49,531 nucleotides of DNA from an uncultured Gammaproteobacteria bacterium (GTDB taxonomy: Bacteria; Patescibacteriota; Microgenomatia; UBA1406; GWC2-37-13), in assembly GCA_964480835.1 (NCBI GenBank), contig CAYZRL010000001.1:1-49531 (forward strand), read 5' to 3'. How positions within the stretch are numbered: position 1 is the stretch's first letter; each line of letters begins with the position of its first letter. This document shows, piece by piece, positions 1 through 49,531 of the stretch. The notes under the pieces are model-generated. The model saw only the letters and a program-made list of their open reading frames with translations, was not told where the DNA came from and did not search any database. The translations under genes were made by a program, and so were the position numbers.

Positions 1-129
1 TTGACATTCATCTCGTGAAGCGTGATCGAACGATATGGGAACGAGTGCTTATCTTTCTCCACCGGTTTGGCCTCACCCGTAAACCAGCTTCTTCCTAAAC
101 GAGCGGCTCGGATCTATACTTGTTTCACC

Positions 130-1005
130 ATGCGCCCCTTACACATTGCCGTTGGCATAATTCTCGCCTTAATGATAACTATCGCTCTTGGGTGGCGTTA
201 CCCGACTCAAATACTTCAAAATAGCAGCACAGAGACGAATTTGCCCATCGTCGGACATGCGAGAGACTACGGTCTACTTTTGCTTGGGTCGTCGCACGCA
301 CGCACACTTTCGCGCTTTAGTAATCACAGCTTCATGGAACATATACTCAATCGACCGGTGATAAATCTCGCCCAAGGCGGCAACCGAGAATCGGTCAAGA
401 ATCAGTATCTCTACCTCTCGTACTTTTACCAACGACAGAACACAACCTCTACCGTAATCTATCTTCTTGATCCCTATGTGTTTTTCCGGCACTTGCTCCT
501 GCAGAGTCCCCGGGTCTTTGATCGTGAGCCATTCCGTTTTGATTTTTTGCTCACATTGCTGAGGGAAGGGGAGAGGTCGTCAAAAACACTATCGTACCTT
601 CGATCAGCCTTCTCATCGAAGAATCTTCCCCCGACAACAACCAAAAAAACCACATCAACTGCTGAGCGTCATGAGGCGCGTCGGAAGGAACTCTATCGTG
701 AGGAACCGAGTGCGGTAATGATCAAAGAAGACCTCGACTACCTCCTCAAGATTGTAGAGCTTGCACATCGCCATCGCACACGCATTATCATCATCGTCCC
801 ACCGACTCTACTTCCGAGAACGAACCAAGACGATCGAGTCATGGGAATGCTCAAGATGCTCCGGCGGTATCGTACATTCGAGCTCTACGACCTGAGTACA
901 GCGATTCCGGAACAACGATACTACCTCGACTCGGATCACCTCAATACAGACGGTGTCGTTCTATTATTGAAGACCAAACTTCTCCCCATTCTGAAGAATC
1001 GTTAA
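130..1005 (+). CDS. membrane-anchored SGNH/DltD-like (DUF1574-type) esterase/acyltransferase family protein
   Basis: ORF 22..1005 starts at GTG. The first ATG at 130 directly precedes a TM helix (HIAVGIILALMITIALGW). SGNH-like blocks are LLLLGSSHA, AQGG and C-terminal DSDHLN (DxxH). Family assigned by motif only. Confidence 0.5.
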   Translation: MRPLHIAVGIILALMITIALGWRYPTQILQNSSTETNLPIVGHARDYGLLLLGSSHARTLSRFSNHSFMEHILNRPVINLAQGGNRESVKNQYLYLSYFYQRQNTTSTVIYLLDPYVFFRHLLLQSPRVFDREPFRFDFLLTLLREGERSSKTLSYLRSAFSSKNLPPTTTKKTTSTAERHEARRKELYREEPSAVMIKEDLDYLLKIVELAHRHRTRIIIIVPPTLLPRTNQDDRVMGMLKMLRRYRTFELYDLSTAIPEQRYYLDSDHLNTDGVVLLLKTKLLPILKNR

Positions 1006-1937
1006 TCAAGTACGAGCGTGTTGGCGATGAGATCGCCAAGGAATACGCGCCCCTTCTCTGACGGATGAATGTTGTCTTGTGTAGAGATATACTCTCGTTT
1101 TCCATCTCCTCGATTCGTTGCTGTAGATTTTTCGAATGCATTCATCAGAATGACATTTTCATTTTTTGCGATACCAACGGCGTTCTCGAGTTGTTGGATC
1201 ACCTGACCGGACTTCTCGTAGGCGGTTACGGTGTCCCAGTTCGGCCCACTCACTCCGCGCCCAAACTCCGATCGAAGTGGTGCAATGTCTGCGAGCAGAT
1301 AGACGTCCGCTCCGGTCGCTTTTGCCTTTTGTACAAGTTTTGATAACCCTAGCCAATGTCGATCGCGATCATAGGGATCAAATGGGTTATACCCATACGA
1401 ACCAACAATAACAATATCAGGATTCACGATTGGCAACGGAAGGTACTGACGGCCCGATGATGAAAAAGATTGATCAAACCGCTCAACCGCTTGATCGACG
1501 TTTTCTGCCCCTATCCCATAGTTATATAAAATGAAAACGGTCTTGGGATACTTTTTCTTCAGCGCTTTCTCGATCTCGCTCATTCGAGAACCGAACACAT
1601 CCATCATCGAGTCGCCATAGAGCGCGATCTTATATGTACTTTTACGCGGTTGACGAGCGACGTCGTCTGCAAGCTCCGGATCGGTACCCGACTCAGGCTT
1701 TGCGACATCATTCGACTGCGTGGTCTTGGTTGTCTCAACGTATACCCCTTGGACGTCACCCGCTTCCGTCTCTACCTGCGATGCGATGATCTGGGAGTGT
1801 TGTGGTTCCGCCACCCTTCCGAATAATGAAACGGAGAGTGAGAGCGAAACGGCAAATATCCCAAACATCCAGGTAATCGCAAACAGTGCTTTTACGTAAT
1901 TCTTGCTCAGGAGGTGCTGAAAAAAGGTTCGGTTCAT
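1002..1937 (-). CDS. GDSL/SGNH-family lipase/esterase with N-terminal membrane anchor
   Basis: 311-aa ORF with a TM helix near the N-terminus. GDS block IALYGDSMMD, block III GYNP and block V DNIHPSEKG (DxxH). Confidence 0.7.
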   Translation of the reverse strand: MNRTFFQHLLSKNYVKALFAITWMFGIFAVSLSLSVSLFGRVAEPQHSQIIASQVETEAGDVQGVYVETTKTTQSNDVAKPESGTDPELADDVARQPRKSTYKIALYGDSMMDVFGSRMSEIEKALKKKYPKTVFILYNYGIGAENVDQAVERFDQSFSSSGRQYLPLPIVNPDIVIVGSYGYNPFDPYDRDRHWLGLSKLVQKAKATGADVYLLADIAPLRSEFGRGVSGPNWDTVTAYEKSGQVIQQLENAVGIAKNENVILMNAFEKSTATNRGDGKREYISTQDNIHPSEKGRVFLGDLIANTLVLD

Positions 1938-2172
1938 TACAGATAGATTTAGCTATAAAACAAGCTCTACATTAACAATAATAAATTCCGAAAAAAATGT
2001 CAATTGGATTATTCCAACAACATAAATCAAAAATATACTCAACTTTAGGAAGTCACAACAAGCCAGAGCGAACTTCCAGATCCATAAGCACCAAAACTGC
2101 TATGGTGCTAGTTGATACCGCAATACAACAACCCGAGTCGCTCTATTCCATTTTTTTCTGTAAAAATATCTA

Positions 2173-2201
2173 TTGACAAGTGAACTATCGTTCACTACAC
2201 T
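2173..2201 (+). promoter_or_regulatory. sigma70-type promoter of lexA (TTGACA-17-TACACT)
   Basis: TTGACA at 2173-2178, a 17-bp spacer, then TACACT at 2196-2201, about 36 nt upstream of the lexA ATG. Confidence 0.55.
2179..2196. promoter_or_regulatory. LexA operator (SOS/Cheo-type box GAAC-N4-GTTC)
   Basis: AGTGAAC-TATC-GTTCACT with 7-bp inverted arms. It fills the spacer of the lexA promoter, the classic autoregulation layout. Confidence 0.65.
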
Positions 2202-2237
2202 GTTATACGAAGTTAGAAATAGTTACAGAACAATATC

Positions 2238-2804
2238 ATGTCGGACCGTCTCGATAAGCTAAAATCGTTTTATAAGAAAAACCGCCGTCTCCCCACTTAT
2301 AAGGAGATGCTTGCACTTTTTCACTTTTCATCGAAGAATGCGGTCTTCCGTGCAGTGGCAAAACTCATCGAGGAAGGGTTTCTTCAAAAGAAAGCGGGAA
2401 AGCTTGCCCCAACGAGCCGTTTCTTTAGCCTTCCACTCCTTGGGTTAGTAAAGGCCGGATTTCCGATTCTTTCGGAAGAGGACAAGAAGTATCTCACGCT
2501 GGATGAGTACCTGATTGAGGATCCCATCTCATCATTTCTCCTTACGGTCAGCGGTGACTCATTACAGGATTTGGGTATTTTTGAAGGGGATATAGTAATT
2601 ATTGAGCGCCGTCAGAACGCCTCTACTGGATCAATTGTTCTCGCTGAGATCGATCGGCAGTGGACGCTGAAGATTCTACGCAAGGATCACATTAAGCAAC
2701 GCCTCTATCTCGAGTCTGCGAATGCAAAGTATCCTCCGTTCATTCCTCGCGAAGAGCTAAAGATCCACGGAGTGGTCAAGGCAGTCGTCCGAAAGATCCA
2801 CTAA
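2238..2804 (+). CDS. lexA: LexA repressor (S24 peptidase)
   Basis: N-terminal winged-helix region. The C-terminal S24 domain has VSGDSLQDLGIFEGDIVIIE (catalytic Ser context) and TLKIL (Lys). Length is 188 aa. Confidence 0.85.
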   Translation: MSDRLDKLKSFYKKNRRLPTYKEMLALFHFSSKNAVFRAVAKLIEEGFLQKKAGKLAPTSRFFSLPLLGLVKAGFPILSEEDKKYLTLDEYLIEDPISSFLLTVSGDSLQDLGIFEGDIVIIERRQNASTGSIVLAEIDRQWTLKILRKDHIKQRLYLESANAKYPPFIPREELKIHGVVKAVVRKIH

Positions 2805-2806
2805 TA

Positions 2807-4417
2807 TTAGATCTCAACGGAAGAGGTCGTGATAGAGAAGACATTCATCGCAGTTGCAGGATCTCCCTTATACACGCTTGAGATGAGCCTTGTTTCCGGT
2901 ACAGCACGCGCTGGAATATCGAAGTCTCGTCCGAGAACATCGTGGGCAGTTGGTTGGTCGTCCTGCACACGAATAATCGCAATGAGCTGAGGGTTTTTCG
3001 GGTCGATCTGACCATCGATAGACCTGTACACATTGAAGTAATAACACTGCCTACCGGTAGAGATAATTGCTTTCTGAGTTTCTTCGTATATCGGAATACC
3101 AACGTAGTTTTTTCCTCGAATTTTGATCGGTACATTTACCCCATCTGGGGAATGATAGTACCGACGCATCCTATCCAAGAACACCTCGTCACCGCTGGTA
3201 AAACGAAACTGGGGCGTGGGACGAAAACCAGCAGTTGTTTCGATCTCGTCCGGTGAAAAAATAGGGATCTGGATCGCGTCTGACTGGAGCTTAATGCGCT
3301 CTTCATCTTCAAAAAAGGTAAGGCTCGGCTTTTCCCGTTGGCGTTCGAGTTGAGCGTAAATTTTTACAAGACTCGTTGCGTCAGCGAGATTCTTCGCCAT
3401 ATCTCCCTGACTCCAGTACATATCATGTTGCGTATCGATGATGAGGTGTGCGGCAATTCTTGATGCAACCGGTAGACCGTAGATACGAGCGAAAACAGCG
3501 AGGATTTGCGCTCGGATCATTTTATCCTCGCGAACACCACCATCCTCAAGATTATTCTCAATATCGTGGCACTTTATGGCGAGAGCTCCAAAAAAATTTC
3601 GGAACGATTGGTCATCAAAATGGAGATTATCTCCCATTCCAAAACTTGACTGAACTATGTAATGCAGATCGGCCAGCGATCGCACAACCTGTTTCTCAAT
3701 CTCCGCGTCTCGGTTGACAAGGTCTGGTCTGATAAGTTGCTCTCTCACCGCACCGAACACTTCTGATTCATAGATTTGGTCAATCATACCTTTTCTGAGC
3801 TCTCCACGCTTAGTGACTGCGGTAATCATAGTTGTAATTGACTGTACCTTCTGGTCACCAAATTTTTCGAAATAACCTCGGAGGAACTCAGTCCACTTCT
3901 CACGACCTTCAACCAGGATTCCCCGTCGTGGATATCGTAGACGAACATCCTCAATGACATCGTGAAGGAGCGCTGCAGCGATCACCTCTGCCTTATACGC
4001 ATGCTGGTGAACGCGCAAATCAATGGCTTCTTGAGTTCTACTGCCATACTCCGCCATTGTAACCATACGAGGCTCACCGATCATCGCCTCGGCGACAGAG
4101 AGCGTGTGCTGAATATAGGGGATCTGCCTTCTTTCACCCTGATAAAGAACTGTCTGTCGTCTTGTGCGACGACTCACATGATCATTATCCTGATACGCAA
4201 CGACCGCTAAGTTCAGCGCGGTTTGGATGAGCGTTTGATCTTCCGTAGAATATCCCGAGACCTCTATTTTACGACGAAACTCTTGAATAGAGTCCCGAGT
4301 GTACTGAAGAAAAGATTCATTGTTAACGATGGTGTTTGATCGTTGCGCAATAAAAGATCGAAGCTTTTCAGCTTTGGTTTGGGGAGGTCGCGTCCTGCGT
4401 TCGGAGTGTTCTACCAC
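2807..4417 (-). CDS. RelA/SpoT-type HD (metal-dependent phosphohydrolase) domain protein with an unknown ~190-aa C-terminal domain and no synthetase domain
   Basis: HTLSVAE, AALLHDVIEDV and IKCHDIENNLED resemble the SpoT hydrolase motifs (H..., HD, DRLHN-like). GTG start. I recognised no RelA_SpoT synthetase motif. Confidence 0.55.
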   Translation of the reverse strand: MVEHSERRTRPPQTKAEKLRSFIAQRSNTIVNNESFLQYTRDSIQEFRRKIEVSGYSTEDQTLIQTALNLAVVAYQDNDHVSRRTRRQTVLYQGERRQIPYIQHTLSVAEAMIGEPRMVTMAEYGSRTQEAIDLRVHQHAYKAEVIAAALLHDVIEDVRLRYPRRGILVEGREKWTEFLRGYFEKFGDQKVQSITTMITAVTKRGELRKGMIDQIYESEVFGAVREQLIRPDLVNRDAEIEKQVVRSLADLHYIVQSSFGMGDNLHFDDQSFRNFFGALAIKCHDIENNLEDGGVREDKMIRAQILAVFARIYGLPVASRIAAHLIIDTQHDMYWSQGDMAKNLADATSLVKIYAQLERQREKPSLTFFEDEERIKLQSDAIQIPIFSPDEIETTAGFRPTPQFRFTSGDEVFLDRMRRYYHSPDGVNVPIKIRGKNYVGIPIYEETQKAIISTGRQCYYFNVYRSIDGQIDPKNPQLIAIIRVQDDQPTAHDVLGRDFDIPARAVPETRLISSVYKGDPATAMNVFSITTSSVEI

Positions 4418-4423
4418 AGGTAT

Positions 4424-4432
4424 ATTATATCA
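4424..4432 (-). promoter_or_regulatory. extended -10 box (TGATATAAT) 6 nt upstream of GTG 4417; leaderless-type promoter
   Basis: The minus strand reads CATGATATAATATACCT-GTG. Confidence 0.45.
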
Positions 4433-4489
4433 TGAAACAGTCCTATAGTATAGCGCTGTTGGTTCCACTACCCCTGAATTCGGTTGAGT

Positions 4490-6265
4490 TCAGTGCAGAC
4501 CAAACTGCTTGAGGAGCTTCTCGTTTCCTTGGATCTGATAGGTGAGGAGATCCTTATAGACACCTTTCTTCGTAGAAAGCTCCTGAGGGCTCCCTTTTTG
4601 GCTTATTTTTCCATCCTCCACGACGAGTATTGTATCTACGTTCTGAATAGTTGAGAATCGGTGCGCGATGATGATCGTGAGCCGATTTTTCATCAGGTTC
4701 TCGAGTCCAGTTTGCACCTCCATCTCCGACTTCGAGTCGAGACTCGAGGTTGCCTCGTCGAGGATGAGAATAGGGGAGTCTTTGAGAATTGCTCGTGCGA
4801 TCTGTATGCGCTGCTTCTGACCTCCAGAGAGCCGAACTCCTCGTTCGCCAACTTCGGTATCGATTCCTTTCTCAAATCCACTCACAAAGTCCCATGCATT
4901 TGCGAGCTTGAGTGCGCGAATTACATCTTTCTCAGTTGCGGATGAATTTCCATACGCAACATTTTCACGGATCGTTGTTGAGAACAGCTCGTTTTCCTGA
5001 AAGACCAGAGAAATATTATTTCTGATCACCTGATGGCTGAGCTTTTTGTATGAAGTTCCGTTGAGGAGGACGTCTCCCTTTGTAGCGTTATAGAACTTGA
5101 GGATAAGGTTCACAATCGTTGTTTTGCCAGCACCGCTATGACCGACGAGCGCTGCCTTTTCCTTGTTGTGGAGTGAAAAAGAAATATCCTTCAGTACCGG
5201 ATGCGACTTTTCATAGGTAAATGCAACGCCCTTAAACTCGAGATTCGTCTTGGTAAATTTCTTCGAAGAGTAGTTCTCCGTTGTTTCGAACGGCTCGACG
5301 CCCTCGGTGTCCATAATTTCAAAGAACTCCTTTGTTCCAGCCTCTGCTTCCTGAATTCTCGTGAGAATGAAGGACATACCAAACAATGGCCATCGCACCT
5401 GATAAAGGAGCTGGAGCAACAGCGTCATTTCACCAAGTGTGTATGTCTTATCAAATGTTCCTTTAAACACAAGAAAGCTAACGAGTGAGATAACCACCGT
5501 AAGACTCACCTCGCGGATGAAATCAATGCGATGAAACTCAGAGCTCTGTTGTGCATAGTACTCATTGATCTCAGCAAGGCTTTTACGCGTACTGCCAAAT
5601 TCGAGTGGTTCTGTAATAAAGCTTTTTACGAGCTTGATATTACTGATCACCTCACTCATACGAGAGCGCATCTTGTCCTCAATTGGATTCTTCTTTGACT
5701 CATACTTTCCCCATTGTTTCGTCGAGTAATAACTAATCAGAATGTAGATTGGGAAGATTGAGAAAATAATCAGTGCAATTACCCAGCTGTAGTATGCGAG
5801 AAAAATCGTGATCACAAATGCCTGAAGGAGGGTTGGAATAATAAAGTTCGTAGCAGTATTCACAAACGACTGCATCACAAACAGTCCACGAGTAAGTTGA
5901 TTAATGATTTTTCCCGACATTTCACCATCGTAATAGCTCTGCGGGAGCGTCAAAATTTTGTAGTAAAACTGTTCTGTCCAAAACTTTCGAAGCTGACCGG
6001 AGAGGTGATCGCCAACTCGATTACTCAGTGCGGTGACGAGGTTATAGAGTGCTCCCATCACAAAGAACAAACCGGCATAAAGCACGAGCTGAGAATAGTT
6101 TCCGCCTTTTCCTTGAATTTGATTCGCAATGGTGTCAACGATCAGTTTTGAGAACAACGGCATCGCGAGACTGATAAACACACCGGCGACGATCAGGACG
6201 CAGGCAAGAATAAACCACCACGTATACTGCTTAGAGAGCGCAATAATCCGTCCGATATTTTTCAT
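4490..6265 (-). CDS. ABC transporter, fused permease/ATPase (MsbA/multidrug exporter type)
   Basis: Six-TM N-terminal half. Walker A GHSGAGKTT, signature LSGGQKQR, Walker B ILILDEATS and H-loop IIIAHR. Confidence 0.9.
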   Translation of the reverse strand: MKNIGRIIALSKQYTWWFILACVLIVAGVFISLAMPLFSKLIVDTIANQIQGKGGNYSQLVLYAGLFFVMGALYNLVTALSNRVGDHLSGQLRKFWTEQFYYKILTLPQSYYDGEMSGKIINQLTRGLFVMQSFVNTATNFIIPTLLQAFVITIFLAYYSWVIALIIFSIFPIYILISYYSTKQWGKYESKKNPIEDKMRSRMSEVISNIKLVKSFITEPLEFGSTRKSLAEINEYYAQQSSEFHRIDFIREVSLTVVISLVSFLVFKGTFDKTYTLGEMTLLLQLLYQVRWPLFGMSFILTRIQEAEAGTKEFFEIMDTEGVEPFETTENYSSKKFTKTNLEFKGVAFTYEKSHPVLKDISFSLHNKEKAALVGHSGAGKTTIVNLILKFYNATKGDVLLNGTSYKKLSHQVIRNNISLVFQENELFSTTIRENVAYGNSSATEKDVIRALKLANAWDFVSGFEKGIDTEVGERGVRLSGGQKQRIQIARAILKDSPILILDEATSSLDSKSEMEVQTGLENLMKNRLTIIIAHRFSTIQNVDTILVVEDGKISQKGSPQELSTKKGVYKDLLTYQIQGNEKLLKQFGLH

Positions 6266-6273
6266 CTCAGTAC

Positions 6274-6282
6274 ATTATAACA
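6274..6282 (-). promoter_or_regulatory. extended -10 box (TGTTATAAT) 8 nt upstream of ATG 6265
   Basis: The minus strand reads CTGTTATAATGTACTGAG-ATG. Confidence 0.45.
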
Positions 6283-6362
6283 GCATGCTGTATGAGGAAT
6301 GGTGTCGTATAAATACACGTCTTGAAAGTTTTTCTATCCTTCATTACAATGCCAGATAACCT

Positions 6363-7004
6363 ATGAATCATTTTTTTACGGCTCTTGGAAAACTAACCCT
6401 TTTTGTCCTTTTGATTGGGGTTGTCGGTGGGGGAGCGTACTATCTCGGTACGAAGAATCCTTCAACTGAGACAACGAAGAAAGAGTTTATTGTCGCCTCG
6501 AGTGATACGCTCGTTTCGCCGACACTCACAACCACAACAACGTCCGCTCAAGAGAAAACCACGGTGGTTGCAGGAGCAAAACAGATGACTCCGTATATAG
6601 TATCTGTTCCTACCAGCTGGACAACAAAAAATGATCTTGCCCAAGACGATATGGACAAATTGATCATCTCAAAGGACGGATATATGATCACTATCTATCA
6701 AGCGGGCATGGGCGGCATGATCTATTCATTCCCCGATACTCCGCAGGATGATGGACCGATGGTACAAAAATACACGGGCTCGTACACTGACTTTGTGGGG
6801 CTTAACGAAGAAAAGTATCGAAGAATAGACTCTACATCGCAAAATAAGCCAGGTGAAAAGTCGTTCACGGTGTTAATGAAAGGAACGTCGGCGTTTACAA
6901 ACCCAACAACATTTGGCGCGATTTCATACACAACTCCGTTGAGTCCTGATTCGAAGGTGCTTGGCGAGATGGATCAAATCATAGCCTCTCTTCAGAAGAA
7001 GTAA
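6363..7004 (+). CDS. hypothetical membrane-anchored/secreted protein with a Thr-rich linker
   Basis: 213-aa ORF with an N-terminal TM helix (LTLFVLLIGVVGGGAYYL) and a T-rich stretch. No recognisable catalytic motif. Confidence 0.6.
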   Translation: MNHFFTALGKLTLFVLLIGVVGGGAYYLGTKNPSTETTKKEFIVASSDTLVSPTLTTTTTSAQEKTTVVAGAKQMTPYIVSVPTSWTTKNDLAQDDMDKLIISKDGYMITIYQAGMGGMIYSFPDTPQDDGPMVQKYTGSYTDFVGLNEEKYRRIDSTSQNKPGEKSFTVLMKGTSAFTNPTTFGAISYTTPLSPDSKVLGEMDQIIASLQKK

Positions 7005-7018
7005 CGCACATACAAGGG

Positions 7019-7090
7019 TGCGCCTAGAGGGAATCGAACCCCCATCACTGGTTCCGAAGACCAGTGCTCTATCCGTTGAGCTATAGGCGC
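7019..7090 (-). tRNA. tRNA-Arg (anticodon TCG)
   Basis: The reverse complement folds as a cloverleaf. Acceptor GCGCCTA/TAGGCGC, D-arm GCTC..GAGC, anticodon stem CTGGT/ACCAG with loop CTTCGGA, and T-loop GGTTCGATTCC. CCA is not encoded (the 3' flank reads A-CCC). Confidence 0.9.
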
Positions 7091-7109
7091 TATAATCGTC
7101 TAAATCCAT

Positions 7110-7115
7110 TATACT
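7110..7115 (+). promoter_or_regulatory. -10 box (TATACT) 6 nt upstream of ATG 7122
   Basis: Sequence reads TATACT-ATACCG-ATG. Confidence 0.4.
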
Positions 7116-7121
7116 ATACCG

Positions 7122-7685
7122 ATGTCCTCATATATATATGTTACAGTTCTCGCATTAGAGGCGCTCCTTCTGATCGGAATTTCAACATATCTCTTCTTCC
7201 TTATCTACTCGTCATTGAAAGGGTCACCGTATGTGCCGTCGAAGACAAAACAACTTCTTACCTTGCTTGCTGTGATACAACCAACAAAAAAAACAAGAAT
7301 CTTGGAACTTGGGTGTGGAGATGGTAGGTTTTTACGACTTGCAGCGAAGAAATATCGCGCATCAGGTCTCGGTATCGACATCAACCCTGTCGTCCTCTTG
7401 AAAGCAAAGATTGCGTCATCGCTGCAGAAGGTGCGAACGGTTGAGTTTCGGAATCTAAACATCTCAGACCAGCCGTTGGAAGGCTTCCAGCTCATCTACC
7501 TTTTTTTAATGCCAAAACTTCTCGGTCAACTCGCGCCACGCCTGAAACGAGATCTTCGACCATCGACACTCGTCATCTCGCACGGTTTTAAGATCCCCGG
7601 ATGTGATCGGTACATCACACGAACACTGCTTGGCGATCCCTTCGATTTTTACTTCTACCGCTTCCCAAAGAGAAAATCGCGTTGA
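7122..7685 (+). CDS. class I SAM-dependent methyltransferase with an N-terminal TM helix
   Basis: Motif I is ILELGCGDGRF and post-I is GLGIDINP. The YVPS segment precedes the fold, as in small membrane-anchored methyltransferases. Confidence 0.75.
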   Translation: MSSYIYVTVLALEALLLIGISTYLFFLIYSSLKGSPYVPSKTKQLLTLLAVIQPTKKTRILELGCGDGRFLRLAAKKYRASGLGIDINPVVLLKAKIASSLQKVRTVEFRNLNISDQPLEGFQLIYLFLMPKLLGQLAPRLKRDLRPSTLVISHGFKIPGCDRYITRTLLGDPFDFYFYRFPKRKSR

Positions 7686-7704
7686 TCTCATAGTGGTTTT
7701 TTAC

Positions 7705-7710
7705 TATAGT
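7705..7710 (+). promoter_or_regulatory. -10 box (TATAGT) 6 nt upstream of ATG 7717
   Basis: Sequence reads TATAGT-TGATGC-ATG. Confidence 0.4.
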
Positions 7711-7716
7711 TGATGC

Positions 7717-8292
7717 ATGCGCAAACGAACCATCTTCTGGATTGGCTTGTTTGCAGTCCTGTTCGTCGCGAACCTCGTCATTGCGACCACCTACGTTCAA
7801 AAGGTTCGTCGGCTCGCGAGTGCAAAAGCCGTACTTGACGAGATCGACTCAGGATATGAGTATGATCAGTCCTTTGCTACCGAGGGTGTTACCGGAGAAG
7901 CGAAGGTGGGAGACGGGCGAATCGCGAACCTCAAACGATTCTTTCGCCGATACAACTCACCGCTCTATGATCATGCAGATGTAATTGTCGAAACGGCCGA
8001 CCAGTATAAATTTGATTATCGACTCATCCCCGCAATTGCAATGCAGGAGTCTGGACTCTGTCGTGTCATTCCAAACGACTCACATAACTGTTGGGGATGG
8101 GGAATCTACGGCTCAACCGTTACACGATTTGCATCATACCCCGACGCGATCCGCGCGGTATCAAAAGGAATTCGTGAAGGGTACATCGATAAGGGGCTGA
8201 CTACCACCGAGCAGATCATGGCGAAGTACACACCCTCTTCAAACGGTAGTTGGGCGCGAGGGGTAAATACATTTATTCGGGCACTAGAGTAA
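7717..8292 (+). CDS. membrane-anchored GH73-like (N-acetylglucosaminidase-type) peptidoglycan hydrolase, paralog A
   Basis: N-terminal TM helix. AIAMQESGLC...NCWGWGIY resembles the GH73 ESxxG ... NNxFG pattern. The C-terminal half aligns by eye with ORF 9834..10412 (YPDAIRAVSKGIREGYIDKG versus WADAIQTVGKGLRYDYIDRG). Confidence 0.5.
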   Translation: MRKRTIFWIGLFAVLFVANLVIATTYVQKVRRLASAKAVLDEIDSGYEYDQSFATEGVTGEAKVGDGRIANLKRFFRRYNSPLYDHADVIVETADQYKFDYRLIPAIAMQESGLCRVIPNDSHNCWGWGIYGSTVTRFASYPDAIRAVSKGIREGYIDKGLTTTEQIMAKYTPSSNGSWARGVNTFIRALE

Positions 8293-8300
8293 CGAGCGGA

Positions 8301-8936
8301 TTACTGTACGTTTCGTGTTACTTGGAGTTCCTGTGAGAGTGAGTACTGGGTACCCATGCTCTTGGTTCGAGAAGCGAAAAGCGATCCTCGTTTCTTTTTC
8401 TTTGACATCATTGCCTGAAGCCACGTCCCTGACTCACCGATCTTCAATCGAAGAGTGCGAAGGAGTGAGAGAATGACCTCCAAAAATGATGCATCGTAGA
8501 GCTTTGCTCCCTCTCGAGATGAACCAAGCGTGAGCTTTTCAACGTCCTTTACTTCTTCTAATAGCGCCTGATTTTGTCGCTTGATGAGCGCAACTTCTTG
8601 CTTGACCTGCTCAATCAACTGCTGAATCTCTGCAATTTCATTCTTTACCGTGACATGCTCATGATGTTCGTGGAAGCGAAAAACCGGCTTTGCCTCCTTT
8701 TTCTTTGGCTGTTGAGGCGCCTCGTGGTGAGAAGGTGCTCCATGGCTCTCGTAGCCATAATCTAGATCATCAAAGTCACCCATAAACTGATCAAATGCAC
8801 CCTTAGCAATACCGCCAAGCTCCTGCCCAGTTTGTTTCACAGCAGAACTACCCAGATCAGCAATGGTCTCGATTGGGTTTACCCCACGCAAATGAGCATG
8901 GGTCTTTTTTGTCTGTGCAGTCTTCGTTGCACTCAT
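8301..8936 (-). CDS. hypothetical protein with a His-rich segment and central coiled coil
   Basis: 211-aa ORF containing HEHHEHVTVKNEIAEIQQLIEQVKQEVALIKRQNQALLEEVK (heptad-like). No catalytic motif. Confidence 0.55.
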   Translation of the reverse strand: MSATKTAQTKKTHAHLRGVNPIETIADLGSSAVKQTGQELGGIAKGAFDQFMGDFDDLDYGYESHGAPSHHEAPQQPKKKEAKPVFRFHEHHEHVTVKNEIAEIQQLIEQVKQEVALIKRQNQALLEEVKDVEKLTLGSSREGAKLYDASFLEVILSLLRTLRLKIGESGTWLQAMMSKKKKRGSLFASRTKSMGTQYSLSQELQVTRNVQ

Positions 8937-8943
8937 GAATCGG

Positions 8944-8949
8944 ATTTTA
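8944..8949 (-). promoter_or_regulatory. -10 box (TAAAAT) 7 nt upstream of ATG 8936
   Basis: The minus strand reads TAGTAAAAT-CCGATTC-ATG. The box overlaps the tig stop region. Confidence 0.4.
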
Positions 8950-9822
8950 CTATAAGCCTAACAGGAAATCAAGTGTCTTTTGCTTCCGCAGGAGTGCGGC
9001 GTAGAAGTAGGCATTCTGCATAGCTGCAGCTTTTTCCTTTTCGTCTTTTATCGATCCAAATAGCTTCTCGAGCTCTTCATTCTCAACCGAGATACCTTCT
9101 TTTTCAGCAATCTCATTGAGAATGAACTCGAGACTGTGCGTCTCAACGATCTCGCGGAGAAGCTGCTCTCGAAGCTGCTCCATGGTTAAGTTCTTTGACT
9201 GGAGATAGGTTTCGGTCGTCATGCCGAGCTTCTGGATGTCGTCGATGAGCCGTGAAAGCCTCCCATTGAGCTCTTCTTCAAGGATGAAGTCCGAGATCTC
9301 GATTGTCGAGGACTTCAAAAGCGAAGTAAGCATCTCGTTGAGAAGCTCCTGCTGTAGTCTGGATTTCTCTTTATCATCAGGCTGTTTGATGTCTGAACCG
9401 GGAGTCCAGATATCTGCCTTCTTTTTGGCATTCTTCACTTCAGTAAGTTCCTTTTTGTAGTCGCCAAGTGTAACCGTTGGTCGCTCTGCGAGTGTGAAAA
9501 CGAGCTCCCATGGCTCCTGATCCTTTGCCTTTTTCAAATCTACACGAGGTGAAACTACCGGCTTAAGATCTTCCTTTTTGACAATCTCTGCATAGAGATC
9601 GGGGAAGAGCGTTCTAATAATCTGTTGATAGATGGCTTCACGCTTGATATGTTTTTCTCCAAGGGCTTTGGGTGCCTTGCCTTTTCGATATCCTTCTACC
9701 TCAAGGTCGGCGAGTAGGGTCTGGAACGCTTTCTCAGACTCTTTCTCTATCGTTGCCCACGGAATATTGACAGTAATTTCGAACGTTCCTTTCGGGAGTT
9801 TTTTTACGGAATGCGTGTACAT
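8950..9822 (-). CDS. tig: trigger factor, short form apparently lacking the FKBP PPIase domain
   Basis: The N-terminal ribosome-binding domain carries the GYRKGKAP signature (GFRxGxxP). It is about 290 aa against the usual ~430 aa. The ATG at 9822 is preferred over GTG 9831, with TATAAT 10 nt upstream. Confidence 0.8.
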   Translation of the reverse strand: MYTHSVKKLPKGTFEITVNIPWATIEKESEKAFQTLLADLEVEGYRKGKAPKALGEKHIKREAIYQQIIRTLFPDLYAEIVKKEDLKPVVSPRVDLKKAKDQEPWELVFTLAERPTVTLGDYKKELTEVKNAKKKADIWTPGSDIKQPDDKEKSRLQQELLNEMLTSLLKSSTIEISDFILEEELNGRLSRLIDDIQKLGMTTETYLQSKNLTMEQLREQLLREIVETHSLEFILNEIAEKEGISVENEELEKLFGSIKDEKEKAAAMQNAYFYAALLRKQKTLDFLLGL

Positions 9823-9832
9823 AAGGATCACT

Positions 9833-9838
9833 ATTATA
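9833..9838 (-). promoter_or_regulatory. -10 box (TATAAT) 10 nt upstream of the tig ATG 9822
   Basis: The minus strand reads GTTATAAT-AGTGATCCTT-ATG. Confidence 0.4.
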
Positions 9839-10412
9839 ACGAAATATTCTCAGCCTGTAAACTGGCTTCTTCCATGCTCTCAAATTCATGGATGAACCGC
9901 TCGACACGAACTGACCACGTAGGGCTCGCTGCGTATTTGCTACCAATCGCATCAATGGTGTCAGCACCACGATCAATATAGTCGTAGCGAAGACCTTTTC
10001 CGACGGTCTGGATTGCGTCTGCCCATGTAGGGAACATGATATAGCCTCCACCCCATCCAAACGGATTATTCGAGCCAGGGTACGTAAACTGACCAAAGCT
10101 CGACTCCAATCGCGTAATTGACGGCAGGAGGTAACAGTTGAGGTTATAGCTTGTACAGGTAGCCATAAATGAATCCACCGATCCTGCGAGCGGGGAGTGG
10201 TTCGCCTCAAGTACCTTTGTAAGCACTCTTCGTTTGACGATAAGATCCTGTGCGGTATCTCTATGGGATACTATATTTACATTCGTATTTGAAGGCACTG
10301 CAATGAGAGCAGCCGATGATCCCGCCTCCAACTTCTGCGCATGCGCAGAAGGCGTAAAGATCATTAAGACCGTTAGAAAGGACAAAAACAAGTTTAGTGT
10401 TTTCATACCCAT
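9834..10412 (-). CDS. secreted GH73-like peptidoglycan hydrolase, paralog B
   Basis: Signal peptide ending in SAHA-QK. ITRLESSFGQFTYPGSNNPFGWGGGY matches the GH73 ES..G / NN.FG pattern. It is a paralog of 7717..8292. Confidence 0.55.
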   Translation of the reverse strand: MGMKTLNLFLSFLTVLMIFTPSAHAQKLEAGSSAALIAVPSNTNVNIVSHRDTAQDLIVKRRVLTKVLEANHSPLAGSVDSFMATCTSYNLNCYLLPSITRLESSFGQFTYPGSNNPFGWGGGYIMFPTWADAIQTVGKGLRYDYIDRGADTIDAIGSKYAASPTWSVRVERFIHEFESMEEASLQAENISL

Positions 10413-10462
10413 AAAAAAAGATCCTAAAGCTTTTCAGCGCTTGGCGAAAAACCTTAGGATCT
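10413..10462 (-). terminator. intrinsic-terminator-like hairpin (17-bp stem plus U7) forming the whole 5' leader of gene 9834..10412; candidate attenuator
   Basis: The minus strand reads AGATCCTAAGGTTTTTC-GCCAAGCGCT-GAAAAGCTTTAGGATCT followed by TTTTTTT and then ATG at 10412. Confidence 0.55.
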
Positions 10463-10469
10463 GAAGAGA

Positions 10470-10498
10470 ATTATAGCATGTTACTACAGGTCTGTCAA
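10470..10498 (-). promoter_or_regulatory. perfect consensus sigma70 promoter (TTGACA-17-TATAAT)
   Basis: On the minus strand, TTGACA lies at 10498-10493 and TATAAT at 10475-10470. The predicted start falls at about 10463, the first base of the hairpin. Confidence 0.6.
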
Positions 10499-10604
10499 GG
10501 GGGTATTTTTACGACTTATAGCTAAATCGGAAAACGAAGCTAATCAGCCTCAGATAGCCTCGAACAAATAGCGAAAACATATGCGGTTGATCGAAGAAAA
10601 AATG

Positions 10605-10678
10605 CGCGAATGACGGGACTCGAACCCGCAACCCCTTCCGTGACAGGGAAGTGCTCTAACCAATTGAGCTACATCCGC
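10605..10678 (-). tRNA. tRNA-Asp (anticodon GTC)
   Basis: Reverse complement is GCGGATG-TA-GCTCAATTGGTTAGAGC-A-CTTCC-CTGTCAC-GGAAG-...-GGTTCGAGTCC-...CATTCGC-G. CCA is not encoded. Confidence 0.9.
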
Positions 10679-10918
10679 AATGTTAAATCGTAGCGAATTT
10701 GAAAGCCGAGAGGCTTTATCAATTGTTCCGATAGCAAAGCCATCGAGAATCCTCGATCTCCGACATTGTCGGTATCGGGAGGATACATCCGCTCGTGCAA
10801 ACTATTTCGCAACTCGTACCGAAATCGACCTACCTATTACTAAAGCAATAAGTACATTTTTTCGCCTGCAAGGTCAATTATACACAATTTCGAATCATTG
10901 TTTCGCGTAATCCCGGTG

Positions 10919-11416
10919 CTAACTTATTATTTTTACCCACGTTGAAAATGGACTAATATATCCTAGCTTACGCAGTAGCCGTTGCATAGGCTCGTTATAT
11001 GTATAAATACGTCCATCGAGTCGCTTTACACCATTATTTTTTGCATACTCTTCAATAGCTCCAATAAGCGCCTGAGCAATACCCATATTTCTGTAGTTTT
11101 TTACTATGTATATATCGTCGATATATAAAGTTTGACGATGAGTAAAAAAATAGCCCAATTTATTAATATACGCGACAATTAATCCTACCGATTTATCATC
11201 CATTTCTGCGATAAGAATTGAGCCACTGTTGTTTTTCAGACTCTTAATGTAAAACTCCTCTGATTCAAACGATACCAATCGTTCTTTGTCGAGCAATTCC
11301 GGCACATTTTTCGCATGCTCTTCCCATGAATCGACCAGTGACTTTCTTATAAACGTGAGATCTTCTAGAACCGCCATCCGTATTGTGAGTTTATGATTTA
11401 TTGATTTCATCTTCAT
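10919..11416 (-). CDS. GNAT-family N-acetyltransferase
   Basis: Acetyl-CoA motif A is VKNYRNMGIAQALIGAIEEYAKNNG (R-x-x-G-x-A). ORF 10919..11542 extends further upstream. The ATG at 11416 gives a typical ~165-aa GNAT and has TATAAT 25 nt upstream, so the start is uncertain. Confidence 0.7.
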   Translation of the reverse strand: MKMKSINHKLTIRMAVLEDLTFIRKSLVDSWEEHAKNVPELLDKERLVSFESEEFYIKSLKNNSGSILIAEMDDKSVGLIVAYINKLGYFFTHRQTLYIDDIYIVKNYRNMGIAQALIGAIEEYAKNNGVKRLDGRIYTYNEPMQRLLRKLGYISPFSTWVKIIS

Positions 11417-11592
11417 CGCAGAAGCACTACTCCTACCTGGCATTATATCAACTAAAACTAGTAATGAAAAAGTTTTTGCGGTGTGGGATCGTCGGAATGA
11501 AATATTAAGTCGAACAATGTTGGACAATATGAATGGTATCATTTCATAGTCACGATCATTTTGCAGTAGGTAAACCGTTTTGATTGTCCTAA

Positions 11593-11601
11593 TGCTATAA
11601 T
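11593..11601 (+). promoter_or_regulatory. extended -10 box (TGCTATAAT) 5 nt upstream of ATG 11607
   Basis: Sequence reads TGCTATAAT-ACGGT-ATG. Confidence 0.45.
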
Positions 11602-11606
11602 ACGGT

Positions 11607-11882
11607 ATGTCAGCGGAACACGGTCACAAAGCACATGGTCCAAAAGAAAACTATCCCGAGATGGTCGGTCGCCAACTCCAAACGCTTGGTATTGTTGCGC
11701 TTGCGACAACCGCACTCGCAAAGTCACTTGAAAAGTTCTTCCCGTATGCGGTTCTTCTTGAAGCGGGAGCAATATTACTCCGGATCTTTGGCGCACATAA
11801 GCGAAAACATCCCGAAAAACATGGGTTCTTCCGACGTCGAGCTATTGTAGAAGCATCGGCTGGCGGTGGGGGACATCACTAA
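11607..11882 (+). CDS. small His-rich membrane protein (hypothetical)
   Basis: 91 aa with two hydrophobic helices. His clusters are HGHKAHG, HKRKHPEKHG and C-terminal GGGGHH. The promoter sits at leaderless distance. Confidence 0.5.
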   Translation: MSAEHGHKAHGPKENYPEMVGRQLQTLGIVALATTALAKSLEKFFPYAVLLEAGAILLRIFGAHKRKHPEKHGFFRRRAIVEASAGGGGHH

Positions 11883-11891
11883 CGCATCCGT

Positions 11892-11919
11892 GCGACATGT
11901 CCATGTGACATGGTAAAAT
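11892..11919 (+). promoter_or_regulatory. candidate tRNA-Val promoter (GCGACA-16-TGgTAAAAT)
   Basis: The extended -10 TGGTAAAAT ends 9 nt before the mature tRNA 5' end. The -35 is weak. Confidence 0.35.
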
Positions 11920-11928
11920 TACAGTACT

Positions 11929-12005
11929 GGACTCGTAGCTCAGTTGGCTAGAGCGTTGCATTGACATTGCAAAGGTCACAGGTTCAAGTCCTGTCGGGTC
12001 CACCA
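11929..12005 (+). tRNA. tRNA-Val (anticodon GAC), CCA encoded
   Basis: GGACTCG-TA-GCTCAGTTGGCTAGAGC-G-TTGCA-TTGACAT-TGCAA-AGGTC-ACAGGTTCAAGTCCTGT-CGGGTCC-A-CCA. Confidence 0.92.
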
Positions 12006-12118
12006 ACTTCCATTCTTTTATTCATCTCGGTCTCGTAAGCGTCGTGTATATTCGTCATGTTGAAGTAATTCCGACGATCCAAAGCGCGTGTTATGTAGCA
12101 TATAAGCGACTGACAAAT

Positions 12119-12144
12119 ATTACACTCTATCGATAGAGTGTAAT
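12119..12144. promoter_or_regulatory. 26-bp perfect palindrome (core TACACTCTATCGATAGAGTGTA) abutting ATG 12145; candidate operator overlapping a leaderless promoter
   Basis: ATTACACTCTATC|GATAGAGTGTAAT. It contains the -10-like TAGAGT 5 nt before the ATG, and CTGACA lies 18 bp upstream. Confidence 0.6.
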
Positions 12145-12582
12145 ATGACACATAATTCACGTAAACCACTTCGAACAAGTACCCGAGAAAAATTATTTCA
12201 CATTTTCTACGAACTCCTCGGAAGTCAGAAGTCAGAATCTCAATTTACAAACTTAATTTCAGAGCTCTTCACTCCCGCAGAGCAGATTATGTTTGCAAAA
12301 CGAATAGCAATCCTATACCTCATACAAAAACGGATCGATCACGCTACGATCCGTAGCGTATTACACGTATCGATGTCGTCGATCTCCCGATATATTCTCT
12401 TACTGGAAAATAGCGAGCACTTAGCGCCGAAACTACAAACTATGGCGAATGTCGATTCTCTCAAACTGTTTTTTGAACAGCTCATATCTGAACTGCTTCC
12501 GCCTGGGGCTCCTATGGTTAACTGGGGTTCGGCGTGGAAAAGAAAAAACAGAATCGCGATTGAAAAGAAGGAAGGTTTGTAA
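12145..12582 (+). CDS. TrpR/YerC-like helix-turn-helix DNA-binding protein
   Basis: ELFTPAEQIMFAKRIAILYLIQKRIDHATIRSVLHVSMSSISRY resembles the YerC/TrpR-like LTPxE..M.A.R......L..G.sy..I....gvS.aTIsR region. Confidence 0.55.
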   Translation: MTHNSRKPLRTSTREKLFHIFYELLGSQKSESQFTNLISELFTPAEQIMFAKRIAILYLIQKRIDHATIRSVLHVSMSSISRYILLLENSEHLAPKLQTMANVDSLKLFFEQLISELLPPGAPMVNWGSAWKRKNRIAIEKKEGL

Positions 12583-12612
12583 TTTCTACACTCTATCGAT
12601 AGAGTGTAGAAA
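12583..12612. promoter_or_regulatory. 30-bp perfect palindrome with the same 22-bp core, abutting ATG 12612; second candidate operator
   Basis: TTTCTACACTCTATC|GATAGAGTGTAGAAA. TAGAGT lies 6 nt before the ATG and TTGTAA lies 17 bp upstream. There is no T-tract after it. Confidence 0.6.
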
Positions 12613-13565
12613 TGCTTGCCGAAGATAACCTACAAGCACCTATAAGGCATAAAGGCTGTACAATAGGTGGTATGAGGTGGATATTTTATTCCGCATTTTT
12701 TATTGCAATGCTTCTCTTCGCTAACTTTTACCAGCTCCCAAACATCTGCGATAAGCCGCTCCCTTATACCGTAGGATTCATTGATAGTCGTTTTCAGCTC
12801 ACGAAAGGGGAAGTGGTGGATAGTATTCAAAAAGCAGAGCATGCATGGGAGCAGGCGGCGGGAATGAACTTGTTTGAGTACACCCCGAACGCAATAACTC
12901 CGATCACCGTTCAGATGGTGTATGACGAACGACAGGCAGTCACCTCACAGGTAACTGCTGAGCGAACTGGTGTCGATCAAGAGAAAACTTCACTACAACA
13001 AAAAATCGCGGACTTTAATGCTCGATCATCGGCGCTCGATGCAAAAGTGTCTGCATTTAATCAAAAAGTGCGGGATTGGAATCGACAACATGACCAAACA
13101 GAGGAGCAGTACAACAAACTCGTCGAGGAGCAAACCGCGCTCCAACAAGAATCGAACGCTCTGAATGCTGAGGCGCAACTGCTACAACTCAACACCAATA
13201 GTGTCAATGGAAGAATCGATCAACTCAACAGCAATATCAATACGCTTCAAACCATTGTCAAATCAAAACCTGAAGAGGGACTGTATGAGTCTGCGACGAA
13301 GACGATATCTATTTACTATCACATCGACAAGAACGAACTTGTGCATACCATTGCACACGAGCTCGGTCATGCGATTGGAATCGATCACCTTTCGAATCCG
13401 GATGCAATCATGTATGTACAGGTGAATAAAACACTCACACCAACCACCGACGATCTCCATGCGCTGAGTGTGGTATGCCGGAAAGAAACACCACTCCAAC
13501 GACTCCAGAACAAAGATTGGCAACAGCGCATGTTGAGGCTCTTTCGTGGTATACTTCCGGTATGA
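12612..13565 (+). CDS. membrane-anchored metzincin (matrixin-like) zinc metalloprotease with a ~110-aa coiled-coil insertion
   Basis: HELGHAIGIDH (HExxHxxGxxH) is followed by the Met-turn AIMY. An N-terminal TM helix is present. A Q/N/E-rich heptad segment (about nt 12924-13257) splits the catalytic fold. An alternative start is ATG 12672. Confidence 0.7.
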   Translation: MLAEDNLQAPIRHKGCTIGGMRWIFYSAFFIAMLLFANFYQLPNICDKPLPYTVGFIDSRFQLTKGEVVDSIQKAEHAWEQAAGMNLFEYTPNAITPITVQMVYDERQAVTSQVTAERTGVDQEKTSLQQKIADFNARSSALDAKVSAFNQKVRDWNRQHDQTEEQYNKLVEEQTALQQESNALNAEAQLLQLNTNSVNGRIDQLNSNINTLQTIVKSKPEEGLYESATKTISIYYHIDKNELVHTIAHELGHAIGIDHLSNPDAIMYVQVNKTLTPTTDDLHALSVVCRKETPLQRLQNKDWQQRMLRLFRGILPV

Positions 13566-13804
13566 ATAAGTACGAGAAGCGCCATCATGGACAAGGTGGA
13601 GAATACTCTTACGAAACCTCTCGGTTTCATGCGGTATGTGCGATTGTCGGTGCAGTATCCGCGACCATGGGATATCTGATTGCTCGACATCAACGCTTAC
13701 AACACCAGCGAAACCATTTCAGGGGCGAAGTTAATCAACATCACACACCCAGCGCTCCATCGTCATTCCCTCGCGCAGTTGGAAACCGCAGGTACGATAA
13801 GTAA
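13562..13804 (+). CDS. small His-rich single-TM protein (hypothetical)
   Basis: The ATG overlaps the metzincin stop (ATGA). 80 aa with one TM helix (FHAVCAIVGAVSATMGYLIA). His clusters are KRHHGQGG, HQRLQHQRNH and NQHH. It lies within track ORF 13475..13804. Confidence 0.35.
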   Translation: MNKYEKRHHGQGGEYSYETSRFHAVCAIVGAVSATMGYLIARHQRLQHQRNHFRGEVNQHHTPSAPSSFPRAVGNRRYDK

Positions 13805-13816
13805 TTTATTGCTTGT

Positions 13817-14797
13817 ATGCCATCAGTTGAAGGAAGAATTACCGGCGGAGACCCAAGAGCAAAGGCAGCGCGACTCGCCACGTATCAAGCGGAACGTCTG
13901 AAACAACGACCGCTTGAAAATCCAGACCTCAAAATCATAGAGTCATACCCACGACTTTTCACTCCTCTTCCAAGTGTTCGGTTCAATCCTTTTAGCGGAG
14001 AACTTCATCTCGCAACGTATGTTCCCGATCGAACGAATCCGGAAGCCTCTGTAAAACGGTGGTCCCGGTTTGGTGGTCTCGAAGAGCTAACCGGGGCAAC
14101 TGCGGAAATCATTGGACGATACAGTCCACCTAATGGAGACCTTGTAACGGCAACACAGGACCTGTTGGCATTCACACAAGAAAAAGGCGAAGCTTTTCGA
14201 TCTCGTTCCGTCCCCAGCGCAGAGCTCAATGTATTTATGGAAGAGGCGGGAGCTCTTCTCGATCGAAATGGTTTTCATCAACCCATTCTTCCACTAAAAG
14301 AGAAAGTTAAGAAACAGATTGTTGCAGGTCTCGGCCCCGATAGTCTCAACCGCAGAAATCCACTCATCGCTCGTACTCGACTCGCATCGGCTATTGTCAA
14401 ACTATGCATGCTCGAACAGATTCAGGACAACGTTGCGAAAAAATATCTTGAACTCTTCACCTATTTACTCCCAGAGTTTGACCTGGAGCGGGCAGTAGCT
14501 ACTGATATTCTCACCGAACTTCGTGATCCAGACTCCGAGCTTCAGCTTCTTCGAACAATGGGAAGCGACACGGAGTCACCGGTGAAATCGGCGCCATGGA
14601 GAGGCCCGCTTATGCGAGCGTACTTTGGAATGTTCGCAAATGGCAGGCGGTCGATCGATCGGCGATTCTTTGATGGAGAAGAGGCGTTACTTCGCCGAAT
14701 AGAGGATGAAGCGATCGCACGTTATAAACCCTACCTCATCGAGGGGGTTGTTCGGTCTATGGAGGACGGGACAAACGTCTACACCGATTCTGTATAA
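13817..14797 (+). CDS. hypothetical cytoplasmic protein (326 aa), no recognisable motif
   Basis: Long ORF with typical coding composition and no TM segment or signal peptide. It ends 8 nt before thrS. Confidence 0.55.
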   Translation: MPSVEGRITGGDPRAKAARLATYQAERLKQRPLENPDLKIIESYPRLFTPLPSVRFNPFSGELHLATYVPDRTNPEASVKRWSRFGGLEELTGATAEIIGRYSPPNGDLVTATQDLLAFTQEKGEAFRSRSVPSAELNVFMEEAGALLDRNGFHQPILPLKEKVKKQIVAGLGPDSLNRRNPLIARTRLASAIVKLCMLEQIQDNVAKKYLELFTYLLPEFDLERAVATDILTELRDPDSELQLLRTMGSDTESPVKSAPWRGPLMRAYFGMFANGRRSIDRRFFDGEEALLRRIEDEAIARYKPYLIEGVVRSMEDGTNVYTDSV

Positions 14798-14798
14798 T
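14791..14798 (+). promoter_or_regulatory. -10 box (TGTATAAT) 7 nt upstream of the thrS ATG 14806
   Basis: Sequence reads TGTATAAT-AGTACCT-ATG. The box overlaps the upstream stop codon. Confidence 0.45.
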
Positions 14799-14805
14799 AG
14801 TACCT

Positions 14806-15996
14806 ATGTCACAACTCAAAGATCATCGTGAAATCGGCCGTGAGATGGATCTCTTCTCGTTTCATGACGTTGCGCCTGGCGCCATGTTCTGGCATCATAA
14901 AGGCTACCTCATCTACAAGACGCTGGTTGAGTATCTGCGATCAAGTCTCAGACAGGCTGGCTATCAAGAAATATCGACTCCGGTTATGGTGAAAAGTAAA
15001 TTATTTCAGCGGTCGGGTCACTGGGATTTTTATAACGAGAACATGTTCAACCTAGATGTTGAGGACGAGTCATACTCGCTGAAACCGATGAACTGCCCCG
15101 GTGCTTGTCTCGTATTCTCAACAAAAACGCGAAGCTATCAAGATCTCCCCTTGCGGTTTTCTGACTTCGGCATTCTGCATCGAAACGAACTCTCAGGAGT
15201 TCTCGGCGGAGCTTTCCGAGTTCGACAGTTCACCATCGACGACGCGCACCATTTTGTGCGCCCAGATCAGATCAAGTCTGAAATTGAGTCGATTCTTCAT
15301 CTGGTAGGGGGTTTTTATCAGAAGCTCGGATTCACCCCGGAGTTCTTCCTCTCGACTAAGCCTGAAAAAGCAATGGGAGATCCAAAACTGTGGGAAGTCG
15401 CGGAGCAAGGATTGAAGGATGCACTCACCGATGCCGGAGTTACATTCGGAGTAAAGGATAAGGATGGAGCATTCTACGGGCCAAAAATTGATATCCAGAT
15501 CAAGGACTCGCAGGGTCGAGACTGGCAACTTGCGACGATCCAGCTTGATTTTCAGATTCCAGAACGGATGGAACTTGAGTATACCGACTCTGATGGCAAA
15601 CCACACCGACCGGTTATCGTTCATCGCGCCGTTCTTGGATCGGTTGAGCGCTTTATTGGTATTCTTACAGAACATACGCAGGGTAATTTTCCGTTCTGGC
15701 TTGCGCCGGTGCAGGTAGCGATTTTGCCGGTTTCTGAGAAGCATAACGACAAGGCGCAGGAAGCGCTCCAACGCCTCGCAGAGGCGCATATTCGCGTAGA
15801 GGTTAACCACGACGACAAGCCATTAGGCGCCAAAATACGCGAAACTACATTGCAAAAAGTGCCGTTTATGGTTATAATGGGGGATAAAGAACTGCAGGAA
15901 TCGGAACTCAGTGTTTCGGTTCGGAGCAGAGAAGGTAAAGATCTGGGTCTCATGAAAGTTACAGATTTTATTAAGACCCACCTAACATCTCTTTGA
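14806..15996 (+). CDS. thrS: threonyl-tRNA synthetase, catalytic core plus anticodon-binding domain only (no TGS or editing domains)
   Basis: It starts at DHREIGREMDLF, which is near residue 243 of E. coli ThrRS. Class II motifs are FRVRQFTIDDAH and GSVERFIGIL. It is 396 aa against the usual ~640 aa. Confidence 0.9.
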   Translation: MSQLKDHREIGREMDLFSFHDVAPGAMFWHHKGYLIYKTLVEYLRSSLRQAGYQEISTPVMVKSKLFQRSGHWDFYNENMFNLDVEDESYSLKPMNCPGACLVFSTKTRSYQDLPLRFSDFGILHRNELSGVLGGAFRVRQFTIDDAHHFVRPDQIKSEIESILHLVGGFYQKLGFTPEFFLSTKPEKAMGDPKLWEVAEQGLKDALTDAGVTFGVKDKDGAFYGPKIDIQIKDSQGRDWQLATIQLDFQIPERMELEYTDSDGKPHRPVIVHRAVLGSVERFIGILTEHTQGNFPFWLAPVQVAILPVSEKHNDKAQEALQRLAEAHIRVEVNHDDKPLGAKIRETTLQKVPFMVIMGDKELQESELSVSVRSREGKDLGLMKVTDFIKTHLTSL

Positions 15997-16526
15997 GAAC
16001 AAATCAGCCGCAACGACCTACTCACAAATTCTATACGATTAATCACCATATTAACGTATCGCCATTGCGAGTAGTTGACCAGGAAAGTAAGCAAGTTGGT
16101 TTAATCTCAAAAGAGGAAGCGATGCGAATCGCGCTTGAGCAGGAGGTTGATCTCGTTCTCATTGCGCCAAACGCAAAGCCACCGGTTGCAAAACTGATAG
16201 ATTTCAAGAAGTTTTTATACCAGGAGCAGAAGAAGCAGAAAGAGGCGAGAAAAGGGATCAAAAAGAGCATTGTAAAGGATATTAAGATTTCTTTGTTTAT
16301 TGCTGAAGGCGACGCTCAGCGCTTTGAGGAAAAAGCAAAGGAATTTTTGAGCGAAGGGAATCAGATTCGAATAAACCTGTCGCTCAAAGGTCGCGAGATG
16401 GGCAAGAAGGACATGGCACTTGCAAAGGTGAAGTCCTTCATCGCAGCGCTCGGTGAAGTGAATGTTTCAAAGGAGCCACGAATCGAAGGACGCGTGGTTC
16501 GCGCAGTTGTTTCACGCAAGAAATAA
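15993..16526 (+). CDS. infC: translation initiation factor IF-3, non-ATG start
   Basis: INVSPLRVVDQESKQVG... is a typical IF-3 N-domain, followed by the linker and C-domain. No in-frame ATG precedes the conserved N-domain. Candidate starts are TTG 15993 (overlapping the thrS stop), ATT 16038 and ATT 16050. Confidence 0.85.
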   Translation: MRTNQPQRPTHKFYTINHHINVSPLRVVDQESKQVGLISKEEAMRIALEQEVDLVLIAPNAKPPVAKLIDFKKFLYQEQKKQKEARKGIKKSIVKDIKISLFIAEGDAQRFEEKAKEFLSEGNQIRINLSLKGREMGKKDMALAKVKSFIAALGEVNVSKEPRIEGRVVRAVVSRKK

Positions 16527-16532
16527 TTATTC

Positions 16533-16609
16533 ATTACGCATTACGTATTACGGATTTAATTCGTAATCCGCAGTTCGTAATAATTAATAGAGCCATCCTG
16601 CACTGCAGG
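16533..16609 (+). promoter_or_regulatory. structured infC-rpmI leader: 3 x ATTACG direct repeats, 2 x CGTAAT inverted copies and a hairpin adjoining the rpmI ribosome-binding region
   Basis: ATTACG at 16533, 16540 and 16547. CGTAAT at 16562 and 16575. CCTGCA-C-TGCAGG at 16597-16609, ending 6 nt before ATG 16616. Confidence 0.4.
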
Positions 16610-16615
16610 GCATTT

Positions 16616-16822
16616 ATGAAAAAACAAACAAAGGTTCGTACAAGAAAAGCAGCGGCAAAGCGATTTAAGGTCACCAAAAGTGGCAAGGTGCTTCATCGCT
16701 CACACTACATTCGCCACAAGCGACATGCAAAAGGAAAAAAACGAACACGACGACTGAAGCTCATGAAGAAAACCGAGGGAGTTTTCGGACGAAAGATTAA
16801 ACAAATGTTAGGGCAAGCATAA
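16616..16822 (+). CDS. rpmI: 50S ribosomal protein L35
   Basis: 68 aa and highly basic. KAAAKRFKVTKSGKVLHR is typical of L35. Confidence 0.92.
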   Translation: MKKQTKVRTRKAAAKRFKVTKSGKVLHRSHYIRHKRHAKGKKRTRRLKLMKKTEGVFGRKIKQMLGQA

Positions 16823-16823
16823 T

Positions 16824-17165
16824 ATGAGAGTAAAATCTGGAACGCGCACCAAGCGACGTCATAAAAAATTACTGAAACAAGCCAAAGGGTATTGGCAAAG
16901 TAGAAGTAAACTATTTAAGAAGGCCTCTGAAGCGGTGCTTCATGCTGGTCAGTATGCATACGATGGACGAAAGATGAAAAAGCGAGACTTCCGATCGCTT
17001 TGGATTGTTCGTATCAACGCTGCGGTACGACCCGCAGGTCTTTCATACAGTGTCTTTATGCAAAAACTGAAGGCGAAGAACATTGGCCTTGACCGAAAAG
17101 TGCTCGCACAGATTGCCGCAGAGCATCCTACGGTTTTTCAGAAGATCGTCGACTCCGTAAAATAA
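16824..17165 (+). CDS. rplT: 50S ribosomal protein L20
   Basis: MRVKSGTRTKRRHKKLLKQAKGYWQSRSK...RKMKKRDFRSLWIVRINAA is canonical L20. Confidence 0.95.
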   Translation: MRVKSGTRTKRRHKKLLKQAKGYWQSRSKLFKKASEAVLHAGQYAYDGRKMKKRDFRSLWIVRINAAVRPAGLSYSVFMQKLKAKNIGLDRKVLAQIAAEHPTVFQKIVDSVK

Positions 17166-17262
17166 CAAGTCCTTCTCGCCTCCCAATCCGATTGAAATTC
17201 CGTACTCTTCTCCATATTCTCAGCGTTATATTCTCATTCCCGCGCAGGCGGGGATCCATTCA

Positions 17263-17544
17263 TCACAAGTTAGGATACATATCCGTCCATGACTTGTTAG
17301 ATGTTTCTATCAGACGAATCTTCCAAGATCTATTCCATTTTTTCAATTGCTTCTCTCTTGCTATAGCATCGCGAATGTCGGGAAAAGTCTCTACGTACAC
17401 AAGAGTGTGGACCTTATATTTTTTTGTGAATCCATCAATTAAATCGTTTTTATGTTCGTATACTCGCCGTTTCAATTCTCTCGTTGTTCCAACGTAGATT
17501 GTTCCGTTTTTCATACTCGCCAAAATATATACGTAGTAACTCAC
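17263..17544 (-). CDS. GIY-YIG (URI) nuclease-domain protein (UPF0213-like)
   Basis: YYVYILASMKNGTIYVGTT...L.RRVYEHK...E..LK carries the GIY...YIG...R...E core. It is 93 aa and on the strand opposite its ribosomal and aaRS neighbours. Confidence 0.8.
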   Translation of the reverse strand: MSYYVYILASMKNGTIYVGTTRELKRRVYEHKNDLIDGFTKKYKVHTLVYVETFPDIRDAIAREKQLKKWNRSWKIRLIETSNKSWTDMYPNL

Positions 17545-17597
17545 GATTTTATGATAACTGGATTCCCAATCAAGTTGGGAATGAGATGGGAGTTTAG

Positions 17598-17603
17598 TAT
17601 AAT
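17598..17603 (+). promoter_or_regulatory. -10 box (TATAAT) 6 nt upstream of the pheS ATG 17610
   Basis: Sequence reads TAGTATAAT-TCTTCC-ATG. Confidence 0.45.
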
Positions 17604-17609
17604 TCTTCC

Positions 17610-18638
17610 ATGGATATTACATCGGTACAGGCTTCGTTTGATGAGGCTGTGGTAGCTTGTGACTCACTAAAACAACTTGAGGAACTCGAAGTATCGTATC
17701 TAGGAAGAAACGGAAAAGCAAACGCACTTCTGCAGAGTATAAAAACGGTTCCCAATGAACAAAAGAAGTCATTTGGCTCTAACGTCAACGCCCTCAAGCA
17801 ACATATTATTGCCGGTATCGAACAGCAACGAACAAGTCTTTTTCAAAAAGAAGACGCTCGATCGGCGATCGACGTTACACTGCCGGGTACGCCGTATCCT
17901 GCAGGAAGTATCCAGATTACTACCTATGCAATGGAGGAAATTGAAAAAATATTTTCAAAAATTGGTTTCATACGTATGTCTTATCCTGAAGTTGACTGGG
18001 AGGAATTTGCGTTTGAAACACTCAACATGCCTACAAATCATCCTGCGCGAGATGATTTTGAGTCTTTTTTTATCGATTTTCCACCACATCCTAAATTTGG
18101 GAAAATGCTCCTCACTCCACATACCTCAAACGGACAGAATAGAGAAATGAGAAGATTGAAGAGTAGGCCACCTCTTCGCATGATTAATCTTACGAAAACG
18201 TACCGGCCAAACTGGGATGCTTCACACACCCCAATGTTCCATCAATTTGAGGGAATGTGTATCGATAGAGATATTAACATTACTCATCTGAAAGGTACAC
18301 TGGATTATTTTGTAAAAGAATTTTTTGGTCCCAAACGTGAAGCACGTATCCGACCGTATGACTTTCGATTCACCGAACCATCTTTTGAAACAGACGTGTC
18401 GTGTGGAATCTGTCTCGGTAAAGGCTGCAAAATGTGTAAAGATGGTTGGCTTGAGCTTGGTGGTGCAGGCATGATCCATCCTAATGTTCTTAAAGCCGGC
18501 GGCGTTGATTCCGATGAGTATTCTGGTTTTGCTTTCGGGTGGGGTGTCGAAAGAGTTATATCTATGAAGGAGGGTTCTCAAATCGATGATTTACGAATTG
18601 TTTATGGGGGTGACATTCGATTTTTGGAACAGTTTTAA
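17610..18638 (+). CDS. pheS: phenylalanyl-tRNA synthetase alpha subunit
   Basis: N-terminal coiled-coil arm. HPARDDFESFFI, FRFTEPSFE and AFGWGVERV are class II motifs. Length 342 aa. Confidence 0.93.
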   Translation: MDITSVQASFDEAVVACDSLKQLEELEVSYLGRNGKANALLQSIKTVPNEQKKSFGSNVNALKQHIIAGIEQQRTSLFQKEDARSAIDVTLPGTPYPAGSIQITTYAMEEIEKIFSKIGFIRMSYPEVDWEEFAFETLNMPTNHPARDDFESFFIDFPPHPKFGKMLLTPHTSNGQNREMRRLKSRPPLRMINLTKTYRPNWDASHTPMFHQFEGMCIDRDINITHLKGTLDYFVKEFFGPKREARIRPYDFRFTEPSFETDVSCGICLGKGCKMCKDGWLELGGAGMIHPNVLKAGGVDSDEYSGFAFGWGVERVISMKEGSQIDDLRIVYGGDIRFLEQF

Positions 18639-18644
18639 TCATAT

Positions 18645-20645
18645 ATGAACATCAAAATTACCTATAACTGGCTTCTCGAATATCTGGAGACCGATGCAGA
18701 TCCATATGAGATACAAAAATATCTCTCGCTCTGCGGCCCTGGTATTGAACGCGTTAATAAGATAGGGGAAGATTACGTCTTCGATATTGAGATCACCTCT
18801 AATCGTGTAGATATGGCATCGGTCTTTGGCATTGCACAAGAAGCACAGGCGATCTTGCCCCGCTTTGGTAAAAAAGCGAAGCTCAAGCAAAACCCACTTA
18901 CAGAACTTCGTTTTAAGTGGAAAGAGACGTTTAAAGGCACAGAGCTTCCGCTCAAACTTTCGGTCACCAATGCGTTATTTGCATCAAGGCTCGTTACCGT
19001 AGTTCTTTCAGACGTAGTCATAGGCCCATCGCCCAAGCTCATTCGCGACCGACTCGAGATGTGCGATGAACGATCGCTGAATAATGTCATCGATATCTCA
19101 AACTACATGCGCATTGCACTCGGGCAACCGTGCCACATCTTCGACTACGATGAGGTAAAAAAACATGAAATGATTGTTCGCGAAAGCCAAAAGGGAGAGG
19201 TGATAATAACCCTTGATAGAGAAAAGGTTACGCTTCCGGGAAAGGACATCGTGATCGCCGATGGTGACGGAAATCTTATCGATCAACCCGGAATTATGGG
19301 GGGCTTTAACTCCTCGGTAAAGAAAACAACAAAGAACATCGTGTTGTTTGTTCCGGTCTTTAACGGTGCTCTCGTTCGACGTACCGCAATGCTTACCGGA
19401 AAGCGAAGCAATGCGGTTGCGTACTTTGAGAAAAATATCGATGACGATCGCGCCGAATCCGCCACCATCTATGCCCTCAATCTGTTGAAGGAATATGCCG
19501 GCGCGAAACAAAGTTCCTCTATTCGGGACTATCATCCGAAGCCTACGGCAAAAGGAGTTGTTGAACTGAGCCACTCATTTATCGAGCGCCGAATAGGAGT
19601 AAAAATAAAACATGAGGAATGTAAAAAAATATTGGATAATCTTGGATTTCATACCTTATTCAATCTCAAGACCAACACCTATAAAATTTCGGTTCCGCCA
19701 CATCGTGTACGAGACATATCGATTCCTGAGGACATCGTTGAGGAAGTAGCGCGCATCTACGGATATCACAATCTTCCGAATAATCTCCCTCCAATGGTCT
19801 ATGTTCAACAACCAAAGTCTGAAGAACAATTATTTAGCATCCAGAAAAAAGTCAAGCTTTTCTTAAAACATACAGGTCTCCATGAATCGATGAACTACTC
19901 AATGGTCTCCAAAGAACTAATCGAGAGTATGAATCTCGATGTACGGCACCATCTCAGACTCGCCAATACCATCTCGGAAGAAATAGAGTATATGAGAACG
20001 TCGCTATTGCCATCACTCGTTAAAAACATTCGCGAGAATCAAGGAAAGAAAGATCCTCTGAGATTCTTTGAGATTGCAAAGGTCTACTATCCTCAGCCAA
20101 AGGAACTTCCAAAGGAGATCTACAAATTGGCAATTGCAACCAACACCTCATACGCAGATCTGAAGGGAATTGTAGAAGGTCTTTTGAGAGAACTGCACAT
20201 TGTCGACTACGAACTACAAAACACCAAAATTCATATTTTTTCTAAGAACGAGGTCATTGACTTTGCGAAAAATGGATCTGTCTTTGGGTCGATTGGTAAA
20301 CTATCGACCGAACTCCAACATAAAAATGGCTTAAAATCGCCGGCATACCTTGCGAGCTTTGATCTCCTCTCTCTGATCGAACTTAGTACAACAACGGTGC
20401 CGTATAAACCGATAAATCAATTCGCAACAATTAAGTTAGATCTCAATGTCTCAACCGATCATTCGTATCAGGAAATCGAACAACGAGCGCATCGATCGTC
20501 AAAGCTCCTGACACACCTTGAGTACTGTGGTACATATGGAGACCGGCACACGATTCGATTCTACTTCTCGTCTCGTGACAAGAATCTCACCGAGTCAGAA
20601 GCTCAACAAGAGCTCGCGCTGATTCAGACTGCACTCAGTAAATAA
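18645..20645 (+). CDS. pheT: phenylalanyl-tRNA synthetase beta subunit (short form; the B2 OB-fold tRNA-binding domain is apparently absent)
   Basis: The N-terminus is MNIKITYNWLLEYL. The sequence runs directly into FDIEITSNRVDMASVFGIAQE (TxNRxD motif). B5 is recognisable, and the C-terminal region I provisionally read as FDX-ACB-like. It is 666 aa against the usual ~800 aa. Confidence 0.9.
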   Translation: MNIKITYNWLLEYLETDADPYEIQKYLSLCGPGIERVNKIGEDYVFDIEITSNRVDMASVFGIAQEAQAILPRFGKKAKLKQNPLTELRFKWKETFKGTELPLKLSVTNALFASRLVTVVLSDVVIGPSPKLIRDRLEMCDERSLNNVIDISNYMRIALGQPCHIFDYDEVKKHEMIVRESQKGEVIITLDREKVTLPGKDIVIADGDGNLIDQPGIMGGFNSSVKKTTKNIVLFVPVFNGALVRRTAMLTGKRSNAVAYFEKNIDDDRAESATIYALNLLKEYAGAKQSSSIRDYHPKPTAKGVVELSHSFIERRIGVKIKHEECKKILDNLGFHTLFNLKTNTYKISVPPHRVRDISIPEDIVEEVARIYGYHNLPNNLPPMVYVQQPKSEEQLFSIQKKVKLFLKHTGLHESMNYSMVSKELIESMNLDVRHHLRLANTISEEIEYMRTSLLPSLVKNIRENQGKKDPLRFFEIAKVYYPQPKELPKEIYKLAIATNTSYADLKGIVEGLLRELHIVDYELQNTKIHIFSKNEVIDFAKNGSVFGSIGKLSTELQHKNGLKSPAYLASFDLLSLIELSTTTVPYKPINQFATIKLDLNVSTDHSYQEIEQRAHRSSKLLTHLEYCGTYGDRHTIRFYFSSRDKNLTESEAQQELALIQTALSK

Positions 20646-20664
20646 CCAGTCGGTAACTATTCCC

Positions 20665-23600
20665 TCAACAAACCTTCAATTTCTGCCCAGGATTAAGTGC
20701 ATCCGACGGGAGCTTGTTGAGCTGTATGATCTTCCGATAGAGCGTGCCATTTCCCAGGACTCGAGAGGCAATACCCCAGAGACTATCTCCTGGTCTAACG
20801 GTGTAGGTACATGAACTGAGTTTTTTAACTTTTGCTGTTGTGCCGAGTTTTGATGGTGTTCGCGCGCTTGCTGTTGAGTTGGAGAAAGTTGAGATAACTT
20901 GAGAGATGAAGTCTTTGTAGAATAACCGCGATCCTGATCGGGCTGTTGTGAACCTGATTGAGTTACTCCAGCTTCCTGGCTTACAACCTCGGCTCCCTCT
21001 CAGTTTGACAAAATAGGTTGTGTTCGGCTGTAGGTGAGTGATTTGGTACGCTAATACTCCTGAGGTATCAGAGTATGTAAGATCTGTTCCATACTCCTCA
21101 CTCCCTTCGGTTCGTCCAAACGCAAGATAGTAGTTATGAATATCTGAAATCGGGGAGAAGTACACGGTGGCTGAAGTCCTGGAAGTGGTGATCTGAAACA
21201 GATCTGGAACTGAACTCAATTCACGTTCGTTACAGGTGGGGGTATCGGTCGTAGACCGCTGGCCTTCAGGTCGAGGACCGGGTGGCCCTGAGGTAGGCGT
21301 TGGGGTTGGGGTTGGAGTATCTACCCAGTATGACCAGAGCTCGTAATTGTGCGTGTCGTCATACGCATTCAAGAGTAACTGAGTTGCACTCAAAATTTGT
21401 TGTGAGCGATCTTCGGCTACTTCAATGCTTGCGATAGGGACGGAAGAAAGGGGTATCGTGCCACTCGCCGTACCGTCGGTTTTCCAAAGCAGTCTATTAA
21501 AGTTGGTTGAGTCATACACGCTAAAAAGAAGATTTCCGCCTACCTCCCCGATAAGGTATATTGTCGTATCTGCACCTGCATAGTTTCTCGCAATGTCCTT
21601 AACCAACTGCGTTCCCTCGGTTGTACCATCGGTCGTCCAGAGCTGGTCATAGTCGGTAGCGGAGCCATCGTTTGCCCCAAAGAACAATCTACCATTATAC
21701 TCAACGGCTTCGCTCATACTTGGATTCGAGCTTCCTGCCCCGGCAGAAATATCTTTTACAAGCTGTGTTCCTTCCCCTGTTCCATCCGTCGTCCAGAGCT
21801 CATACCCGTTCGTATCATCATTTGCGGCGAAGTACACTTTCCCAGTGAATGACTTAAAGTCAGATATGTCGCTGACCGAGTTTCCAGCACTACTGATATT
21901 TGTTATCACATGGGTATTTCCCGAAGTGCCATCGCTATACCAAGGCTCATTGCCATATTCACCAAGAGTTACCGCAAACACGATGCCGTTTGGAAGGATT
22001 GCGGGTCGTATCGTGAGATCTATTTCGTATTGACCAATGCGAACCGTACCTTCGGTGGTTCCGTCTGTCTTCCATAGTCCAGTTCCACCGGCGTCGTTCC
22101 CGAAAAAATAGAGTTCGCTGTTGTATTCGATGAACTGAGGTCCATAGGAAATACTGATACCGTTAGCATCTGTGCCTGGGTAAATGTCTTTAATAAGGGT
22201 TGTTCCCGACTCGGTGCCATCTGTCCTCCAAAGCTCATAGGATGCTCCACTACCGTCATTTGCTGCGAAAATGATGACCCCGTTCAGATCGTAGAACCAG
22301 CCGAGATTGCTCGACTCTGCGCCGGGAAAGATGTCTTTTACCAGTATCGTTCCTGCCTCGGTACCATCGGACTTCCAGAGTTCCCCCCCATGAGACGAGT
22401 CACTGGCGGAAAAATACAATATATTCCCGCTGGCGAACATGCTCGACAGAAGTGAGCTTCCTGATCCCGAACTGATATCCTTGACCTGAGTGGTACCCGT
22501 TTCGGTACCATCGGTTACCCAGAGCTCCTGACCGTGCACCCCGTCGCTCGCGGTAAAGAAGAGTTTTCCGTTCATACGTGTGAACTTGCTCGATGACCAT
22601 CCGCTATAACCCGATGGAACTGAGAAGTCAGTTCCCGGATTGATATCCCTGATGAGTTGAAAGTGTTCATTTGAGGAAAGGTGTGGAACAATTGGAGATG
22701 GGGTTGGCGTGGGTGTTGGTGTCGGCGTTGGATCTGGCCCCTCGTAAGCAAAGGAAAGAGATTCCACGCTCGTCTTATATGCGATATAACCTTCGTCCTC
22801 GGAACCTAGTGCAAATCCCTGGTAACTTCCTGAGTACATCGTACCGTCAATCGACTGAACAGAAACAGCGCTGCAGGTGAGATTAGAACAGCTTGCATAT
22901 CTCAGATCATATTCGGGAGTGCGTTGATATGCGATTCGCGGGATATCATCACTTCGAAGTCGAAGCATGAGAATATTCCCGGCGTCTCCTAATGCCGAAA
23001 TTGTGGTAACGGTCGGGCTTGAACAGCTATCGTTACTGCAGACCGCAAGCTTTACATTTGGATATGAATGGTATGCTACTCTTACAAATCCATCAGAGCC
23101 AACTTGAAGAGAATTAAATTCGATGCCGTTGTCTATATCTCCAGTATCAAGAATGTTAGTAATTCGAGTAGAGCATGAATCGTTCGTACACTGCACATAT
23201 CGAAGTGTCGCATCGTCCCAGTTGGTATATGCGATACGTGCGTAACCATCATTGCCAAGTTGCATCGTCGAGTTGTCAGAGTATTCACTGCCGTCGATTG
23301 AGGTCTCTACCTTAGTACTACAGTCTGCTGATGTGCATTGAATGTATTGAACGTCACCGGTCACCACGTCCAGGTCGAGGTCGTACTGTTCTGAGAATGT
23401 GATTCGAGGGTATCCGTCTTGACCGATCGACAACGCTTGGGATCCAAACTCATGCTGACCGGTTGTAAGGTCAACCGAAGTATGTGAAGTACAGGTAGCA
23501 TTCCCGCAGATGAGGATCTTTAGAACATAGGACCAGTCATAGTACAGAATTCGTGAATTCCCGTCCTGTCCCTGTACAATAGCGTACGGCCCCGTTGCAA

Positions 23601-23868
23601 TAAATCCTAGATTGTTCCGTGTGAAAGATGAGCAATGAGCATCATTGCATTTCAGATACTCAAGTGAGTAGTCGGATGAATCTTGATAGATAATTCGCGC
23701 AAAACCGTCGCTATCGAGTGTCATCGTTGTATTTGTTCCCACGGTACGGTCTCCTGGGCTGTATAAACTAGAAGTAGTCCATGTTGATGCGAATACAGTT
23801 GTTGGTAGGAGTATAAAATACACCATCACCGACAAAAATGTGAGAATGATACCGAAAAATTTCCTCAT
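20665..23868 (-). CDS. large secreted surface protein: six Cys-pair repeats, PT linker, ELWxxDGT repeats, PT linker, FN3-like domain and C-terminal LysM
   Basis: Signal peptide. Six C-x4-C-[ST] repeats (KCNDAHCS, ICGNATCT, QCTSADCS, QCTNDSCS, VCSNDSCS, SCSNLTCS). Eight or nine ELW(V/K/R/T)(T/S)DGT..GT..VKDI repeats. PTPTPTPTPTP linkers. The LysM segment is YTVRPGDSLWGIASRVLGNGTLYRKIIQLNKL...GQKLKV. Confidence 0.85.
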   Translation of the reverse strand: MRKFFGIILTFLSVMVYFILLPTTVFASTWTTSSLYSPGDRTVGTNTTMTLDSDGFARIIYQDSSDYSLEYLKCNDAHCSSFTRNNLGFIATGPYAIVQGQDGNSRILYYDWSYVLKILICGNATCTSHTSVDLTTGQHEFGSQALSIGQDGYPRITFSEQYDLDLDVVTGDVQYIQCTSADCSTKVETSIDGSEYSDNSTMQLGNDGYARIAYTNWDDATLRYVQCTNDSCSTRITNILDTGDIDNGIEFNSLQVGSDGFVRVAYHSYPNVKLAVCSNDSCSSPTVTTISALGDAGNILMLRLRSDDIPRIAYQRTPEYDLRYASCSNLTCSAVSVQSIDGTMYSGSYQGFALGSEDEGYIAYKTSVESLSFAYEGPDPTPTPTPTPTPSPIVPHLSSNEHFQLIRDINPGTDFSVPSGYSGWSSSKFTRMNGKLFFTASDGVHGQELWVTDGTETGTTQVKDISSGSGSSLLSSMFASGNILYFSASDSSHGGELWKSDGTEAGTILVKDIFPGAESSNLGWFYDLNGVIIFAANDGSGASYELWRTDGTESGTTLIKDIYPGTDANGISISYGPQFIEYNSELYFFGNDAGGTGLWKTDGTTEGTVRIGQYEIDLTIRPAILPNGIVFAVTLGEYGNEPWYSDGTSGNTHVITNISSAGNSVSDISDFKSFTGKVYFAANDDTNGYELWTTDGTGEGTQLVKDISAGAGSSNPSMSEAVEYNGRLFFGANDGSATDYDQLWTTDGTTEGTQLVKDIARNYAGADTTIYLIGEVGGNLLFSVYDSTNFNRLLWKTDGTASGTIPLSSVPIASIEVAEDRSQQILSATQLLLNAYDDTHNYELWSYWVDTPTPTPTPTSGPPGPRPEGQRSTTDTPTCNERELSSVPDLFQITTSRTSATVYFSPISDIHNYYLAFGRTEGSEEYGTDLTYSDTSGVLAYQITHLQPNTTYFVKLRGSRGCKPGSWSNSIRFTTARSGSRLFYKDFISQVISTFSNSTASARTPSKLGTTAKVKKLSSCTYTVRPGDSLWGIASRVLGNGTLYRKIIQLNKLPSDALNPGQKLKVC

Positions 23869-23883
23869 ACAGGTGGCGCATTT

Positions 23884-23913
23884 ATTGTAGCTCTTCGGGC
23901 GCTCTTACGTCAA
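23884..23913 (-). promoter_or_regulatory. candidate promoter (TTGACG-18-TACAAT) of the 1067-aa surface protein gene
   Basis: On the minus strand, TTGACG lies at 23913-23908 and TACAAT at 23889-23884, 15 nt before ATG 23868. Confidence 0.45.
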
Positions 23914-23946
23914 GATGACGGAGCCTAAATTTATGTAGCCAGGCGA

Positions 23947-26706
23947 CTAGGGGGTTGCGGTCGGGGTTGGGGATGGCGTTGGACTGCTCGTTGGCGACTC
24001 GTTCCACGGTTTATTCACACCAATCTTCACCGTCGCATCACCTTGCTTATCTTTTTCATTCTTCACCACAACCTTAATCTCGTAGGTACCGTCAGGAAGA
24101 TTGATCGTCTCGTCGATGTCGCTTCGGTCTCCATCGAGATTCTTTTTTTCTTCCCCGTTTGCATAAATCTTTACATTTTTTATCTTTGCACCAGATGAAA
24201 AAACCGCCTTGACCTGTACGTTATTGCCGGTTGTGCTCTCGTTAGAAGGATTTTTCATACTCACTCCAACACTATCAGCATTTGAGTCAGAGGTGTCGGT
24301 TGGGTACTTAAACTTATCATTGCCTTTATCAGCCTGCTCTCGAACCCATGCGTCGATGCCCTCCTGCCAGCGATTTTTTCCGTCTCCGGAGACCGGGTCG
24401 TTTTCGGTAATAACAATAAAATCTTTCTCATCATAGTTCCCATTCCGGATTTCGACATCGTTTGCAAGCTTGCCATTCGACTTGGAAATTTTGAGTTTTT
24501 TATAGAATGGAGACACATCCTTTGGTTCGGAGCCATCAATAAAGTACTCTGATCGAGTAGGGAAGCCGTCCTTCGGGAGTCCGCCGAGATATGCATCAAC
24601 GATGAGCGCTTTAATTCCTGATGGCTCCTTCATAATACCGTCTTTGTATTTGAATTTTTTATCGGTAAGGAGTTTTTGCATGATGTTATGCCAGATCGGT
24701 GAGGCACCAGTGATACCCGAAGCAATGCGTTGGTTCATCGGCGAGTTGTCATTATTCCCAACCCACACCCCCACCGTAACATCGTTTGTGTAACCGATGG
24801 TCCAGTTATCTCTCTTATCATTTGTTGTACCGGTCTTCACCGCAACGGTTTTTCCTGCGACATTGAGAAATGAGCTTGGACCGAATGCATCGGTACGAGC
24901 AACGTTGTCGGACAGAATGTGTGAGATGAGGAACGACGCTTGTTGTGTTACGACCTGCTGTGACGAGTTTCTTTTCGGTTTATAGACTGTAAACCCACGA
25001 TGATCCTTTACTTCCTTCAACGGGAGAACATCAGACGACTTGCCGCCTCGAGCAAAGACCGAGAATGCTCCGCTCATATCGAGCAGCGTGCTCTCACCCC
25101 CTCCAAGGGTGATTGCGAGACCGAACCGATCCATGTTTTGCTGGGTTGGCGCAAACGATTTGATTCCTATTGACTCTGCTTTTCGAAGGAAGTCGCGGAC
25201 CCCAACGAGTGCGAGTAACTTTACCGCCGGAATGTTGTACGAGTTGCCAAGTGCGAATCGGAGCTGTACCGGACCGCGAAACTTCCCATCGTAATTCACC
25301 GGTTTATACTCCTGACCACCTTGATTTCCGAAGGTGGTGTTTACATCCATGAGAACCGTGGATGGCGTATACCCTTTTTCAAATGCGGTCGCGTAGGTAA
25401 TGGGCTTTATGGTCGAACCGGGCTGACGCTGACCAAGGGCTGCATTAAACTTTCCGTACTTATCATTATTAAAATCGTAAGAACCAACCATGGCGAGTAC
25501 CTCGCCTGTTTTTGAGTCGAGTACAACTGCCGCACCGTTTCCAACGTTATATCCTTTGAGTTTTTCGATCTCCTCTTTTACGATCTGCTCGGCAATCTTC
25601 TGTACTTCGAGCGAGAGGGTCGTGTAGATTCGCAACCCCTTTCCCTCGAGCTGTACACCATATTCCTTCTCGATGAGGTCCTGAACATAGAACACAAAGT
25701 GGGGAGCATTAATGCTTAATTTCTGTTTAGAAAAGGTAAGTCGGCTCATCTGTGCGAGCGCGGTTTGTTCTTCTTTCTTGGTGATGTATCCGTCCTCTCG
25801 CATTCTTCGAAGCACTGCGGTCGTTCTCGGTTTCCAAGCATCCTTCACACCGATAAACGGTGAATACTGGGACGGTAACTGCGGTAACCCAGCAAGAAAC
25901 GCCATCTCTACAAGTGAAAGTTCGTTTGGCGACTTCCCGAAATACCCCTTCGCTGCTGACCCAATACCATACATTGTTCCACCATACGGAATCTCGTTCA
26001 GATACATTTCGAGAATTTGGTCTTTTGAGTATCGTCGCTCGATCTCGATTGCGAGAATCATTTCTTTAATTTTTCGCGAGGCAGTTCGCTGTGAGTCGAG
26101 AAGGGCGAGCTTTATGAGCTGTTGTGTGATGGTTGAGCCACCTTGAATGCCTCTCCCGCTCAGGGTTGAGAGGACTGCACGAATTAGGCCAAACTCAGAG
26201 ACACCTTTATGACGATAGAAGTTTTTGTCTTCAATCGAGATCGTAGCTTTTTTCATCAGTTCAGGAATCTCGTCACTCTTCACTGGAAGTCGATTCTTAT
26301 CTTTATACAATTCAAAAAGAACCTTTCCATCCCGATCGTAGAACACCGTTGCTGAGTTATTAATCTGCGTGAGCTTTCCGGGTGCCGGAAGATCCCGCGC
26401 GAACCACACAAACAAGAGAAATATGAACAGAAATCCTACGATTGCTGCACCGCCGAGGACGACGGTGAGTTTCTGCTTTGGGGGAAGATGAGAAAACCAT
26501 CTGAGGAATCGGTGTTTACGGCTGATTCTCATACGGTTCATTATACCATTCTCGCCATTCTGAACTGGTATACTGTCTGTCATGGACTCAACAACTGGAG
26601 CATCATCGCGCAGGGATCGGTTATTTAAGGTAATCATAGCGATCTCATCGGTCATTCTCATTATCTCATCTCTCGCACCCGTATTGCTTTCGATTCGATA
26701 AGTCAT
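23947..26706 (-). CDS. class A penicillin-binding protein (GT51 transglycosylase plus transpeptidase) with a C-terminal Ig-like domain and PT tail
   Basis: GT51 motifs EDKNFYRHKGV and GGSTITQQL. Transpeptidase motifs PGSTIKP (SxxK), SYN and KTGTT. The C-terminus is SPTPSPTPTATP. The start is uncertain (TTG 26718, ATG 26706 or later Met codons before the TM helix). Confidence 0.9.
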   Translation of the reverse strand: MTYRIESNTGARDEIMRMTDEIAMITLNNRSLRDDAPVVESMTDSIPVQNGENGIMNRMRISRKHRFLRWFSHLPPKQKLTVVLGGAAIVGFLFIFLLFVWFARDLPAPGKLTQINNSATVFYDRDGKVLFELYKDKNRLPVKSDEIPELMKKATISIEDKNFYRHKGVSEFGLIRAVLSTLSGRGIQGGSTITQQLIKLALLDSQRTASRKIKEMILAIEIERRYSKDQILEMYLNEIPYGGTMYGIGSAAKGYFGKSPNELSLVEMAFLAGLPQLPSQYSPFIGVKDAWKPRTTAVLRRMREDGYITKKEEQTALAQMSRLTFSKQKLSINAPHFVFYVQDLIEKEYGVQLEGKGLRIYTTLSLEVQKIAEQIVKEEIEKLKGYNVGNGAAVVLDSKTGEVLAMVGSYDFNNDKYGKFNAALGQRQPGSTIKPITYATAFEKGYTPSTVLMDVNTTFGNQGGQEYKPVNYDGKFRGPVQLRFALGNSYNIPAVKLLALVGVRDFLRKAESIGIKSFAPTQQNMDRFGLAITLGGGESTLLDMSGAFSVFARGGKSSDVLPLKEVKDHRGFTVYKPKRNSSQQVVTQQASFLISHILSDNVARTDAFGPSSFLNVAGKTVAVKTGTTNDKRDNWTIGYTNDVTVGVWVGNNDNSPMNQRIASGITGASPIWHNIMQKLLTDKKFKYKDGIMKEPSGIKALIVDAYLGGLPKDGFPTRSEYFIDGSEPKDVSPFYKKLKISKSNGKLANDVEIRNGNYDEKDFIVITENDPVSGDGKNRWQEGIDAWVREQADKGNDKFKYPTDTSDSNADSVGVSMKNPSNESTTGNNVQVKAVFSSGAKIKNVKIYANGEEKKNLDGDRSDIDETINLPDGTYEIKVVVKNEKDKQGDATVKIGVNKPWNESPTSSPTPSPTPTATP

Positions 26707-26721
26707 ACCGGTGAGCAATCT

Positions 26722-28782
26722 ATGAATGTCGATTTTTCACTCGATACATCGATCGACCGACTTCCTGCAACACGATCAACGACAGTTCAGCGACTGAAGA
26801 AGCTTGGAATCACGACTATTGAATCACTCCTCATGTATGCTCCACGAAGATACGAAGATCGCTCAATACTCAGTAGCACAACGGCAGTTCAACTCGGTGA
26901 AAAGGTAACAATCTCGGGAACGATTACTGCGTGCAAAAATCAGTTTGCACGGAATGGTCTTACGATTCAGACCGCAACACTACAGGACGAAGTAGGTGAG
27001 ATCGATCTGGTCTGGTTTAATCAGCGCTATCTTGCGCGGGTCCTCCAGCAAGGAAAACAATTTTCGGTCTGGGGGGAAGTGAAAGAATATCGATCGAAGA
27101 AGGTTCTCTTTCCGCAGGAGTTTGAGTCTATTGCCGAGGGAAAAACAATGCTCCATCTCGGTAAACTTGTGCCAATCTACCCTGAAACGGGAGGGCTTTC
27201 ATCAAAGACCATCCGTGAAAAAATGCAGTTTGCGCTCTCGGCTCTCGCTACACACGACGCTACCACAGTCGAACAACTCCCGGAGCGCATCCTCGAGGAA
27301 TTTAATCTCCTCACAAGAAAAGACGCATTCATGTATATTCACCGCCCAACTACCACAGAGGAAATTAAAATTGCACGAACAAGACTTGGATTTGATGAAC
27401 TGTTCGTACTACAACTGGGTTCACATATTACGCGGCAGGCGTGGAACGAAGAAAGAGTTGGCACTCCCTTCACGATTCGGGATCGAATGATGCACGTCGA
27501 GTCGTTCATCGACCGGTTGCCATTCGACCTTACCGCATCACAACAAAAAGCAATACAAGACATCCTCACAGATCTTTCTCTTCAAAAACCGATGAATCGT
27601 TTCCTTCAGGGCGATGTCGGGTCGGGAAAAACGGCTGTTGCGGCAGTGGCGGCGTATGCAGCATTCCTGAATGGATACAGTACGCTCCTTATGGCACCAA
27701 CCGAGATTCTCGCTCAACAGCATCATCGAACCTTCACCGACTTCTTTTCACAAGCATCCGTACCGATACAGTTAGTTACCGGATCTACAAAAAAACGGAG
27801 TCTCACATCGGACGCTCCCTCGATTATCATCGGAACACACGCGCTCCTTCATACAACATTCGCATCTCAATCAGTTGGTCTCGTGATCATCGATGAGCAG
27901 CATAGATTTGGCGTTAAACAGAGGGCGGAGCTAAAGAATCGAGGTATGCACCCACATCTTCTTACCATGACCGCGACCCCAATCCCTCGTACCGTTGCGT
28001 TGACTATTTTCGGAGAGCTCGATATGTCGGTCCTAGATGAAATGCCCAAAAATCGACTCCCCATCAAATCATGGGTAGTTCCCGCACAAAAACGACAAGC
28101 AGCGTATCAATGGATCGATGAGCAGCTTGCAGGTGGAGCGCAGGTATACGTTATCTGCCCATTGGTCGATGAGTCGGACCGAGAATCGCTAGCAGCAACC
28201 AAGGCGGCACAGAAAGAGTCCGAACGTCTCGCGGCAGAAATCTTTCCCCACCGGAAGGTAGGACTCCTCCATGGGAAAATGAAGCCCGCGATGAAGACCG
28301 ATGTGATGCAGCGGTTTAAACAAAAAGAAATCGATATTCTCGTTTCAACATCGGTCGTCGAAGTAGGAATCGATGTCCCTGCAGCAACCATCATTCTTAT
28401 TGAAGGGGCGGAACGGTTTGGACTCGCTCAACTTCACCAACTTCGTGGTCGTGTGGGAAGAGGAGACCGACAGTCATACTGTCTTTTGTTTCCAACCGAC
28501 CTTACCTCTCCTCAGTCGCCTCGGCTCCAGTTTTTTGCTACGCACTCGAAAGGGAGTGATATCGCAGAGTACGACTTGATGAGTCGGGGAGTTGGTGAGC
28601 TGTATGGTACGAAACAACATGGGTACACCGAGCTAAAAATTGCATCACTTGCTGATACCACACTCATTCAGCATACCCGTGAGGCGGTCGCGCTGTTCAT
28701 GAAAAACTACTCACTGGAAGATTTTCCTCGGATCCGTACTTCGCTTGAGGAGCGTTCGGTAACCAGCATTGCAAAAGACTGA
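26722..28782 (+). CDS. recG: ATP-dependent DNA helicase RecG
   Basis: N-terminal wedge/OB region. Motif I GDVGSGKT, motif II DEQHRFGV, then TATPIPRT and QLRGRVGRG. Length 686 aa. Confidence 0.92.
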   Translation: MNVDFSLDTSIDRLPATRSTTVQRLKKLGITTIESLLMYAPRRYEDRSILSSTTAVQLGEKVTISGTITACKNQFARNGLTIQTATLQDEVGEIDLVWFNQRYLARVLQQGKQFSVWGEVKEYRSKKVLFPQEFESIAEGKTMLHLGKLVPIYPETGGLSSKTIREKMQFALSALATHDATTVEQLPERILEEFNLLTRKDAFMYIHRPTTTEEIKIARTRLGFDELFVLQLGSHITRQAWNEERVGTPFTIRDRMMHVESFIDRLPFDLTASQQKAIQDILTDLSLQKPMNRFLQGDVGSGKTAVAAVAAYAAFLNGYSTLLMAPTEILAQQHHRTFTDFFSQASVPIQLVTGSTKKRSLTSDAPSIIIGTHALLHTTFASQSVGLVIIDEQHRFGVKQRAELKNRGMHPHLLTMTATPIPRTVALTIFGELDMSVLDEMPKNRLPIKSWVVPAQKRQAAYQWIDEQLAGGAQVYVICPLVDESDRESLAATKAAQKESERLAAEIFPHRKVGLLHGKMKPAMKTDVMQRFKQKEIDILVSTSVVEVGIDVPAATIILIEGAERFGLAQLHQLRGRVGRGDRQSYCLLFPTDLTSPQSPRLQFFATHSKGSDIAEYDLMSRGVGELYGTKQHGYTELKIASLADTTLIQHTREAVALFMKNYSLEDFPRIRTSLEERSVTSIAKD

Positions 28783-28784
28783 CG

Positions 28785-29987
28785 TTATTTGATACTCGTG
28801 GTGAGGGTGTAAATTGGCGTAATGATCGAAAAGACCAGTCCTCCCACACTGAGTCCGAGGATGACGAGGATTGTTGGCTCAATTAGGGTTGTCATCGTCT
28901 TAATCGCAAGCTCCGACTCGAATTCGAAGTACTTCGAGAGCCGTGTGAGGGTATCATCGAGGTGTCCGGTATTCTCGCCAACAATTGTCATCTGTGTGAG
29001 AATTGGTGGAAACAAAATATCATCTCCAAATGCGCCTCCGAGCGACTGTCCTTTTTCAACTTTTTTATATACCCTCGCAAATGATTCTTTGTAAACGACA
29101 TTTTCTGTGGTGTCGATAATGATCGATAAGCTCTCGAGAATCGACACGCCCGATCCAACAAGAATTGCGAGCGTTCGCGTGCTGTCAACGAGTGCAGCCA
29201 TTCTGATAACTCCTTTCACGATAGGTAGCTGGAGCACAAGAGAGTCTTTTACCGTCTTTCCTTGTTTCGTCTGTAGAAACTGTCGAAAACCTACGATAAC
29301 CGCAACAACGATGATTATGATCAATGGCCAAAATGTCGCTGAAAACGTCGAGACCGCGATGAGAATCTTTGTTGAAAACGGAAGCTCAACCTGAAAGTTC
29401 TTATACAGCTCCAGTAATTTTGGAATGACAAACGTGATCATGATAAACATCACCGCGACCATTGCCGATAGGATAAAAACCGGGTAGATCAGTGCCCCGC
29501 GTAACTTCCCTCGAAACTCACGTTGTTTCTCAAGATTCTCGGATAGCCGGAGGAGTATCTCCGAGAGCTTTCCCGAAGCCTCACCAGACTTCACCAGTGC
29601 AATGTATAAATTTGAAAAGTGTTGCGGGTACTGTCGAAGAACGAAGGACATCGAATTTCCTGCTTTGATCTGAGTTTCGATATCGACAATAATTTTATGG
29701 AGTGATTCTTTCACGATCTGCTTGCGAAGAATTTCGAGAGCCTCCACGATGGTGAGACCCGCATTTAGCATGATTGCGAGTTGTCTCGTAAAGTCTACGA
29801 TGTCGTTGAACGTTACTCGATTCACGATACCTTCAAGACCAATTAGTGAGCCTGCGCGGTCACGCCGCACATCTACAACAAAGTAGTCTTTCTGTCGTAA
29901 GTAGGACACAACGTCATCTTGACTGATTGCCTCGATCGTTTTTGACTCTACCTTACCGTTTTTGATCGCTCGATATTTGAATAGCAT
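28785..29987 (-). CDS. pilC: type IV pilus platform protein PilC (GspF family)
   Basis: Two GspF repeats with three TM segments. The N-terminus MLFKYRAIKNGK is typical. ATG 29987 is preferred over the ORF start at 30020. Confidence 0.88.
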   Translation of the reverse strand: MLFKYRAIKNGKVESKTIEAISQDDVVSYLRQKDYFVVDVRRDRAGSLIGLEGIVNRVTFNDIVDFTRQLAIMLNAGLTIVEALEILRKQIVKESLHKIIVDIETQIKAGNSMSFVLRQYPQHFSNLYIALVKSGEASGKLSEILLRLSENLEKQREFRGKLRGALIYPVFILSAMVAVMFIMITFVIPKLLELYKNFQVELPFSTKILIAVSTFSATFWPLIIIIVVAVIVGFRQFLQTKQGKTVKDSLVLQLPIVKGVIRMAALVDSTRTLAILVGSGVSILESLSIIIDTTENVVYKESFARVYKKVEKGQSLGGAFGDDILFPPILTQMTIVGENTGHLDDTLTRLSKYFEFESELAIKTMTTLIEPTILVILGLSVGGLVFSIITPIYTLTTSIK

Positions 29988-30020
29988 TACGTTGATTCGA
30001 TGTTGGGAAATCCACAACAA

Positions 30021-31073
30021 CTACACAAGATATTTTTCAAGATCTTTTGGTCTGAGAGAATATGCCCGCGCTGTTTCTTTACTAATCTTTCCCTCTTTTA
30101 CGAGTTGGGCTAAGTTACGCTCAAAGAATATAAACCCATCTTGATTCGAGGTTTGTAACACATTATCAAGAAGGTATGGTTTTCCGTCTCGGATGATAGA
30201 CGAAACTGCGGATGAGTTATAGAGGAGTTCAACTGCCGGAATTCTTCCTCGCACGTCCGATCGGGGGAGGAGGCGTTGTGACACAACAGCACGCAGAACA
30301 CCCGCAAGTTGGGAACGTACCTGATTCTGTTGATGAGAAGGAAACATGTCGATAATACGATTGATCGTTTCGGGCGATGAGGTCGTGTGGAGGGTTGAAA
30401 ATACGAGATGACCGGTCTCTGCGATGGTGAGCACGAGCTGTGTCGATTCGTAATCTCGCATCTCTCCGACCAACACCACATCAGGATCCTCTCGCAGGAC
30501 CGACCTCAACGCAATGTTCCATGAATGCGTATCCTGATGGAGTTCTCTCTGGGACACTACAGATTTTGCCTTTGGATAGACATACTCGATCGGATCCTCG
30601 ATTGTGATAATGTGCGCCTGCCGATTCAGATTTACTTTGTTAATGATCGATGCCAACGTAGTGCTCTTTCCCTCACCGGTCGGTCCGGTTACCAGAACCA
30701 ATCCAGAATTAAAGTCAGAAAGTGAGTTGAACGATGAAGGTAACATGAGTTGTTCGAGGGTCTGAATCGTTGCTGGGATTATACGGAGTGACGCGCCCAT
30801 TGAGTTTCGGGCATGATATACATTGATTCTAAAACGGCTATTATCCTTCTCGAATCCGAGATCGATCTCTTTATTAACCTGGAGATTTTCACGCTGCTCA
30901 TTGGTAAGAAAAGCATTGATGAGTTGATTGGTCACCTGTGGCGTTAGGAGGGGAAGGGTGGACATCTGGTAAAGCACTCCATCGATCCGAAACGCAGGAT
31001 AGTATCCTGGAACCAGATGAATATCCGATGCTTTTCGCTCAATCGCTAGGTGTAATAGTTGTTGAATATCCAT
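30021..31073 (-). CDS. pilT: type IV pilus retraction ATPase PilT
   Basis: MDIQQLL..ASDIHLVPG, Walker A GPTGEGKSTT, HIITIEDPIEY and GHLVFSTLHT, at about 350 aa. ATG 31073 is preferred over 31094. Confidence 0.88.
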   Translation of the reverse strand: MDIQQLLHLAIERKASDIHLVPGYYPAFRIDGVLYQMSTLPLLTPQVTNQLINAFLTNEQRENLQVNKEIDLGFEKDNSRFRINVYHARNSMGASLRIIPATIQTLEQLMLPSSFNSLSDFNSGLVLVTGPTGEGKSTTLASIINKVNLNRQAHIITIEDPIEYVYPKAKSVVSQRELHQDTHSWNIALRSVLREDPDVVLVGEMRDYESTQLVLTIAETGHLVFSTLHTTSSPETINRIIDMFPSHQQNQVRSQLAGVLRAVVSQRLLPRSDVRGRIPAVELLYNSSAVSSIIRDGKPYLLDNVLQTSNQDGFIFFERNLAQLVKEGKISKETARAYSLRPKDLEKYLV

Positions 31074-31077
31074 ATTG

Positions 31078-32784
31078 TTATACCTCCGCAACACGGAGAA
31101 CTTCCTCTACTGTCGTTATACCATCTAGCGCCTTCAGATATCCATCTTGTTTCATGGTTATCAGTCCCTGTTTCTTCGCCTGCGCCTCGATATCGGCCGC
31201 GGTCTGATGAGAGATGATCATTTTGTTAATTTCAGGAGTTACATTCACAATTTCGAAGATGGCAATTCGACCTTGATATCCAGACTTATTGCACTCAGCG
31301 CAACCTTTTCCACGTGCGAGTTGGATTGGAGCATTGTTGGTGTATTTTGCTGGCAATAAATCTCCCAGTACGGTCCGAACTGAGTTCTGCACTTGATCAA
31401 CAGGGGTATACCATTCCTTGCAGGAATCACAGATCTTTCTGGTAATGCGCTGGGCGAGACAAGCATGAAGCACGGACGCAATCAAGAACGGCTCTGCACC
31501 AAGATCAATTAGTCTCGGTATCGCGGTTGCGGCATCGTTTGTGTGCAGTGTTGAAAAGACAAGATGACCGGTGAGCGCTGCCTGAATCGCGAGCTGCGTC
31601 GTCTCTTTATCTCGAATTTCTCCGACAAGAATAATGTTCGGATCCTGGCGAAGGAACGATCGAAGACCGCTCGCGAATGTGAGTCCCGCCTGGACATTTA
31701 CCTGCACCTGATTGATTCCGGGGATCTGGTACTCGACAGGGTCTTCAAGGGTAGCGATGTTAACGCTCGGCTTATTGAGTCGTGAAAGGATTGAGTACAG
31801 TGTGGTGGTTTTACCAGAACCAGTAGGTCCGGTTACCAACACAATTCCGTACGGTTTGAGCACCGCGGTCTCCAGATCTCGGAGTTGGGGACCACGAAGT
31901 CCAAGTTCGGCGAGGTGTGGAATACCACCGGTCTTTTTTAGCAATCGCATCACAATCTTCTCGCCGTGGACAGTTGGGAGGGACGAAATTCTCAGATCGA
32001 CCTCGTCAACGCCAAGCTTAAAACTAAACCGTCCATCCTGCGGTACACGCTTTTCGTCGATCTTCATCTGACTCAGAATCTTGATACGAGATATGACAGC
32101 GTCATGGATAACCTTGGGCAGCGAGAGCTTTTCGCTGAGAATACCATCAATTCTATAGCGAACTCGGGTTCGAGCTTCTTCCGGCTCAATATGAATATCT
32201 GACGCTCGACTTTTGAACGCAAACTCCAAGATCGTCGATACAATCTTTGCAACCGGTGCTTCTTTGATCGATGTTACCGTTTCTTGTGCTTGAAGCTCCT
32301 TTGGTTGATATTCCTTTAACGCCTCCTTCACCTCGGGAGAAAGTCCCTGCGAGTACGAAACCTCAAGCGCCTTCACAATATCCTCTTGAACTGCAAGTGC
32401 GAGCACCACTCGCTTATTCACTTTCTGTGATATAAAGTCTCCAAGATAGGTATTGTACGGATCTGCGGTCGCAAGAAATAACGTCGCTTCCTGCGAGTCA
32501 AATCGATAAGGAATGACGGTATACTTTCTCGCAATCGATTCTGAGATGAGGCTCAGTGCTTGTGGATCAATGGGGGAGGACGCAAGATCTACATACGGAA
32601 TATTCATGAGTTCGCCGGTCGCCTTAAGAATACTCTGCTTCGGAATAGAAGTATGCTTGAGAAGGTAGTCGTAGATTTCCTCATTCTTCTGAAGACTGTC
32701 GAGCTCATACCTATCTGCGGACTGTTGATCAATAACCGCATTTTTCATCAGCTGTGCAAGAAGTTTTTTGGGAGCAACGTTCAT
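31078..32784 (-). CDS. pilB: type IV pilus assembly ATPase PilB (GspE family)
   Basis: N-terminal GspII_E domain, Walker A GPTGSGKTTT and GHLVFSTLHTNDA. The tetracysteine motif is CDSC...CAEC. ATG 32784 is preferred, because the TTG at 32820 lies inside the tandem repeat. Confidence 0.9.
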   Translation of the reverse strand: MNVAPKKLLAQLMKNAVIDQQSADRYELDSLQKNEEIYDYLLKHTSIPKQSILKATGELMNIPYVDLASSPIDPQALSLISESIARKYTVIPYRFDSQEATLFLATADPYNTYLGDFISQKVNKRVVLALAVQEDIVKALEVSYSQGLSPEVKEALKEYQPKELQAQETVTSIKEAPVAKIVSTILEFAFKSRASDIHIEPEEARTRVRYRIDGILSEKLSLPKVIHDAVISRIKILSQMKIDEKRVPQDGRFSFKLGVDEVDLRISSLPTVHGEKIVMRLLKKTGGIPHLAELGLRGPQLRDLETAVLKPYGIVLVTGPTGSGKTTTLYSILSRLNKPSVNIATLEDPVEYQIPGINQVQVNVQAGLTFASGLRSFLRQDPNIILVGEIRDKETTQLAIQAALTGHLVFSTLHTNDAATAIPRLIDLGAEPFLIASVLHACLAQRITRKICDSCKEWYTPVDQVQNSVRTVLGDLLPAKYTNNAPIQLARGKGCAECNKSGYQGRIAIFEIVNVTPEINKMIISHQTAADIEAQAKKQGLITMKQDGYLKALDGITTVEEVLRVAEV

Positions 32785-32790
32785 ACATTC

Positions 32791-32796
32791 AATATA
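32791..32796 (-). promoter_or_regulatory. -10 box (TATATT, preceded by TG) 6 nt upstream of the pilB ATG 32784
   Basis: The minus strand reads TTGTATATT-GAATGT-ATG. The -35-like TTGAGT lies inside the heptamer repeat. Confidence 0.45.
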
Positions 32797-32804
32797 CAAC
32801 ACAG

Positions 32805-32832
32805 AATACTCAATACTCAATACTCAATACTC
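32805..32832. repeat. 4 x 7-bp perfect tandem repeat (AATACTC) in the divergent pilB/holB-like promoter region
   Basis: AATACTC AATACTC AATACTC AATACTC, read directly from the sequence. It lies between the two -10 boxes at 32791-96 and 32852-57. Confidence 0.9.
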
Positions 32833-32851
32833 GACGCTCCGCAGTTTAGGC

Positions 32852-32857
32852 TATAAT
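32852..32857 (+). promoter_or_regulatory. -10 box (TATAAT) 6 nt upstream of ATG 32864
   Basis: Sequence reads GGCTATAAT-ACCAAC-ATG. Confidence 0.45.
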
Positions 32858-32863
32858 ACCAAC

Positions 32864-33517
32864 ATGCTTCCAATAATCGTTGAGTCGACAGATCAAGAGC
32901 GGATCCAAAACTATCTTCTGGATTACACTCGTGAGAAACATATACCAGCGTACAATGTGTTCGAATACTCACCAGAGCTAAAGGAGTTTTCGATCCGAGA
33001 GATTCGTGAGATCATCCTGGAGACGCATCATCATACGACCGAACCTCGACTGTTCCATCTCAAAAACTTCGATACCGCATCTCTCGAGGCTCAAAATGCG
33101 TTCCTCAAGACGCTCGAAGAACATCAAGAACAGATCTCATTTGTGTTGTCCGTTGAACATGCAACTAGACTCCTTCCAACCATTCGGTCTCGATCGAAAA
33201 TTATCACGTTGAAGAACGCCCGTGGCGAACATGAAGATGGAAAAATCGACCTTTTACTGAAGCATGAGAGCTCTCCCATAAGATTTTTTGCAAAATCATC
33301 GAATACGATAGCAAAATCCGACATTCCAAAAAAACTTCAATCACTCATTACGCATTACCGTTCACGACTTCACATTGATCAATCAGCTCCGTCCATTCTT
33401 AAGAAAATTATGTACCAACAAAATCTCATGAGGTATAACAATCTTGATCCTCAGACCGCCATCGACTCGGTCATCTTAACGGTTTTAGATATCGAACGAA
33501 ATGGCAGATCGCAATAA
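32864..33517 (+). CDS. holB: DNA polymerase III delta'-like clamp-loader subunit, truncated (no Walker A region)
   Basis: LEAQNAFLKTLEEH and LLPTIRSRSKIITL match the delta'/gamma sensor region (NALLKTLEEP ... TIxSRC). It is 217 aa from ATG 32864. Confidence 0.6.
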   Translation: MLPIIVESTDQERIQNYLLDYTREKHIPAYNVFEYSPELKEFSIREIREIILETHHHTTEPRLFHLKNFDTASLEAQNAFLKTLEEHQEQISFVLSVEHATRLLPTIRSRSKIITLKNARGEHEDGKIDLLLKHESSPIRFFAKSSNTIAKSDIPKKLQSLITHYRSRLHIDQSAPSILKKIMYQQNLMRYNNLDPQTAIDSVILTVLDIERNGRSQ

Positions 33518-34973
33518 AGACGCACTTCTTACGCTATTCTCTCTGACCCTTCTGATACTGAGCACGTATCCCGGTTATGAGCTATTTATATATATTTTCA
33601 CGCTTCCGCTATATTTCCTCTTTAAAGATGTCGGCCTTAAAAAAAGCGCTGCTATCGGTCTTGGTTATGGAGCAGTGTTTGCATTCGTCTATCTGTCGTG
33701 GCTTACAAGAATGGAAACCCCAAATCTGTATATTTCGGGAATCATTCTCAACGGTATGTTCTATTCGCTGTGTTTTCTATCTGCATCGTGGGTTGCGCTC
33801 CGGTGGAAACATCATCCTGTTTTTCCAGGTCTTGCATTCGGATACTGCTACGTAATCGTACGTACGGTTGTAGGAATGCTCCCTTCAATCGGCTATCTAC
33901 GCACCTTTCTATCTCTCGGGTACCCACCTTCCATGTTCGACTGGCTACTTCCGTGGCTCGGTAGTTCCAGTGCTGATTTCTTGATTATCCAAACTGGATT
34001 TTTCCTTGGGTATTTACTCCGAACTCAAAAGGGGAAAGCGGTTGCATTATTCATCGCAGCCCTACTGTCGTGCAGTGTCGCAAATGGAATACTCCTCCGA
34101 GCTGATCGATCGCCGACGAAGAAGATTCGAGCAGGTCTCATTCAAGGTAACTTCAATTGGGTTTGGGATGAGAGAGTTGCCAGAACTGACCAAATGTTTC
34201 GGTATTTTGAAAAAACCATCATAACCCTTGCGAAAAAAGGCACGAATCTAGTAGTGCTACCGGAATATGCATTACCAGTCGACATCCTTCACGAGGCGTC
34301 TAGCTACGCAGAGCGCCTCGCAGCATTAGCGATGAAATACAAAACGGTCATCGTGATTGGCACGCTGGAGAAGGTTTCCCACCAGCCACTCGACCTTCAG
34401 CGATGGATTGGATATGATACCACTCTTATTTTTGACCCAAAGAAAATACTCCTTGAACCGTATCGTGCGATCTATCCCATCTCAGAGAATGTCATTCGAG
34501 GATCGAGACCGCTCATTCACAAAACGGGGGTTGGAGATGTGACGATATTGTCTTGCTTCGAGGTACTATACGAGCGTTTCGTATTAGACTACACCCGCTC
34601 CGAGCGGCGTCCGGATTATTTTATAACGGTGGCAAATGATCAGTTATTCGACCATACACGTGCAGGGACAAATCTCGAACGGTACCTGCGTCGATTGGCA
34701 ATTATAACCAGAACTCCGCTACTCTATGTATCAAATACCGGACCAACCGTAGCGTACGATGCTACCGGCAATGTCATCGCACGTGCACCGCAGCACATGC
34801 GGGAAACGGTCGCGCTTACCATTTCGTACACACCGGCTCGTGACTCATTCGCTTCCTACGCCGAGTTTCTCTTCATTATCTTCCTTACGAGCACGGTGAT
34901 AGCATCCTTCAAACTTAGCCGTTCGGTTGACAACCGAAACTCATCAACATACCATAAGAGAAGCTATGAATAA
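33501..34973 (+). CDS. lnt: apolipoprotein N-acyltransferase (Lnt)-like protein: polytopic N-terminal domain plus CN-hydrolase domain
   Basis: Multiple N-terminal TM helices. Nitrilase-fold motifs are LVVLPEYALP (Glu) and ILSCFEVLY (Cys-x-Glu). I could not place the catalytic Lys with confidence. Confidence 0.65.
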   Translation: MADRNKDALLTLFSLTLLILSTYPGYELFIYIFTLPLYFLFKDVGLKKSAAIGLGYGAVFAFVYLSWLTRMETPNLYISGIILNGMFYSLCFLSASWVALRWKHHPVFPGLAFGYCYVIVRTVVGMLPSIGYLRTFLSLGYPPSMFDWLLPWLGSSSADFLIIQTGFFLGYLLRTQKGKAVALFIAALLSCSVANGILLRADRSPTKKIRAGLIQGNFNWVWDERVARTDQMFRYFEKTIITLAKKGTNLVVLPEYALPVDILHEASSYAERLAALAMKYKTVIVIGTLEKVSHQPLDLQRWIGYDTTLIFDPKKILLEPYRAIYPISENVIRGSRPLIHKTGVGDVTILSCFEVLYERFVLDYTRSERRPDYFITVANDQLFDHTRAGTNLERYLRRLAIITRTPLLYVSNTGPTVAYDATGNVIARAPQHMRETVALTISYTPARDSFASYAEFLFIIFLTSTVIASFKLSRSVDNRNSSTYHKRSYE

Positions 34974-35460
34974 ACTTCTAATAACGCTCTTTGTCTTTTT
35001 TGTCGCCATTGACATCGTTCTTGCGTTCGTCGTAATGAATCCGTCGTTTCGCATGTCTGTCGCATCAATGCTCAGTGAGGGTTGCCGAGTTGTTGAAAAA
35101 AAGCAATGCAAAACAGTAACATTTAAAAATAACACTATTGCGTTATTCAAACTAAAAAAAGGAACGAAGGTTTATGCACCTGTCTCGGGAGAAGTACAGT
35201 TTGTTCCTCAGGCAATCATACCCAATGACCCAATTAAGTACCCGATACATTACCTTAAAGCATCGAACGGCGATATCTTTTACATAGTATTCGAACCTGA
35301 ACAACCGATGAACTCAGTAAAAAAAGTTGCAAAAGGGGAGTCAATCGGAACCGTAGCAGGGAAGACCTACTCCTATATGAACGGGGGCTCGTTAGCGGTG
35401 TCGGTTATCAACAATCACCGCTTTGCAAAAGCTACATTTGATTCATTATTTCGTCCGTAA
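34966..35460 (+). CDS. hypothetical membrane-anchored protein (possibly a degenerate LytM/M23-like barrel)
   Basis: The ATG at 34966 overlaps the lnt stop by 8 nt. A TM helix is present. KGTKVYAPVSGEV and KGESIGTVAGK resemble M23/LytM strands, but no HxxxD or HxH metal ligands are present. Confidence 0.45.
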   Translation: MNKLLITLFVFFVAIDIVLAFVVMNPSFRMSVASMLSEGCRVVEKKQCKTVTFKNNTIALFKLKKGTKVYAPVSGEVQFVPQAIIPNDPIKYPIHYLKASNGDIFYIVFEPEQPMNSVKKVAKGESIGTVAGKTYSYMNGGSLAVSVINNHRFAKATFDSLFRP

Positions 35461-35461
35461 C

Positions 35462-35489
35462 TTGACAGGGGATCGCTTACCGTTATAAT
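35462..35489 (+). promoter_or_regulatory. perfect consensus promoter (TTGACA-16-TATAAT)
   Basis: TTGACA at 35462-67 and TATAAT at 35484-89, 15 nt before ATG 35505. Confidence 0.6.
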
Positions 35490-35504
35490 TAACCTATAGT
35501 CGAT

Positions 35505-36515
35505 ATGTCGGAACGACCACAACCAACATTCAGTCGAAGAACCTTCCTGAAAGGCTTGGTTGGTGTGGGCGCAGTGCTTGGTATCCCTGGTTGCAGCACA
35601 CCACAATCAACGCCAGACTCAAAACCTACACTCCCTCAAACCACGCCAACGACAACCGAAACCCCTAGCCCAACTACCCTACCCTCAACATCCATACAAG
35701 AAACAACCACCACTGTCGCAGAACGAGTATTCTCATCACCAGAACAAAAAGCTCAGGTCGAAACGTTAGAATCAAATATGGCGAAGTTCTATCAACTCAC
35801 ACCTGATGACCTGAAAAATTATGAGGAAAAAGCCACTTTTATACCATATCCTGACGGTTTCACCACGATCGGAAACGACGGTGCTAATAGCACCGTCTTA
35901 GCGGTAAATCTTGGAATATTACCCGTTGGGTTTGGAGCAGAAGGTACGGGCAATCTCCAGTTTTTTGGATGTGTAGACAATTTCGGTAATTCATATGTAA
36001 TGAGCACCATTGCATCGATTCCAGACTCGGAATATACACAACGGTACCCGAATTGGAGCTTTGATCAAAAATTCGGAATAAATGTGTGGAATCCCGTGGG
36101 CAAGCCAAATGAGTATCGGACAACGACTAACGGACAGTCCGGCGGACTCAAAGAGTTGATTAGAGGAGATGAAGCTGTTCAGTATTTGAACGCAGGAGTT
36201 GGACAGCCTGTATCGATTGAAATGTCATCTTTCGACCGAGACGCAGGAGTCGGCATAGTACCAAATCAGACCCTCATCTCAATCATGGACGAGATACATC
36301 GTGCGAGTGGCAGAAAATTAACCGACACCCTATCATCATATCCTAGCGATCAACTCGAATCTGTAGGAATTTTTAATAATCCCGGACTGCAAGGTAAGGT
36401 AGAACTCCCACAGTCACTCATTAACGGATTTCCCGGCGGCTTTCGACAGGCATTTCAGTCCTTTTCTGTTGCGCTGATAAGCTCTATGTTCTCGCAGACC
36501 CCTCCACTCATCTAA
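35505..36515 (+). CDS. putative lipoprotein with a Tat-type signal and a PT-rich linker; function unknown
   Basis: The twin-arginine motif SRRTFLK is followed by an h-region and the lipobox-like LGIPGC. A TPTTTETPSPTT linker follows, then a globular domain with no recognised motif. Confidence 0.6.
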   Translation: MSERPQPTFSRRTFLKGLVGVGAVLGIPGCSTPQSTPDSKPTLPQTTPTTTETPSPTTLPSTSIQETTTTVAERVFSSPEQKAQVETLESNMAKFYQLTPDDLKNYEEKATFIPYPDGFTTIGNDGANSTVLAVNLGILPVGFGAEGTGNLQFFGCVDNFGNSYVMSTIASIPDSEYTQRYPNWSFDQKFGINVWNPVGKPNEYRTTTNGQSGGLKELIRGDEAVQYLNAGVGQPVSIEMSSFDRDAGVGIVPNQTLISIMDEIHRASGRKLTDTLSSYPSDQLESVGIFNNPGLQGKVELPQSLINGFPGGFRQAFQSFSVALISSMFSQTPPLI

Positions 36516-36545
36516 CGCTCAAAAACAGCATAGTCGTTAATGAGG

Positions 36546-36551
36546 TATACT
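36546..36551 (+). promoter_or_regulatory. -10 box (TATACT) 8 nt upstream of ATG 36560 (head of the pilus operon)
   Basis: Sequence reads GGTATACT-GATACCAT-ATG. Confidence 0.4.
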
Positions 36552-36559
36552 GATACCAT

Positions 36560-38206
36560 ATGGTTCGGAGGCTTTCAGGATATTTGCTATTAATAGTATT
36601 CTTGTTGTTTCCATCACTCTCTAATGCTCAGTCCTGTGGCGACACATATTATCAAGGAACTGCCAGATACGGCGCGTGCCCGAGCAATAAGGGCTGCCTC
36701 AACGGCTGCTCATATAGCAGTAGCAGTGTCACAAAGGCATGTAGTTATAATACGCTGTCAGCTGCGCTCGGGATTTCTCCAGCATGTACGGTATATAGAG
36801 GAGATACAGATTGTTATTTTGGCACATGTGACAGTGTTACGTTTACTCGTACATGCGATACACATAGCGTGGCATGGCTAGATAATACTGGCTTCGTCGA
36901 CAACTATACGTGTAGATACTGTCCTTACACCTCATATATAGATCAAGGCTGTGGTGGAACTTCGGATGGAGTAACCTGTACTGCGGACCAGATGCGTCAG
37001 AGGAGAACGTCCGCAACTGCGCCCTCTGTCTGCCAACCACAAACGCGCTGTAACGCAAGCGCTTCCTGTCCTTCCAACCCAAAACCAACAGCCCCTACCT
37101 TGAACACGATGACACAGACCTGTGCAGGTTCAACTCCTGAGATATCCCTCACCTGGAACAGTAATGGAACCGATGTAACCTATGCAGATCTCTCAACTGA
37201 CGCTGCATTTGGCTCCTTCTACAACAAGGCCATTGCCGCTGGGGTCACCACAACAACCGGACCAACCGGCTTTAACGCCTCACCTGCCGGTACTCCTGCT
37301 ATGTCTGCGCTTGTGGTCGGGACAACATACTATGCTCGGGTCTTTAACGGCGCAGAAAGTAACGTACTCAACCTTACCGTGAATGCTTCCTGTGCTCCAA
37401 CACCCACCAATACTCCTACCCCCACACCAACCGGTGCACCGGTAACACCATTTTTTAAGGTCAAAAACACCTCCTTCTACAAATACGGTAACCTTGACCT
37501 CATCTATCCCGCAACCTTGACCCCCTTTGACGCAGATGACACAACCAGCAATGACTTTAATCAAGATCTTTACTGTAGTGGCGTTCCCTGTTCCTCTGGA
37601 GGAGTGGTCCTGTCTCAGGGAACCACCTCACTTACCAATGCAAGGATCTCACCCACTGGTTGGAGTCGGGATAGTGTGTCTGCCGGTACCTTCAATGCAT
37701 CCTCCTTTGTTGCGTATGCAAAGTCGAAAAAGACATATACCGCAATCAACACGAACCTCAACGGGGTCACAACTGCCAATACCACCTACCTCTACACCGG
37801 CGATCTCACTCTCACACAGAGCTCCTTTCCAACAAGCACGATTCCCTCAGGAACGGTCCTGTTGGTTGAGGGGAATGTGACCGTTGGTGCAGTCGGTCAG
37901 ACAACCTTGAATACAACCGCCAATACTCCTTTTGCCCTCATCGTCACCGGAACCCTTACCTTCGCAGACGCAACCACACAGGTCAACGGTCTCTATGCCG
38001 CCTCCACAGTCAACTTTGGTACAGGCGCTGTACCGTTGAAGATTGTGGGGAATGTGGTCTCCGGATCCTCATCCGCGATCTCTCGTGTGAGAACGTCCGC
38101 ACCCTTTAATGCACCGTCTCTGTTTGTCGTCTTTGATCCAACACACTATGTTAATCTCATTGATCGAATCTCTGTTGTGAAGTCAGATTATCAACAGGTA
38201 CAGTAA
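36560..38206 (+). CDS. secreted cysteine-rich protein (548 aa), candidate pilus-associated adhesin
   Basis: Sec signal peptide (..SLSNA-QS). There are 17 Cys in the first ~190 residues, an FN3-like middle region and a PTNTPTPTPTG linker. The T/S/G/N/V-rich C-terminal region I read as beta-helix-like. Its stop overlaps the next start (TAATG). Confidence 0.7.
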   Translation: MVRRLSGYLLLIVFLLFPSLSNAQSCGDTYYQGTARYGACPSNKGCLNGCSYSSSSVTKACSYNTLSAALGISPACTVYRGDTDCYFGTCDSVTFTRTCDTHSVAWLDNTGFVDNYTCRYCPYTSYIDQGCGGTSDGVTCTADQMRQRRTSATAPSVCQPQTRCNASASCPSNPKPTAPTLNTMTQTCAGSTPEISLTWNSNGTDVTYADLSTDAAFGSFYNKAIAAGVTTTTGPTGFNASPAGTPAMSALVVGTTYYARVFNGAESNVLNLTVNASCAPTPTNTPTPTPTGAPVTPFFKVKNTSFYKYGNLDLIYPATLTPFDADDTTSNDFNQDLYCSGVPCSSGGVVLSQGTTSLTNARISPTGWSRDSVSAGTFNASSFVAYAKSKKTYTAINTNLNGVTTANTTYLYTGDLTLTQSSFPTSTIPSGTVLLVEGNVTVGAVGQTTLNTTANTPFALIVTGTLTFADATTQVNGLYAASTVNFGTGAVPLKIVGNVVSGSSSAISRVRTSAPFNAPSLFVVFDPTHYVNLIDRISVVKSDYQQVQ

Positions 38207-39012
38207 TGATGAAGACAACTATGAATACCTACAACCACTACATTAATCACCCGCGTAACCACCAACGAGGACAGATGTTACTGATCTTGGTCATGATCAT
38301 GGCGGTAGCCCTGACCGTGGTACTCACCATGACCTTCACTACCCGTACCGATACCCAGCTCACCAAGCTTGAGGAGGAGAATCAGAAGGCCTTAGCGGCC
38401 GCTGAGGCAGGGATCGAACAGAGTCTCAAGAGCGGATCGGCGATTTCAGATCTGGCAACCGGAAACTTCGCAACCGCACTCTCCTCTGGATCAACCTCCA
38501 TCTCCACGTCAGCTACCGATACCTTCACCTCGCCAACACTCACCTCCGGTGAGGCCTACACCACCTATCTTGGCACCTACACCGCAGGCTCACCGCCAAC
38601 AATTGGTGCAAGTACCGCAACCAACATCGTTGTCTGCTATGGTGCGGGTACCGCCCTTGATATTGCGCTGGTCAAGAACTCTGCACCACAGGTCAAACAC
38701 TATGTAGCTGATGTGCCTGGCGCGGGAGAGCTCATCACCGGATCAGGAAAACTCACAGTGACCCCCTGCTCAGACACGAGCTTCCCCCACGCAGTCACGA
38801 TACCAGCTGCAGATGTAGGGGTTGATAGCAAGTTCCTGGTGGTACGTGCAATAGGAGCGAGTACCAAACTCTCTATCTCAAAGTCTGGACTTCCTACACA
38901 GGGGAGAACGGTATCCTCACAGGTGACCACCAAGACGCAGGTGACAAAGAAGGTACAGCTCTTCCAGTCCTATCCACAGATCCCAGCAGAGTTCTTCTTT
39001 ACGGGTTTTTGA
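38206..39012 (+). CDS. PilX-like pilus assembly protein (N-terminal TM, non-cleavable pilin-like)
   Basis: QRGQMLLILVMIMAVALTVVL followed by ALAAAEAGIEQSL resembles the PilX_N pattern. The rest is T/S/A-rich. Confidence 0.5.
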   Translation: MMKTTMNTYNHYINHPRNHQRGQMLLILVMIMAVALTVVLTMTFTTRTDTQLTKLEEENQKALAAAEAGIEQSLKSGSAISDLATGNFATALSSGSTSISTSATDTFTSPTLTSGEAYTTYLGTYTAGSPPTIGASTATNIVVCYGAGTALDIALVKNSAPQVKHYVADVPGAGELITGSGKLTVTPCSDTSFPHAVTIPAADVGVDSKFLVVRAIGASTKLSISKSGLPTQGRTVSSQVTTKTQVTKKVQLFQSYPQIPAEFFFTGF

Positions 39013-39070
39013 TTGTGAGTGCGATCGATCCTTGACTCTGCGAAAAAAACTATGTAACGTTGTAGTAGGC

Positions 39071-39517
39071 ATGAAACTGAGTAAGCGTGGATTTAGTATC
39101 GTTGAGTTGTTGGTCGTGATTGCGATTATGGCAACACTGATAACCCTGCTCCTTCCAAACTTCGTGAATGTGCGTCAGAAGGGGCAGGACTCAAGGAGAA
39201 AGCTCGACCTTGAGCAGATTCGATCCGCTCTCGAGCAATATCGTAGTGTAAATGGATACTATCCTACATCACTGAACACACTAACCGCACCAACGGTATA
39301 TATCAGTCGGCTCCCGACCGACCCTACAACATCGAGCAGCTATCAATTTACCGCGCTCCCATCAGGTTGCGACAATACAACGACAACATGTTCTGATTAC
39401 GTTATCGGCGCTTTATTATCTACTCCTCCCACGGTTACGTGCAACATCCTTCCATCAAGCGCCTGTTCAGGACTTACCGTGTGTAATTACTGTCTCGGTC
39501 CGTACGGAGCAAAATGA
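39071..39517 (+). CDS. type IV pilin (prepilin with class III signal)
   Basis: MKLSKRG/FSIVELLVVIAIMATL carries the G-F-x-x-x-E cleavage and methylation motif. A GspG-like helix (RRKLDLEQIRSALEQYRSVNGYYP) is present. The C-terminal region contains Cys. Confidence 0.85.
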   Translation: MKLSKRGFSIVELLVVIAIMATLITLLLPNFVNVRQKGQDSRRKLDLEQIRSALEQYRSVNGYYPTSLNTLTAPTVYISRLPTDPTTSSSYQFTALPSGCDNTTTTCSDYVIGALLSTPPTVTCNILPSSACSGLTVCNYCLGPYGAK

Positions 39518-39557
39518 CCTTGAAAAAGTCAAGGTTATCCTGAATTTATTTCAGGAT
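39518..39557 (+). terminator. two tandem hairpins directly after the pilin gene (possible partial terminator or attenuator)
   Basis: CCTTGA-AAAAG-TCAAGG at 39518-34 and ATCCTGAA-TTTAT-TTCAGGAT at 39537-57. There is no clear T-tract. Confidence 0.3.
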
Positions 39558-39606
39558 CTGGATACCAGTTGTTACATGGGATACTGAAACGAGTTCAGTA
39601 TGATAT

Positions 39607-40125
39607 ATGAAAACAAAATTTAAGAAAGGATTTACGATTATCGAGTTTCTGATCGTTATTGGCTTGGTAAGCCTGATCACGACCGTCTCAATCGCAGCCT
39701 ACAATAATTTTCTTGAAACATCAAAGTTAGGAAGTGAGACGCAACGACTCATCGCAGTGCTAACGCTTGCTCAAAAACGAGCATCTACAGGGGAGAGTGT
39801 TAGTGGGGGCCTCTGTGCGGTTGACTACTCGTTCAGTGGAATACTCGTTACAACTACTGCGAGTGGGGGATATACACTTCAAGGTCAGTGTTCCCAGGAC
39901 TCAAACCCATCAAATACCTCTACCTATGGCGCGATGAGCTATACGATTGACCCATCCAACACGAACGTCATACTTCTCACATCTACTTCAGTTCTGTTTC
40001 CAAAGCTTACCGGTATTCCCGCCTCTGACGCATCGATAACCTTTAAGAATACGTCGAACAACACATGCTCGAGCGTTACGATTACGAGTGGCGTTATGAG
40101 TTCATCGAATCCATCATGTCCGTAA
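39607..40125 (+). CDS. minor pilin (GspH/FimT-like prepilin)
   Basis: MKTKFKKG/FTIIEFLIVIGLVSL, then the helix ...SETQRLIAVLTLAQKRAS, typical of the GspH/FimT type. Confidence 0.75.
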   Translation: MKTKFKKGFTIIEFLIVIGLVSLITTVSIAAYNNFLETSKLGSETQRLIAVLTLAQKRASTGESVSGGLCAVDYSFSGILVTTTASGGYTLQGQCSQDSNPSNTSTYGAMSYTIDPSNTNVILLTSTSVLFPKLTGIPASDASITFKNTSNNTCSSVTITSGVMSSSNPSCP

Positions 40126-40562
40126 ATAGACGCGGTTTTACACTCATCGAGATCCTCGTATTCACCGCGATCGTCTCTATTTTCTATGTGGTTGCCGCCG
40201 CGGTTTCTGCATACTCACTTGGTGTCATGAAAACAAATGAAAACAAAGTCTATGCAACGCACTATGCAGACGAGGTAAATGAGTGGCTCCGAAATCAAAA
40301 AGAATCGGACTGGACTACATTTTCAGCGAAATCGGGCCAGAGCTATTGCTTTAGTTCTGCAACGATCACTTCTTGGCCAAGTTCCGGTGCGTGCGAAACC
40401 ACGGGGACCGGCTCATACAGTCTTGATGGTAGATTTAATCGAACCGTAACGCTCCAAACCAGCGCTTCGAATGTCGAGGCGGCGTCAACGGTGAGTTGGA
40501 TTGGACTTTCGAGTCAGATCCAGTCGATAACCATTAGAACTGTCTTCGCGCAAATTGAATAA
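40116..40562 (+). CDS. minor pilin (PilV/GspI-like prepilin)
   Basis: MSVNRRG/FTLIEILVFTAIVSIF. The ATG at 40116 overlaps the upstream gene by 10 nt. Confidence 0.7.
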   Translation: MSVNRRGFTLIEILVFTAIVSIFYVVAAAVSAYSLGVMKTNENKVYATHYADEVNEWLRNQKESDWTTFSAKSGQSYCFSSATITSWPSSGACETTGTGSYSLDGRFNRTVTLQTSASNVEAASTVSWIGLSSQIQSITIRTVFAQIE

Positions 40563-40572
40563 CAACAGCACT

Positions 40573-41154
40573 ATGAAATTAGCATGGAAACCGGAGTCGA
40601 ACAAATCTTGGATGCGTGGATTTACATTGATTGAGTTTCTCGTGGTTTTTTCGATCGTTACGCTCGTAATTCCATCCTTATTTGGTCTCACCTATACATT
40701 AATCCGCCAACAAGGAAGAATTATCGCATTGCAAGCAGTAAAACGACAGGGAGATCTTGTCCTCAACCATATGAAGACAACGATTCGCAACAATGCTCGA
40801 GGGGTTTACAACGGCACATTAGCATCTCCAAGCGCCCTCTGTACGACCGCAGGTTCAAGCTCGTCAAATAATACGAAGGTCTACTTCCAGAAATCAACAC
40901 TCGCATCGTCTTACTTTGGCTACAGTACCACGGTCGACGCAGGGACGTCGAGGACAATACTGCAGTATGAGTCAACGGGTGCTGCAACCACGCAACTTAC
41001 AAGCACTGCGTTGTCTGTGAGCGCGATCTCGATCGGGTGCTCACGAACAACTGATTATTCGAACCCTGTTCTCACCATCTCCTACACCCTTACCGAGCCT
41101 GTCAATAACGTCTCTCTTACCTATCAAACCACAATCACACTTCGTGCCCACTGA
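40573..41154 (+). CDS. minor pilin (PilW/GspJ-like prepilin)
   Basis: ...WMRG/FTLIEFLVVFSIVTLV followed by RQQGRIIALQAVKRQGDLVLNHMKTTIRN. The start is either ATG 40573 or TTG 40555. Confidence 0.7.
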   Translation: MKLAWKPESNKSWMRGFTLIEFLVVFSIVTLVIPSLFGLTYTLIRQQGRIIALQAVKRQGDLVLNHMKTTIRNNARGVYNGTLASPSALCTTAGSSSSNNTKVYFQKSTLASSYFGYSTTVDAGTSRTILQYESTGAATTQLTSTALSVSAISIGCSRTTDYSNPVLTISYTLTEPVNNVSLTYQTTITLRAH

Positions 41155-41322
41155 TCTCTGTTGTTGACGATCGATCATATAATTTGATACTTTTAAGTAT
41201 GGCACCACTTCGCAAATCACTAAGAAAGATCATCTGCTTCGAGGTGCTCATCCTACAAAGAGATACTGAAGGAAATGCCGCAGAAGCAACTTCTATTACC
41301 AATTTATTGTTAGCGTAGGAGC

Positions 41323-42357
41323 ATGGCGAAAGATTATTTCGTGGTGGACATTGGCGAAACCTACACGAAGGTCGGCGACATCCATGTATCGGGCAATAAA
41401 TTTGTTGCAGATGCGCTGGGTATGGTCGCCACTGACGATCTCTTCTTTAAAAGCGATACCGAAACCTCGATTCAGAAACTTGGTGATGGTATTAAGAAGG
41501 TTGTCGATCAACTCCATATAAAAAAGAGAGCGGCTCACATTATCCTCCCGGACGCACACACCTTCAGTCGTTTTGTGGAAATGCCAAAACTCAATGAAAA
41601 GGAACTTCTTTCTGCAATTAAATATCAGGCAGATCAGTTCATACCAATGCCTCTTGACGAGACAAATATTGACATCGAGGTTGTGTACGAGAATCAAAAA
41701 GAAAATAAGCTCCTCGCACTTATCTCAGCTGCTCCGAAAAAGCTTATTCATCGGGTTGAAATTCTGATTGAACAGATCGGTCTTATCCCAGAAGCGATTG
41801 AGACCGAGATCAGTGCGATTGCCCGTGTGAGCACACAACTGTTTCGGAAGAACGCTACGACATCCGGCAAACCGGCGGTTGTACTGATTAATATGGGGAA
41901 TAACTCGACAACGGTCTACTGTTTCGATCAGTCGACCGGGATTCTAAACTACAATCATGTCTTCAATATCGGAACATCACTCTTCCTAAAAGAAATTCAG
42001 GTCAATCTAAACGTTCCAGCGAGTAAGGCAGACGAACTATTAAAGACCATAGGTATTTCAAAAAATGCGAGCTATGCGCTCGATACGGTACTTGCACCCG
42101 CGATGAAAGACTTCCTCACCGAGATTCAGAAGGCAATCAACGTCATGAACAGCACCTACGGACTGACGCTTGTAGGAGGTTTCACCATGCAGGACTCGTT
42201 ACGATTTTTCGAGATTGATAAATTACTCTCAAAAGCATTTGGGATCCCAGTTACAACGCTCGATATCTATCCGTACTTTGAAAAAAATAATATGGTCGAC
42301 TTTTTTAAAAATCAGCTTCCATACTTTATCACAACGGTTGGTGGGAATCTCGTATAG
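41323..42357 (+). CDS. pilM: type IV pilus assembly protein PilM (actin-like ATPase fold)
   Basis: The N-terminus VVDIGETYTKVG is the phosphate-1 motif. It is 344 aa with the FtsA/PilM architecture and is followed by pilN- and pilO-like genes. Confidence 0.8.
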   Translation: MAKDYFVVDIGETYTKVGDIHVSGNKFVADALGMVATDDLFFKSDTETSIQKLGDGIKKVVDQLHIKKRAAHIILPDAHTFSRFVEMPKLNEKELLSAIKYQADQFIPMPLDETNIDIEVVYENQKENKLLALISAAPKKLIHRVEILIEQIGLIPEAIETEISAIARVSTQLFRKNATTSGKPAVVLINMGNNSTTVYCFDQSTGILNYNHVFNIGTSLFLKEIQVNLNVPASKADELLKTIGISKNASYALDTVLAPAMKDFLTEIQKAINVMNSTYGLTLVGGFTMQDSLRFFEIDKLLSKAFGIPVTTLDIYPYFEKNNMVDFFKNQLPYFITTVGGNLV

Positions 42358-42390
42358 TGGCGGGAGTTGTAGTTTGTATTTTGAACCATC

Positions 42391-42966
42391 ATGAAGAAAA
42401 CTCGCATCAACCTTCTTTCCAGTAAACAGGATTACTACAAAATTGAAAGCTACTTCGGATTATTCCGGTCATTTCTTCTGGTATACAGCGTCGTGCTATT
42501 CCTCATTGTCGGAGGTCTTGGTATTTTTCTCATCATACAGTCATTCCAACTTGGATCAGCGCGGAATCAAAAGAAAAGCATTCTAAATCAACTCGCAAAC
42601 TATAAAACCGATGAAGTGAAACTCATTCGACTCTCAAAAAAGCTCAACGCCTATCATGGATATATGAAAGACGATGCTCGGTTTATCCCATACTACGAAC
42701 TCCTTGTTTCGACTCTCCAAGAGAGCAGTCAAAGCGCAACGCTCAAAGACTTCACGATCGATAAATCACGTTCGATGCAGTTTAAATTAGCATTCAATAG
42801 CTTTGATGAGATGAGTCGATCATTTCAGTTTATTGAATCAGACTCGTTTAAACAGAACTTTGAGTCGCTCGATCTCGTAGATTTTATCGGCAAAGGCACA
42901 AAGGAGACCGAAGGTTCGAGGTATGAACTTTCATTTAAAGGTATTTTTAAGGTGATTAATGAGTAA
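42391..42966 (+). CDS. pilN: PilN-like pilus assembly protein
   Basis: The N-terminal RINLLS motif is followed by a single TM helix. Size and position after pilM are typical. Confidence 0.6.
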   Translation: MKKTRINLLSSKQDYYKIESYFGLFRSFLLVYSVVLFLIVGGLGIFLIIQSFQLGSARNQKKSILNQLANYKTDEVKLIRLSKKLNAYHGYMKDDARFIPYYELLVSTLQESSQSATLKDFTIDKSRSMQFKLAFNSFDEMSRSFQFIESDSFKQNFESLDLVDFIGKGTKETEGSRYELSFKGIFKVINE

Positions 42967-43654
42967 AACAAGAAGGCCATACATACAGTTTCTCGTTCGA
43001 CAAAATGCAGTATATTTTGCGATCTTTTTCATCCTCATGCTCGTATCGGGATTTTTGGTACCGTACTTCATCGCACATATTAATCGGAGCACTACTGCAC
43101 TCAATACAGAGAACCGCGAGGTTCAACGTCTCGAAACTCGAAAGCGCATTCTTGAATCGCTCGTGAGTGAAAATAGCCAAGACATTGATCAAGATCTTGC
43201 ATTGATTACTTCACTGATTCCGGACTCCGAGGATTACTTCTCTATGATCTATTCACTTGAAAAGTTATCTCAGTCGTCTGGTTTCTCCATCAATAACTAT
43301 GTGGTGAATTTGAGCAAGTCGAGTGATAAAAAACTTTCACTCACGGTTTCGGGACAGGGGAACACCGACGCATTTCTCGCGCTCCTTCGACAGTATAATT
43401 TCGGCGGAGGCCGTCTGATTACTGCAGAGCGAATTGGGATCGATCCACTTCGTGCAGGGGAGGTTGGATTAAGTCTTAATTTTTATAATGAAAAACCGAC
43501 CATTGACGCAAATGAACAGTTGGATTTTCAGTCGTCAATCCAGGAGCTCAATGACCTAAGAGAAAAAGTTAAGTTTTCGCTCATCGATACACAGTCTACA
43601 AACCAACCAGCTCCGGTTGATTCTTACGCTACGAAACAAAATCCGTTCCAGTGA
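42959..43654 (+). CDS. pilO: PilO-like pilus assembly protein
   Basis: Single TM helix plus a coiled-coil segment (TALNTENREVQRLETRKRILESL). It overlaps the pilN-like gene by 8 nt. The call rests on position and architecture. Confidence 0.45.
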   Translation: MSKTRRPYIQFLVRQNAVYFAIFFILMLVSGFLVPYFIAHINRSTTALNTENREVQRLETRKRILESLVSENSQDIDQDLALITSLIPDSEDYFSMIYSLEKLSQSSGFSINNYVVNLSKSSDKKLSLTVSGQGNTDAFLALLRQYNFGGGRLITAERIGIDPLRAGEVGLSLNFYNEKPTIDANEQLDFQSSIQELNDLREKVKFSLIDTQSTNQPAPVDSYATKQNPFQ

Positions 43655-43677
43655 AGATGAGGGAAGAATGTGCGTCG

Positions 43678-43932
43678 TTAGATGAAGTTAATGCGATCTT
43701 TACCCTTCAGAAGTTTTGCGAAACCTTCTGACAGCTGCGCACCTTTTCCTTGCCAGTAGGCGAGCTTCTCTTTTTTGATCTGTACGGCAGGGACTTTGGT
43801 TTCATGTGGGTTATATGTCCCGATTGCTTCGATATAAGAACTGGTTCGTGGTTTTCGTTTATCAACCACGACAATTCGGTAGGTTGCATGACCTTTCTTT
43901 CCAAGTCTCATGAGTCGAACTGTTGCTGCCAT
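43678..43932 (-). CDS. rpsP: 30S ribosomal protein S16
   Basis: MAATVRLMRLGKKGHATYRIVVVDKRKPR...YIEAIGTYNP is canonical S16. Confidence 0.95.
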   Translation of the reverse strand: MAATVRLMRLGKKGHATYRIVVVDKRKPRTSSYIEAIGTYNPHETKVPAVQIKKEKLAYWQGKGAQLSEGFAKLLKGKDRINFI

Positions 43933-43938
43933 ACGATT

Positions 43939-43947
43939 ATTATATCA
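43939..43947 (-). promoter_or_regulatory. extended -10 box (TGATATAAT) 6 nt upstream of the rpsP ATG
   Basis: The minus strand reads GTGATATAAT-AATCGT-ATG. Confidence 0.5.
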
Positions 43948-43964
43948 CAAAATATGGGAAAGGG

Positions 43965-44657
43965 TTAGATTTTGAGCGTTGCTAGCGCCTGTTTCGCTGC
44001 GTGCTCTTCTGCCTCTTTTTTTGATTTACCTGTTCCGACGCCGACCTCTTTATTTTTTACGAATACCGAAACGGTAAAGGTGCGATTGTGTTCTGGCCCA
44101 TCTTCTCGTACGGTGCGGTAATCGGGCGTTTGTTTATAGCGAGCCTGCACCTTCTCTTGAAGAATGCTCTTTGCTGATAGGTACTGTTTCGTTTCGACAA
44201 TTTGCTCGAGATGATTTCCAAAGAGATGCTTTAGGACAAAGTCGTATGCAACATCAAATCCCTTATCGATGAAGATAGAGGCAATGAGCGCCTCAAAACA
44301 GTCTGCAAGGATATTAGTATTTTCACGCCCTTTTCCTGCCTCCTCACCTTTTGAAAGAAACAGATAGGTACCAAGCTGAAGCGTGCGCGCGGCATCTGCG
44401 AGACTGCCGGTCTTTACAATCGATGACTTAATTTCGGTGTAGTCACCTTCCTGCAACGTAGGGTACCGAGAGTAGAGATACATTGAGGTAATGAGCGACA
44501 GAACACTGTCACCCAGAAACTCAAGCTTTTCGTTCGAGACAAGCGAGCGAGATTTATGCTCATTGAGATACGAGCGATGGATAAATGCGTTTTCTAACAG
44601 TTTCTTATTCTTAAAGACAACACCAATCTGTTTCTCAAGTGTTCCAAAATTAATCAT
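43965..44657 (-). CDS. rnc: ribonuclease III
   Basis: The signature is EKLEFLGDSVLSL, with a C-terminal dsRBD (GPEHNRTFTVSV...GKSKKEAEEHAAKQAL). ATG 44657 is preferred over 44693. Confidence 0.9.
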   Translation of the reverse strand: MINFGTLEKQIGVVFKNKKLLENAFIHRSYLNEHKSRSLVSNEKLEFLGDSVLSLITSMYLYSRYPTLQEGDYTEIKSSIVKTGSLADAARTLQLGTYLFLSKGEEAGKGRENTNILADCFEALIASIFIDKGFDVAYDFVLKHLFGNHLEQIVETKQYLSAKSILQEKVQARYKQTPDYRTVREDGPEHNRTFTVSVFVKNKEVGVGTGKSKKEAEEHAAKQALATLKI

Positions 44658-44676
44658 AGTAATACTGGGTGGAAAA

Positions 44677-45021
44677 TTATTCAATCTTCTCATTGAGCAC
44701 CGACCCGAGCACTCCGTTTACAAACGCGTACGACTTCTCATTCCCAAATTCTCGTGCCAGGGTTACTGCCTCATCGATCACAACCTTATCGGGATTCTTC
44801 TTTTCAATGCGTAGTTCATACAGTGCAAGTCGAAGAATTGCCAGATCAACTCGCGCAATGGTCTCGAGCGGATATCGCGGTGCAAACTTCCGAATGAGCG
44901 AGTCAAGTGTTGATAGGTGTTCCTGTATCGGGGACACTTCGGGATCAACCGCCGTTTGGTCAAATCCAAGAACAAACAACTTCTGGAGGAGTTCTCGTCG
45001 TTTCTCGTGTCGACTATCCAT
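44677..45021 (-). CDS. nusB: transcription antitermination factor NusB (short)
   Basis: R.RELLQKLF..., LAILRLALYEL and VVIDEAVTLAREFGNEKSYAFVNGVLGSV are typical of NusB. Confidence 0.85.
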   Translation of the reverse strand: MDSRHEKRRELLQKLFVLGFDQTAVDPEVSPIQEHLSTLDSLIRKFAPRYPLETIARVDLAILRLALYELRIEKKNPDKVVIDEAVTLAREFGNEKSYAFVNGVLGSVLNEKIE

Positions 45022-45058
45022 AGAGGTGTGTCATTCGATGATGACCTCAATATGCGGA

Positions 45059-45208
45059 TTATTTACCACAGTACTTGCAAAGTCGATGTGGCAACTTTGG
45101 TTTTTTGCAGTTATCACACACAACCAGCTTATTCAGCTGAACTGACTTTACAATCATGCGGCGACCTTTTCGAGCCTTCGAATGTTTTCGTTTTGGTAGT
45201 GGAGCCAT
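45059..45208 (-). CDS. rpmF: 50S ribosomal protein L32 (49 aa; not in the ORF track)
   Basis: The minus-strand translation is MAPLPKRKHSKARKGRRMIVKSVQLNKLVVCDNCKKPKLPHRLCKYCGK. It has the L32 N-terminal PKRK.SK.R motif and a CxxC...CxxC zinc ribbon. Confidence 0.85.
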   Translation of the reverse strand: MAPLPKRKHSKARKGRRMIVKSVQLNKLVVCDNCKKPKLPHRLCKYCGK

Positions 45209-45214
45209 GTGATT

Positions 45215-45223
45215 ATTATATCA
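45215..45223 (-). promoter_or_regulatory. extended -10 box (TGATATAAT) 6 nt upstream of the rpmF ATG
   Basis: The minus strand reads ATGATATAAT-AATCAC-ATG, nearly identical to the rpsP promoter. Confidence 0.5.
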
Positions 45224-45236
45224 TATGCTGTAGATC

Positions 45237-45265
45237 TTGACATCAGATTCAGAAACAATTACAGT
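45237..45265 (+). promoter_or_regulatory. promoter of the stand-alone pilin gene (TTGACA-17-TACAGT)
   Basis: TTGACA at 45237-42 and TACAGT at 45260-65. This gives a ~45-nt leader with AGGGGA upstream of ATG 45315. Confidence 0.5.
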
Positions 45266-45314
45266 GAATGTATTATCAAGTTCAAAAAGTAGGGGACATT
45301 ATTATTACATATAT

Positions 45315-45866
45315 ATGAGAAAGCTTTTTCAAAAAGGGTTCACTCTTGTGGAGCTGTTAATCGTTATTGCGATCGTTGGCATTCTCGCAGTCGCTGTTCT
45401 TATTGGGCTCGACCCAGTAGAACAAGTTAATCGAGCAAATGATACGAAGCTTGTCACGACAAGTGGTGAGATCAAGGATGCGATTAATAGATACTACGCA
45501 GCGAAACTGTATTATCCATGGTGCACGAGTGAAAACTGTGCAGCATACCGAGCTCCTTGTACGAACGCTGCAAGTCAAACAAAGTTTGCAACTGCAGGAA
45601 CCTGTGGAGCAGCGGTACTCGCTGAACTTCAGGCATCTGGAGAATTAAAGTCTGCTCTGTCGCCAGACGCGTTGATTTCATTTAACCTTGCAGCGGGAGG
45701 AGCATCGTTCACCATCTCATATATCCCGAACTCTAAGAACACAAAGACTCAGTACCCAACTGCAGCGGGTATGAACGGAGTTTATACCGATGCAACGTGC
45801 GCAACTCTTGGCACTTCGGTTAACTGCACAAATGCAAGCACAACGTGCAATTACTGTGCATTCTGA
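45315..45866 (+). CDS. type IV pilin, candidate major pilin
   Basis: MRKLFQKG/FTLVELLIVIAIVGILAV. It is monocistronic, with its own promoter and a strong terminator. The C-terminal domain has 8 Cys. Confidence 0.85.
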   Translation: MRKLFQKGFTLVELLIVIAIVGILAVAVLIGLDPVEQVNRANDTKLVTTSGEIKDAINRYYAAKLYYPWCTSENCAAYRAPCTNAASQTKFATAGTCGAAVLAELQASGELKSALSPDALISFNLAAGGASFTISYIPNSKNTKTQYPTAAGMNGVYTDATCATLGTSVNCTNASTTCNYCAF

Positions 45867-45888
45867 CAATCAAACTATTAGATAGTTT

Positions 45889-45921
45889 AAAAAACCGGCT
45901 TGAACAAAGCCGGTTTTTTTT
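45889..45921 (+). terminator. Rho-independent terminator
   Basis: AACCGGCTT-GAACA-AAGCCGGTT followed by a T8 tract, 23 nt after the pilin stop. Confidence 0.85.
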
Positions 45922-45934
45922 GTACTGTAAAGAT

Positions 45935-46372
45935 ATGAGAGATGGGTTTTCGTTGATTGAAGTTATTGTTGTTACTGCAATCCTTGGAATTCTATCAATA
46001 CTCGGGATCAGCAACTTTACTACAACAATTGAGCGAAGTCGAGATGCTCGGAGAAAAGCAGACTTAAGCACTATCCAAAAAGGACTCGAATCATACTACG
46101 GTGACAACTCAGTCTATCCAGCAACCATTACAGCCGCCGATCTGTGCGCGTCGACAACAACATGCTACCTCAAGACTGTCCCCACAGATCCTTCAGGGGG
46201 GAGTAATGTATATGACTATGTGCGGGAGAATACGGGTCAGTCCTATCAACTCTATTCTACGCTCGAGCGCAACGACGATAACGGAACAGGGGTGAATCAA
46301 AATGGTTATGTTGGAACAACCTGCGGAAGTACCTGTAAGTATGGCGTTTCTAGTTCGAATGTTACTCCTTAG
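45935..46372 (+). CDS. type IV pilin / GspG-like pseudopilin
   Basis: MRDG/FSLIEVIVVTAILGIL has a very short leader peptide. RSRDARRKADLSTIQKGLESYYGDNSVYP and TDPSGG..YDY are typical of GspG-like pilins. Confidence 0.8.
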   Translation: MRDGFSLIEVIVVTAILGILSILGISNFTTTIERSRDARRKADLSTIQKGLESYYGDNSVYPATITAADLCASTTTCYLKTVPTDPSGGSNVYDYVRENTGQSYQLYSTLERNDDNGTGVNQNGYVGTTCGSTCKYGVSSSNVTP

Positions 46373-48374
46373 CAAGCTTCGCTCGTAAATCAGTTGCCGC
46401 TGTATAGTTTGGTTTCAACACGAGTGCTTTCGTAACACTCTTCTGTGCAAGCGCAAGATACTGATCATGCTCACCGGCTTTTTTCGCTTCTCCTGCAAGG
46501 ACCGAGTAATAGACCGCCTCAGAATAGGGAAGTTTAGGATCGGTTGGCGCAATAGACATTGCTGTCTGAATTGACTTGAGACCATCAAAGAGATACTGCT
46601 GATCCGAGGTAAGTTGATAGTAAATAAGATTATTCTTTGTATTGGTCTTCCAGAACTGCACGTTATACGGAGACGACTTTAATACAGCGATACCATGGAG
46701 CTGTGACTGACGCAGCGATCGATCTGCAATATCGTTCTTCCCTTGAGATGCTGCAATGAGCGCGAGGTTCGCTTCGTAGTTGGATAGCTTATCAAGATAC
46801 AACGGTTCATGATGGAGGGACTCTGCCGTATGTAGATGTTGATACGCCGTAACAATATCATCGTTAGCCTCATGCACAAGTGCTTGGGCGTACTGCATAT
46901 CCGCGATAAAGAACATAAAGAGCCATGACTGACAGAAGAGAAAAAGTATGACGACGAAGGCGACCTGCAGTTTTTGGATTGGCGCAAACGACGAGCTGCG
47001 CGCTCGACCCAGAAGATCGATAACCCCACGATTGCTCGAGACCAGCAGGATCATCGGAAGAAGAAAGAAATACAGCTGAATCACCGAGGTAGAGAAGCCA
47101 AAAAAGTTTGTCGTAAGAATAGTGACGAACGCGGCAAGAAATGAGACCGCTAACAGCTGCGTTTGCTGTGAGTCGTCACGCAGAACGGACCAGAAATACC
47201 ATAGAACAGATAGCAGATATGCTCCATACACGAGTAAACCAATGATTCCTGTCGTTGCACCAAGGTTTAGATATTCGTTGTGCGCTTTGTTATAGATATA
47301 GTCCCATTCAGAGGTGAGGTTATGCGCATTCGGGCGCGTAAAAGTATATCCAATTGCAAATGTCTCTGGTCCTGTTCCGAGGACTGGATAGCGTTTCATC
47401 AGATCAATCGCACCCATCCAAACGATCTTGCGAATATCGAGCGACTCTGTCACCTCGGACGATAATGGACGGGGAGTGGTCACCGTAGAATGCGCAGGGG
47501 AAGACGGTCGAGAAAGTGTGATGAGGGAGTCGACACGTTCAAATCCGGTCTTTACCGTTACCATCGCGACAAGACAGAGTGCGACAAATACCAACATATA
47601 CTTCGTTTGAGATCGGAGAATGGCAATCATCTTGATCTTATATAGTCCGAGGCCAAAAACGATGAGCCCGATACCAACTGACAGAAGTGCCGAACGAGAC
47701 TTGGTGGCGAGCAGACTTACAACTACCAATACAAGGTACCCGTATCCGATATACCATCGTTTCCATCGGTCAGAAAGAATCCCGTGCACGCCGATAAAGA
47801 AATGGACTGCGAGGTACGCACCGAGCCAGTTTGGTTGACCCAATGTTGAAAACATTCGCTCTGCAGGACGGAACTGATCGGTCCAACAACTGTTATTAAA
47901 CTGTCCCGTGAACACCAAGCATGAAAGATCATGACCAAAGAAGCCAGAGAGACCCCATACCATCACTACCGTAGATGAGATGAGCATGGTTGAGAGGATA
48001 GCGCGCAGATCACGTGCAGTAAAAAAATAACCAATTCCATACATGAGTACACCATACGCGACCAGTGAAAGAACTCCGCCGTTAAACCGTCCATAGTACC
48101 CAAACCATGACATATGTCGATCGATCGAGAAAAGAAATGAGAGGAACGTAATCGTGAGCAGCGTAATAAATGGTATCTGAAAGGGGAGTCGGGGAATTAC
48201 TATCTTTTTTGTTCGGATCATCGAGAATGCAATGATGCAGAAGATGGTTACCGACGAGGCATAGATCATATTCATTTTGTTCAGCTCAAACAACTCCGAA
48301 GTGGATGAGAGAACCAGTAAGGGAGTTAGGAAAAACAGGTTATAATAAATGAATCGACCAATTTTTCGAAGCAT
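46362..48374 (-). CDS. polytopic Wzy_C (O-antigen ligase / O-oligosaccharyltransferase-like) membrane protein with C-terminal TPR-like repeats
   Basis: At least 10 predicted TM helices. A KSRSALLSVGIGLIVFG segment and a large loop are typical of Wzy_C proteins. The helical-repeat C-terminus is (YAQALVHE..., LALAQKSVTKALVLKPNY). It overlaps the pilin gene 3' end convergently by 11 nt. Confidence 0.6.
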   Translation of the reverse strand: MLRKIGRFIYYNLFFLTPLLVLSSTSELFELNKMNMIYASSVTIFCIIAFSMIRTKKIVIPRLPFQIPFITLLTITFLSFLFSIDRHMSWFGYYGRFNGGVLSLVAYGVLMYGIGYFFTARDLRAILSTMLISSTVVMVWGLSGFFGHDLSCLVFTGQFNNSCWTDQFRPAERMFSTLGQPNWLGAYLAVHFFIGVHGILSDRWKRWYIGYGYLVLVVVSLLATKSRSALLSVGIGLIVFGLGLYKIKMIAILRSQTKYMLVFVALCLVAMVTVKTGFERVDSLITLSRPSSPAHSTVTTPRPLSSEVTESLDIRKIVWMGAIDLMKRYPVLGTGPETFAIGYTFTRPNAHNLTSEWDYIYNKAHNEYLNLGATTGIIGLLVYGAYLLSVLWYFWSVLRDDSQQTQLLAVSFLAAFVTILTTNFFGFSTSVIQLYFFLLPMILLVSSNRGVIDLLGRARSSSFAPIQKLQVAFVVILFLFCQSWLFMFFIADMQYAQALVHEANDDIVTAYQHLHTAESLHHEPLYLDKLSNYEANLALIAASQGKNDIADRSLRQSQLHGIAVLKSSPYNVQFWKTNTKNNLIYYQLTSDQQYLFDGLKSIQTAMSIAPTDPKLPYSEAVYYSVLAGEAKKAGEHDQYLALAQKSVTKALVLKPNYTAATDLRAKLAKE

Positions 48375-48375
48375 A

Positions 48376-49437
48376 ATGCATTTTATACAAAAAATTCAAA
48401 AAGTGCGCGTTCCTCTTCTCAGCTCAATGAATGTGGCCATCGATCTTGGCACCGTTCAGATGCGAATCGGCATTCGTGATAAGGGAATTAATCTCGATGA
48501 GCCTATGATAACAGCGCGTAACCTCCGGACAAATGAATATGTGTTTTTTGGATCAGAAGCAAAATCGATTGTTGGGAAGGTCCCGGAGTACATCAAGATT
48601 GAGAAACCGATGGTAAACTCGGTTATCTCGAGTTTTGATGGGTCAGTGGCGCTCGTGCAGAAAAATATGAGTAGAGCGGTCGCACCCTATCTTCACTCAT
48701 ATCCGTTCATCAAACCAGGACTCCACATTCACACCGCCGTTCCATCAACCGCAACAGAGATCGAGCAGAAAGCGGTCGAGGAAGTGCTGTACAAATGTGG
48801 CGCCTCAGAGGTCTCCATTTACGAAAAGGCGATTGTTACCGGTATCGGATGCGGATGTAATGTGTTCATTCATCATCCCGTGTGCATTATCGATATGGGA
48901 GGAGGGCTCATTGAGATCTCTATTCTGAGTGGTGGAGGCGTTGTACTTCAAAAAACACTGAATACCGCTGGAGAGCATATGAACAAACTTGTGTATAACT
49001 ATCTCTACCTTAAACATGGAATAGTTCTTGGAGAGAACACCTGCGAGGAAATGAAGAAGACGCTTGTCACGTTCGGAGATGAAGAAAAGGTGATGCAGGT
49101 TCGGGGTAAGTCTCTCGAGACAGGACTACCGAAGTCCATCAAGGTACGTTCTGCAGATATTAAGGAAGCGCTCCTCACATCGTTTAACCACATCCTCGAC
49201 GCAATGAAAGAGGTCATCGAGCTTGCACCTCCTGAGGTTGTTGACGAGCTCTACAAAAACGGAGTGTTACTCACCGGTGGACTCGCAAACATTCCTCAGA
49301 TCGAGCAGTACTTCACAAAAGAGCTCAATCTACCGGTGAAGATTGCGGAGCAGAGGCAGCATGCTACCATTAACGGAATCCTCAAAGTGAGCCGTCGGGC
49401 AGAGCAGGTGCAACGACTTCGCATACAACTCCCATAA
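48376..49437 (+). CDS. mreB: MreB-like actin homolog (rod-shape protein family)
   Basis: VAIDLGT (phosphate 1), IIDMGGGLIEISIL (phosphate 2) and VLLTGGLANIP (adenosine motif). The start is uncertain (ATG 48349, 48376 or 48427). Confidence 0.8.
   Translation: MHFIQKIQKVRVPLLSSMNVAIDLGTVQMRIGIRDKGINLDEPMITARNLRTNEYVFFGSEAKSIVGKVPEYIKIEKPMVNSVISSFDGSVALVQKNMSRAVAPYLHSYPFIKPGLHIHTAVPSTATEIEQKAVEEVLYKCGASEVSIYEKAIVTGIGCGCNVFIHHPVCIIDMGGGLIEISILSGGGVVLQKTLNTAGEHMNKLVYNYLYLKHGIVLGENTCEEMKKTLVTFGDEEKVMQVRGKSLETGLPKSIKVRSADIKEALLTSFNHILDAMKEVIELAPPEVVDELYKNGVLLTGGLANIPQIEQYFTKELNLPVKIAEQRQHATINGILKVSRRAEQVQRLRIQLP
48382..48387 (-). promoter_or_regulatory. -10 box (TATAAA, TG-extended) 7 nt upstream of ATG 48374
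   Basis: The minus strand reads TGTATAAA-ATGCATT-ATG. Confidence 0.4.
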
Positions 49438-49462
49438 GATCGTTCCGGGTAGAAAATTCTCA

Positions 49463-49491
49463 TTGACTTTCGTTCGTAAATTGAATACAAT
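49463..49491 (+). promoter_or_regulatory. candidate promoter (TTGACT-17-TACAAT) for a gene beyond the window end
   Basis: TTGACT at 49463-68 and TACAAT at 49486-91. Confidence 0.4.
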
Positions 49492-49531
49492 ATAGTTCTT
49501 CTTTGTTTGATCGTGCACTTTAACAGATAGG

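Follow-up and report, generated by a model that had tools for sequence, protein, structure and literature searches.

Matching palindromes on both sides of a Trp-repressor-fold gene: a candidate autoregulatory unit in a family of CPR regulators

In the lac (O1-O2) and gal (OE-OI) systems, a second operator is located within a structural gene, and a tetramer has been shown to loop the DNA. In pdif/Xer modules, integron cassettes, floxed-type units and hairpin-ended elements of the REP/RAYT or IS200/IS605 kind, the consensus of the paired sites is set by a common recombinase. CPR bacteria are largely devoid of amino-acid biosynthesis and, to our knowledge, there is hardly any information on gene regulation in CPR/Patescibacteria. 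The E. coli Trp repressor, TrpR, has a dyad-symmetric site that overlaps the promoter of its own gene, trpR. The same family includes the histidine repressor of Firmicutes, HisR/YerC, a protein of ~100 aa whose sites lie upstream of its targets, genes for the biosynthesis or transport of histidine. TrpR-family proteins, HisR/YerC among them, bind palindromes of ~20 bp that are lineage-specific (PMC9413887).

Here we describe a locus from a stretch of DNA of 49,531 bp (the whole of the sequence analysed, hereafter the window) that can be compared with each of these systems. It encodes a regulator that is predicted to have the fold of E. coli TrpR, with residues aligned to the TrpR pocket apparently conserved, and a dyad-symmetric site overlaps the regulator's own predicted promoter, as at trpR. 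Compared to E. coli TrpR, the protein carries a C-terminal extension of ~40 aa (PG..G.NW..W) and fails the equivalog model. The DNA differs as well, with perfect palindromes of 30-32 bp, a second identical site after the stop codon and a putative leaderless promoter, and the hosts are CPR bacteria, in which one genome may hold several paralogs of apparently different specificity. HisR is likewise a member of the TrpR family with palindromic sites, but the protein described here is 145 aa long and its sites flank the regulator itself. Membership in HisR/YerC was rejected on the basis of this length, with its extension, and of the absence of a his operon from the loci examined. The likeness to lac O1-O2 and gal OE-OI lies in an operator copy at the promoter and another copy hundreds of base pairs downstream, both predicted to be bound by one protein; in contrast to lac and gal, the second site immediately follows the regulator's own stop codon and the spacing shows no conservation of phase. 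Finally, a small gene between matching palindromic sites, with presence/absence and duplication of the whole, recalls pdif/Xer, integron, floxed, REP/RAYT and IS200/IS605 modules. Unlike these modules, each unit here has its own palindrome and contains no recognised recombinase. Judged from sequence, what is new is the bracket layout, held across a family, on a known TrpR-fold kind of regulator. We found no description of this family or of the bracket layout in the literature.

Two palindromes around a TrpR-fold gene

The 22-mer TACACTCTATCGATAGAGTGTA is present in two exact copies in the window, at positions 12121-12142 and 12587-12608. A third copy was not found in the window at up to three mismatches, none of 100 shuffles gave any match, and a search with the 16-mer core, three mismatches allowed, returned no window site beyond the same two. 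The direct repeat is exactly 22 bp in length, with identity stopping on both sides. Each copy is contained in a longer, perfect palindrome. Palindrome 1 (ATATTACACTCTATCGATAGAGTGTAATAT; 12117-12146, unstranded), the proposed operator O1, is 30 bp long, and palindrome 2 (ATTTCTACACTCTATCGATAGAGTGTAGAAAT; 12582-12613, unstranded), the proposed operator O2, is 32 bp long. The window contains only three other perfect palindromes of at least 14 bp, the longest of which is 20 bp. The exact duplicate together with perfect dyad symmetry is a real feature and not the work of chance. In these respects the initial annotation, which had reported the identical 22-mers and judged such a duplication unlikely to arise by chance, is confirmed, and the two copies are the only ones in the window; the palindromes that it gave as 26 or 30 bp measure 30 and 32 bp.

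The promoter spacer is covered by palindrome 1, as are a -10-like TAGAGT (12134-12139) and the predicted start site, and the palindrome ends with the AT of the ATG at 12145. The first base of palindrome 2 is the last A of a TAA stop codon (12580-12582), and its final bases are the AT of a further ATG, at 12612. Promoter-like hexamers had been described at both sites and are present as described: at site 1, CTGACA (12110-12115) is followed after 18 nt by TAGAGT, which stands 5 nt before the ATG, and at site 2, TTGTAA (12577-12582) is followed after 17 nt by TAGAGT (12600-12605), 6 nt before the ATG.

The gene between the palindromes (12145..12582, forward strand) encodes the 145-aa regulator. 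Its product matches the Pfam family Trp_repressor (PF01371) with a marginal score of 28.3 bits against a cut-off of 27 (E = 1.8e-6), and a profile built for its family matches the TrpR-like PDB entries 3frw (E = 1.9e-4) and 3kor (E = 8.1e-4). An AlphaFold2 (AF2) model of the protein has a mean pLDDT of 85.9 and contains eight helices. When this model was compared to the PDB with Foldseek, the top 41 matches were all E. coli TrpR or TrpR-like proteins (3kor, 3frw, 3g1c), with probabilities of 0.99-1.00 and target-normalised TM scores of 0.67-0.79, at least 0.70 except for one chain. These results assign the protein to the Trp repressor superfamily, marginally by sequence and also by predicted fold. 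A reading as a TrpR ortholog was rejected, the NCBIfam equivalog model TIGR01321 giving 19.1 bits, a clear failure against its cut-off of 67.25.

The model places two extra helices in residues 104-145; this region carries the conserved PG..G.NW..W motif and is absent from TrpR and YerC. In an hhalign alignment to E. coli TrpR (probability 51%), Thr44, Arg54, Thr81 and Arg84 of TrpR stand opposite T/S43, an invariant R53, T79 and K/R82 of the family, respectively, with family position T79 being S in the window's protein. We take these four TrpR residues to be the tryptophan-pocket residues of the E. coli TrpR structure. Since the residues aligned to them are conserved, a small-molecule co-repressor is possible for the family.

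Upstream of the gene lies a conserved motif, TTATGTAGCATATAAGCGACTGACA (12092..12115, forward strand), whose 3' end is the -35-like CTGACA. A 20-mer within it, TGTAGCATATAAGCGACTGA (12094-12113), occurs once in the window and is identical in the homologous locus L007, despite a protein identity of 46%. Written as TTTTGTAG-N2-TATA(A/G)(G/T)C..-T(T/A)GACA, the motif is found upstream of 10 of the 11 units compared below and is rare elsewhere in these loci. In most units the -35-like T(T/A)GACA occupies the equivalent place, directly left of palindrome 1, and its 3' GACA fits a -35 element. Sigma-70-like promoters scoring at least 9/12 were detected in 7 of the 11 units, compared to 2.4% of random positions. 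In all seven, the spacer of 17-19 nt coincides with the left half of the palindrome, and the -10 element falls in the right half, 5-8 nt from the start codon. This conservation of -35/-10 geometry in homologs speaks for the earlier proposal that site 1 is the core of a leaderless promoter lying under an operator. Of 39 gene starts in the window, 16 lack a Shine-Dalgarno sequence and are preceded by a -10-like hexamer whose end lies 4-9 nt away, against 4.1 +/- 1.8 at random positions. By this measure leaderless starts are the rule in this genome, and the window suggests that leaderless promoters are usual in its lineage.

The bracket layout in homologous units

A word-indexed protein search recovered the query alone, and no exact match to the query protein was present in the contig index; the family surfaced only when an exhaustive HMMER search was performed. 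At E <= 1e-3 this search returned 417 cluster representatives, with lengths of 143-150 aa in almost every case. Named members come from Candidatus Roizmanbacteria, Levybacteria and the 'Patescibacteria group', and they are annotated as hypothetical, as 'Trp family transcriptional regulator' or as 'YerC'. On the results of this search, the regulator family is specific to CPR bacteria. Its representatives, at least 417 in number and each probably with sites of its own, provide natural protein-site pairs for studying how a TrpR-fold HTH reads DNA. Elsewhere in the window, the PheS protein has its best named matches in Roizmanbacteria and Woesebacteria, at ~60% identity, which places the DNA in a CPR bacterium of the Microgenomates type.

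We compared 11 independent units, namely that of the window and ten mutually divergent homologs from Roizmanbacteria and other CPR/Patescibacteria, with 26-59% protein identity among units. In all 11, the gene is flanked on both sides by copies of one palindrome. The upstream copy has its end at -3 to +28 nt relative to the start codon, which it mostly overlaps; the downstream copy begins 0-33 nt past the stop codon, which it overlaps in L032. Scores for the match between upstream and downstream copies ranged from 12.5 to 27.5, and each of them exceeded the best of 200 shuffles of the unit's own downstream flank (9.5-15.5). When genes outside the family but in the same loci were used as controls, 1 of 102 reached a score of 12.5, and this gene is flanked by an unrelated 80-bp repeat.

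The palindrome is unit-specific, its sequence being wholly different between units, even between two paralogs that lie 4 kb apart in L028. The palindromes or shared motifs of the other ten units are ATGCTTTAATTATTTAAATAATT(G/A)AAGCAT in L007, ATACTACT...TAATATTA...AGTAGTAT in L011, GAATA..CAGTTAAC...TTAACTGTATATT in L014, ACC(C/T)CGAATATTCGA in L016, CACACTACTATCTTTCGAAAGATAGTAGTGTG in L026, TCACTACAATTTATTAATAAATTGTAGTGA in L027, TTAACTAGTTAACTG in L028a, AATG(T/A)TTTAAAACATTGTAAT in L028b, CAATCGATTAATCGATTG in L030 and TAGTTAATTAATTAACT(G/A)TACAT in L032. Since both sites of a unit keep their likeness and their dyad symmetry while the sequence differs from unit to unit, recognition of both by the protein encoded between them would be the simplest cause. 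The adjacent HTH protein had been put forward as the candidate repressor, and the finding that each homolog has its own palindrome on both sides strengthens that assignment for site 1.

Two further comparisons were set aside. The distance between the sites is 465-479 bp (530 bp in one unit) and tracks gene length, and because it varies by more than one helical turn it is uninformative with respect to phased looping and lends it no support. In a test of covariation between helix and half-site, the ACTAC-type units L011, L026 and L027 had the most similar HTH regions (63-67% identical). This test was dropped because protein and sites are co-inherited, and shared ancestry would give an equal signal.

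We favour, with a probability of about 0.6, a reading in which the palindromes are the cognate binding sites of the Trp-repressor-fold protein that they enclose, the whole being a self-contained autoregulatory unit with a leaderless promoter. How the protein would bind and repress, where transcription would start and what site 2 would do we infer as follows. The unit, ~525 bp in length, would consist of the promoter motif, operator 1, the leaderless ATG, the gene, its stop codon and operator 2, in that order. RNA polymerase would use CTGACA and the TAGAGT inside palindrome 1 and would start transcription at or beside the first base of the start codon. With a dimer sitting on palindrome 1, the spacer, the -10 element and the start site would all be occluded, and the protein would shut off its own gene in the manner of classical autorepression. 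The same protein should also bind the identical site just past the stop codon, and what it would do there is the least certain step. We favour either an auxiliary operator, at which a second dimer would permit looping, or a roadblock against transcription from the neighbourhood. Once transcribed, palindrome 2 would also form a hairpin marking the 3' end of the mRNA and, in the locus of the window, it could additionally gate a leaderless metzincin transcript from 12612.

Several observations weigh against the autoregulatory reading. Perfect symmetry over 30-36 bp exceeds that of the usual operator for a single dimer. The protein has a marginal Pfam score and failed the TrpR equivalog model. Extra sites are lacking in the 49.5-kb window and in most of the 20-kb contexts, which would be surprising in a housekeeping regulator. 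A protein and its sites descend as one, so part of the pattern could come from common ancestry alone. Lastly, the likeness between the two sites of a unit could persist through gene conversion.

The downstream palindrome and the metzincin gene

The layout raises the question of why an identical operator should lie immediately after the regulator's own stop codon. In the window, palindrome 2 is followed by a gene for an M10/metzincin-like protein with a coiled-coil insert (12612..13565, forward strand; Pfam Peptidase_M10, 30.1 bits). The start of this gene is ambiguous. A start at 12612, which abuts palindrome 2, gives a protein of 317 aa, and a start at 12672 gives 297 aa, the form seen in relatives. 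Cluster mates with at least 90% identity are 297 aa long, corresponding to a start at the Met encoded at 12672. Hexamers resembling a -10 element are present before both candidates; that of the ATG at 12672 is TACAAT, 7 nt upstream.

The initial annotation had interpreted site 2 as the promoter and operator of the metzincin gene. It is rather unlikely, in our view, that site 2 serves mainly as a second leaderless promoter/operator that places the metzincin, starting at 12612, under the same repressor. Such a role would agree with the TTGTAA-17 nt-TAGAGT-6 nt-ATG arrangement, which is in frame with the metzincin ORF, with leaderless starts being the rule in this genome and with the NCBI record, which has the 317-aa form. 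However, relatives use the Met equivalent to 12672, an in-frame TGA is found in L003 two codons upstream of the metzincin ATG, and the -10 element belonging to 12672 is the better one. Among the 11 units, an ATG at the end of palindrome 2 is found in the window only, and in no other unit does a long ORF start from palindrome 2. The neighbouring gene 3' of the unit is convergent in 5 of 11 cases (L027, L028a, L028b, L030 and L032), and co-directional next genes outside the window start 100-320 nt away. Control of the metzincin from 12612 is thus possible in the locus of the window but is not a conserved role in the family, in which the 3' palindrome is present in 11 of 11 units, including the five with a convergent neighbour. 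By this comparison palindrome 2 belongs to the regulator unit and not to the next gene, and the earlier view that site 2 exists to control the metzincin is probably wrong.

Presence, absence and duplication of the unit

The unit lies within a variable segment of 703 bp (12014..12716, unstranded), which was delimited by blastn and global alignment against the related locus L003. The left edge of this segment is marked by a tRNA-Val(GAC) (11929..12005, forward strand), called by ARAGORN and Rfam; Rfam detected three tRNAs in the window and nothing else. In L003 and L002, 106 unrelated or diverged bp, with neither regulator nor palindrome, replace 12014-12716, and the metzincin starts ~70 bp after tRNA-Val. 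The flanks of these loci are 91.6% and 92.0% identical to those of the window, and homology to L003 stops at 12013. A similar difference was seen at L027, where a unit is located between GlmS and SecA; the syntenic L030 and L031 have no unit at that place, and the genes there are 2-24 bp apart.

L028, a Roizmanbacteria contig, contains two units 6.4 kb apart that encode identical proteins and are 100% identical in DNA over 531 bp. This identical block begins with the promoter motif and ends on the final base of palindrome 2, after which the sequences diverge immediately. Three family genes lie within 12 kb on this contig, the third being a divergent paralog, and a nearby gene for a RAYT-like (REP-associated tyrosine transposase) Y1 transposase has the same upstream motif. 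Other contigs join the flanks of the identical L028 units reciprocally. We did not accept these 'recombinant' contigs as evidence for recombination, as they are inseparable from misassembly across the 531-bp repeat. Because relatives are without the unit and the identical 531-bp copies end at palindrome 2, a cassette-like history, in which gain, loss and copying affect the unit as a whole, is plausible. A cassette-like origin had been raised in the initial annotation and is supported by the same two observations. Presence/absence and exact duplication of the unit also suggest that regulatory modules may turn over as cassettes in tiny genomes.

How far the palindromes themselves take part in such turnover bears on the alternatives to autoregulation. 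They could be the ends or recombination sites of a mobile or exchangeable cassette (lox/dif-type sites or hairpin ends), with the HTH protein as an end-binding or accessory factor and the catalytic enzyme acting in trans; this is compatible with an operator function, and we think it improbable. It would account for relatives in which the whole unit is missing beside tRNA-Val between flanks that are 92% identical, for the unit between GlmS and SecA in L027 that is absent from L030 and L031, and for the 531-bp copies in L028 that end exactly at palindrome 2. The three family genes within 12 kb, beside a RAYT-like gene with the common motif, also point this way, as do a pair of cores around a different ORF in L017 and a solo copy elsewhere in L027 (both described below). 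On the other hand, no recombinase or transposase was recognised within or beside the window's unit, neither a target-site duplication nor a clean empty site came to light, and the boundaries with respect to L003 are diverged and not sharp. In L028 the identity starts, on the left, at the promoter motif and not at palindrome 1, and palindromes that are unit-specific within one genome argue against a shared host recombinase. The contexts of the identical protein P0166 numbered only two, apart from their reciprocal joins, which may be misassemblies across the repeat. Among known kinds of element, an insertion sequence or MITE was rejected on the lack of a transposase in the unit (Pfam) and of a clean empty site versus L003, and an integron cassette or Xer/dif module was rejected since each unit has a palindrome wholly unlike the others, even where two paralogs share a contig. 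A variant that we also regard as unlikely takes the units to be a class of minimal cassettes not recognised before, each a self-bracketing repressor with two cognate sites, selfish or insulator-like and having their own flanks as main target, in place of an ordinary regulator's regulon. Specificity would then diversify while units spread, duplicate and vanish within CPR genomes, and the protein would loop out or insulate its own gene or mark that gene for recombination.

Two other explanations were weighed. The palindromes might act as RNA, as a 5' hairpin hiding the start codon and a 3' terminator or stabiliser, with their identity kept by gene conversion, which we hold to be very unlikely. 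Both do fold strongly: palindrome 1 has a predicted energy of -15.2 kcal/mol (z -4.8), and palindrome 2 would form a hairpin of 13-14 bp with -23.3 kcal/mol (z -6.0). In L027, L030 and L028a, moreover, a T-rich run follows the 3' palindrome, like in intrinsic terminators. However, the conserved -35/-10 geometry would put most of palindrome 1 upstream of the transcript, and palindrome 2 of the window is followed by no U-tract or T-run, the terminator scan making no call there. Where copies are imperfect, their mismatches show no preference for G-U compatible changes, and a hairpin alone needs no sequence match between the 5' and 3' sites. It is scarcely credible that the 22-mer is a REP-like dispersed palindrome mobilised by a RAYT, of which two copies lie here by chance. 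A RAYT-like gene does stand beside one family unit in L028, which also has a separate intergenic palindromic repeat of ~80 bp. Against this, the two copies in 49.5 kb both bracket the regulator, the palindromes are unit-specific, the 18-mer core has only one, unrelated hit in 596 Gb of reference genomes, and the JGI metagenomes contain a single related locus. Assignment to the REP/RAYT elements was rejected in addition because the gene between the copies is predicted to have a TrpR fold and not a Y1 transposase fold, and because the window holds two copies.

Returning to the autoregulatory reading, we searched for further sites at which the protein might act. Copies of the palindrome beyond the bracket positions were found neither in the window (49.5 kb) nor in L028, L030 and L032 (~20 kb each), and most proteins of the family appear to regulate only themselves. 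The search for the 22-mer and its variants, by which the initial annotation had expected to define a regulon, yielded nothing in the window beyond the bracket sites. In 185,579 reference genomes (596 Gb), a collection that does not include the window's genome, the 18-mer core had one hit, an unrelated one in Flavobacterium. In JGI metagenomes the 18-mer core was found at 9 loci, of which 8 look like chance or unrelated occurrences, two of these being long GC-rich palindromes. The ninth, L017, is the only related-looking locus; it encodes no family member and has two copies of the window's 18-bp core, which stand 470 bp apart with a different ORF between them. In L027, a third copy of the unit's palindrome was found 8.6 kb away, with a core match of 26/26. 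It starts 3 nt after the stop codon of AlaRS and is closely followed by a TATAAT and by the start of a gene for a tRNA-binding-domain protein, a position that would be expected of a genuine transcription factor's target. Given this third copy at a candidate promoter, some members of the family probably have additional targets.

Promoter-like sequences upstream of the units

In the window and in L007, a contig of a second organism with another unit of the Trp-repressor-fold family, the regulators share only 46% identity. Both sequences nevertheless carry identical copies of the 20-mer TGTAGCATATAAGCGACTGA, at positions 12094-12113 of the window and at 2445-2464 (plus strand) and 2150-2169 (minus strand) of L007. 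This 20-mer belongs to a wider motif, TTTTGTAG-N2-TATAAGCG-N-TAGACA, that was also found upstream of an LTD-domain gene in L007 and, at position 17486, upstream of a gene resembling a REP-associated tyrosine transposase (RAYT) in the Roizmanbacteria contig L028. Among the loci examined, the wider motif precedes almost no further genes. It may mark promoters of a special class or serve as a site bound by another factor. In two different organisms, family units are preceded by short tandem repeats with the pattern TATAAAGTT(C/T)ATAAAGTT, which are also present elsewhere in L028 (L028, about 9800-9830, 3899-3925 and 16237-16267; L032, another contig with a family unit, about 9925-9970).

Across the whole window, most genes lack a Shine-Dalgarno sequence, and a TATAAT-like hexamer ends 4-9 nt 5' of the start codon in 16 of 39 genes, compared to 4.1 +/- 1.8 at random positions (examples are the gene starts at 4417, 6265, 7122, 8936, 14806, 17610, 35505 and 48349). 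These features suggest that most transcripts of this CPR bacterium are leaderless.

Palindrome copies in L017 and L027

The 18-bp core of the window palindrome recurs in L017 (JGI metagenome contig Ga0210405_10218219) inside a 30-bp perfect palindrome, AAATTTCACTCTATCGATAGAGTGAAATTT, present in two copies 470 bp apart (1007-1041 and 1477-1511). The ORF that these copies flank runs on the opposite strand, encodes 84 aa, is not a family gene and gave no Pfam match. The bracketed stretch opens with ATGGCCAGAAT (MARI...), which resembles the start of the family member P0013; the L017 stretch may be a decayed or exchanged unit. L027, a contig with a unit and palindrome of its own, harbors a third copy of that palindrome at 10648-10677, directly 5' of a TATAAT, in the gap that separates the stop codon of AlaRS from a tRNA_bind-domain gene. 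We regard this site as a candidate member of the regulon.

Genes and repeats near family units

Family units are frequently found close to genes for tRNAs or aminoacyl-tRNA synthetases, no more than a few genes away: tRNA-Val (11929-12005) and ThrRS (14806-15996) in the window, tRNA-Ser (2293-2379) in L007, HisRS (4194-5513) in the unit-bearing contig L011, AlaRS (8846-10645) in L027, and CysRS (4213-5616) and ProRS (14521-16233) in L028. This proximity may mean that the units are connected with the state of the amino-acid or tRNA supply; alternatively, it may be a mere consequence of the gene content of small genomes.

L028 contains three family genes inside 12 kb (5775-6218, 10001-10438 and 16429-16866), two of them identical and the third divergent, with a different palindrome. 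The adjoining RAYT-like gene (17516-18049) encodes a 177-aa protein whose match to the NCBIfam REP-associated tyrosine transposase model (E-value 2.6e-15) stays below the cut-off. Between housekeeping genes of L028, an intergenic repeat of about 80 bp with imperfect palindromic symmetry occurs three times (11886-11968, 12977-13060 and 13603-13684), in both orientations and with 85-96% identity. This repeat looks like a REPIN or MITE; it is unrelated to the regulator palindromes.

Other features of the window

Excepting the bracketing pair (12117-12146 and 12582-12613), the longest palindrome in the window is a 20-bp perfect one, CTTCTGCGCATGCGCAGAAG, at 10332-10351 within the ORF at 9834-10412. 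The M10/metzincin-like protein (12612-13565), whose gene has an ambiguous start codon (12612 or 12672), is predicted to have a coiled coil of about 100 residues inserted between its N-terminal part and the HExxH region, and residues 105-215 gave many matches to coiled-coil families. A second gene-content difference from L003, a close relative without the unit, adjoins tRNA-Asp (window 10679-11552, L003 5698-6130): the window carries a GNAT acetyltransferase gene (10919-11542), while a SET-domain gene occupies the corresponding place in L003. This tRNA-rich part of the window is a hot spot for variation.
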